Shown: positions 1 through 64,000 of the stretch, piece by piece
Position numbering within the stretch: the stretch's first letter is position 1
Layout: every line of letters begins with the position of its first letter
Assembly: GCA_964057225.1 (NCBI GenBank)
Contig: OZ059896.1
Span: 10,850,001-10,914,000, forward strand
Reading direction: 5' to 3'
DNA from: Auanema rhodensis
Taxonomy: Eukaryota > Animalia > Nematoda
DNA: 64,000 bases
Notes under the pieces: model-generated
The model's input: only the letters and a program-made list of their open reading frames with translations
What the model was told of the DNA's origin: nothing
Databases searched by the model: none
Made by a program: the position numbers and the translations under genes

Positions 1-20
1 TTAAAATTTATTAATTTTAG

Positions 21-201
21 ATGGAGAATATCTCGTGAACAATCAAAATCTATTGTAACACAGAAGACTTCAATCGTGTATTCACCGTCAGGAAGAACTC
101 GACGTGTATCAGCTTTATCGGATTCCATTTCAATGCGAACACAAGTACAACGTGATATATCTGATTCACCTCTTGTATCCTCCAGAAGTCAAAATTCATA
201 A
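21..201 (+). CDS. Terminal exon of a gene starting upstream of the window (Ser/Arg-rich C-terminal tail, unknown product)
   Basis: ttttag acceptor at 15-20, then an open frame WRISREQSKSIVTQKTSIVYSPSGRTRRVSALSDS...RSQNS* ending TAA at 199-201, followed by a U-rich 3'UTR. Confidence 0.6.
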
Positions 202-644
202 ATATTTATTTCAAGATATCATTTATGTACAATTTGTTTTTTTTTTTTTTTGATTAATTAGTTACAAATTATTTTTATAAAAATCTGTTATTTCTCTTAT
301 CCAACTGATACTTTCATCAATTTCATACACAATTTTCGCTTTTGTTTTTTAATAATACATGTATATGTACAAACAATCATTTTAATTATTTTAATTTATA
401 GTCTATATCTAGAAAGATTTTCTCCTATTGTTTTTTTTTATATTTAAAACTAATTATTCTATTATATACTTATTTAATATTTATTTATCATTTTTATAAA
501 ATGATATTCATGTATGTACATGCTTGCATATTATTTTCATTCTCTTTTGTTTTTTTTTTCAATTAAATACATTATTTTTTTTTAATTTATTACTTTTCTT
601 CTTGTTGGCGATGAAAGATATTTTTTACAATTTTCAACTTTTTT

Positions 645-2385
645 TTACTCGTCAATACCCTGAACTGAATGAAGTTTTTGTGTTTCTGTTCTGTCCTGTG
701 ATCGATTCTCACGAATCGGAGCATTAGATCCACGACGTGAACGCAATGTGCGCATCGAACCTCTAGTATCGGCTGATGAACTGAAGGCAAATTCCGATAA
801 CCGTTTGCCAAAGCTGCTTCGCGTTAACTGGAATAGGAAAATTTAAAAATTCAAAAGTTTTGGGAAATAATGTTATAGATACGATGAAACACATACTCGT
901 GGAAATTTTTTGAGCAGCATGACGAAACATTTCCGCCGAAAATATTCTGATGATAGACAGAACAGAATAAAATTAATTGTTTTGCCTGTTACAACTAAAC
1001 TGTTCGTTATACTAAAAATAGCTTTATGAAATCATATCAATAATATATATAAAATACCTGAAAACACTATAAAATGTTGTTCCGAGATGGCCGTAGCCTT
1101 CTAGAAGCTCCCAAATTACCATAACTGCTGATGGGCCTTGGGTCAGTGAAAAGCATAATCCAATGGCAATGACGGTTACAGTAACTTTTTGGCGTTGTTT
1201 CTGAAATTAAAATGAATTTAAGTAAAAAGAAACGAATTAAGATGATAAGCTTAACATGTTGATTGCGATTAAGAGGTCCACCACGTGCAGCTTCCCATTC
1301 AGCTAGGCTTGAATCAGAATTTCGAAGTTCTCGTATCATTAATATATTTAATAAAATAACGACAAGAATTGGAATGAATACAACCTAAAATGTGTTTTTT
1401 GAATATTTGAAATAATAAATGAGAATATACTAGAACAGCATTAAATATGGTTGATACTCTCATATATAACTTCTTTACAGGACTTGGAAAAATCTAGAAA
1501 TTAATCAAATTACTTAAATTACTTGAATTAACAGTTATAAATATATAAAAATAAGAATAAAATAAAATAATTTACTTACTATATCAATTTTTTTGTAAGT
1601 TCGTGGATGTTGATCACCAGCATAGTAACAAAAATCATAAAGTTGTGTACCATTGCAAAATGTCATGATTTCACAGTCGTATTCAAAATGATGATAAACA
1701 GTTAGTAAGCCTGTAAAAATATTTTTAAATTATAATTATATTCATATAACTTTTAAAAAAAGAAAGAATTACCTGTAGCAAAGAAGATAGAGCTTAATAC
1801 AAGAACCATCTTACCCCGTTGCCAATATAACTTGGAACGTAATGGCTGACGAATAATAAGAAATCGTTCAATTGAAACAGCTAATATAAGCCTATAATAA
1901 AGAAGTTATTCATATTTTTCAAATATAATAAATGAACCAAATAGCAGCTGCACTCATCCAATTGGCTACAGCAGCTATATGTTGTTTACTTTTCAAATAA
2001 AAATAACGAAAATTATAATCATAAGCTAGAGTATCAAATGAAGAAAGTGAATGAGGTGACATAGCTAAAAGAAAAGCTAAATCACAAAATGAGACTGCAG
2101 CCAACTGAAAGGAAATATCTCATGTTAGTTATTTTCTTCAAGAATTGAAGTTAAAAAAAGTTATCACTTGCCATATCAGAGGCTACATTCTGCACTTCAT
2201 CACTTGCTAGAACTCCTAAGTTCAATAGATTGCCAAGCACACCAAGAGTGAACTGGACCGGGAAGAGATAACGCCATAGAAATCTGTAAGCATGAAAGAT
2301 GAATATGAAAATGATTTAAAAAGCTCAAAAACCTGGACAGTGAGTCTCTAACAAATCGCAATTCTCCATGTTTGAGGCAGGTCAT
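645..2385 (-). CDS. Rhodopsin-class neuropeptide GPCR, FMRFamide-receptor-like (frpr-type), multi-exon
   Basis: Spliced translation has TM1 GVLGNLLNL, TM2 LAAVSFCDLAF, TM3 AVSIERF, TM6 FSLTQGP and TM7 TINFILFCLSSEYFR. Stop at 645-647. Contains a GC-AG intron (2105-2171). Start codon uncertain. Confidence 0.85.
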
Positions 2386-4209
2386 GCACGGTACTGATGG
2401 CGCTAAGCTGGCATAATCAAAAGAGTCAGAAATATTAAAAAGTCGAAATGACTAGTCCCGCCACGATTATTCTTTTACCACGTTCTATTCGAGTTCGATC
2501 TACGCCTCTTCCCGTTTAAAAAGTGAGAGATAGCTGATTCTCGTATCTGAATTTTAAATTGTTTGATGTTTAGAAAATTAAAGAGGGTTTACAGTTAGTA
2601 AAGGGTATTAAAATTGACTATATGTATGTGACTCGATAGAGAGAATAGCAAGAGCACTTGAAAGAGACAAATAAATTATTTGAGAGAAGATCGAGAAACA
2701 GATGTAGAGATATGATTATACATATAGAAGAATAAAAAAATTTAAAATAAGAGATAGAAAACATCGAAGGTAATGGCATTCAAGTTCAGTCAATACTTCA
2801 ATTTAGATAGTCATATATCAATAATTATATTCAAAAATTACAAAAAAAAAACTTTTTTTTTAAATATTCGATTATAATATAAATAATTAAAAATAATAAT
2901 TTATATAAAAATCTTTATTTTTATATAGATTTTATTAAAAGAATTGATATATATATATATATCTACTAAATCTAAATAGAATAAATGAAGCCATTCGATT
3001 TCAAAACAAGATCATGTTACGATCCACTATTTTTTTCTGAAAAAGCTAATCCTTAGTAGTGTGGTAGAAAAGAAAAGCTAAAAATGGTAAACAACTTGAA
3101 TAGATTTCAAACTAAGCCAAATAATAATAAATAAAATTAAAAAATCAATTTTAAAGACAAATTTCATAGATTATATAAAATTTATTAATGAATTATATAT
3201 ATAAATAAATGAAAATAATATCTGAAAATTAGTTTTAAATTTAATAAAATAATAGAAATCAGATACAATAAATTAACAATTTTTGTAAAAATAAAAGAAA
3301 ATTTCAAATACAATTTATGATTTGTCTCACATTTTTTTCAAATTTCGAGAGAATAAAAAATTCGTAAATAGAAGAAAAATGGCTAAAGACGTTTATATTC
3401 AAGCAATACTGAATTTAGTTGGTTTTCCCAAATTGTAAACAAATCTCCCATTTCCCTTTCTTTATTTATTTTTTTTCTGCAGAAAGCTGTAAATCTTAAC
3501 TAGTTTATCTTTTATCTTTTTCTATTCAAAAATAGTTGAATGAATTGAACATTGATTATAAAAAAAAAGGGAAATTGCGAACTTACTGAAACAAAATGAA
3601 ATAAAAGTTGTTCAATTAAATTTTTTAAATTCTTTATTCCAATTAAGAAAAAATTGTAAAATAATAAATAAACAAAGTTTTAGTGAAGATATATAAAATA
3701 ATAATTTTATATTTATATTTTATTGGAAAAATAAAAGTAATAACATTAATATTTGAAAGTAATAATGAATAACATACAAATATATTGATAATATATGTAT
3801 ATTAATCAATGTTATATCAATAGTTTTACATAGTGTAAGAAGGAATTGCGGAAAAAAAAGTTTTAAAAATGTTTCAAGAACGAGAACATGAAGTAAGAAA
3901 GAATCAGAGATGACAATGATTATATTAAAAACTTTTGATCTCTAACATTTAATTTTCTTCCTTTTTAAAGATAATGCATTAAAGTTTCGTAAAAAAGCAG
4001 GATGTACTAACCATGAACAACCTTTCGAAACGGTCACACTTTTTGTTACAAGAATGATGGCGTACCTCGGTCACAGGCATCCATGTGGCCATATAAAAGG
4101 AATTTTGTATGTAACTATCTATCAACTCTTTCTTCTCTTTCTACATTTCCTTAAAATATTATATTTTAATATCATAAACTATATATAAGACTAAGTTTTG
4201 TCTTTCTAG

Positions 4210-5203
4210 ATGGGTTACAGTACCGTTGTCTCCGCCGCTTCCTTAGTCATCGTTTTCGGTGCCTTCATTGGCATTGGACGTATTGTCTATGACATCAACA
4301 GCATGTATGATGATGTAATGGATCGTATGCACGATTTCAAGGTATTTCAAAGTAAATCAATATTACTTTTCAACTTTTTGAATAATTTAGAATGTTGCTG
4401 ATGTAGCATGGAGAGAGGTTGTTATCAAGTCTCACCCATCTGACCGCGCTGGATTCAATGCCCTTATTGGTTAGATTTAGAGATAGTTTGATCTTTATAG
4501 TTGTTTTGTTTGTAGGAAGAAACAAGAGATCTAACAGCCAATGTAACTGCGGAGCTCAATCCAGAGGATGCCCAGCTGGACCACCAGGACCAGTTGGAGA
4601 AGCTGGACTTCCAGGAAAAGATGGACTTGATGGACTTCCAGGAGCTGACGGAATCTCTGGAAACCAAATCTTCTACGGAGATGAGGTAAGCATATTTTTG
4701 TTTATATCTCTTTTCATTATTTCTTAATTCAGAACAAGAAGGCTTGCATCGTTTGCCCAGCTGGACCACCAGGACCACCAGGAGAGCAAGGACCAGCTGG
4801 AGAGGCAGGAGAAGATGGACGTGCTGGACTCCATGGACCAGCCGGACAACCAGGACCAGACGGAGAAACTGGAGCTCCAGGAAACGACGGAAGACCAGGA
4901 CACCCAGGACGCCCAGGAGCCCCAGGAGAGAACGGACATCCAGGAGTTCAATACACTGAAGGAAAGCCAGGACACCCAGGACGTCCAGGACCACGCGGAC
5001 CTGCTGGACCTGCTGGAAACAACGGAAAGGACGGACAAGACGGACAGCCAGGACAGCAAGGACCAGCTGGAAAGGACGGAGAAAATGGTCTTCCCGGACC
5101 AGACGGACAACCTGCCACTCCAGGAACCGACGGAGAAGTTGGACCAGATGCTGGATACTGTCCATGCCCAGCTCGTACCGAAGCCATCCGCTTCATGGAC
5201 TAA
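4210..5203 (+). CDS. Cuticular collagen (col family)
   Basis: N-terminal hydrophobic Col_cuticle_N segment, RNKR cleavage site, [11 protein letters not shown], Gly-X-Y repeats, C-terminal YCPCPAR; 3 short introns; TAA 5201-5203. Confidence 0.95.
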
Positions 5204-6198
5204 ATACAACTTTTTCGCATTCAATAAAGATTTTTTCAACATCAAACATTGTACGTAATTGAAATTTAATACAACCGATCACACATTAGAAATTATGAAT
5301 GAATGAAAATAATTTTTCACGAAAATGTTAGAAAACGTGGAAATTTTTCATTTTAACTAGAATATGTTATAATCAGTCTTTTCTATTTAACAAAACAAAT
5401 TATGTCAAATCAATTAACAAATAAAAGTAAAAATACAATAGATGAAGGATTAAAATGTATACCAAGGTTAAGACAATTTACTATATTATTCTTCAAATAT
5501 TAATAATAATAATATTTTCAGATTTATAATATTTCCAAAATCATCATATGATAAAACAAAAAGTGTTAAAATAAAATTATTAAATAGTGAAACAAACTTC
5601 GTAGCTTATCTTATAAAAAGCAAAGAAGGTCTGTTTAAAATATCACAAAATTGTGGAATTTTGCAAGCAACTGAAGAGAAAGAACTTGAAGTAAACTTCG
5701 TTCTTAAACTTCTATATTTTAATTTTTTAAGTTACATCTTACTCCACATGTCGATTGGCCTTTAAAACGTAGTAAGTATCTTAAAAAGCCGTTGAAGTTG
5801 TGTATACTTAGTCTGAGCTTATCAAAAACTTTAGATTACGAGGTAATCAATGCTTATTTACTTTTATAAATATAGTAATTTAATAATTTTAAGAATGAAT
5901 TGGAATATGCATCAAATGTATTTCAAACAATGCACAAAGATTTTCAACAATATACAAAAATTAAAATCATTTTGCTGTAGTCATATTTATAATTGGATTA
6001 ATATTTGAAAATATAATTTAATAGAATCAATCAATTAACACAAAATAAATTTATTATTATTTAATATAATTGTGTAATATGAAAATAATTATTTTTAATA
6101 AATTTTATATAGTAATAGTAGTACCATATATTATTTTATGCTATTAACTCATAAACAAATATAAAACTATAACAAATTTTCAGTAATGAAGAAATGTT

Positions 6199-6684
6199 TT
6201 AATAATTCTTAATTTTCCTTGTACCAAAAAAGAAATGTCCAATTGATAATCCAATACATAATGATGTGCATATCCAAAATGAGAAAGTCATAAAGCATAA
6301 CATGAGCATGTAACCCAAAATTATTTGAATAACATATAAGCATGATTCAAACAAATGATGAGTATCTAGTAAATAATCATGCCAACTGAAATAGTTTTTT
6401 ATTATTTTTAAATTCATTATTTCATTCAATAAATACTTTCTCATTGCATCTCCTTTGGTGTCAACATGCCAACGTATCCATCGTAATGCTTCAAGTACAA
6501 TAGCCATAGCAGCTACGACAAAACATGACCAAACCATATCTAGAATTATTTTTTATTTTAATATTATACATTTATAGGATTAAATCGTACTTCCTGGATC
6601 AGTTATCCACCATTGTTCAACCCAGATTACATCATTAACTTGTGTGTGATACCACATCCACATTTTTGGATGGCTTGGTTTCAT
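6199..6684 (-). CDS. CTR/SLC31 copper transporter, paralog C
   Basis: MWMWYH N-terminal motif, TM2 MLCFM (MxxxM), TM3 GLSIG (GxxxG). Confidence 0.88.
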
Positions 6685-7238
6685 GATTAATCTAATTATC
6701 AATAAAACTAATTATTAAGCAATAAATAAAAAATAAATAAAACAAATTGAAATCAATATATGATTGAGAAAAATTTGTAACAATTCAATTATAATAAATA
6801 TATTTGTTTAAATAAATATATATGAACAATCTATTTTGAATGGGAACAATTGCAAAAGGTGATGTCTGTGATCGAGTGATGGGAATAAAGATAAGAATTT
6901 GAAGTTTACTTGCTGATAAGTAAATTCTCAAGATAAGAAGAGTTTTTAGATAACATAATAATAATAATAATAATAATAGTAAGAGTAATTAAGATATTAC
7001 TAAGTGATCAGTGATTATTTGAATTTGTAAAGTAATGAGTCAATTCAATGTCTTCTTATAGTCTTTTATTGCATTTTTAGAATGCTTATTCAATCAAATG
7101 TTTCAAATTTTAATAGATTTTAATATTTATTTATAATTAGTTCAATATATAATCAGTATAATATTTATTATTATTATCATATATTATTCATATATTCAAT
7201 TATAAAAAATGTTTATTTTCATAATAAAATTAAATAGA

Positions 7239-7851
7239 TTATCCACAACAATCAGTCATTTCAACATTTTGTGCTATTGGCATCTTCGTTCCCGTTAAGT
7301 AATAGCCAAGTACATGTCCTTAAAAAAATAATTGAAGAATAATTTGTTGAACAAATACAACAAAGTACCTGCAATCATACTGGCAACAATTGGAACATTA
7401 TACGTCATTGAGATCATCATCAAAGAATAAGATCCATACATCTCAAAGAAATACAATATTGGAGATAGTAAATTATATGGTTTAGAAAGATATTTCAAAC
7501 TAAATCTGCAAAACATGTATATATGATTATATCGTATAATTTTTTTAATTTTGTATTACGGTAGTTGTGGTTTGGGTCTACTAAGCTCTGAAGGCATGCA
7601 ACATGAATTATCCATTTCGTCCTCATCATCTTCAACAAAATATTTCTTGAGAAGAATGGTATGAGCAAAGCGTAATAATTCAAAAGCTAATGCTATAGCT
7701 CCCACAGCGATACAAGTAAACACATAACCTTAATAAATACGTTTTTTTGTCTCAGCTTTCATATAGTTATACCAGTTACATTTGCTGGAAGCCATTCCCT
7801 AAATAGTACCGGCTCTCCGATACGGAAGTGGAAATACATTTTCATCATCAT
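7239..7851 (-). CDS. CTR/SLC31 copper transporter, paralog B
   Basis: MMMKMYFHFR..VLFREW N-terminus, YSLMMISMTYN (MxxxM), GHVLG, C-terminal DCCG*. Confidence 0.88.
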
Positions 7852-8023
7852 GATTAAATTCGATCTAAATTAGAGTCAGACAGAAATTAAACAGATAATT
7901 CTGAAAAATTCAACGATAAGCAAACGATTAAACATCTTAGATGAATCATGAACAACTTAAGTTTTTAAAACTTATTTTGATAATAAAAATTTTATAAATT
8001 ATGCATATAGTGTTAACTTAATG

Positions 8024-8960
8024 CTAAAATCTTGAGAGAACTTTAGAGCTTATTCGATACTCAGTTGTTGAGTTAAATCTTAAAGTATTTGAGGTTTCAT
8101 AATCATTATGTTCTTGAACAGCTTTTCGATTTCCAAACAGGTAATGACCCACTGATAACCCACAGACCACAGCAATGCAGAGCCAAATAGAGAAGGTCAT
8201 AAAGACAAGCATGACAAAATAAGAAGAAATTGTCTGGAAATAATACTTCTTAAGGAATTATTTCTTAATAGTTTACGATAAGATATTATTCTTTGTATTA
8301 TTGGTTCATGATTGTTTCATTGTTCAAGAAAGATATTCTCACATAATTTCTAGATAATTGCATTCTTGCAAATTCTTATCAGTTTTGAATGAAATGTAAT
8401 TTGAAAAAATATTTCCTTACTTGGATAGCAAACAAAAAAGTTTGTCCAACATGGTAAACATGGAAGATTTGCTTGAAATATCTGAAAGTATTCGTTTTTA
8501 ACATTCAATTTTCGATTATTTCCATACCCATAATCATAAAACTTAGATTTTTGATGAGCATGTACATCCATTCTCCATCTAAAATACTTAACAGCTTCCA
8601 AGAAAATACATAAAGCAGCAATAATGAAGCATGAATATACCATTTCTAAAGAAGTTATATAAAAATTCATTTATAAAAACTATTTATAATAATTATAAAT
8701 AATAATATAATATATAATTAATTGATTAATTATATAAAAGAAATCTTACGTCCAGAACTTGTAGTATTCCAAAATCCAAACAAAATGGTATTATTAGGAT
8801 TGGTATGGAACCACATATACATGAAATGATTATCCATCATCATATGATGACTCATATTTCCCATAGGCATAGGCATTCCAGAAGGCATAGGCATTCCAGA
8901 AGGCATAGGCATTGGCATTCCAGAAGGCATAGGCATTGGCTTTTCAGTAGACATCATCAT
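8024..8960 (-). CDS. CTR/SLC31 copper transporter, paralog A, with expanded Met-rich N-terminus
   Basis: (MPMPSG)n..HHMMM..MYMWFH..ILFGFW ectodomain, SYFVMLVFMTFS (MxxxM), GLSVG. Confidence 0.9.
8863..8940 (-). repeat. Coding tandem repeat (18-24 nt units) encoding MPMPSG
   Basis: Repeated ggcataggcatt(ggcatt)ccagaa units. Confidence 0.9.
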
Positions 8961-9139
8961 CTTGATCAAAATTACCTAAAAAAAACATAAAATTTTATAA
9001 ATTAATTTAAATAAAATGTTTTTATTAGTTCTATGTTGATTATTGTTACTTTCATACACAATTCAATATTTAAAGAATACAATAAGAATACAATAAAAAA
9101 AAGAAAGAGGGCAGAGACGGAGACAAAAAAAGAGAAAGA

Positions 9140-9722
9140 GAGATTTCAATTTTTAAATTTTTTGTAAAGTTTTTACTATTTATTATGAAAATAAACAATT
9201 GTTATAAGAGAACAAATGGAAATCAAACAGTAGGATGTCATTCAACTGACATTATCAGTCATATAAGTCAGAAAGTCAAAGCTTCGTTTTCTACTCTGTT
9301 GCTCTCATAATCATTCATACTCCAGTTCGGCCCTCATAATGATAACATTATAGTAGAGTAATCGTTCAATAAGGGCATTTATTGTCTTTTTCCATTCAAA
9401 ACATCTTAACAATTTGATTATACAATTATTACTGAATACTAAATATTATATAGTTATAAGTACCATTCTAAAAATATGAATTGATTCCAAATATATGCTT
9501 TTCTAATCAGTTATAATCAATACAAATACCTAATAATAATTTGTAGCTTTCTGGATGTTATACATAAATCATTTTTTTAATCAAAAAATAACTGGCAATA
9601 ATAATATGTATTTTGCCGTTCTAGCGCACCTTTTCGCCCATCCCCAATTTTCGCAGTTTTAAGCCGTTTTAAGGCTTTTTTTCATTAATTTTGTGTCCTA
9701 ACTCTTCGAAAATGTGTCATTT
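9140..9722 (+). repeat. Left arm of a 583-bp inverted repeat (partner 12702-13284)
   Basis: Position p pairs with 22424-p. No mismatch was seen in the stretches compared by eye. Pairing fails at 9139/13285 and 9723/12701. Confidence 0.95.
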
Positions 9723-9811
9723 TCAACAATTTTCAAAAATGAAAAAGAACCTGCCAAGTCTAACAAATATTTATCTTGAAAAACTTGTAAAATTATTAAA
9801 GATAAGAAACT

Positions 9812-11339
9812 TCAGAGGATCTTTATGAGAGACACTTTGCCCCCACAAGGAATTAAGGAAAGAGAAGTTGGAATTGTAACTTTAGACTCGATAGGATGAT
9901 TCGGAGCAATAATATTTATTCATAGGAAGAAAATAATACATTTACTGAAAAAATGCTGCTTGGCTCCATTTTTATTCTTTAATAAAACGTCCACTAAATT
10001 TTCTCCATATTACTCCAAATCTTTGCGCATATGGAAGTTTTGAAGGATTAAAGTAACTTTTCCGGTTTTTGACTCCTATAAATATATAAATTATAAACTA
10101 TTATCTTTTGTTTTAATAATAATCTCGTTAATTTCGCTCGCAAGTTGGTCAAAATTAAGATTGAACAACTTTTCCTTGATGTACATTGCCATCTCATGCT
10201 CAACTTTTAATTTCTTCTCAAAAATTTCGAGAAATCTAAAAATAATAATTCAATAAGAATAGTTCAAACAAATGACTTTTTATTTTACCTGAAACACGCC
10301 AATAGAAAGGTCATTCTGACCCCATCCCTTCACATGAAACCTAAAAAACAAAAACAAATTGCATAAATCAGTAATTATATACAGTCCTGTGCGAAATAGT
10401 GGGGACACTCACTAGAAACCCTTATACCTTCTCAGACAAACTACAAAAATTCAGAAAAAATATATTTTGAGTGTTAAAAAATGATAATGAATTCAGAAAA
10501 AATCTTCAAAATTTTAAAAATCATGTTTAAAAGTATTTTCTGAGGTCTTGAATCTATGCCATAGGAAAAACTTGGTTATTGATCGAGCTCCGTGCTCAGA
10601 ATGATTTTAAAATATTTTTAATGAATTAACTTGTTTCTAATCTCAAATTTTGTTATATTAAGAAGGATTATTCAAAATAGTCAAAAAACACTAAATTTCC
10701 TTATAAATTTAGAAATCTCATTGAAATCAGTTTTCATTATATTAACATATATTTTGACTGAATATAAACTAAACGCAAAATTTTTGAAATAAAAAAAAAA
10801 TTTTTTTTGTAGTTTGAAGGGGAATTCTGGGCCTCTAACATAGGGGTGTCCCAACTATTTCGCACAGGACTGTATATCTTATTTGTATGCTATTCTCCAA
10901 CCGGAGTCCAGTTCTTTAGCCGTTTCAGGTTCGACTTTCTTGCGTATGAGCACAACTTTGAGAACCTGTTGTAATCCCAAGGATTCGTCAACGTTTCAGG
11001 AACAATCTTGACATTCTGTTGCCACTTCAAGTTTTTGAATATAATTCATCATGGCAAGCTTACAACCCTAGAAATATTTTAATAAAGATTACAAGTCTAA
11101 GCAAAAAGTGCTATACACTTTAGATTCATTAAATTACATTAAAAAATACATACTTGAAATGATTTCTCACACGTCTGGGCGGTATCATGTGCATCCAAGT
11201 ATCCAACTGCTCGCTCTTTTAGCAAATCGACCGTATAGATGAGCTTCGTATCGGAAATCTAGAATTATAGCCAGTTATTATGTAAATTACATGATTAATC
11301 TATTAAAAGCCTTTTTTTAATATAAATATGGCTTACCAT
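9812..11339 (-). pseudogene. Spliced cargo-like pseudogene inside the Maverick remnant (unknown family)
   Basis: tttcagaATG|gtaag first exon. Exons read ISDTKLIYTVDLLKERAVGYLDAHDTAQTCEKSFQ, LKWQQNVKIVPETLTNPWDYNRFSKLCSY, FLEIFEKKLKVEHEMAMYIKEKLFNLNFDQLASEINE and ESKTGKVTLILQNFHMRKDLE*YGENL. Frameshifts, a premature stop and damaged splice sites must be assumed. Confidence 0.55.
10382..10872. mobile_element. Tc1/mariner-type non-autonomous element (MITE), 491 bp
   Basis: 27-bp TIRs CAGTCCTGTGCGAAATAGT(G/T)GGGACAC with 1 mismatch, flanked by TA at 10380-10381 and 10873-10874; no coding capacity. Confidence 0.93.
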
Positions 11340-11460
11340 TCTGAAATGATAGATAGCTGGTGACAAGCGGCAATTGATGAACAACCGAAACATCATCCGT
11401 TTGAGGAAAAAAAACACTGAAATATGATAAATTAAATTTTTTTTGATAAATGATAAATTT

Positions 11461-11659
11461 GTAAAGTAATCATATAAAAATGTAATTTCTTATTTAATTC
11501 TAGTATGGGTTTGAATACTTCTATACGGTGATATTCTACGTTTTCTAAATTGCAGCGCTCTTCTAAATTCTTGAATTAGTGTTCTTTTCTATTCTTCAAG
11601 AATGATTGAACAATTTTATTCCTTTTCTAGGGATCATAGATTTCGATTGTGGAAGGCAT
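11461..11659 (-). pseudogene. Truncated, stop-interrupted Polinton-type ORF
   Basis: MPSTIEIYDP*KRNKIVQSFLKNRKEH*FKNLEER...EVFKPILE resembles the IxDPxKRxxIVxxFLKxR...FKPI N-terminus I recall from Polinton-associated proteins. Intronless, with two in-frame stops. Confidence 0.5.
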
Positions 11660-11705
11660 TTTTTTGAAAAAGTAATTTATTTATAAAAAAGTATTGTATT
11701 TATAA

Positions 11706-11861
11706 ATGGAAGAAATTACTGAAGCTTCGAAAGCTAAGGCAGTAAAGTTCCAAAATCTTTCTTTTGGAGCATCTGCAAGACATTCACCTAGTGAAGGATT
11801 CGAAGAAGATTCAAAGAAAATGAAAAGAGATGAAGTTCGTAGAAAAATTGCGATGATTTGA
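11706..11861 (+). CDS. Small intronless ORF (~51 aa) within the Maverick remnant
   Basis: TATTTATAAATG start context, then MEEITEASKAKAVKFQNLSFGASARHSPSEGFEEDSKKMKRDEVRRKIAMI*. Confidence 0.35.
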   Translation: MEEITEASKAKAVKFQNLSFGASARHSPSEGFEEDSKKMKRDEVRRKIAMI

Positions 11862-11974
11862 AGTGAATTGAGAACTCCACTTTTTTTATATAAAAGGAAG
11901 TTTTGATTCCTTCTAGAATTTGAAAAAGTAATATCTTTTTAGTTTCAAAAGAATTCATCTGACAATGTCGAGAG

Positions 11975-12701
11975 ATGAGCTGCTCCGTGAATTTAGAAAA
12001 AATAATAAAAAAGAAAAAATTACTAATGACTGATGCTCAAATGAAAAAGATGAAGGTGGATGAAATGAAGCAATTTATTAATAATCATTCTCAAGAAGTT
12101 AATCTTTTACCACCTCCAGATGAGATTTTTCTTATGGATCATTTGATTTTTACTGATCTAGAAGCTAAAGAGAATGCTAATTCAAGGATAACAAATTATA
12201 GAAGCAAGAACAGCAAAGATTTCCTAGAAAATCCTTTTGAAATGATCGAAGAGAAAGGTATTGAATTTTACATGGATCTTGTAAAAAAGAGATTGACTTC
12301 TTTTCTCAAGAAGAAGCAAAATACTGTTGTCAACGACATTTACAAAGTTACTAATGTTCGAATAATGCTTTACTTAGAATGTGAAACAAAGAAACCTGAT
12401 TCTACTAGTCCATCCAAGTTTCATGTTAATACAATATCTCAACTTCTACAATCAGGTGAAAGTAGGGAAGAATTTTATCGAGTAGCATGTCAAACTTCAA
12501 TGAATGATGTAGAAAATAGAGAACATCATGCTTCAGGATTAGTGATAACCAGATTTTTAAAGTAAACCATGTTTCAAACTAGAACTGATGCAATGATTGG
12601 AGCTTTTTTTTCAAATCCTAAGTTTGTTATTAGTAAAAGGTCTGTTTTAAATATCCAAAAAAAGATAACATGTGTTTCAAGTGGACCATTCTAGCTCATC
12701 T
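11975..12701 (+). pseudogene. N-terminal fragment of a Polinton/Maverick protein-primed DNA polymerase B
   Basis: 196-aa intronless ORF ending ENREHHASGLVITRFLK. It continues across frameshifts as PKFVISKRSVLNIQK/DNMCFKWTILAHLN, matching the GSGW...KK.I.NI.N.D..CF.W.ILA.L motif of Polinton pPolB N-termini. Truncated at the inverted repeat. Confidence 0.75.
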
Positions 12702-13284
12702 AAATGACACATTTTCGAAGAGTTAGGACACAAAATTAATGAAAAAAAGCCTTAAAACGGCTTAAAACTGCGAAAATTGGGGATGGGCGAAAAGGTGCGC
12801 TAGAACGGCAAAATACATATTATTATTGCCAGTTATTTTTTGATTAAAAAAATGATTTATGTATAACATCCAGAAAGCTACAAATTATTATTAGGTATTT
12901 GTATTGATTATAACTGATTAGAAAAGCATATATTTGGAATCAATTCATATTTTTAGAATGGTACTTATAACTATATAATATTTAGTATTCAGTAATAATT
13001 GTATAATCAAATTGTTAAGATGTTTTGAATGGAAAAAGACAATAAATGCCCTTATTGAACGATTACTCTACTATAATGTTATCATTATGAGGGCCGAACT
13101 GGAGTATGAATGATTATGAGAGCAACAGAGTAGAAAACGAAGCTTTGACTTTCTGACTTATATGACTGATAATGTCAGTTGAATGACATCCTACTGTTTG
13201 ATTTCCATTTGTTCTCTTATAACAATTGTTTATTTTCATAATAAATAGTAAAAACTTTACAAAAAATTTAAAAATTGAAATCTC
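12702..13284 (-). repeat. Right arm of the 583-bp inverted repeat (inverted copy of 9140-9722)
   Basis: Made of a copy of the element's left end (12702-12824), an inverted TSD attgcc (12825-12830) and inverted host flank (12831-13284). Confidence 0.95.
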
Positions 13285-13690
13285 ACAGCAAAATACATAT
13301 TATGGGCAATCATGTACAAACTGAAAATCTACAATACTTATAGTATTTTATAGGTTTAGCAAGATTGATTAAATTGACCTTTGTTCAGGACGAAAAAAAT
13401 TATAAAATATTTATTTTTTTCTCAAATTTTTTCATGAAAAATTGCTTTTTGTTTGTAAAATAATTGTTTTAGTATCCAGTTTGAACTTTGATATGTCTAC
13501 GCATATTTTTTAAAAACGATGCTGTGTTATAATCAGTCTCGTTCTTATCAAACTTGAATACTGCTCAGACCTGTTAAGTTAGAGTTAGCACGTATGAGTA
13601 TCTATATATACGAGAATCTTTTTTTGTATTTCATATTTTTTTCAGGCATATTGATAAGTTTTTAAAAATTTAATTATTTTAAGGCTGCTT

Positions 13691-15879
13691 ATGAATTTGT
13701 ACAGTTTATTTCTTATATCTTTTCTTATATTATGTTGTACTGCAACTTCATCACTATCAACTAAACAAAAGAAGAAAATTATTATTTTTGCTCCCGATAT
13801 AGCTAACAGCCAAGTAAGTTTTTTTATTCTCTATTATCTAGAAAACTTGTCGTATTCTATTAGATTGTATACAATGCTAGAGTAGCCGAAATTTTGGCTA
13901 AAGCTGGTCATGATGTAACATTAACCCTGTTTAACCCATATGTTGAACAAGATACAACTGTTAAAATTGATCCACTAGTTACAGGTTATTAATTTTTTCT
14001 TATTATTTTATGATTTTAATATTAATTATTTTAGTTAAACGTATTAATGCTTCAACTGGAATACACAAATCAGATATGGATAAACTACATTCAGAATTTA
14101 TATATCAAGTAAAAATGAATTATATTTATAATAATTATTTATTTATTCACTTTAGGATGTGCCTATTTGGGATAGCAGAATGATAGGTCAAACTCGTCTT
14201 TTCACGGATCTTCTTGCTGGCATGTGTAAAGGTTTCTTTTAATACTAAAAGAATAAGTTTTAATTAAGTAATAATCACAGAAATTATAACAAATAATGAA
14301 TTTTATGAATGGATTGTAAAAGAAAAATTTGATATCGCTATTCTTTATATGTACCATGCATGTCCAGTTGGTATCGTTCATAGAGCTAAGATTCCAAGTT
14401 GGATTTGGCTTAATAGGTATATTTTTCATTTTCTATAGAAATATTGAATAGCTAAATCGGTTTTAGTGGAATGTTAATGGACCCAATAGCTGATATGATT
14501 GGTGTACCTACAATCTCATCCTATGTTCCTCGTTAGTTGCTATTATAATTATTTTGTTTTCTATTCATTACATCTACAATTAATTTCATATATTTCTTCA
14601 ATTATTGTAGCTATGATGATGGCAGCTCATGATAGAATGAATTTCATAGAGAGAACCAAGAGTTATCTAGGTCATACTCTACAAGCATTTCTATTCCGCC
14701 CGTTTGTTCAAAGGAATATTATCGTATTAATATTTTCTGTATTTCAGACTTGTCACAGATAAAGAAACTGCCCTTTGGAGAGAACATATTGATCCTAATT
14801 TCCCTGATATTTATAATTTAGCCCGTCAATGTCCACTTATAATGGTGAACACAAATGATTTGTATCAGTTGCCACGTCCAACACTTGCAAAAGTCATCAA
14901 TATTGGTGGAATTGGAATGCAACAGAAAGATGCAAAGCCATTACCTGCTGTTGGATTAAGGACACATAAGCATTTCACTTAAATATGTTTTACAGGATCT
15001 TGATGCATTGTTCAAGAAAAGTGAAGGGGTTATTCTTATGTCGTTTGGCTCTGTCGCACCAGCTGAGCACATGCCTGATACTTGGAAAGCATCTTTACTT
15101 GAGACATTTTCCCGTTTTCCTAAACATCAGTTTTTATTGAGATATACTAAGGATGACATGAATGGTAAGATCAGTTCTTAATAGGGAATGTTTTGAAATT
15201 TATTCTTTTAAGATAGATTACCACCAAACGTAAAACTTGCCAAATGGTTACCCCAAAGAGATATTCTTCAACATCCAAAAACAAAAGTCTTCATAACTCA
15301 CTGTGGATATAATAGTTTACAGGTTAGCTAATCATTTATTTTTTTAATCAGAAAGCATTAATTCCAGGAAACTATCACAGCTGGCAAGCCAATGCTAGCT
15401 ATTCCACTTTTTGGTGATCAACCAAAAAATTCAATGATTGCAACTAAACACGGATTTGCCAGAGTTCTTTTAAAGACAGATGTTGCAAATCCTGATGCAG
15501 TGGAAGCTGCATTGAAGGAATTATTGAATAATCCAAAGTATGCTCCAAAGATTCGAAAAACGGTAGAATAATATTTGCATATTAATGTAGGTATTCCAAG
15601 AAAGCTGAGCGTATGAAGGAAATGGTTAGTCAGCAGCCCATTGCACCCGAACAGTTGCTAATTCGATGGACCGAATTTGCAGCCACTTTCAAAACTTTAG
15701 AGAACATGGAACCTGCAGGACAACATCTTAACATCATTCAATACTATTCTATTGATATAGCAGCCTTTTTATTTACAATTGTATTTCTTATATTATTTAC
15801 AACATGGAAAATTCTCAAATGTGTTTTCACTATCTGTTTCTGCTCAAAAAAGAAAAACCTGAAATCAAAGAAGGAATAA
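13691..15879 (+). CDS. UDP-glucuronosyltransferase (ugt family)
   Basis: Signal peptide, [57 protein letters not shown] signature, C-terminal TM and KSKKE* tail. Confidence 0.95.
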
Positions 15880-16507
15880 TTTTTTTTTTTTCATGATTTT
15901 TTTGTTACACTTTTGTTTTGAATTGTATTAATCAATGATTATAAAACATTCGACGGTTAGCTTTGAATATTGTAGTCTCATATTTCATGAATCACTTAAT
16001 CATATAAAAAACTGACCATTACTTAATAATCATATTTAAAAAAAAAAAACCAAGCATTTCCAACCGAAATTTTAAAAGACGATGTAAGTCTCGTTTCATT
16101 ACGCTCTGCATTTACATAATATGATATTACTTAGTAGAAATAAATAATAAGGTCACAACAGTGTGGAAAAAACGACCTAAAGATTATTGTGCTTCATATT
16201 TAATTAGTTCAAAGGTGACAAGAGAGATCTGTCTATTTATATCTACTTTAGCTGATCATATAAACTAAATAAGGTCTAACTAAGTTAGAATCGAAGAAGC
16301 CAAAAATATTCACTACAATATAAAATAGAAAGAAATCAGCCTTTTCCTCCCAAAACGATTAAAAACCGGGGGAATGAAAACAAATCACTTAATGATCATT
16401 CGTTGCGATTCGAGAGGGAAATAGATAAATCAGATAAAACATAGAGACATAAGTCAAATTAGAACATGGTATTTTTAAAAAGCCAAAATAAAAAAATATA
16501 TATGTGT

Positions 16508-24099
<7,592 letters not shown>

Positions 24100-24756
24100 A
24101 CTCCTCCCCTTTGCAATATATGCCTGATCTCTTACACAAAATCTATGCTCAAATGACAGTTTATGGTAACGCGGCTATCCAATTTTTTAAACGAAAGTCC
24201 ATTAACTAATTCAGAATTTGAAATTGTATGTAAGATTATATTGATTTAATTTATCAATATGATAGGATGATGAGTGACACTGTCTGATAAAAGGAAGTTA
24301 AATTCTTCATTTCCTTGAACATAGTTTGCCTAGTTGAACAGAACTGATTGATGATAAATAATATAGAACAAGTATTAGTACCTTTAGATTTGTCTTCATC
24401 ATTCCGATGTCAACTTTGTATAATATAAAAACTTCTTTTAAAAAATTACTCTGAACAGAATTATTTTATTTTCGAAAAATAATTATTGTTATTTGTACAG
24501 AATTCAATTCTTACTGTAGATGAATGTATCTGAAGTTGCATAAATTGTTATATGTTTAGTATAATCTGTAGAACATCTCTTAAATTTTACTGTAATTAAC
24601 AGAAGATAACGTAATGTTTTTCCAGTGATCAAGCAAAGAAATAGGAAATATTTCATTCAACAATATAAATAGTATTCAAATGACTAGCACAAAAAAGTTT
24701 GTTAAGTTTGAGATCAGTTCATAACGGAGCATTAATAATAAAATTGCAAAGTCATG

Positions 24757-26834
24757 TTATTGGGCATGTTTTTTATAAAACATATGTACAATGGATTGTA
24801 TAATGTGATCTGTATGATAAATATGATAACACAATAATAATAGCATTACTAATCCAACGGATATATGAGCTAAGTGATGACTTAAACCACTTGTGGAACC
24901 AAAAATCTGAAAACACGAGTAATAATCTAACTTATTGGTAAGCTTACCAGAAAAGAAAACATTGTAGCGAATAATGAGAAGAAAAGAAATATAAAGACAT
25001 CCATTTTTGGTAGAATATGTTCAAATATGGACGGAGTACTTGCACCAAGATACTTCGATATATGACGCCAGCTATATTCAAAACCGTATTTGTATAAAGA
25101 AGAAAAACTTTAAACCTGTATCCAATCCTAAAGATCATATTTAAAGAGTTAGCGAATATGAACCCGGCAGCATGAAATTTATAACAAAAAACTATATTCA
25201 TCCCTATATGAGCAATAGCCGAGACAAATAAGAAGCCACCATGTGAGAGAACCTGTAAGTATATTTCTTAAATTAATAATGTATACAGTAATTAAGCCCA
25301 CTTGAGAGTTATTCATGGAAGCCATAGCGAAACATTCCGTAATTCCATTTATAGCCATTATAACAATATATACACAGTAAAGAGATAAAAGCAGAGCTCC
25401 TGTAAAAAAAAGTTTATAATTTCAAAAACATCGATTCTTACCTCCGTTATCGGCTAATAAGCTTCCTCCATAAAGCCAAACTGCTAACTTAGAGTAAGGA
25501 ATTCCAAAAGTACAAACAACTAATCCCATAACAACAGTCACATGTAAAATTGTAGAAAACTTCTTTGCTAAAGAATCATGAACATCCTAAAAAAAGTTTT
25601 AATAGAGAAAAGTTCACTTACACAGAAAAACTTACAGAATTTTGCTTGAATACTGAAGATTGTTTATTAATATGATTAGAAAATTCGGCATAACAATTAT
25701 CCTCCAAGGGAGCTAAAATAATTCTAGCCACTAAACTAGCTAGTCTTTCAACGGCATCAAATATAGCTGAAATGATAAAAAATATCACATCCAATTTCAG
25801 TATAATGTACCTTGGTTTTTCAAAGATAACAAATCTGTAAATGTCATGACATATCCACTACCACTTGTTAATAATTGTTTTAGAATCGAATGAGTGAAAA
25901 GTGATCCGACAGATTTGCACATATCAGAATCTAATCCAGCGCTACAAATTTTAATGTATGATGAACACTTTTTTTAATTTACCTGGGTTGAGGGAAAAAA
26001 CTACGATAAGAATTGAATTCGGATAGTTCCGGAAGATTTCTACGAGAATACAAGTAAAAGTTACCAGCATTATAAATGAGATAGAGCACAGAAGCAAATA
26101 TCTAAACAAAATGAGTAAAGTTGTGTATAACAGAAGATTAGATTTACTTGGGCAAAAGCAAATATATCTAAATGGTAAATTGAGCTTCCCGAGCAAATTA
26201 ATAAAATAAAGACTACTACTCTTTTTAACACAACCAGTAAAGCTTGAGATACAGCAAAGTGACTTCCTAGAGAAAATCTGAAATTATTTTTAAAAGGTTT
26301 TGAAAAGCCAAAGTAGCAACCTTAGTGAAAAAACAACAAATGGTTCGGCTAAGGATTCAATGAATGAAGACAATGGAAAAGCTAAAAGAACCCATAAGGA
26401 TACCAAACTGCTCGATCCTGCTAACCAAATAATTGTACATATCACCGAAGTGATGAGACAAATCAATGGACTAAAGTGAATTATTCAAAATAAAATCTTC
26501 GAGATATAATAACCTCAACCAAACTGTATTAACAAACTGAGATATATTACTGTTCGCAGAATTAGCTTTGCGAATAGGCTCTCTAGTCAAAAAAAGTATT
26601 GTATCGTACAACAACATCAATCTGAAGTTTTGTTTGAGTATATATAGAATGGCTCATCTTACCGAACATTTACCAAACCCAAAATATCATTGTTAACAAC
26701 CCTAAGAAGATACATTGATATCCCGAAAGATATTATACGAGAAACCATCTAGAAATCTATTTGTTTTTTTTTAATTATTCATAGATCACCTGTCCTGCAA
26801 TATTATAGCTTAATGCCTTCCCAAAGTTTGACAT
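24757..26834 (-). CDS. rft-1: RFT1 (Man5GlcNAc2-PP-dolichol translocation protein)
   Basis: YNIAGQMVSRIISFGINVYLLR..ILGLVNVRLMLLYDTILFLTREPIRKA, KQLLTSGSGYVM, LASLVARIILAPLED, AINGITECF. Confidence 0.9.
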
Positions 26835-27336
26835 TCTTGATATCTGTAAAAGCTCATAACATGAAATGCTTTATAAATTTATAAACCATAAGTTTATTTG
26901 AGAAAATAGAAAGTAAGAAAGAATTCTTACTTATGCAATTTTATACATGAAGTGAAAATCTTAAAAATGAAAATTTTAAAGAATTCGATATTTACTATCA
27001 TGACGTTGACTAAGAAACGTGTCTATTGGCCCACTATAATTATGCTATGATAAAACTTTTATTATTACAATAGAGCTAAGTAATTTTTAAAAAATGCCAT
27101 TAATGGAATAACATTTTTAAATTCATTTCTAACCATTTATTATATCCCACTCAGCTCTCGAAACAAAATATGTTATGTGGCGCGGACTAAGTACACGTGG
27201 AACCAATTGGCTGCGTATTAAGATCTATGTTTTAGCGTATGATCGGCAGCACAGCGACCAATCGGACGAGTGTGTTACGTGCACCCTTTGGATCACTCGC
27301 TTTCAGCTTTTTCTACATTTATTTTACTGTACGGAT

Positions 27337-28600
27337 ATGTCTTGGATTTGGGACTGGTTTTCTGGTGTGCTCAACTTCTTAGGTAATTATTTAATTTATT
27401 TCAACAAATTTTTGTATAACTACCTTATGGTTTTTAGTGATTGCAAGGTTTAACAAAATCAATGTTTCTGTTTTAAATATTTGGTTTTATCCTTTTTTAA
27501 AATAGTTTTAAAGTATCGAAAGAATATGCAAGTCTTGAATTTTTTTTGTTGAAAAATTCGTATGTAATAATACGTGGATTTTGTTAACACTATGCAAATT
27601 TGTATACTATTATCTTAAAAGAACATGGTTCTATATGCAGATCTACTTAGTTCTCTCAATTTTTTTTTTTAAATTGTAGGTTTTTTATAAAATAATTCTG
27701 TTATAGGATTAACTAAGAAAAATGGAAAGCTTGTTTTTCTCGGTTTGGATAATGCTGGAAAAACTACCCTACTTCATATGTTAAAGGATGACAGAATGGC
27801 TCAGCATGTACCAACTCTTCATCCTAGTAAGTTTTTTATAATTTCTCTCTAACTTTTAGCCTTTGACAGTTATAATCACAATTATAATGGAAAGTACAAA
27901 AAAGATCAGCTGATCAGTTTGTCGTATCACTATCACATGATCTTTCAAAGTTGTTGTGCATAACGAAAGAGTTTGCCTCTTGAATAGATTTATTTACTTT
28001 TTTGTTTTACCCTGTTATCTAGGATAGTTTTATGTGTAATATTTTTTCAGCCTCCGAAGAGCTTTCATTAGGAGGAATTCGTTTCACTACGTTCGATCTT
28101 GGTGGTCACGCACAAGGTAATAGAAAATACATAGCCAGCGCTTGAATTATATACTTGTTTAGCTCGACGTGTATGGAAGGATTACTTCCCAGCAGTTGAT
28201 GCAATTGTCTTTTTAGTTGATTGCGCGGATTTGGAGCGTATTGCCGAGAGTAAGACAGAATTGGAATCATTGCTTCGTGACGAACAGGTATATTCAGGAA
28301 GTTTTAGGATTAAAATATATTTTTGTGTAGGTTGCTGCTGCCCCTGTTCTTATTCTTGGAAACAAAATTGATAAGCCAAATGCTCTTAGTGAAGATCAAT
28401 TGAAATGGCATCTTGGTATTCAACACATGGTAACTGGAAAAGGTATAACAGGAAAAAAATCTAAATCTTAAAAACTGTTTTCAGCTGAAATTTCTCGCAA
28501 TGATTTGTCTTCACGCCCATTGGAGGTTTTCATGTGCTCTGTTCTGAGAAGACAGGGTTACGGGGAAGGATTCCGTTGGTTGGCTCAATATCTTGACTAG
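27337..28600 (+). CDS. sar-1: COPII GTPase SAR1
   Basis: [59 protein letters not shown]. Confidence 0.98.
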
Positions 28601-29113
28601 AACTTAGTTCGAACTATATTTTCATAAATTGTGCTTTGATTCGTTGACATTCTTTCTGGAATAAAACCTTGATTGGGATGTTAACTGATTAGTATCTGTT
28701 CATATCATCCCGATTTTTTGCCACTAATTAATTCTTATTATTCCTATTGACTTAGAAGCCGTTTCTGGTCGAAATCCTAATTCATTAGTGCAAATGTCAT
28801 GTAGACTACCAACTTGCATCTATTTTCATAGTGCTGAATATTACCCCATATTACGCCCCCCTGTGCATATGCTTAAGGAATTGGGTTTCCTAACATCTTC
28901 CTTTGTCTTTTTTACCTTTGGTTATATGAGAGTTTTCCTAATTCTAACACAATAAATTATTTCTATTCGAATAGTTGCTTTCATGATTACTTAAATGCGT
29001 ATAATGCGAATAACAAACGAATTCGCGGGGGGTGGGCGAAGAGGCTGGGTTGGCTTAGTTTAGTTAAGTTAGGGCCCGGATGACCCATTTTTTCCAGTAG
29101 TAAGTTTTAAGAA

Positions 29114-30324
29114 ATGGAAGAAGCCGGTCGTAGGTTCCCCTCTAGATATGGAAAGCGTGAACATGAATTGGTAAGGCCTGATTCTTCTTGAAACTATAAT
29201 GTAAGTGTTTTAAGCCTATTCTCCACCTGGATTCCACTGGAATGTTTTATACTGCTCTGATACCTCCTTTGCTTGGAGCTATAGTAGCTGTTACCACAGC
29301 TTTGACTTATCATCAATCGTACATAACAAATTATAATTGGATGTGTGGAGTAAGATCAAAATGAATCAACAATTCCCAACAGTATGTTTTATGATTGTAG
29401 AGAGCAACGTTACCCAGCTTTTCAAGAATAATCAATTTGGAGTTTGAAGGAATTGTGTTTCAATTTTTTATCTATTTTCATGCCCCATTGCGTCTGCTTG
29501 AGTTAACAGTAGGATGTGAGTTGTTTGGTTTGATCTAAATATATCTCTGGACCAAAAAAAAGCTTTATTAATTACTCAGTTAAGTTACTGGAACTTTTAG
29601 TTAATCGATATCGTCAATTGATGTCTGTCACTTGTACATGGCCACGGCTTTACAATTTAGCCAGATGGGCTTACACAATATTTGGAATTTTGGACATTGT
29701 GCTTATGATAGGTTTATCGGCTGTCGGGGAAAAGGAACAAGGAAGTCAATTTTTTTATGAAAAAGATCAAAATGTAAGTTCCAATTGCAGTTGTTCACAT
29801 CACCTTCTTTTACATTTACGGAATGTTCGCTCTTGCTTTCTTTATTTCGAATACTGTATGTCACAGCCAGTCGCTATACTATCTTAATCCATACGTAAGA
29901 ACTAAATAATATCTCTTTTATGATCTGGATGTTAAGGGTCGTTTATCATATCGATTGAAGTGTCTTTTCTTATCCTTGTATGCTATATCCATTCCAATGA
30001 TAGTGACATTTTATCTTATTTATTGGAAAGCATGTGTCACACTAGGTTGTATATAGTTAACACTGATTTGAAATTCATTGAACAACATTACAGGATATGA
30101 ACTCTTTGCACTAACAGAATATGCTGATGCTTTTATAAGCACCGCTTATCACTGCTGTGCATTTTTGGATATTCGTCATAAGGTAACGTTAACAATGCTG
30201 AATAATCTGTAAACGACTTGATTAGGTTATCTTCAAACTGACTTATTGTCCTCGTCACATAAAAGAAGAACTACGAGAGCTCAAGCAAGCGAAGACAAAA
30301 GACATTGACAGCCAAAGTTCTTAA
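29114..30324 (+). CDS. PGAP2/FRAG1 (DRAM/Sfk1) family membrane protein
   Basis: ITNYNWMCG.ATLPSFSRII, multiple TM segments, WKAC...YELFALTEY..AYH..AFLDI. Confidence 0.8.
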
Positions 30325-31139
30325 TTATCATAACTTAACTGCTAATTAATTGATCCATAAAGTTCACATTTATGCTCCCGGAAATAATCACACTGATTGC
30401 AAAATACGAAAAACATAATGATTATTTTGGTACAGATTTGGAAATTATGCTGTAATAAATAATAAAATAATACCAACAAACCATCTAAACTTCAATTAAT
30501 AAAAAATTAGCTTGATATTTCTGATAATGTAAAAAAAAAACACATAAAAGTAAACTATAATGGAAAAGGAACTATGTCTTGATTAAAAAATTAGGAAACC
30601 CTGTCAGATTTACCAAAAAGCGCACTAACCAGTAAGCAGAGGTAGAACCAGTTTAATAACATCTCTTAATTCTGTTGCAATGCGAATGGTAGCGATTTCA
30701 AAACTTTATGAACGACAAGATACATTCAGCAAGAAAACTGCTCATTTCTTACTACCTATTGATTTCCACTATTGGAAACTATCCTAATAAAGCTTTCATG
30801 ATTTACCATCGTTCTTTTATTTTATATTTATCGAATAGTTTCTTTAGCAGGGCAGACAGACTTAGTAGGAATTACATCAACGTCTCCTCAGACTTGGCTG
30901 CTTACCATTGGTCAGATCGTGAACAAATATACAATTGCAAGCTGTCAAATGGCTTCTTTCTATTTATTCGATGACCAAAAATATCGCTGTTTATAACTAA
31001 TCAAAATTTTTAATTTTGAAAAAGTGTTACAAAAAGGTCTAAACGTAGACTGCAACTGAACAAAAAGATACTAGAAAGCACAGCAAGAGTGGATCAGTTC
31101 ATACAATTTGGAATGGAAGTGCTTCATGTCGGTCATTGT

Positions 31140-31326
31140 TCATCATTACAACATGATTCTATGAAAATACTTGTATATAAAAATTTAAAAATATTCCGGT
31201 TGTGCAAAACTCTGTACGGCTAATGCTCATCATTACAACATGATTCATCATTGAATGCTCATCATTGCAACATGATTCTATGAAAATTTAAAGATATTCT
31301 AGTTGTGCAAAACTCAGTACGGCTAA
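31140..31326. repeat. Local imperfect tandem duplication (2 long + 1 partial copy)
   Basis: tcatcatt(a/g)caacatgattc occurs 3 times; ttgtgcaaaactc(t/a)gtacggctaa occurs twice. Confidence 0.85.
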
Positions 31327-31469
31327 CTGTAATTGGACCGATTAACTTCGTTTCCACAGACACCTAACGCATCTACAAATACTGTAGAATTAATGTACGC
31401 AGTGCGTACATTACATGTTTAACATATAAATATAATTATAAAATTTATGCTTAAAGGTTGAAAGAAAAT

Positions 31470-32021
31470 ATGACACCAGCTTTTCCTTTCAATTCTCAGT
31501 TATTCAAACTCAAACAGTTACTTAGACCGTCTAGTTCTACAGTTTTAGCAAATTATATTTTAAACTCAAATGCGCAAGGTTTGCGACCTTTTAGATTAAG
31601 CTATTTTATTTTCAAGTTTCAGTAAGACATAATGCTTGGCGTGCTAGTATTGGAAAAATAGCTAGATCCAAATATGTTTTATGTTATCCTATTAAGGTTG
31701 TAAGACCAGATGGATCAACTCTTGAAATGCGGGCTTCTGAGCCTCAACAGGTAAAATATATGTTATACATTCTCATAATTTTCGCTCAAGATTGTCCAAC
31801 TTGCCGTTGATCTCAAGGCTCTTACTGAAGATGAAAGGAGACAACGATTAGCCGCCAGAAAGCCTAAGGCAAAAAAGATTGAAGAAGTATTTATTTTAAA
31901 ATTTTCTCAACAAATTTTTTATTATTAGGAGATTATTGATGATAACTTCGACGAAGCTGATTATCTCAACTATTTTTCCGGTGACTCACGAACAACATTA
32001 AAGAAGAAGAATGCGCAATAG
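31470..32021 (+). CDS. mrpl-55: Mitochondrial ribosomal protein mL55/bL31m
   Basis: NAWRASIGKIARSKY..YPIKVVRPDGST..EP..LAVDLKALTEDERRQRL..DDNFD..YL; start codon approximate. Confidence 0.88.
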
Positions 32022-32173
32022 TTTATTTTATAATTTTTGTTTTCTTAGGTTTAAAATAGTTCTAATTAAAACTTTTTGTTTTCTGTTATCACGTGCATAC
32101 CTCATATCTTATCCATCGTAGTGGAATTATTACTTTAACCGTATTTTTTGAATTTATTAATTTCTGTTTTTAG

Positions 32174-33149
<976 letters not shown>

Positions 33150-33429
33150 TCCTGGCATTTATCTTACACGTTTTAGATTATATTATTTATTGTTTTTTTG
33201 ACTGTTTGATCATATCATTCCTGTGTTGCTTTATTTTGAGGGTTATAAAGTTTCATATTAGTGAAATTAATTTTCTCATTTTTTAAACGAAGCAAAATGC
33301 TTCTAGGTAACAAATCAAGATAACAGTATTCTCATTAAAATTTTGATAAGCAATTGATTTCTACCTGATTGTGTGGTAGCTCAGTGAGCTTCAATAGCTT
33401 TCACTTTGACAGTTTTTAATTCATATACT

Positions 33430-34335
33430 ATGAAGAAATCTGTTATTCTGTTTATTTTTATTGCATATGTTAGTGGTGGTTTCGCAGCTCCTGCTGAATC
33501 GAAACTTACTATTTCTTGCGCTTCTTGCCAATTAGTTGCTCATCTAGTTACACCAAGAAGTTTGAATGAATCAGGACCAGGTAACTTACTTTTTCACCAC
33601 GTCTCTACTTATAATGTTAGATCACTTAATTTCAAAGTATGCTATTGATCGACATTGCTCTAAGATTGATAGTTGTTCGACCGTTTATACCCAATGCGAG
33701 GTACTCAATTAACATTCATGGAGACGCGTAAATGATAATAATTAAGATTGTAACAAAATTATCTCAATCTCATATTGAGCTACCTGGAAATAATACGAAT
33801 ATACATAAGGCAGCTTTAGAAAAATCATTAAAGAAATTCTTTTTAGAAGCATCCCAAGCATGTATACACGGTAAACACAGGTGATAAAAGCTCTTCCATA
33901 ATTAAATCTTTAGAACCTAATAAAGCAGTTATAACTAGTAATGATCAGTCCATTAAATGTAGCATGTGTATTTTAATATATAACTTCTTCAGCTATTTCA
34001 ATACAGGTCTTAAAATGCTTATTATGTTATTTAATAGGTTTAATTTTCAGCTATTCTTGAAAATCCCATGCTGAAATACATCCCAGCTGCCGTAAATATT
34101 ACTTGCTTCATGATTAAAAGTCTAACTGGCGTAGAGCAACCTGCCATGGTATTTTCTGATGTAGAAATCAAGCCTGTTTAATTTTTTTTAGTGCGGGCCC
34201 CTTACCCAAGGCAATGCAATTCAAGACATTCTAAAAGGAATCCAAGATTCATTAGGAGGATTCTATGATTTGATTGCAGTTCAAGGAATGGGATGTTACC
34301 CATATCAACAATTATTCAATGATTGTGGGTACTAA
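33430..34335 (+). CDS. Secreted Cys-rich protein with saposin-B-like CxxC repeats
   Basis: Signal peptide MKKSVILFIFIAYVSGGFA, ISCASCQLV, IKCSMCILI, further spaced Cys; ends NDCGY* at 34333-34335. Confidence 0.65.
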
Positions 34336-34489
34336 GAATAAATGAATCGAATTAAATTTTAGCATTTTATTATAACAGATGACAATCAAATAAACAATAA
34401 GTCTTAACAATGTAAAGTAACATAACAAAACGAGAGATAACAACAAGAAATGAACACAACAGAATGTAACTAAGAGACCATTTAAGTAA

Positions 34490-35462
34490 TTAGTCATTGA
34501 ATTTAATTTTCTTATTCTGCTGACCACCACCAAAGTCTCCACTTCTTTTGAAACCTGAAAGAAATACTTCGTATGTTAAAAAAACAATCATATACGTACC
34601 ACCACGGTCGCCTCCACGGAATCCGCCGCCTCTACCTCCACGGTCTCCACCACGGAATCCACCTCCACGGTCTCCACCACGGAATCCACCGCCTCGTCCG
34701 CCACGGTCACCAAATCCTCCACCACGTCCTCCTCCGAAACCTCCACCACGGCCTCCACCGAATCCTCCACCACCACGTCCGCCACGACCACCTCCGAAGC
34801 CACCACCGCGACCTCCTCTGTAAACAATTTTGACTAATCTCAACATATTTATTTCTCACCTATCTCCTCCTCTTCCTCTACCGCGGCCTCTGCTATTCTG
34901 GGCACCAGGAAGGAATCTACAAATAACATATGAATGTATGAATAATCAAAATCTAACGATATACCTATCTACAGGAAGAAGCTTGCCAGGGTCAATATAA
35001 AGTTTCTGTTCTTCTTTGAAAGACTGTGCTTTAACTCCATTTTGAAGAGTTACAGTGAATCCCTTTAATATTATGTATTTAAAATTAATCGGTGATAATA
35101 CTTACATTTTCCATGGGTCCTCCGAAAATCTCATCAATTTTTCCTATTTGCTCCTTATTTTCAAAATAAACAGGGGCATTGAAATATGGAATTTTTCCAG
35201 TTGTGTTAGTGCATACGATGTCCTGTTCGCAACAATGGGTAAAATGTCCTACTTCAATAACCTGGAATATTTATTTATATTTTTTCGTTTTCGAAGCTTC
35301 ACTACTTCTTCTGGTGGCCCAGCATCATATCCTCCACCTCTTCCTCCTCCTCTTCCGCCTCCACGACCTGAATACATATTTTCTAAAAGTTTAGGATAGA
35401 CTGATTATACCTCCACGATCACCGCCACGTCCGCGTCCACCACCACGACCTCTAAAAGACAT
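34490..35462 (-). CDS. garr-1: H/ACA snoRNP subunit GAR1
   Basis: RGG repeats at both ends; core [46 protein letters not shown]. Confidence 0.95.
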
Positions 35463-36889
35463 CTGAAAAAAGTTCATATTATTTTTAAAATTAATTAAAA
35501 AAGAGGAATAGAGAAAATATTCAAAATTTACATAATAGATATAAAAAAACATAATTTACTTAATGAAATATATATTTACTAGAAATATCTGTTCTTTGGT
35601 TAGAAAATACCGTAGCCGTTTGGTGATATATTAGATATCATCAAAATTAAGTTTAAAATAATAACCTCAAAACTTTCCTTATAATATTTTAATAAACAAG
35701 TTACCCAAACATAATAAGCATTTAAATGGAAACAAATATTTTTAATGAAAAGCATCAGAATATTTTGCATTTTCTTTTTCTGGCCCAATAGCTTTGGGAC
35801 CATATTTGCAACTCCACCCTTTATGTATGCTGTATTTTGTGAATGAATTCCATAGCATTTTACTTTTAAAATATACTATGGTTTTTATACTTAAATTTTA
35901 AATAATAAACCTCTTAAGTAATTCAGCTTATTAGAAAATTTTCACTATAATCTAATTATCATGTTTTTCTTTTACATTTATATGCTTAGTTTCTAAAATT
36001 ATGTGATATGTATAAATTTCATTTTCTTTTTTAACATGATGTTTTTTGAAGTTTTTACAATTTTCTTATCTTATTTGCTTGTTTCCATGTCTGAATTAAG
36101 TATTTTACTCTATTTTACCAGCGATACGGTTTTTCTTCAGATAGAATGTTCGTACTTAAAACATCCTTTATCCTAAGTTGCTTGAGGTGCGAACTTTCCT
36201 AATGACATGCAATATTATATCTGAGCTAGAGCAAGCAATTAATTTGGCTCATTTTCCGCAATACTAGCATGTTCCAATTCACGCCAGATTGATTAGAGGG
36301 TTGCTCACTTTAAGCTCGCGCTTTTCGTATATGTATGCGTTGTGCAGGTTTGAATAACTTTTTTTATCATTGTATTTTTTCAATTTTAAATGTTTCAATG
36401 ATAATCCCAAGTAAGGGACTTTCGCCATTGCACTTCATAGTCCCATTCTTCCTATCAGAAATATTTGAACTTACACTTTGGTCATGTGAAGTGATATGAA
36501 TTTGTACTTTTCAATTTTTTCCAAAAAATGTACTCGATTTTTCAGCCTTTTCTTGCTTATTCAACGATTTTTAATATGTATATCTTGCATTAACATGATC
36601 TCTAGCTTGTGATTGGGTGGAAATAGCTAATAATCTGCTCTTATCACTTGCCGCAGCTCATCCCCTCGAATAGGATTTGCTTAGCACCAGGATTATCATC
36701 CATCTAATTTCACTGATTGATTTTCTTCTTGATGACATGCTTCTTCCTTATCCCGTTTTACACCATTAGTTCTACTTTTTTATTAATATTTCAGTTATAT
36801 AGTTCATCAGATTGATATCCACAAGACGGTGATTGAATTGTTATGCTTTTTCGATTGCTAGATCGATAATCATAGATTATTGATTGAAA

Positions 36890-39800
36890 ATGCGGTCAAC
36901 CCGCTCTTCGACACAACCTTCAGAATCTTCTCAGAATGTAAAGAAGCATAGGTGTTATTCAAATGCGGTGATTCCAATTTATTGTATGTTTTAGCGGTTC
37001 TTCGGGTTCTGCTGACCAAAATGATTCTATTGTGCCAAGAGTAAGCCCGACAACATCCAATTATGAGAGATCAGAAACATTTCTCCTTCGTTTCTGTACT
37101 TCTACGTTTCGTCAACTTGTAAGTCAAAACAGGCGACGATATCAAATTGATGGATTCGATCTCGATTTATCATGTAAGTTTGTTGTTCTGAACTTTCAGT
37201 CTTAAGGCAGTTATATGTGGAAATTTTAGACATAACTGATCGCATAATAGCTATGGGTTATCCTGCTGACACGGCCGAAGCTGTGTATAGAAATAGAATG
37301 GATGATATACAACACTTCCTTGAAAAATATCATCAAGATCACTATAAAGTTTTCAATTTGTTAGAATAATAACTGTTCTAGAATTAATGCTCATACATTT
37401 CAGGAGAGGTTTATATGCATACGATCCTAATAAATTTCATAATCGTGTGAAGTTCTTCGAGATGACTGATCATCACCCACCGAAATTGGAAATTATGGCC
37501 CCATTTTGCCAAGAAGTAATATTAAAACATTTAATATATTATACGTGTTCTCTATATTTGAAGGTTCATGAATACTTAGAAGCTCACCCTATGAACGTGG
37601 TAGCTGTACATTGCAAAGCCGGAAAAGTAAAATAAAATTAGTTTTATAAGTGATGCGTTTTCATTTAGGGTCGTACGGGTGTAATGATATGCGCTTATTT
37701 AAGTTATATCAATTTTTATCCTTCACCGAGACAAAATATGGACTATTATTCCATTGTTCGTACCAAAAATAACAAGGTAATCTTAATCTCCAAGATTAGT
37801 TCTATTGGTTGTTTTACAGGGTGTAACCATTCCATCACAGAGACGCTACGTGTACTATTTTTCTCATTTAAGAAAACATTCCTTGAATTATATGTCTCAT
37901 AGGATTGAACTAATAGGAGTATACTTTGAAAGACTACCAAATGTTAGCTGTGAGCTAAACACGTTTAATTTTGAAATGTCTCTCTTATATCTACAGCAAT
38001 ACTGGTCTCTCGTAGTGGATTTGAGCTTTCTGTTGCCAATGGAGATGTCAATGTCTTTCTAGGAGAACCTATGTGGCTAACAAATGAGCAATGGTTTTTT
38101 TCAATTTTTGAATATAATATTCAAGCTACGTTTAGGAGCGAAGAAGATGAAGCCTGGGCTGGTAATGTTGTTCCTCATGGTGATGATCATTATGATCCAT
38201 TTAATCCTGTTCCAGGAAATGATGTGCTTTCTCGGTTTGTTTTAAGTTTAGAATTGATAGTTCATAATTGAATTAAGGCGTGTTTGGGGCTGGACAGTAC
38301 CCCCTGACAAGCGTGTCTTCTTAGAAGACGACGTTAGAGTGAACTTATTCACAAAGGGTAGATATTTCAATATTAATAGCTCGGCTGCGAAGGTCTGTGA
38401 TATTTTAATTTGAGCTTTCGCTATTATAAATAACGTTTAGTTGGGTCATGTATGGTTTAATACAATGTTCACATGTCCTGGGTTTTGCGGAAGCGTTTAT
38501 CGCCATGGTGACGAAGCTCATCCTTATCCTGATGGGGCTACTACAATATCTGAACGAAAAACTCAAGGTCATTATCCAAAAACTGGTAGTGCTAGTCTTC
38601 CGAATTCTCCACCTGGTAGGTTGAATATCCTATAGCTCTGCTTTGGTTTTGTTTAAACTTCCTAAGTTATTGAAATGGGGTGTGTGCAGGCACTCCAATT
38701 TTGCGCTGTGTTGGCGGAAGTATTTCTGGACGAAATGCTGCTAGAACACCTTCGTTTGAGGCTCGCAAGTCTACTGGTAGATCTACTCGATTCCAAATCA
38801 ACTCCGTAGTCAGACGGCGTGGGTAGAATTCATCTGCATGTGCCTCACAAATTCTTTCTACAAGCACTAGTGCATGTAGAACATGCACTTTAGATTTCTC
38901 TTCTTATTGAATCATTTGCGCGTTGTGGTGTATGCGAACGCTCACACTTTTCTAATATTTCGTCAACACTTCAATTTTTCTGGAAACGCTAAATTGTATA
39001 ATATTTCTTTTCAGTTGCTGATACGGCATCTCGAAATAGTGAACCTCATATTGATCAAAATGCAGAAGAACGTAGTTCTTCGCGTAGGATTGAACGGAAA
39101 AGTGGAAAAGATAAAGATCGACCATCGTCTAACTGGAGTGAAGACATGGAGGTACCAGCTTATCATCTTCCGGGATTTCTTTCAAATCTCATTTATAGCT
39201 TATGCTTCCACCCGGATTAAATAGACATTGCCCCAAAGAGAGTTTGGAAAAGATATATAGTGGGGAAAAAAACCCGTAATAGTTTACCGGCGTTAGTTGA
39301 AATAATACTTATATTTTTAGTCCTCGTGTGCATATTGAAAAAATGTTGAGAGATGCACATTCCAGTGACTTGATTCAGGATTCATATAATCATCGACGAT
39401 TAAGTGTACCTCAAGGTGCTTTTTATTTAATATTATGTAATCCATTTTTAATTATCGTAAAGCTATGTTCTTTACTATATCTTATGTCGTTATGGAAACA
39501 TTATTTTATAGAGGGAACGCCCGTTGCTGCTTCTCCGGAAGGTCGTCCTTACGCTTCTGGTCCTAACCTATTACGTAGAGCTCCCGAGGAGCATGTACAA
39601 GTTTATTCAGTATTAGAGATTGATCGAGCGTGTAAAAACAAAAATATCGAACCGGGTTTTCAGGTATATTTTTAGTATATTAGTGTAATTTTCTCATTAA
39701 TTCTAGATGATTATTGTAACTCGATGTCTTCGACCAGAAGATCAAATGTTGGCTGAAAGCTTTATTAGAGTAACAAAACAAAAGCAAGCAGAAAAGGAAA

Positions 39801-40476
39801 AATATAAGCAGGAAAAGGTTCTACTACGGCTTTATGTATTGTATCATAAATTTATCAGGCAAACTCTCGTTTGAAGAAACTTCAAGGAGTTGGTTCGGGA
39901 GCTTCATTAGGAGGAGATAACGAAATCTTTGGAGCGGCAAATAGCAGCAATGATTCAAATGCTGAATTCCCATTGGATCCCCGCATAAGTGATCCCTTCC
40001 TTAGCAGGTATGTTGAATGTCAACTAATAAATTATGCATCGAAGTATGTAGAATTTGTTGTATTGTTGTATCTTAGAGCATTCTTATTTTTTATGAATTT
40101 AGGTGTCCACTGCTTTCCGAAACATCAGATAAAACTGACTTTGCCACATCTCCCAGTTTGGACAAACCTATAAGTGTTTGCGGTTCACATACTCCCGCTT
40201 ATAATGTTAGCTCATTCATATGTACTACTAATGACAAATTGATATTTTTAAGAGTCCCGACTGGAAAACAAGTTGCTCTGATTTTTCGGTTGGAGAATTG
40301 AATGAACTTGATATTGAGGTGCGAAGTTATCACCCAGATGCCGGAAAATACCAATCTGGAAGTAGCCGTAGCAGTAGTAGCGTAAGTTGTTTTTCAAAAA
40401 TGTACTTTTTCAAATTTTATACAAAGATTTTTGTTGTATTCAGAATGAAGGCTGCGCTGTTCCGGCGGACGAATGA
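36890..40476 (+). CDS. daf-18: PTEN phosphatase DAF-18
   Basis: [59 protein letters not shown], and a C2 domain with HVWFNTMF. C-terminal exons less certain. Confidence 0.95.
38690..38776 (+). CDS. daf-18: Probable 87-nt frame-preserving cassette exon of daf-18
   Basis: gtgcag|GCACTCC...TCTACTG|gtagat; phase 1 to phase 1, matching the flanking exons; open frame [29 protein letters not shown]. Confidence 0.6.
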
Positions 40477-42089
40477 CCTCTTTTAACCATGTCTGCTGAG
40501 CTTTAGCTTTTTCTAATTATATTGCTCTTCTCACAGAACGGCATTCCGAAAATTTCCACATGTTAACTTTAAGTTTCAAACATTTGGTTTATGTATTCCA
40601 ACTCAACTCACGGTGTTTTGCACGAAGGTGATTTCAACTGGTTTCTTCTCGAGCTTTTTACCTAGTCTACACATACTCCTGTATCTCCTGATATGTAGAT
40701 ACCAATCCGGTTGAGTACGCCAGTGGATAATTTTCTATGTATATACGGCTGATCTATACACTTCATCTCTATTCTTACACTGAATTGTGCAATTTTTACT
40801 AATTGAAATAGCTACTACCCTTCTAACACTCCTTTTTCTAATGATTTTAGAGCTTCGAATTAAACAAGTTTTGAAAACGTAGAAAATCAGTTTTGTATTT
40901 CTCTTGATCTTGAAGAGATATTAACTTATATTAACTCAGTTCACTAACCTCTCATATTCTGTTATTCTATTTTGGAAATATTTTTATTGATATGCCGACC
41001 TTCTATAGTAGTTTGAGTAGATGCCCAAAGATATTCCTCGAGATATTCCTTCGAACTTTCTACGCGGCGTTCTTTAAGCCATCTCTAGACTATTTTGCAA
41101 TAATTTCCTAATTATATCAATTAGTTAGTTCTGACATACATATAGAGTACGACCTGGCTGGTTCCTACAAATTTTATTGAATTTTTATGTGTATCCTGTG
41201 AATACAGTTGTTGTACATACTAAACTTTTACTGACCTTCGTAAGCAGAATTAATTTAAGTTTTAGCCAGAGAAGTATTTTCTTGGCTCGTTTGAGGTGTG
41301 TCTTGATAACAAATCTTCCCAAGTTTTCTAACAACAACCTCGTAAGGCTTTATTTATGTTGTTTACTTTGTTGTTCTGGACATGATGCAAAAGTTGCCAG
41401 GTTGGTCCTACCTTATTTGTGCATCTATTTCGAGCCATCTTATCTTTTTTAGAGATCTCTTAACCTTTTATCTGAACTATATAACTTACACTATCTCTGT
41501 TGACTACCATATACGTGGTACTGTATAATCTATACTTATTATGTAGGCTGATATACATTGTTTTACACTCTTATCTCCACATATTTCTCTCACAGATAAG
41601 TTATGTTATTTAGACAATTCAAAATATAATTTTTCGTATCCTTTATGTTGTTGTATAGTATTTTGAGAGTATGAGATATCAAATTTATGTTTCTATAAAA
41701 TATTGTCATGTTGAGCATTTTTCAAATTGTATTGATGATGTTGATGATAAACGTTATACAATCTTCACCTGTAAATGCTCTTAATGCAAGGCTCATCAAT
41801 ACATATTAGATACTTGATTTCATCGAGAATCAGGCCTTTTCAGTGAAGCATTTATATAAGCTTTTCAGAATAAGAAAGCATGAATAATGAATATATGTGA
41901 CGAAGATTAAAGTACTCTAATGCGTGAAAGGATTCATCATGAAAAATTCTGAGAAGGAAACGTGAGGAGGAGGAGCATCCAGCACGTAGCCTACCCTAGC
42001 CTAGCCTCTACTTCGCTGTTCAATATTCTAAAAGGCTTTTTCTACAGCGCTCCCCTTAAACAAAAGCTATTCCTTTCCTAATAAGGAAG

Positions 42090-42400
42090 ATGAGAAGCAC
42101 AATCCTTATTTTCATAATTTTCAATGTTGTAACCTGCATACTTCATAATGAAGGGCAATTTCCCCGTCAAATAAGATCGTCATATATTGGAGAGTGAGTA
42201 ATTTATAATAAAACATTATTAATTTTAATTTTAGATTCACGTTTGGTAGTTTAAATAGATTACCGAGATATGCGTACCGAAGACTTCAATCAGCAGGAGG
42301 TTAGCATTATACAGTTTACTTTAATTCGTATTTAGACATTACAGCCATGTTCCCCAAACGACAACCAAGTTCCAATTGGCTGGATAAGAAAGTAATATAA
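42090..42400 (+). CDS. 77-aa secreted prepropeptide, candidate neuropeptide precursor (3 exons)
   Basis: Exons 42090-42193, 42235-42299 and 42336-42400 with GT-AG introns give MRSTILIFIIFNVVTCILHNEGQFPRQIRSSYIGEFTFGSLNRLPRYAYRRLQSAGDITAMFPKRQPSSNWLDKKVI*. It has a signal peptide and RQIR/RR/KR/KK sites. Confidence 0.75.
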
Positions 42401-42589
42401 GTTATAAAAAAAAGGATAAAATGTTCATTTGTTTTCAAACGACGTTAAAAATTGTATTATATTTCAACTTGAACAAATAAAACGCTAAAAACAGAAAATT
42501 ACTTAGATGCATGTTTACATATGATTTTTTACAAACCTCATATATGGCAAGAACTTGATGAACTGATGAGAAAGTGATATTGTATTCAA

Positions 42590-43507
42590 TTAGTTGCATG
42601 ATGATTCTTGAGTTGTACTCTTAGGAGAACATGAGTCAGAGTTACTGAAAAAAAAAAAAGTATTTCAAAAATTAAAATAAGAATGAACAAAATATGCTTT
42701 GCTACATCATCTTTAGAATAATGGCGGCGATTGCAGTGATCACAGATATACATAATATTTCCATGAAAAATCTAAAATATCTATATTTCATTTCACATGC
42801 ATATATAAAAATTAGAAACCGCTTCATGTCTTTTCCGATCATATACTGTTGGTACCACAGCAAAGCAAAAACGACAATAAATGGGGTCATGCTTTCGTCG
42901 TGATACTTTGCGCTGCCTTTTAGCCTGCAATAAAAATTCCTTAACATGTAAGTATTGAGCCAAAATCCCACTTTAATGCTTGGAGTCTCATAATACCTCT
43001 TCCTCGCGGTGTCGAGAGATGTATCTTCAAGAATATAAGTTATTTCGTCATTTCTCTAAATGTTTCTATTCTATAAACGGATTTATATTGTCTTTACTTT
43101 AATAGGCATTTCAGAATTGACGTTTAAAACTCGACTAGAAAAAACAGATAAACAAAATAAGTCTATAAAAACAACCTATTGTCTGAACTGGGATTTCCCT
43201 CGAAAATAGGTTGCATATTAACAAATGCATCTGAAATAAGAGATAAACTTTGATTATAAACAAAAATATTCACCAGGGTGTGGCAAGTGTTCATTCGAAG
43301 AAGATTGTAAATAGCTATGAGATAGATTATTAGAATGTGAAATTTGTGTTAAACCAAACATATCCTCTTCTTCGTCTGGTGGGTTACTAAATTACGACAT
43401 AATATTAAAACTACAAAATTATTTTATAAGACTAACTTTATAGAAGAAAAAAAAACTCCATCTATATCTTCGAAATTATCCATGAAATGATTTGATAAAT
43501 CTGTCAT
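42590..43507 (-). CDS. C2H2 zinc-finger protein
   Basis: Acidic N-terminus MTDLSNHFMDNFEDID, basic KRQRKVSRRK, then YCRFC..RKRHEAIFH and YICDHC..VAKHI. Confidence 0.65.
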
Positions 43508-43796
43508 CTTCTCAAAAATTATCTTATAATATAAAACTTGTTATCAAATTATGCGAGGCGGCAAGTATAACCTGTAGCGAGCACATACAGTATATTATTT
43601 AAAATTTAAAACGTGATTTGACGCTCTAAGACTATTATGAAATAAACCTATGTTATGCTTCCTTGAAATAGTACAAGTTTATATGGTTAGGTATTTTATT
43701 GGATTATGCTGAGTTACATATGTCACATGAAAGAAAAAAAAAATTTGTACAAAACGTGAGTATTATGTTAATATTCTTAAAACTGTAGTCGGGATC

Positions 43797-44994
43797 TTAG
43801 TTCATTACTACCTCATAAACTTCATCTTCCACGTCGCTGTCAATAGAATATTCTGCATCACAGAAGAGAGTAGAATTAATTATCTCAAACACATCTTTTT
43901 CGGATACTTCAAAACTCTAAAAAATCAAAAATTCCGAGAACATTACATATCTCTATAATACCTTTTTTGCTAAATGATAACACATTGTACAATAAGTCAT
44001 ATCTTCTTGGGGATTGAAAAACCATTTAGCTGTTTCTTGTGATTTACACATGTTACATTTATGGCACTATCAAGTAATGTAAACAAGTTAAAACAAAATA
44101 AATCAAAAAATTACCTCATGGAAGAACATGATGTGAGTATTGTGCAATGAATATGTACAAGTGTGTTATTAGATATATTGCTCTTGAGTTAATCAATTAG
44201 ACTATGACTCATCCGGGCGATTTCATAAGTGTCGGATAAACTACAGGTTAATATTTTTGATTGAGAGCAACGTACAACCACTATATATCATAAAATAACA
44301 GTATTACTTTATTAATTCCAATTATTAAATGAGATAAAGCAATGACAGATGTGCATATGTGTCCAGTTAACTTAAACAAATAAGTGATAATAATTACACG
44401 TCGATGAATTCATATATTTCCGTGTCTATGCTATCCATATTTGTTTCATTATGTGTGAAAACTTCGTACATATCATCTTCATTCACACCGTGAATCTATC
44501 CATTAAATCATAATTAAACTAAGAATAAGTCAAATGAACATACCGTTTTTGCGTGATAAAAACACATTATGCAGTAAAGAACATCATTATTTACACTGAA
44601 AAGCCATTTAGATGTTTCAGTCGTTTTACATAAGGTACAGCAAGTAATTTTCTGCTAAAATAACAAGAAATGAGTTAATAATTAGAACAACACTATACCT
44701 TCTCAACTTCTGTCTGCATTGTAGTACTGTTAATAAAAGTTGAATGAAAGGAGCTTTAGTTGTATAATCTAAGATCCTAATATGCTTTTTCTTATGATCG
44801 ACTTGACCTCTTGATCCGCCTATCACCCTAAGTCATGAGAGCCTCCCCAAATTTACTATAGGGAAACTTCAATTCATATCTGACATGGCAAATATGGCAG
44901 AAGAAAAAAAGATAAATAACTGAAAATCTGAATTATTCAAAATTTGAGTTCGACTCAAAGTTTCTGAGCAATTGAAGTAACATAGCATCATCAT
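43797..44994 (-). CDS. Protein with two atypical GATA-like Cx2Cx18Cx2C fingers (ends approximate)
   Basis: Exons encode CTLCKTTETSKWLFSVNNDVLYCIMC and CNMCKSQETAKWFFNPQEDMTYCTMC; acidic C-terminal exon. Confidence 0.55.
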
Positions 44995-45294
44995 TAATTT
45001 TTTTTATAGAAAACATCTACTAGACAACACAATATACATTTTGGTCTTAAAATTTTTGTACGACTTTTGTGTATTCAGGGGGTTTCATGCCATCTTTTGC
45101 TTTTTTAAAGCGTATGCAACTGTTCCAACGTGTCTATGTTGTTTCTCCCACTTTGTTAACATTTTGGAAATATTAGAGTGTTAATTCCCTTATTTCCTTA
45201 TTATAAGATATTATTATATGTTAAAACGTATTGATTATAAGATAAATAATCTTAATATCTTTTGCTTTTTCTTCCTATATCTATTCCGTTCAGA

Positions 45295-48007
45295 ATGGGT
45301 AAACGTGAAGATCTACAAGGTATTCGAGGTATTGCAATATTATCAGTTCTTCTTTTTCATTTTTTCCCAACATGGTTTCCAAATGGATATATTGGAGTAG
45401 ATCAGTTAGTTGACAGTTTATCAATTAGTACATCATATTGTTAATAAACATTATTTTTTTTTAATTGGCTGACTTATTTTAAGTTTCTTTTTTCAGGTTT
45501 TTTGTTCTCTCAGGATTTCTAATATCATTGGTTTTATCTAAAGAGGAAAAAATCAGTATTAGTACTATAACTGATTTTTATTATCGAAGAGTGAAGAGAA
45601 TATTCCCACTGTATCTCATGTTCATTAGCTGTGCTCTCGTTTCGCTATTTTTCATCTTTCCATTATCGAATTTGGACACAAATTTAGAATCTGCCTGGCC
45701 AGCATTATTTTATTATACCAACGTGATAGCTGGTACGGATGTAGAAAAAGAATACAATGCGATGGTAAGACAAGATGTAATGTATAATGATATTAGCAAT
45801 TCAAATTCTTAGCTTCAAGTTGCGGAAGATGTTTTCACTCATACATGGTCTTTGTCTGTCGAAATCCAATTCTATATATTCGTACCATTTATTTTCTATT
45901 TTTTATACAAAGTGAAGAACAATACTCGATATCTTCTCCTTAGTATATTAGGTATCAAATAATTTTAAAAACTGATCGAATTGCTTTCAAAGTTATCTTT
46001 TTTCAAAGAAATTTACAGGGATTATTTCATTCATATACTATGAGACTTGTCCACAAATGCTAGCTTTTAACAGTGTTTTTGCAAGAATGTGGCAGTTTAT
46101 AATTGGTAAGCCGATTCCTTATTTCGTTGTTTATTTTTTTCCTATCAACCTTTCAAGAAACATGAAATAAGAGAGTTTTAGATGAATATTGACCGTTCCA
46201 AAATGACATTATAATATGTTTTTAAGGAATAATGTGTTTTCATCTGAGTTCTTCTGAAAAGCACATTGAAAAGCAGCCATTGTTGGACGTAAAGGAAGAA
46301 ACTAGCAACAGAAGCACAGATAGACCATTAAATAAAAGTTTAATTTTGAAGTCAAACATAATTTAAATCAATTAACACAGATTATTCTCGATTCCCAATG
46401 GTTTTAACAACCGTTTTCATGTTAGTATTAGTGTGCCAATCTTTGTATATTGAGCCATTACCAGCAAACGTTCTTAGGTATGTTAAGATACTCTTATATT
46501 TTATTAATTTGTTCTACTTTCAAGAGTTTCAGCAACTTTATTAACTGGATTTTTAATTTTATGCGGAAGTTTCCAACAATTCTCTTTATTAAATTTTAAA
46601 CTTTTAACCTATCTTGGTGATATCTCATATGCTGCATATCTCTTTCACTGGCCTGTTGTTGCTTATATCAAGCTAACAGCATCAAATAATGTGAACAGTA
46701 AGCTTTTTTCAACTTGAAATTCACTTAATATTCGGTTTTAGTGTTTAGAATTGGCTTTCTCATGTCGATAGTGATGAGTATCATTATATCCGAAACTATT
46801 GAAAAGTATTACTTACGATTATCTCGACAGGCTATAATACGTCTTGTGTTGGGCTTATATATCATAAACATACTTATTATTTGTTTACCAACATGGTATG
46901 AAGCTCAAATGACTCCTACTTTTGGAAAAGATGCTGACACATGGGCTGCCTATACGCCACCAAAAAATCTGACACGAGGTTCCTTTTACAGTAAACACCA
47001 AGTAAATTCCTATCTCTTTATTCAGATCAAAGAGATAAATGGAACTATAGAATGGTCAGTAAAGATAGGCCATTATTAGTTACAAACAAATGTGATTATG
47101 TGGGAAATCAGAAGCCATGGGGGTGGTGTGAGTTTAAAGTCAGTGGTTCATTAGGAGAACGACAATATTTTCAAATTTATTCAGAATGTGAACCCCAAAG
47201 GAAAATACAAGATCTTGATAATAGGAAATAGTCATGCACCTACAGGTGCTGAACTGGTATATGATTATTGTAAAGAAAAAACTTATAAAATGGCACTCCG
47301 AGCTCAACCATGTATGCTCTATATTCAGATGAATAAGTTATGCAACTTTTATATTTAGCAACCGATCCTCTTATACCTGGAAGTTCCTTTTCAAAGGAAT
47401 TCCTGGAAATGGTTAAGAATTATAAACCTGATATACTGTTTCATATAACACGGTATTACAAATGATACCTACAACACACATTCACTTCACTTAACATTAA
47501 GATTTATGAAAATGATGAAACCATTGAAAAATGGAAAGCCCGATCGTGTTCTACCGAAGATGATTGAAAGAATTCAAGAATTAGAAAAATATGTTAAGAA
47601 AAGAATATATATTGTTCACGCGGTACCAAGACCAAAAGCTCATGCTGGTTATGCTATTTATAATTTAGCTCTTAGTAGAAAAAGTATGACAGATAAATCA
47701 CAGGTGAATTAAAGTTTATTTTTTTTTAATTTAACAAAAATTTGGGGATTGAAATATGTGATTTCAGATAAGTTTACTGGATCGAACAGTGGACTGGACT
47801 CTGGCACGTAAAAGAGTCGATGAGACTGTAAGGCAGTGTAAAAAATGTACTTTAATAGATTATCTTCCCTCTTTTACTCATAATGATACTTATGAAGTAT
47901 TTGATCCCATTTCAAAATTTTCTTATTATTCGTCAGGTCTACATTATACAGGACCAGCTTTAGAAAAACTAAAACCTATTTATAAAAACGTTTGCGACAA
48001 TCTATAG
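45295..48007 (+). CDS. O-acyltransferase-3 (oac family) with C-terminal SGNH domain
   Basis: REDLQGIRGIAILSVLLFH, GYIGVDQFFVLSGFL, RRVKRIFP, HTWSLSVEIQFY, YLGDISYAAYLFHWP, GNSH, terminal GLHY. Confidence 0.93.
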
Positions 48008-48214
48008 AATTCATGAAATTACTTTCCACAATTTATTAAGAAATTCAATTTTTTCCTTTATTAGATATATATGTTAATACCATAAATAAAGATTTTTAGT
48101 TCAGTTCAATCTGATAATTGTGACGTAAAAGTATCTAACATCAAAGGCTAAATACTTTTCAAGCAAATAGGAATAATAACAAACAATAATAGATTTAAAA
48201 TATATTAAAAGGGA

Positions 48215-50128
48215 TTACATGGACTCGTCATCAGAATCATCTCCAAAAACTGGTTCGTTTGTCTTAATTCGGGCAGCTAAAGCCTTTTGAAGATCATCTG
48301 GTATAGTCATTTTCGGTCTTTCCGGTCTCACAAAAATTGATGATGTACATTCTCCAATTCCTTCTATGCTAACCTGAGCTTATACTAGTTTGGTACACAA
48401 AAAAGTAATTCAAAATGAACCTCTTTACGAGCATTTTCAATGAATTGTTTTTTTTCTAACTCTTTTGCTTTTTCATCGACTTCCCTCTGCAAAATGTCTT
48501 CCACAGAAACGCCGTAGAAAGCGGCTAAGGCTTTTCTTTCACGAATTTCATAGTCCTTTGATCTTTCACAAAGAGCGTTACGCAATTCAGTCATCAGTAA
48601 AGGGTTGGAGCAAGTTGTATATGAGTCAAGAAGCTATAACAAAAATCCATCAATTATATTTTAAACTTCTTACTTCATCAACTTCAGCTTCCAAAGTTTC
48701 GTCATAATGTGCTATAGTTTCATATACCTGTTGTTATAACATAGTGAGAAGTTGTAAATTTCTGAATACCTGATCAATTGGCTCAGACAAAGTTGTTGAA
48801 TGAGTTAACTGAGGTATCAGCACTTGTTCACGGCTCTCGTTTATATCTTCCCTTTCGGGCAAGATAGTTGGAGGTTTAGATTTTGGAATATTTAGAGCTT
48901 CCATATCTAACACACGACTGATAGCATTCCTGATTTCCGTAATATTTACTTTTTTATCGTATATACTAGAATGAATACAAATTTGAAAAATGTGTATTGT
49001 TCAACAAACCTTTGAATTATAAGATCCAAGGCGTTAGCTACATTGTCTAAATCGTTGTGCTTGATAACTTGATTAGTTCTTTGTATCCGTTCTTGTTTGA
49101 TGGTCGAATGTGTAATGTGAAGATCTGGAGTATGAATAAAACTACGAGAAATAAAGCTTATAAATACTGTTGCAAGTATTCATTAATCCTTGTAGTTTTG
49201 AAGTAAATTGACGTAGCTTCCTTAGAAGCGATATGGCTTGCCATGAATCTTTTAGTTCCCTAGTTGAAACGATAACTAAACGGCAAAACTCGCTTCTTAT
49301 AAGTATTAACAAATTCAGTAAAGCCTAAGTAGCCATGTTTTTATATATTACTATGTAATTCAAACCCCAAGTCCTCTATCATGTATATGAACTGAATCCA
49401 CAGTTACTTCGTCATTAAGTAAAGCTTTCATATCATCTTCGAAAAATTGAAAGAAAAGATGATCCTTTTCCTCAAGTCTGTAATATGTCGTAATATCGTG
49501 ATCAAATGAGAAAGTTTTTACAAATTATAGTCATTGACTAATGTTTCAGAAAAGTGGGATATACTTAAAACTATTTCTCTTATAGATTGGAAAACAAGAA
49601 GGCGATGTTTATTTTGAGCTGTAGATGTAACTCCTAATCTGCAAAAACATATTATGAATAATTAATATTAGGACTTATGAATACCCAAAGGAAATAATAT
49701 CTCTTTGTCTTAAATTAGCATATAACGCCTTAGCTGCTCGTTGAACATCATGACATGCATCCGCTAACATATAAAACTGCTGAACAGCAACATATCGAAA
49801 AGATGCATATGCAGGTACTGACAAGGTAAGACTTCCTATTGCTGTGCTTAAGCCAATCATTTTATCTGGATATTTTTTCCTCAACAGCATAAAAAATAAA
49901 AAAAACCTCTATAAGAAAGAATACTGGATATCAGAAGAGACCCCGTAACATAAGGAAGCACAGGCAATTCTGGCTTTTTCATATTTGCCATTGCATAGCT
50001 CAGAGAATCTGCATCAACCTACACGACAACTCAAAAAATAAAGTAGCCCCAACCTCTTCCAAAAGCAGACGACTTTCAAAGTATTCGTGAAGTTCAGGTA
50101 TTGCTCGCAAAATAATTGTCCAAAACAT
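48215..50128 (-). CDS. Vezatin-like membrane protein
   Basis: Multi-exon ORF with two N-proximal hydrophobic segments, a coiled-coil middle and C-terminal MTELRNAL..EIRERKALA. The family call is by resemblance only. Confidence 0.5.
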
Positions 50129-51176
50129 AGGCACCTAGAATAGTATTGTGCCGAACATCGCTAAGCAGCAAACCCTCGAACCGTTTATAAAATGCAATAA
50201 TTTTTTTGTTGAAAAACAATAGGAAAACTAATGTATATTCAGTTATGTTACGAAATCAATTTGACAAGATGAAAATCAAAAAATAAAACCAAATGTCGTC
50301 TACAACAATAAGATTTTTAGAATGTTCAAATTAATACAAATATATTGAATTCCATATAAGAAAAATGCCGATTTCAATTAATGAGAGGTTACTCCTTCAT
50401 TATATCTTGAAATTGTGAGCTGCAGCTATGAAAAAAGTTAAACATGAATGGATAAAACCGAGTATTCAGGCACCAAACTATAAGATTCATTGTATCTAAA
50501 AAATTTAAAAATGGAAGAGGGGGGTAGGGGAGGATGAAGAAACCGAGTTGAGAATCACAATTGTTAAAGATTTATCATATAAGAGCTGACTCACTACGAG
50601 TTGGGACCACGTACAAAAGAGGTGACACTTAACGAACTACAAAGCACAGACATGACCGTAGAAACTGGAGAAGAGCACCGGGCACCGGGACAACCATGGA
50701 TGTAACAACGTGGCTACAATACCCAACCTAAGCTCAGAAAAAAAATGAGAAAATAGACTAATGATCTTTGAAATAAAATAACATCACAATTCTCATAGAT
50801 ATAGACTACAAGAGATTTGCACAAAGATCTAAAAAGGAAGAACATATATATCTACTATATAAGAATAACATAATAAGAAGTTATAAGTGGTATGAAATAT
50901 TCCCCCTTTAGTGAGAATTGAAGAAATAAAAGTTAGCATACCTACAGCACCCGGCATCAGTTATACGACAATAGAAACTTAGCGGAAAAAAATAAACACA
51001 CGTAAAAAGCCATACAAACACGTACACGGTTACAATTACATGAAAAAGCACGGGTCACGACACAGGCCATTCTCTATTTCTGGGATTTCGGGTTCTTGGG
51101 TACAGCAATAACTACAGATGGGTACAAAATGAATGAAGAGGGTAGTGAGAATTGTTTTATGATGAGCAAGTAGAAA

Positions 51177-54958
<3,782 letters not shown>

Positions 54959-55572
54959 ATAAATTTTGATGACGGACCAATAAACCTTCAATTTGTACGA
55001 TAAATAAGCATGTCTAATTGCGCAAAGTTCAAATGTTATGATTAATAAATAAAAAAACTAAAAAAAAGAATGAGGAGACGTCGACCTCAGAAAAAAACGA
55101 CTGCTCTCTGCAAATCGACAGGGTGAAATGTGTATTGTAATCATGACATTGTCATACGTCACAAAAACGACAATATGCTTAAAAGGCTCGGTGAATAAGC
55201 TATTTTGAATAATTTTTAGTAGTCACATTTTTATATGATTGGGCGATATCATTAACATGAAAAATAGAATGAATAGCCATTAGAAAAGGCACGTCTGAAG
55301 GCTCCAATTCTCTATAAATAGCGCACTCAATTTACAAGACTGAACCCTGCGCTAGCACGTCGCAATCGCGGCACGGTTTTCAGGGTGGAGCGAGCCTTTG
55401 TTTTTTTCCTGTGATAGCTCCTTGGCACAATACCGCAACAAGAACTTTTTCCTCTTCGTTTTTTGTTAAATAACTTCTAAAAATTTTATTATTCAATAAT
55501 TATTCATAAATGTATGTTATTAATATTTATAAAAAATGTATTTGAGGAACTGCTGGTTCACTGCTGGTTGCC

Positions 55573-58500
55573 ATGAACACTTGGAGGGGCGAAGACCAAT
55601 CCCCGGTCGGTGTTGTTTCTTCCTTGCCACAAACCTCTATGTCTCATTCTCTTTCTGCTGATATTGCTTCACCTGTGACATCACCGAAAGTTACATCGTC
55701 GGAAGGGTAGGTTTCAATTTTATAAAGTTTTGAGTCTTTTCCTCTATTTGTTATTATTATTTTTAATCAATAATTTTATTCAGATTAAGTAACAAATTGG
55801 TTGTTATACATTTGCCTTTCGAACAATATTCACGATTAGAAGTAAGACCTGGAGAAACAGGAAGAGAAGCAATATCTAAGTTGCTAAGAAAACGCGATAT
55901 TACACCCCAATTATGCCATGTCAATGTGTCTGACGATCCTAGAAGTGAACAAATAGATCTTCAGGTTTGCATATATAAATTAACCAATTCATAACTAATC
56001 GTTTAGGAAGATATGGAGAAAATCGTATCGAGATTAGAAAAGAACGAGCTATGGGTTCATAGTGAATACCTGAACACAGTTAAATCTATTAAACATCAAA
56101 TAGTACGCAAGACTTTTATACCTCCTGTGACCTGTGATAAATGCAAAGATCCTATTTGGTTTGTAGTAAGTATCATTTAATAATTGCGGAAAAATTTTAT
56201 AATTTAATAGGGATTTCGTTGTGAATATTGTTTTGTTAAATTTCATCAAAGGTGTTCATCTTTTGCACCTTTGCATTGCGATTTGATTCAAAATGTTCCT
56301 AGAGACGAAGTTGTAAGTTTTTCGTTGTTTTATTTTTAGTTTTTTTTGATGTTGCAGTTGGCTCAAAGGTTAATGATTCTTGCATCTGAAATGGGGGGTA
56401 GTAATGGTGAAATGGCAGAAAATGTTTTATCTCGTTTGCAACCCAATTCTAGTCCTGTTCACACTCCAGACAGCAGCCAACCAGATTTACTTCTGAAGAG
56501 GTATGTGTTATCACAAGGTATTGAATAAATAATTACTATCCAGGGGACAATGCATTAAACGTCACCAAGGCCCTCATGTTGCCGTTAAAGATGTTGGAGG
56601 GCCGCTCGGACCAAGCGGGCCATATTCCAGAGATAGGTATAATATTACTAATAAAACTCATTTATATTTTCTTCGTATTCTAGATCTTCTTCTGTTCCCA
56701 ACATTAATTCCATCAATGATGAAGCAGTTCTTGAGCATAATGTAATTCTTTGCTTATTTCATTGTACCTTTTATTTTGTTTTCAGCAACGTGTTTTGGAT
56801 GCACTGGAAGCCCAACGACAAGGTAAAGCGTTTAATATTTCTAACCATGTCCTTTTTTTTGTACCTTCTATGTTCTCACCTTTAGCTGATGAGCCTGCTC
56901 GCTCAGGTAAAAATAAAGTCCGATCAGCATTTAATAGTGGTCAGTTGATTAATGGTCGTCGACTTACTAATCGCTTATGTCCTCTGCCTGATATTTCCCC
57001 ATTCGGTTCCCAGTCTGTCTCAAGTATGTTAACATTTTATGTCAACGCTTTGAATGTGATTAACATAACGAATGCTTACATTTTATTCAATATATAAAAT
57101 TATGTGTAGGTACATGCTCTTCGCCACCAAATCATCCGCCCAGTGCTGCGCAACTATTGCCGCCCGCTCTACCGTTGACGCCGCCCCAAAGTGCTCCTCC
57201 ACAAAAGGTTTTGAATTGTGAAAAACTGAGTTTATAAAATGTAAATTACAGATATCTCCTGGATTTTTCCGAGGTAGAAGTCGTTCCCCAGGAGAGCGAC
57301 TGGAACCGCACAGATCTAGAGCACTAGCAGGTCGCCTTGCTCTGGAAGATTGGGAGGTATGTTTATTTTTTCCCTCGTGCAGCAATTAACTCTGTTTAGA
57401 TTGATGAAAATGAGGTCCAACTTCAGTGCAAAGTAGGATCCGGTTCTTTTGGAACTGTGTATAGAGGAACGTATTTTGGAACAGTTGCTGTTAAGAAACT
57501 GAATGTTGGCGAGCCAACAGCGCAGCAGTTGCAAGCTTTCAAGAATGAAGTACGCTTACACACAATCTGATTAGCTTTAATAAGTGTCATTTAGGTTGCT
57601 TTATTGAAAAAAACCAGACATTTAAATGTGTTACTATTTATGGGATGGATCAGAGAACCTAGCTTAGCTATATTAACACAATGGTGTGAAGGAAGCAGTC
57701 TTTATAAACATATACATGTTGTTGGTATGTATTCGAGATAATTTGCTATATAATCACCATGTTTTTTCAGAACCTCGAGTAGAATTTGAAATGCCGTTCG
57801 TTTTAGATATTTTCAAACAGATTACATTGGGCATGAATTATTTGCACTCCAAAAACATAATTCATCGGTAAGTAAGAAGTCCTTTCCTCATTATTTTTTT
57901 ATTTATAGGGATTTAAAAACAAACAATATTTTCCTTATGGATGATATGTGTACAGTTAAAATTGGTGATTTCGGATTGGCTACAGTTAAAACAAGATGGA
58001 ACGGTGGACAACAAAATCAGCAACCTACTGGAAGCATTTTGTGGATGGTAACATTTTCCTAGTTAAGCAGCTATTGAATATTTCAATTCTAGGCTCCCGA
58101 AGTTATCAGAATGCAAGATCCAAACCCCTATACGACACTTTCCGATGTCTACGCATTTGGAGTTGTTATGTATGAAACCTTGTCGGGATCTTTACCATAT
58201 TCTCACATTAATAATCGCGATCAAATTCTTTTTATGGTATCCAGAGAACTTAATTTATAATTATTGCAACATTCTTTTTTTCAGGTTGGGCGTGGATTCC
58301 TTCGTCCAGATGTATCAAAATGTCGAACAGATACACCTAAAGCTCTCTTAGCTCTGTACGAAAGATGCATTAAATTTAACAGAGATGAAAGACCCGAATT
58401 TAGTGATGTTTGTTTAGAACTGATAAAGCTGTTTAAAAAAAAATTTCAGGTACTAGATCATCTTCGGAGTATATCTCTGCCTAAATTAATACGATCTCGG

Positions 58501-58584
58501 TCTGCACCTTGCTTGCATCAAGGCCCATCTGGAAACGACATCAGTTCTACGCGGGCATATCATAATATATGGGAATACATATAA
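55573..58584 (+). CDS. lin-45: Raf kinase LIN-45
   Basis: RBD ([10 protein letters not shown]), C1 domain, CR2 [61 protein letters not shown]-terminal RSRSAP. Confidence 0.97.
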
Positions 58585-59133
58585 AGCAGATATGTTTACC
58601 TTTTAAGCACTATAATCATGTAAATTTGGGATTATTACGTAATTCAAATATTGTACTAGTTCTTATCTTGTATGCTACACTTGGATTGTGATGTGACCCA
58701 TCCACCCCACCCCCTCCAACCCACCTTGTGCGGGAGTTTTGCTAACGCTTTATATCTGTGGTACATTGTCGATTCATAATCTTCATATCATATTAGATTG
58801 ATAATCTTAGGAGGTTTTGTTTTCTTTTTTCTTGTTTTTTTTTTGTATTGTTAATATAATAATCTTTGTGTACATGATCCGGTCACCGCTTTGCAGTTCC
58901 TACCTATAAGAATTTGTAAATTCGATTAATATTCTTAAGCCATCGGTGTATCATATGTATAATGTTTTGTTCGTGGTTATCCGATTCATTTGCAGCTGTA
59001 CATCATTCCTTCCACCGGGTAAATATTATAATATATAACAAGTGTTAATTGCTTCTAGTTGGTAAAAAGTTCTGATACTAAATATGTTTACTTTTTGCTT
59101 ATGAAATCATTGCTTTACTTAATTTGTTAGAAA

Positions 59134-61212
59134 ATGGCTGAAGTAGCAGCACATATTACTTTCCAAAAAATACAACGCTTGACGAGAACAAATCGAGAGC
59201 ATGATGTGGAATACATTGAGGACCTTTTTAAGGTTTGCACATTACTTTCCAAATGATACTTAGCTGCTAAATTTTAAAGCTAATACAAGAAATGTTTCTA
59301 AAAGATTTTACGTATGCTATGGAAGTTAAGGCTCACAATTTGATTTGGAAAACAATGAGACTAACTATTGAACCAGTACGTTCATCAAAGTCGAAGGTAA
59401 GCTTGTATACTCGAGGGAATTTTATCGTCTTCTATTTTAGGGCCTTGAAAATGTTTTAAATATGTGTATAGCCTTTCTAACTGATCTATGCTTACTTTTA
59501 CAAGCTGAGTATGGTGTAATTTTTGAAAATGTTCCATCATTTTTAAATCTTTCATCTGCGATTATTCGAAAGCAGACCACATCTAATATAAACGTAGAAA
59601 CACGACAATCTTTTTGTCATTTTATATCTCTTCGATTAGGGGATATATTCCGTTACAAGGTGGCTTTAGTCGGGCATTCTATGAGCATGATTAAATTTTT
59701 TAAAGGAAGAATTGGCATTGGCTGAATCTTGTTATAAGTTGGCGATAAAATCAGATCCTTCAAATGGTTCGGTTTGGAATCAAATGATTTTGATTGCTCA
59801 AAATCAGTATGAACTTTTTATTAATAATATTTCTGATCATTCTTTTGATTCAGTGCTAAGTTCGCGGACAAAGCTTATTATAGTGCTCGTGCTGTGGATT
59901 GCATGAAGCCGTTTGTGTCTGCTACCACAAATTCTGCCTCACTCTTGAGAAAGTTCGCCGAAGGTTGAACTGGTAATCATTTAATGACTATTAGTTTTTG
60001 TTTAGAAGATTGTTGGAATATTTCTTCTCCATTCGAAATTTCTTATATGCATTTATTGGCAACTCTTCATTTCGTAAGTTTCGCCTTCTTTTATTTATTT
60101 TTCTTAACAAATGTTATACCATATTATAAAATGCTACTAAATATGAATATTTCTACTCAATTTTCTTGTTGATGGAACACTTCCCATAAAAGCTTTTTTG
60201 AATTGCTTTTATTTCCTAGGATACCTTTAGCCGCTTTTTTATTTATTGCCAGCTATTTTATAACCTGTCACTAAGCTTTGTAAACATTATACTATCGAGT
60301 TTCAATTGGAGAATCCACTGTTCAAACTGACATTCGTTACTAAAACTTTACAGGCAAATATTATTTCTCAAACTCTTAACAAGTTTTCTTTTAAAGATTT
60401 AGTTGATCGTTTGATATATAGAGAGAACAGCTAACACTAAGAAATATAGAGAAATTTCAGTTGAAGCCTGTTAAAAGTTCATTATTTGATACTGTTGGAA
60501 GTAACCTACGAGATACACGTCATCTTGTTCCTCTCTTGTCGCTTTTAAAATCTCTTGGTATATAATATATTCATTAATTATCTATGCACTTACTAAATTT
60601 TAGGAGATTCGGAGGACGAAGAGCGCACTAAAGCAGAAATACACAATCTTCTACGAATAGCTTTTATTAATATTGTTCAATCTATTACAGAGGTATTTTC
60701 TGTTATTCGAACCAATTCTAACACTTACTATTGTCTTTAGAAAGAAGATTCTTTGTTGTTGTGGAGTGTTTGTTTATTACTTCGCCTTCCTAATATCTGC
60801 AAAGCCTCTCAAGAACTAAAATTATATCTTCTGAAGGAGCCTTCTACACAGCTGTCGGACTCTTTCTATTTGCAACATTATACGTATGTTTCTATACTCA
60901 TGACATTTCTAACATCGACGGTTAACGTGTGAATAACTATTAGAATAGTATGAACAATAGATTCTACTATCATGAATTTATGCGCCATGCTGTTTCAAAA
61001 TAAAAAAAAACATTTTGAATGCGTTTTAATCAAATCGTTTCGTTTTCAATGTAGGGTTCATATTGAATACAAATAACGCATTTGTGTTTCTTTCCATTAG
61101 TTAGATTATTAATTTCAGTTGCTTTCCGGACCCATTCACTTATCCTGTGACATATAAAAAAATATCAGATTTACTTCCTGAAACGGAGGATTCGGTGTTG
61201 CATACAAGTTAG
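59134..61212 (+). CDS. smg-7: EST1/SMG7-type 14-3-3-like TPR protein
   Basis: DFTYAMEVKAHNLIWK, LRLGDIFRYK..AESCYKLA..PSNGSVWNQM, YYSARAV..PFVSATTN; no PIN domain seen; 3' end uncertain. Confidence 0.65.
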
Positions 61213-61794
61213 TTTTCTTTTTCTTTCTTTTTTTGTGTTGCAATATATGAAATAATCTTATTTGTTAATAGCTATTTTTCCTTTTTCTTTTCTTGTTAGA
61301 AAACAAAGCTTACGTATTTGATAACTATTGCAAAAACTACAGCTTCAGTCTATTAATTTGAAAATTTGTTGGTTCAGACTGTTGTGACTGAAATACAATT
61401 GAATTTTGTGCATTCAGCTGCTGATTTGCAATTTTTATGATCTCTCTCTTCAAATATACTTAGATTAAGAAATAAATTCTTAATATTTTGCTCTTTTTTT
61501 GAATTTGATATCCATTTTATTCTTTTAAATTTTTTTCTTCCGCTCTCATGTCGCCAATGAAACTCATCATACTTATTCTTATATAGCTTATTTTCATCAT
61601 CAATCTATTCATTAATGCTATTTGGCGTTTCTCATTAACATCTATAGCCATTTTATCCCCGTGTGCTGTTTTAATTTGACTTTACTCTATCTATCTCTTT
61701 AAATGAACGATGTTTATGTCAGTTAGGAAAATGTACAATAACGATCATGTACCTTTCTAAGCAAACTAGTCAAAGATAGTAAACTTTTTCCTTG

Positions 61795-61832
<38 letters not shown>
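61795..61832. repeat. (AT)n(GT)n compound microsatellite
   Basis: Direct reading. Confidence 0.95.
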
Positions 61833-62087
61833 AATACATCGTATACATATTATGTATATATATCATGCAAAATATTAATATAGGCTTATATATAACTATT
61901 ATTATGGAGTACGGATTCTTGACGCACTTGTTTGAATCAACTATTTGACAAATTTCATTTTGCTGTCAACATCTAAACTCTTCAGTTATACATCTATTTA
62001 TTTCTTGCCTATTGCTTTCTTAACTTCCGTTGGAACCACTTTCTCATTTCTTTCTTAATCAAGCCCTTGATTCTAATTTCCTTTTTC

Positions 62088-62089
<2 letters not shown>

Positions 62090-62121
<32 letters not shown>
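62090..62121. repeat. (TA)n microsatellite
   Basis: Direct reading. Confidence 0.95.
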
Positions 62122-62124
<3 letters not shown>

Positions 62125-64000
62125 GTTTTTTTATTTTACGAACACAACTCTTTCTTCTCTCTCAATACTTTATTGAAATCGAGATTTTTAATGGAGATCA
62201 CGTTTTCATAAATATTGTCGTGACGTTTTCTAATTAAGTATAAGAAAATATTTCTTTTTAAACACGAAGGTTAAAATCGTTCAAAAATAGAATTTCTTAT
62301 GATTTTTCTCGCGACGATCTCACAGTGTGATAAATTTATCAAAGCTTTGATACTTACATGAAAATTGGATTTTGACTTCCACATCATTCCAAGCAATCAG
62401 TATTTTCCCATAAGGAGAGTGTTGGACTAAGTACTGCAGACAAATATGTATAAGTAATTGCATCTATTTTCTAAAAATTAGCATTTCCTAGATAATCCAC
62501 GGAATTCAGAAATTCCCAACAAAGTATATTCTTATTTATGTTTTTTATTCATTATTTTCCACAAAAAAAATGAAATACAATTTACATCAAGTTCTTGGGA
62601 ATATGAGGCAAAGTTTGTGGCTGTTTCATTGTTTGTTTATTATTTACAATTAGACAATAGTTTTTCAAACTGTTTTTTATAATTTATTACTTATATTTAT
62701 GTTTCTTTGCTCCCGATTTTCTTATTTTAACGCTCTTAAAATTTGAGAAAGTTTGGAATCCAAAAGAGCAAAACATATTTTAAGGTTCGTGGAAAAAAAA
62801 GCTCTTAATGAATAGATGAAAAAAAAAATCATTAAATACTTCTGAATTCATAATGTTTCGAAAAGTAGTAGTCTAGTAGTTTATCTGTGGTTCCTTTTAC
62901 CGTTTCTCTAGATCCCTTCTCTTTGCAGTTCACTTTATCTCTTCCCTCCGTCCTCGTCGTGTCTCTTTTCTTACCCTCTTTTTTCAATATGTATGTGCTA
63001 GTCACTAATCGATTCGAAGCCATTCTACCACAAGAGACAGCTTCTTCTCCATTCTTGCTGCCCTCTCTCTTTGGTTCACTATTTCACCACGTACTCGGAC
63101 TCTCAGCCCGTCTCCGCCTATATCCTTTTCTCGGCATTTTTTTCCCTTCACCAACCTTTTGTCATCTTTTTGATCTTTCTAATCAATGATTTAAAAAGAA
63201 GAGGGTTGGATATTCACTATTTCTTTTATGAATTTATATTTTTTGTTGTGAATTCAAAAGCCTTAACTGGTACAGAAACGTTTGGTACTGCAGTTACGAA
63301 GATCGACAAAACTTCGGAAAACAATGTCTAATTACACAACAATACTTATAAGTCTTAATGTTTCAAAGTTCTGGTTTATTAATAAAAAAATTGGAACGAT
63401 TGAAAAACAATTCATTTGATACTTATACTATCCAGGTGTTTTCATCTTTTTATCGAGAACAGTAGGTAATGTTTGATTTTTTGAAAACGTTTTGGTGAGG
63501 TCTAAATGATGTCCAGATACACATTCATTTATTTTTATAATTGCATTACAATTATTTTTAAAAATATATGTCAAGGCGGGAAACCATATGTTTTTAATTT
63601 GATTTTTTAACTTTATATCATCTGATGCATCCGCCCGACCCTGTAGTTATCAGGAATGTTGGCGCTCTTATTGATTGCTGAGCTCAAATTTTCTTTTGTC
63701 TCTTGAAAGTACTTCTTTTTTTCCAGTTGGGAAGCAGCTTTGAGCAACTTAATGAAGTAATGCTTGCCGCGCTGTTTCTCTAGGTTTCTTTCATTATGTT
63801 CTTATAAGATCAGCATGGTTTCACTTATAGCAATGGTTTCAGTTGTACTTTATTATTTTTGTTTTTTGCTTTGAGTTTTGATGGTGAGTATCAGTAATAC
63901 ACATCCTGTTATGCTTCCTCTTTCTGTAGGCAATCCTTGAAATATAGTAATTTAACGAATGTTTCCAATAGTTTCCTTGAACTCTTCGAGGCATCTATAG

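Follow-up and report, generated by a model that had tools for sequence, protein, structure and literature searches.

A deleted Maverick of Auanema rhodensis with its left end and adjoining host DNA repeated in inverted form inside its right end

According to Tan et al. 2021 (PMC8277862), single-copy Pack-TIRs as a rule arise without transposition, their gaps being filled with DNA from close by; microhomology is found at a breakpoint in 68% of cases, and the gaps, with a median of 4.6% of the element, are small and lie in its interior. Among short human-chimp template switches, the type 3-2-1-4 together with its mirror case accounts for 31% in the available part of Loytynoja and Goldman 2017 (PMC5453318). 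For host genes moved by Mavericks between nematode species, no capture mechanism is given in the portion of Widen et al. (bioRxiv 2022.07.12.499685) that was at hand.

In this study, we analyzed a window of 64,000 nucleotides from A. rhodensis, by which we mean the whole stretch of DNA under consideration. Self-comparison of the window revealed two arms, 9140-9722 and 12702-13284, which are complementary at 583 of 583 positions (100%). The motif GGCAAT occurs at 9594-9599 and 13305-13310, thereby bracketing 9600-13304 as a 6-bp duplication, and in inverted form at 12825-12830. The 20 bp at 13285-13304 are identical to the left terminus (9600-9619) at 18 positions, with mismatches at the terminal base and at position 18, and apart from both arms they are the only match to the left terminus in the window when up to 4 mismatches are allowed. 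Around the ends of the 583-bp arms, inspection of the flanks revealed no target-site duplication. The initial annotation had read this locus as host DNA, target site, element, inverted left end, inverted flank, short right-terminal stub and target site, with the element bounded at 9600 and 13304, and both the order and the bounds hold. The perfect 583-bp repeat also stands, while the host flank given there as 460 bp amounts to 454 bp once the 6-mer is left out. The presence of an inverted left end and flank inside the right end of the element is thus confirmed. No strong hairpin was found at the inner or outer junction, and two GATA sites in the copied flank against 0.75 expected give no signal. 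All features are listed in Table 1.

Table 1. Features of the element and of the neighboring host DNA (positions in the window)
Feature	Position	Strand	Evidence
Host Ctr copper-transporter gene	6199..8960	-	PF04145, E 4e-17
Donor flank, single-locus DNA upstream of the Ctr gene	9140..9593		Arm match; about 2x depth with its copy in 3/4 runs
Left target-site duplication GGCAAT	9594..9599	+	Sequence
Maverick left terminus, first 123 bp, portion copied	9600..9722	+	Family contigs ending at the mirrored terminus
Multicopy left-end sequence, continued	9723..9886	+	Contig depth
Decayed gene, near single-copy; candidate older cargo	10091..11396	-	Run depth, exon-like pieces
Nested high-copy miniature element, 32-bp inverted ends, TA context	10377..10877		Inverted-repeat scan, depth
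pPolB fragment	12026..12702	+	tblastn; domains and model of relative
Perfect inverted left-terminus copy, new inner right end	12702..12824	-	Arm match
Inverted copy of target-site 6-mer	12825..12830	-	Sequence
Inverted copy of 454-bp flank	12831..13284	-	Arm match, run contigs
20-bp remnant of original right terminus, 18/20 to left terminus	13285..13304	-	Sequence; contigs without difference in 4/4 runs
Right target-site duplication GGCAAT	13305..13310	+	Sequence
Host UDP-glucuronosyltransferase (UGT) gene	13691..15879	+	PF00201, E 2e-11

The element is a deleted nematode Polinton/Maverick with a polymerase probably of the pPolB2 type: it combines a protein-primed family B DNA polymerase, a 6-bp duplication, the typical length within the 5-8 bp range of Polintons, and dispersed copies sharing the terminus. 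In a tblastn comparison with 123 proteins, 14 matched 12026-12702 (best E 1e-30, a C. briggsae protein), in line with the initial assignment to Mavericks, and 11 of these 14 matches stop exactly at 12702, i.e. at the inner junction. For the full-length relative P0012, the predicted model (pLDDT 86) had phi29 polymerase as best fold match (E 2e-18), and this fold search settled the identity of the polymerase. Of 11 relatives searched for domains, 7 contain PF02945; the set includes an unrelated zinc-finger protein and two further members that are not clear pPolBs. The top representative match, P0003, was dropped as a repeat-rich zinc-finger protein. The fragment itself had no Pfam match and gave nothing in word-indexed protein searches; the Atlas search returned only MyTH4 matches (0.81-0.82), which were taken as noise, and a pPolB profile gave only weak zinc-finger/HNH matches against PDB sequences. 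Only about the 5' fifth of the polymerase gene remains, the part with the HNH insertion being missing. A scan of this deleted copy for the core genes of integrase, ATPase, protease and capsid detected no open frame above 85 codons and no Pfam match in 9600-11960, and no integrase or capsid gene and no intact polymerase were seen in the 3.7 kb of the element. Viral contigs contained 0 loci. A 19-base terminus pattern had two matches in metagenome contigs, both due to chance and with unrelated flanks.

As sequencing evidence, contigs of 4 of 11 public runs (X1, X5, X8 and X9) were used, while X2-X4, X6, X7, X10 and X11 were left out (shares of 0.10 for X10 and 0.07 for X11). Bridging of a junction was scored with a 31-letter rule. 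The outer junction is present in all four runs, which belong to three studies. In X9, 13284/13285 is bridged with 347 and 688 letters without any difference, and the flank arm has 1.04x the median depth of single-copy sequence. Contigs of X1, X5 and X8 break at 13284, and the next one begins at 13255/13256, which leaves 29-30 letters on the arm side, slightly short of this rule; here, the flank arm reaches 1.9x, 1.8x and 2.6x, respectively, i.e. about 2x in three runs of two studies. The junction 12701/12702 was spanned by no piece among the contigs listed.

Family copies ending exactly at the inner terminus with mixed flanks were found in at least 9 contigs of X1, at least 8 of X5 and at least 8 of X8 (24 of 592 loose-end rows), and the flanks of contigs leaving at the mirrored terminus agree at about 0.5 in these runs. 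In X1, the depth of 9723-9886 is 684 vs. about 90, and at least 5 contigs leave behind 9886. Family copies continue beyond repeat position 123 in the run contigs, and the family end sequence is multicopy up to about position 287, while 20 bp survive here of the original right repeat. The copy-number comparison proposed in the initial annotation, carried out via contig depth, separates a multicopy terminus from 9140-9593, which together with its copy reaches only about 2x. This agrees with the earlier view that the 583-bp arms should not be taken for terminal repeats.

With two differences in 20 positions between the termini and none in 583 between the arms (p=0.001), the data support the earlier claim that the duplication is younger than the insertion. 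The letters at repeat positions 67 and 45 are present in both arms; they were carried by none of the contig depth in X1, X5 and X8 and occurred in X9 at single-copy depth only (12.2). Since these locus-private letters are shared by both arms, the left arm had aged before the right one was copied from it, and the presence of the target-site 6-mer and the flank in the copy identifies the integrated element as its template. A break of the arm contig at 12938 occurs in both X8, where 5 letters are unmatched, and X9; variation of the arms or conversion between them is thus possible in other isolates, which weakens dating based on identity. The pattern in X9 hints at an allele with a single arm. A deletion in X8, where no window-like contig was listed at about 12050-12570 and none at 12877-12937, was not accepted because contigs show presence only.

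We consider it likely that the inverted left end and flank were made once on the chromosome by a repair-type template switch, which replaced most of the right end. A strand broken or stalled near the right end would have taken the left end, some 3 kb distant, as its template; copying would then have run outward through the left terminus and the target site into the flank, and the copied strand would have been rejoined at a point 20 bp short of the right terminus. The enzymes would be those of host repair synthesis; nothing implicates proteins of the element. At the inner junction, a polymerase codon directly meets repeat position 123 with an overlap of about one base at most, and the outer junction lacks microhomology, which counts against the repair reading given the 68% of Pack-TIRs that have some. 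The template switch out and back suggested earlier is supported. Its priming by the terminal repeat is possible but does not follow from the junctions; because of this short overlap and because family copies pass position 123, it would require an earlier deletion, none of which is visible. Accepting this, a prior deletion could have fused the polymerase gene with the right repeat at its position 123; after a break 20 bp from the end, the left repeat would have been invaded by homology, synthesis would have overrun since the other broken end offered only 20 imperfect bases for annealing, and the overrun product would have been closed by end-joining. Alternatively, the loss of at least 2.7 kb and a switch relying on hardly any homology might belong to a single event. 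The former route is slightly ahead because it explains both the donor start inside the left repeat and the surviving short terminal stub. Against it, the old right repeat would have to be overwritten along its entire remaining 103 bp, and the chance of seeing no difference would be 0.5% at 5% divergence and 29% at 1.2%. The event likely left an element of 3.2 kb whose 123-bp ends match perfectly, with a flank copy stranded outside them. Alternative transposition was rejected, as the new junction meets the inner side of the 20-bp stub and not a terminus, and two independent insertions were rejected because of the locus-private letters and the flank common to both arms.

Another origin, which we regard as unlikely, starts with an inversion whose breakpoints lie at 9139/9140 and 20 bp inside the right end; it would have made the outer junction, and a later terminal-repeat crossover between a normal and an inverted chromosome would have produced the duplication. 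X9 is the run that speaks for it: the outer junction has no fork and single-copy depth (14.0 vs. 12.6-13.5 nearby), the locus's own repeat letters lie at the depth of 12.2 given above, and Polinton repeats have been tied to inversions at C. elegans eri-6/7 in the available text of PMC11414722. Three events would be required, however, X9 is shallow with single-copy contigs spanning 12.6 to 22.9, and branches get dropped in contig assemblies. The absence of a fork at 13284 in X9 and its 1.04x depth, against 1.3x expected with two arms, run counter to the repair reading, and the X9 pattern at 13284 would fit an inversion intermediate. That the locus is an assembly fold-back or amplification chimera is very improbable: the inner junction lacks bridging among the contigs listed, the runs are contigs and one of them may be the source of the window, but the raised flank depth recurs across two studies and the outer junction across three, and a fold-back would not rejoin a terminus with its target-site copy. 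It is hardly credible that the arms represent the genuine terminal repeats of the element and that the right-hand 26-bp match arose by chance. Perfect arms of 583 bp would lie within the Polinton repeat range of 100-1500 bp (bioRxiv 2023.08.22.554363, text available in part); they lack a flanking duplication, though, an 18/20 match with the adjoining 6-mer (26 bp in all) has a chance expectation of 3e-7, and both the family copies ending at 12824 with mixed flanks and the depth of only about 2x at 12831-13284 contradict this reading.

The initial annotation had also offered the locus as a route for cargo acquisition. This claim is a weak one, since the copied DNA has no coding sequence, occurs at one locus only and is excluded by the perfect 123-bp inner ends. 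The structure is probably a repair scar and not a means of acquiring cargo genes. The new perfect end pair, 9600-9722 and 12702-12824, does not include the flank copy, which would probably be left behind on movement because it is outside the newly made perfect 123-bp end. Captured DNA at further sites with new duplications was not found, the flank arm being only about 2x. It is quite improbable that the outer ends are still a mobile unit with which the flank copy travels and that such end repair is a major source of Maverick cargo. The original termini and target-site copies do enclose host DNA, and a single-copy, intron-bearing gene remnant adjoins the left repeat, as cargo does in the nematode Mavericks of bioRxiv 2022.07.12.499685, as far as its text was available; yet the flank copy has not spread, it is located at the polymerase end and not in the 2-5 kb cargo region described there by the other repeat, and the outer end has 20 bp with a different terminal base. 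A broader and rather doubtful view is that broken Mavericks regularly rebuild the right end from the left, sometimes taking host DNA, with an allelic series at this locus and the older captured gene as its traces. In that reading, the series would comprise one-arm and two-arm alleles across isolates, the arms being kept alike by conversion. If true, regular end rebuilding would be a first traceable route for nematode gene gain by Mavericks.

A candidate for such older cargo is the decayed gene with introns that occupies the position usual for cargo. Its exon-like pieces are located at 11396-11337, 11258-11154, 11067 to about 10882, 10340-10289 and 10235-10091, with GT..AG introns of 78, 86 and 53 nt. 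There is one stop, the last two pieces are out of phase, and the 3' end faces the left repeat; the exon-like pieces had no Pfam match and the last piece no Atlas match. The nested miniature element, which may be Tc1/mariner-like, has a depth of thousands in X1 vs. about 90. The likely start codon of the Ctr gene is at 8960, with transcription directed away from the element, and that of the UGT gene lies 406 bp past the outer junction. If the flank copy, i.e. Ctr-upstream DNA now facing the UGT gene, altered UGT expression, a small regulatory novelty would result, which is purely conjectural.

On the repair reading, a Maverick end can gain nearby chromosomal DNA via ordinary repair copying, and here both junctions and the target site are legible. 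Because the event built a better end inside the captured piece, it more likely illustrates the birth of small non-autonomous, perfect-ended Mavericks than the gain of cargo. For annotation, it should be noted that inverted-repeat finders would report 583-bp terminal repeats at this locus.

This class of mechanism is known from other transposons with terminal repeats. As in single-copy Pack-TIRs, nearby non-element DNA fills a break in an old inserted TIR element, the product is single-copy and the parent is close by on the same chromosome; in contrast to them, a Polinton serves as the host element (the available text of PMC8277862 has 0 occurrences of "Maverick"), the inverted filler contains an end of the element itself together with its target site, and a gap of at least 2.7 kb extends to within 20 bp of the end. 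The switch points follow the same order as in the four-point type 3-2-1-4, which likewise produces a perfect inverted repeat, but compared with the short-range events in the available part of PMC5453318, 583 bp from about 3 kb away corresponds to the scale of fork-stalling or break-induced switches. With nematode pPolB2 Polintons, as described in the accessible text of bioRxiv 2023.08.22.554363, the element shares the 6-bp duplication, the multicopy terminus and relatives with an HNH/endonuclease VII insertion; it differs in its 3.7 kb vs. 13-25 kb and in that no other core gene was found. Similar to C. elegans eri-6/7 (Zhang et al. 2024, PMC11414722, available in part), pPolB-end Polinton remnants and repeats occur at a rearranged host locus, whereas several insertions and ectopic recombination were proposed there and one insertion with an inverted duplication including the target site is present here. 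Finally, the gene at 10091-11396 resembles the nematode Maverick cargo in the available portion of Widen et al. (bioRxiv 2022.07.12.499685) by adjoining the non-polymerase repeat with its 3' end towards it, whereas the 454-bp copy is non-coding, lies at the other end and has not moved.

Two arms associated with the ends of a decayed Maverick (Polinton), complementary at 583/583 bases, form the window's largest inverted repeat. GGCAAT 6-mers border the element, and a third, inverted copy lies within the repeat. The 20 bases to the left of the right GGCAAT and the 20 bases to the right of the left one are identical at 18/20 positions, the mismatches being the terminal base and position 18; for an 18/20 match with the 6-mer directly after it, 3e-7 occurrences per window are expected by chance. 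The initial annotation had mapped these parts correctly (arms, three GGCAAT sites, terminus match), and its claim that the ends of the 583-bp arms carry no flanking duplication was confirmed.

Coordinates of the Maverick, its parts and neighboring features (window positions)
Feature	Position	Strand	Description
Maverick	9600-13304		internally deleted, between target-site duplications
Left arm	9140-9722		123 bp of left end, GGCAAT and 454-bp flank
Inverted arm	12702-13284		copy of left arm; flank part 12831-13284
GGCAAT, left	9594-9599
GGCAAT, right	13305-13310
GGCAAT, inverted	12825-12830
Inner junction	12701/12702
Outer junction	13284/13285
Stub	13285-13304		20-bp remnant of right terminus
Miniature element	10377-10877		~500 bp, very high-copy, 32-bp inverted ends, nested in Maverick
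Decayed gene	10091-11396	-	near single-copy, intron-bearing, five exon-like pieces, cargo position
Repeat in Ctr copper-transporter gene	8862-8961	-	tandem 18-24-nt repeat coding Met/Pro-rich N-terminus
Local direct repeats	31137-31326		32-48 nt, spacing ~100 nt

Eleven public sequencing runs were found, nine of which, from three studies, contain half or more of the words in 6000-15900; contigs of four runs (X1, X5, X8, X9) were compared with 9723-14700. Relative to the median of the near-identical single-copy contigs listed, the depth of the flank arm was 1.9 (X1), 1.8 (X5) and 2.6 (X8). In these three runs the arm contig stops at 13284, and the next contig, starting at 13255 or 13256, crosses the stub, the 6-mer and the right flank with zero differences. 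This is a fork pattern, although the arm side accounts for only 29-30 letters of it. In X9, a single contig (12938-13972) bridges the outer junction with zero differences; the fork is absent, and the depth is 1.04x vs 1.3x expected. Being unforked and of single-copy depth, this contig possibly represents a one-arm allele. The inner junction was spanned by none of the 32 contig pieces listed for the four runs. Position 12938 (mirror 9486) is the start of the arm contig in both X8 and X9, and in X8 five unmatched letters at ~2.6x depth occur there; this variant may be common to both arms by conversion or be the sign of another allele.

Contigs leaving the sequence behind 12824 (9 in X1, 8 each in X5 and X8, among the 24 of 592 rows listed) continue with mixed letters (agreement 0.48-0.51), and are other element copies at other sites. 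They stop exactly where the terminus had been placed. The contigs leaving before 12702 (9, 7 and 7 among the rows listed for X1, X5 and X8) continue alike (0.85-0.86) and resemble the continuation of the left end, which means that position 123 does not mark a natural end of the sequence. In X1, five contigs depart at 9886, roughly position 287 of the end sequence (among the 24 of 592 rows listed). The 454-bp flank is present at ~2x, the terminus at ten-fold or more.

The arms differ at 0/583 sites and the termini at 2/20 (p=0.001); the difference at position 18 lies three bases off the junction and might have been left by the repair. At positions 12758 and 12780, the whole counted depth of X1, X5 and X8, which omits the contig of this locus itself, has another letter, and X9 has the letters of the window at a depth of 12.2 only. 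Both letters look private to this locus. They stand in both arms, and therefore the copy postdates the decay of the left end. This is better age evidence than the comparison of arms and termini, and both agree with the earlier proposal that the duplication is younger than the insertion, while conversion between the arms could give the same picture of common private letters.

When 101 residues of the frame 11963-12562 served as the query of a profile search, five proteins matched, one of which, an unrelated zinc-finger protein, was dropped. Among the relatives, P0005 is a C. briggsae protein, its nearest relatives being Caenorhabditis and Heterorhabditis proteins of 0.9-1.2 thousand residues. 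By tblastn, 12026-12702 was matched by 14 of 123 proteins, 11 of which stop at 12702. P0012, a full-length relative, was modelled (pLDDT 86), and the model matched phi29 DNA polymerase best (E 2e-18). Most relatives scanned have an endonuclease VII/HNH domain, a mark of nematode pPolB2 according to bioRxiv 2023.08.22.554363. Terminal-protein and vOTU domains of Polinton pPolBs are described in bioRxiv 2024.03.18.585575; judged by position alone, the fragment likely covers the former and the start of the latter. The polymerase gene has one stop and one frameshift, and ~2.7 kb are missing. Together with the genes of the host and its short introns, the relatives of the polymerase point to a nematode host.

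Both the target-site 6-mer and flank sequence are part of the copy, so it was templated by the element after integration. Its switch points are ordered 3-2-1-4, a template-switch type described in PMC5453318, and microhomology is none at the outer and about one base at most at the inner junction. We consider a single repair event, by one of two sub-routes that we infer, to be the probable origin. In the first, an earlier deletion would have started in the polymerase and reached the right repeat, and a break 20 bp short of the terminus would then have invaded the left repeat, overrun it and been end-joined; this would account for the donor start and the stub and would require overwriting of 103 bp. 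In the second, there would have been one deletion with a templated patch. The main rival, an inversion with a later crossover between repeats, appears unlikely; the missing fork and low depth in X9 hint at it, but this run is shallow, and its single-copy contigs range from 12.6 to 22.9.

The structure had also been read as cargo capture. Host DNA does lie formally between the original ends, but the copied flank is non-coding and, at ~2x depth, has not spread to further sites. The event made a perfect 123-bp end pair with the terminal base of the family, enclosing 9600-12824; the flank copy lies outside it, and the outer end comprises 20 bp with a differing terminal base. If the element were moved by proteins of another element, these would probably favor the inner end. 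Nematode Maverick cargo, according to bioRxiv 2022.07.12.499685, is found 2-5 kb inward of the other repeat and contains introns; here this position is occupied by near single-copy DNA (9889-11382), the nested element excepted. Four of the five exon-like pieces of the decayed gene have a GC content of 0.40-0.46 vs 0.17-0.22 in its GT..AG introns; the first three, one of the pieces having a stop, join in phase, whereas the phase is lost in the last two. A search for its protein family found none. The gene may be older cargo.

The element sits between a Ctr and a UGT gene, both transcribed away from it, and the copied Ctr-upstream DNA now also faces the UGT gene, whose likely start codon (13691) is 406 bp away. 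The largest direct-repeat families of the window fall in the frames 4685-5203 and 34490-34855, which we take to be ordinary host genes, Gly-X-Y collagen-like and RGG-rich.

A literature search covering open papers and the main texts of bioRxiv preprints gave no account of such an event in a Maverick. PMC11414722 links inversions and duplications at C. elegans eri-6/7 to remnants of Polintons. The structure is real and well preserved, and the kind of event is already known: PMC8277862 describes gap filling from nearby DNA without transposition for single-copy Pack-TIRs, shown earlier for P elements according to the same source, and the Maverick event works like this Pack-TIR gap filling.

What the first reader, a model, noticed from the sequence alone, without database searches (positions are those of the whole stretch)
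9600..13304. Maverick/Polinton remnant with 6-bp TSD and (C/A)ATAATAT termini
A 6-bp TSD plus a pPolB N-terminal motif (SVLNIQ.DNMCFKWTILAHL) and intronless ORFs in an intron-dense genome fit the Maverick/Polinton class. The termini read AATAATATG / CATAATATG rather than the usual AG-start repeats and recall the ATAATA core of adenoviral protein-primed origins. This may mark a distinct family. Integrase, capsids, ATPase and protease are absent, so the element is non-autonomous.
Basis: partly seen in the sequence, partly recalled or inferred. Interest (0 to 1): 0.7.

Follow-up and report, generated by a model that had tools for sequence, protein, structure and literature searches.

The report
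Dead Polinton remnant with copied flank
This is a broken leftover of a virus-like jumping element (a Polinton) of a kind already known from roundworms; it holds a spliced passenger gene of unknown identity and a perfect flipped copy of its own left end plus neighbouring host DNA, likely made by a recent DNA-repair slip.

Summary
The element is a dead Polinton/Maverick in an Auanema-like nematode. 11965-12701 is the broken 5' part of a pPolB whose full-length relatives carry the HNH/endonuclease VII domain of the published nematode pPolB2 class. The finding omits a perfect 583-bp inverted repeat (9140-9722 / 12702-13284). It copies 123 bp of the left TIR plus 460 bp of host DNA at twice single-copy depth, so it is a likely recent repair-made duplication, not a long TIR. 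The true TIR is about 142 bp. The left end reads (AAT)2, a variant of the known (AGT)2 motif; an adenovirus link is unsupported. The pPolB piece is 82% identical to a C. japonica protein, itself 99% identical to a Panagrellus one, which fits reported horizontal spread. Verdict: new member of a known kind, with an unidentified cargo.

The parts
9140..9599 (.). Host intergenic DNA ('H'), left flank of the element and donor of the inverted duplication
   Evidence: Identical to the reverse complement of 12825-13284. X3 contig 22 has depth 405.6, against 150-222 for the six other listed X3 contigs with no differences, so two copies and not a dispersed repeat.
9594..9599 (+). Left target-site duplication GGCAAT
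9600..9741 (+). Left terminal inverted repeat, about 142 bp, starting (AAT)2
   Evidence: High summed depth (2460-3800 in X3). X8 contig 24 starts matching at 9600. Loose ends behind 9741 in X3 (6), X8 (7) and X12 (3).
9739..9896 (+). 5' fragment of the adenain-like protease (PRO), frameshifted, then a stop
   Evidence: tblastn with the L001 protease, E 9e-6 on the element, 0 of 150 shuffles reach the score. The L001 ORF hits Peptidase_C5 at 8e-5 and adenain structures.
9946..11416 (-). Spliced passenger pseudogene, single copy, identity unknown (about 6 exons by eye: 11416-11337, 11258-11154, 11067-~10885, 10340-10289, 10235-~10128, 10075-~9946; in-frame stops)
   Evidence: Three clean GT-AG introns (GC 17-22%, exons 31-46%). 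Single-copy depth, about 220 in X3; both junctions to Polinton DNA are bridged by X3 contigs 16 and 18. No database match.
10382..10872 (.). Tc1/mariner-type MITE (CAGT ends, 27-bp TIR with 1 mismatch, TA on both sides) inside the passenger gene
   Evidence: Summed depth 30,000-47,500 in X3. The superfamily label rests on recalled TA/CAGT hallmarks.
11480..11653 (-). 5' fragment of a conserved Polinton ORF (likely the puORF/PZ-type gene), two stops
   Evidence: Matches the 299-aa ORF of the Polinton L003, 31% over 58 aa, E 9e-5, 0 of 150 shuffles. The name PZ/puORF is inferred.
11965..12701 (+). 5' part of the protein-primed DNA polymerase (pPolB2-type), two frameshifts and one stop, cut before the HNH, exonuclease and polymerase domains
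   Evidence: phmmer hits P0001-P0009. P0002, P0005 and P0006 carry Endonuclease_7. 82% identical to C. japonica P0010 over 192 aa. Start at 11965.
12702..13284 (-). Inverted, 100% identical copy of 9140-9722 (123 bp of left TIR plus 460 bp of host flank)
   Evidence: Twice single-copy depth in X3.
13285..13304 (-). Last 20 bp of the original right terminus, 18 of 20 identical to the left tip
   Evidence: X3 contig 23 (13256-13611, no differences, depth 216) covers it, with 29 letters on the duplicated side.
13305..13310 (+). Right target-site duplication GGCAAT

Best explanation
The stretch 9600-13304 is a dead copy of a multi-copy nematode Polinton, likely of the pPolB2 class, that likely integrated with a 6-bp duplication, lost most of its genes, holds a single-copy spliced passenger gene, and likely gained its perfect 583-bp inverted copy of the left end and host flank through a recent repair error. 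Shown: the ends, the TSD, three Polinton gene fragments, multi-copy depth on the Polinton parts, single-copy depth on the passenger and double depth on the flank copy. Inferred order of events: (1) integrase-mediated insertion at GGCAAT between a copper-transporter-like gene and a ugt gene; (2) replacement of the interval from mid-PRO to mid-puORF by the spliced gene, in this copy only; (3) decay and a MITE insertion; (4) a break or stalled fork in the right end, whose free 3' end paired with the left TIR about 3 kb away, copied through the tip and 460 bp into host DNA, and was end-joined to the last 20 bp of the old right end (aborted SDSA plus end joining, or a double template switch). The locus has no predicted protein function now.
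For: pPolB relatives with Endonuclease_7. HNH is the pPolB2-specific domain in terrestrial nematodes (PMC10748475 section 5). Protease and conserved-ORF fragments beat 150 of 150 shuffles. The terminus at 9600 and TIR end near 9741 come from other copies. The arms have 0 differences in 583 bp (95% bound 0.5%), while the old right tip differs from the left tip at 2 of 20 bases and the genes carry stops and frameshifts, so the duplication is younger than the decay. Both new junctions fall inside TIR sequence (123 bp and 20 bp from the tips), and the tip ends up duplicated, as end-joining of an over-extended repair strand predicts. In C. elegans such events give duplications of about 100 bp to 10 kb, mostly in repair mutants (PMC8654963 passages).
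Against: No allele without the duplication and no empty site was seen. The double depth comes from one run (X3), which may be the source of the assembly; X8 has holes over H. No listed contig bridges 12701|12702, and 13284|13285 has only 29 letters on one side (table cut). No microhomology is visible at either junction on the sides that survive. pPolB2 membership rests on the N-terminal region alone (26-36% identity to the long relatives); the HNH domain itself is deleted here, and no tree was built. TSDs of other copies could not be read.
Confidence: 0.72

Rival explanations
1. The inverted duplication was made by the element's own integrase in an alternative (hybrid-end) transposition, as with maize Ac composite insertions, not by host repair.
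For: Both junctions lie at or in the termini. Inverted duplications of transposon ends plus flank are known from Ac killer and Mu killer (search listing and abstract starts only). Related copies at 97-98% identity exist in another run, so a trans-acting integrase is possible.
Against: The original TSD pair is intact and no new TSD bounds the copied segment. The junctions are 20 and 123 bp inside the TIRs, not at the tips where an integrase cuts.
Confidence: 0.1
2. The element defines a separate Polinton family with adenovirus-type ATAATA replication origins.
For: (AAT)2 is not among the three vertebrate end motifs listed in PMC8097293. The pPolB N-terminus is only 32-37% identical between the C. 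japonica relative and the C. briggsae proteins. PRO lies next to the left TIR.
Against: (AAT)2 has the same form as (AGT)2. The two tips disagree at base 1, so CAT- may be decay. pPolB2 Polintons are already listed in A. rhodensis and C. japonica. No test tied the ends to adenovirus.
Confidence: 0.08
3. The 583-bp repeat is an assembly artefact (fold-back chimera).
For: The arms are 100% identical; only one laid run covers the whole arm; the inner junction is not bridged in the listed contigs.
Against: X3 contig 22 over H has depth 405.6, against 150-222 for single-copy contigs. Contig 23 joins the end of the copy to the 20-bp tip, TSD and flank with no differences.
Confidence: 0.06
4. The real element is 9140-13284 (or -13304), a non-autonomous transposon with TIRs of about 600 bp, of which H is part.
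For: Perfect 583-bp inverted repeat; Polinton TIRs of 100-1500 bp are normal (PMC10748475).
Against: H is at double depth only, while 9600-9741 is at more than ten times single-copy depth. Another copy begins at 9600 after unrelated DNA. The left and right outer flanks of the 583-bp arms share no duplication.
Confidence: 0.04

Closest known systems
Nematode pPolB2-class Polintons (Jeong et al., PMC10748475; e.g. Plnt_Arho_1 of Auanema rhodensis, Plnt_Cjap_1 of C. japonica; C. briggsae CBG21154 and CBG26256 as likely pPolB2 proteins)
   Same: pPolB N-terminal region, adenain-like protease, a conserved Polinton ORF, TIR within the 100-1500 bp range, 6-bp TSD, host genus.
   Different: Dead 3.7-kb remnant. 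Only 26-32% identity to the C. briggsae proteins over the N-terminus, but 82% to a C. japonica fragment. I could not compare it with Plnt_Arho_1 or Plnt_Cjap_1 DNA (coordinates only in the supplement).
Cargo-bearing nematode Mavericks (Widen et al., bioRxiv 10.1101/2022.07.12.499685; wasp proteases and krma kinases)
   Same: An intron-containing passenger gene inside a Maverick, and very high identity of Maverick genes between distant genera (Panagrellus and Caenorhabditis are named there).
   Different: [quoted passage not shown] Here it replaces core genes, cuts PRO and the conserved ORF, and is in one copy only. Membership in wasp or krma is not shown; a ubiquitin-like start is a by-eye, recalled resemblance.
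Vertebrate Maverick end motifs (AGT)2, (AG)3, (AC)3A (PMC8097293)
   Same: A short tandem repeat at the tip, with a 6-bp TSD.
   Different: The unit here is AAT at the left tip and CAT-AAT at the right tip.
Mu killer / Ac killer inverted-duplication alleles of maize
   Same: An inverted duplication of a transposon end with flanking DNA.
   Different: The arms are 3 kb apart, only 123 bp of the arm is element DNA, and no transcript or small RNA was examined.

Membership tests
Polinton/Maverick | Protein-primed DNA polymerase B gene | tested here: met
   5' fragment only; it aligns to full-length pPolBs, E down to 3e-21 among the long hits.
Polinton/Maverick | Adenain-like protease gene | tested here: met
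   5' fragment 9739-9896 against the L001 Peptidase_C5 ORF, 0 of 150 shuffles.
Polinton/Maverick | Terminal inverted repeats of 100-1500 bp | tested here: met
   About 142 bp, from loose ends of other copies in three runs. In this copy the right TIR survives as 20 bp.
Polinton/Maverick | 5-8 bp (usually 6 bp) target-site duplication | tested here: met
   GGCAAT, chance about 7e-4; this copy only.
Polinton/Maverick | Integrase, packaging ATPase, major and minor capsid genes | tested here: not met
   L002-L004 ORFs, including L003's integrase, ATPase and capsid, found nothing in 9600-12701 at E 0.05. Read as deleted; whether other copies have them was not testable (no genome held).
Polinton/Maverick | Short tandem repeat at the tips, (AGT)2, (AG)3 or (AC)3A in vertebrates | tested here: inconclusive
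   The left tip is (AAT)2 and the right tip CAT-AAT: same form, different letters. No nematode end motif was found in print.
Nematode pPolB2 class | HNH (endonuclease VII-like) domain in the polymerase | tested here: inconclusive
   Present in 3 of the 9 phmmer hits, namely three of the four longer than 700 aa. This copy is cut before the domain.
Nematode pPolB2 class | Placement in the pPolB2 clade of a polymerase tree | not tested
   The catalytic core is missing from the window and no pPolB1 set was held.
wasp/krma Maverick cargo | N-terminal ubiquitin-like domain followed by a serine protease or kinase domain | tested here: inconclusive
   Exon pieces gave no Pfam, PDB or homologue hit and Atlas scores under 0.9. 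The pieces are short, and the preprint's sequence sets are closed.
Adenovirus-type origin | Core origin bound by the polymerase-terminal protein complex | not testable with these tools
   Only a 6-letter AT-rich resemblance; the adenovirus motif is recalled.

The most novel reading that the evidence does not exclude
A horizontally spreading pPolB2 sub-lineage with (AAT)2 ends and PRO next to the TIR is shared by Auanema, C. japonica and Panagrellus. It carried into Auanema a ubiquitin-like-fronted passenger gene with no close relative in the host, a third class of nematode Maverick cargo beside wasp and krma. The recent inverted duplication also puts a copy of the neighbouring gene's upstream DNA in front of the ugt gene, or makes a hairpin that silences the family.
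Probability: 0.12. Interest if true: 0.6.

Novelty: new member of a known kind. Interest (0 to 1): 0.3.

Why it matters
It adds Auanema to a likely Caenorhabditis-Panagrellus transfer network of one pPolB2 lineage, gives a nematode end motif that I did not find in the searched literature, and offers an unidentified spliced cargo to check against wasp and krma. It also shows how a perfect long inverted repeat can mimic a TIR and mislead TIR-based annotation. None of this changes what Polintons are known to do.

Tried and rejected
No whole genome is held, so copies, their TSDs and an empty site could not be read. Pfam found nothing for the pPolB piece. The word-indexed homologue search found none among 921 candidates, the phage collection none, and the Atlas only 0.77; only the full HMMER scan worked. 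Terminal DNA patterns had 0 matches in viral and metagenome contigs. Protein scans of those collections with the close relatives gave no locus. Passenger gene: no match in Pfam, PDB, homologue search or Atlas. Rfam: none. The protease piece alone gave no useful PDB hit. An L002 protease control was reached by 99 of 150 shuffles and the L003 protease by 1 of 150. The idea that H is a GATA-rich enhancer restored to ugt is not supported: 2 TGATAA sites against 0.84 expected, P=0.20. Holes over H in X8, X10 and X12 prove nothing. X10 (depth 2-5) showed no empty site. Earlier findings of the scan: none in four look-ups. The original 2006 Polinton paper was not held under the id tried.
Full report
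Observation. The TSD and ends are as described: GGCAAT at 9594-9599 and 13305-13310, and tips 18 of 20 identical. A six-base match has a chance of about 7e-4 at a fixed site with local composition. The repeat search showed more: a 100% identical 583-bp inverted repeat, 9140-9722 and 12702-13284, and a small inverted pair at 10377-10408 / 10846-10877. The layout is host segment H (9140-9599), 123 bp of element end, interior to 12701, the inverted copy of end plus H, a 20-bp old right tip, and the TSD.

Host. A LAG-1 exon from the window is 97% identical to a protein of Auanema sp. JU1783, 67% or less to the other 26 of 27 hits, and 56% to C. japonica. The element lies between a minus-strand gene with a Met-rich start (Ctr-like by eye; the neighbour at 6202-6501 hits Pfam Ctr) and a ugt gene (last exon hits UDPGT).

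Polymerase. The read-through of 11963-12661 found 9 proteins at E<=0.001 among 1.84 billion. One (P0008) is a repetitive integrase-like protein matching a short stretch and was set aside. Three of the four hits longer than 700 aa carry Endonuclease_7; two are C. briggsae CBG21154 and CBG26256. Jeong et al. describe an HNH domain as specific to terrestrial nematode pPolB2 (PMC10748475 section 5), and their Supplementary Table 1 lists 26 pPolB2 Polintons, including an intact one in A. rhodensis and a pseudogenised one in C. japonica. The window's piece has two frameshifts and a stop and ends before the HNH domain, so the class is inferred from relatives. The closest proteins are C. japonica P0010 (82% over 192 aa) and P. 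redivivus P0001 (79% over 90 aa), which are 98.9% identical to each other over 90 aa. Host LAG-1 is 57% identical to C. japonica over all tblastn pieces, a figure lowered by read-through introns. This fits the transfer between genera reported by Widen et al. (section 11), but contamination of the public assemblies was not excluded and no tree was built.

Other Polinton genes. A scan with full-length relatives gave five IMG/VR loci and one GTDB locus. L003 has a TIR, integrase, A32-type ATPase, double jelly-roll capsid, pPolB with Endonuclease_7 and a weak protease hit. The L001 protease (Peptidase_C5 8e-5; adenain chains in PDB) matches 9825-9893, and L003's 299-aa ORF matches 11653-11480 on the minus strand; 0 of 150 shuffles reached either score. 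Integrase, ATPase and capsid ORFs found nothing in the interior. So the protease is broken, not absent.

Passenger. Between about 9946 and 11416 lies a minus-strand spliced pseudogene: three clean GT-AG introns, GC-richer exons and in-frame stops. A 491-bp TA-flanked MITE interrupts it. No search identified it. By eye its start resembles a ubiquitin-like fold, as in wasp and krma cargo (sections 12-13); this is recalled resemblance only. The preprint's sequence supplements are closed and bear on this point.

Public runs. Thirteen runs from 4 studies hold part of the stretch, 9 of them half or more; 4 of the 13 were laid. In X3, contigs with no differences have depth 150-222 over the passenger, pPolB pieces and right flank, and 405.6 over H. 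Summed depth is 2460-3800 on the ends, 770-2170 over 11504-12735 and 30,000-47,500 on the MITE; these are rough, not copy numbers. X8 contig 24 matches from exactly 9600 after 1119 unrelated bases. Loose ends behind 9741 in three runs put the TIR at about 142 bp. X3 contigs 16 and 18 bridge the two passenger junctions, and three X12 contigs go on into other DNA before 11481, so the passenger belongs to this copy. Against: X3 may be the assembly's source, X8 has holes over H, the junction 12701|12702 is not among the listed pieces (1230 not shown), and 13284|13285 has 29 letters on its short side.

Mechanism. The arms have no differences (95% bound 0.5%), while the old right tip has 2 of 20 and the genes are decayed, so the duplication came last. 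Both new junctions lie in TIR sequence and the tip is present twice. I infer that a free end in the right TIR used the left TIR as template, overran by 460 bp and was end-joined to the old tip. End joining of failed SDSA gives duplications of similar size in C. elegans repair mutants (PMC8654963 passages), although those are tandem. No microhomology is visible on the surviving sides. Integrase-driven alternative transposition, an artefact and a long-TIR element are less likely. A regulatory effect on ugt is unsupported.

Termini. The left tip is (AAT)2 and the right CAT-AAT. Vertebrate Mavericks end in (AGT)2, (AG)3 or (AC)3A (PMC8097293 section 7), so non-AG ends are already known and this one has the same form. 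Searches gave no nematode end motif; 'aataat' occurred in 0 of the 6 papers listed. The adenovirus comparison and slide-back priming are recalled, not tested.

Papers seen: Widen preprint, passages and sections 11-13; Jeong, passages, section 5 and supplement rows; PMC8097293, passages and section 7; PMC8654963, passages; Mu and Ac killer, listing and abstract starts only.

Verdict: a real, dead Polinton remnant of a known class, with an unidentified cargo and a recent flank duplication. Interest 0.3.

Noticed in passing
proteins P0001 and P0010: Panagrellus redivivus and Caenorhabditis japonica pPolB N-terminal fragments are 98.9% identical over 90 aa: recent transfer between distant nematodes, or contamination of one assembly.
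   Followed up: partly
window 11881-12530, run X12: A run with a different organism label, in which the MITE has low depth, holds pPolB contigs 97-98% identical to this dead copy, while some contigs in X3 and X8 differ by 12-15%. This may mean several subfamilies or transfer between close species.
   Followed up: no
window 10382-10872: A very abundant Tc1/mariner-type MITE (summed depth well over 100 times single copy in X3).
   Followed up: partly
L001 (IMG/VR, 4320 bp): A 'viral' contig that looks like a nematode-type pPolB2 Polinton piece, with polymerase and protease facing each other.
   Followed up: partly
L006 (JARLJO010000081.1): A Polinton-type pPolB contig inside a Gammaproteobacteria MAG, probably binned there by mistake.
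   Followed up: no
L003 1-16243; L005 1-9821: Polintons with long TIRs (about 745 bp, cut by the locus edge, and about 500 bp) related to the query alignment; L005's visible ends do not begin with AG.
   Followed up: partly
window 6200-8960 (minus): Apparently several copper-transporter (Ctr) genes in tandem; the one nearest the element has an MPMPSG-repeat N-terminus. Only 6202-6501 was confirmed by Pfam.
   Followed up: partly
window 7189-7228 and 9179-9218: A 40-bp, 85% inverted match between H and DNA upstream in the Ctr cluster, possibly a shared promoter remnant of duplicated genes.
   Followed up: no
window 4685-5203, 16500-22300, 34490-34855: Ordinary host genes: a cuticle collagen, lag-1/CSL, and a GAR-rich (fibrillarin-like, by eye) N-terminus.
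   Followed up: partly
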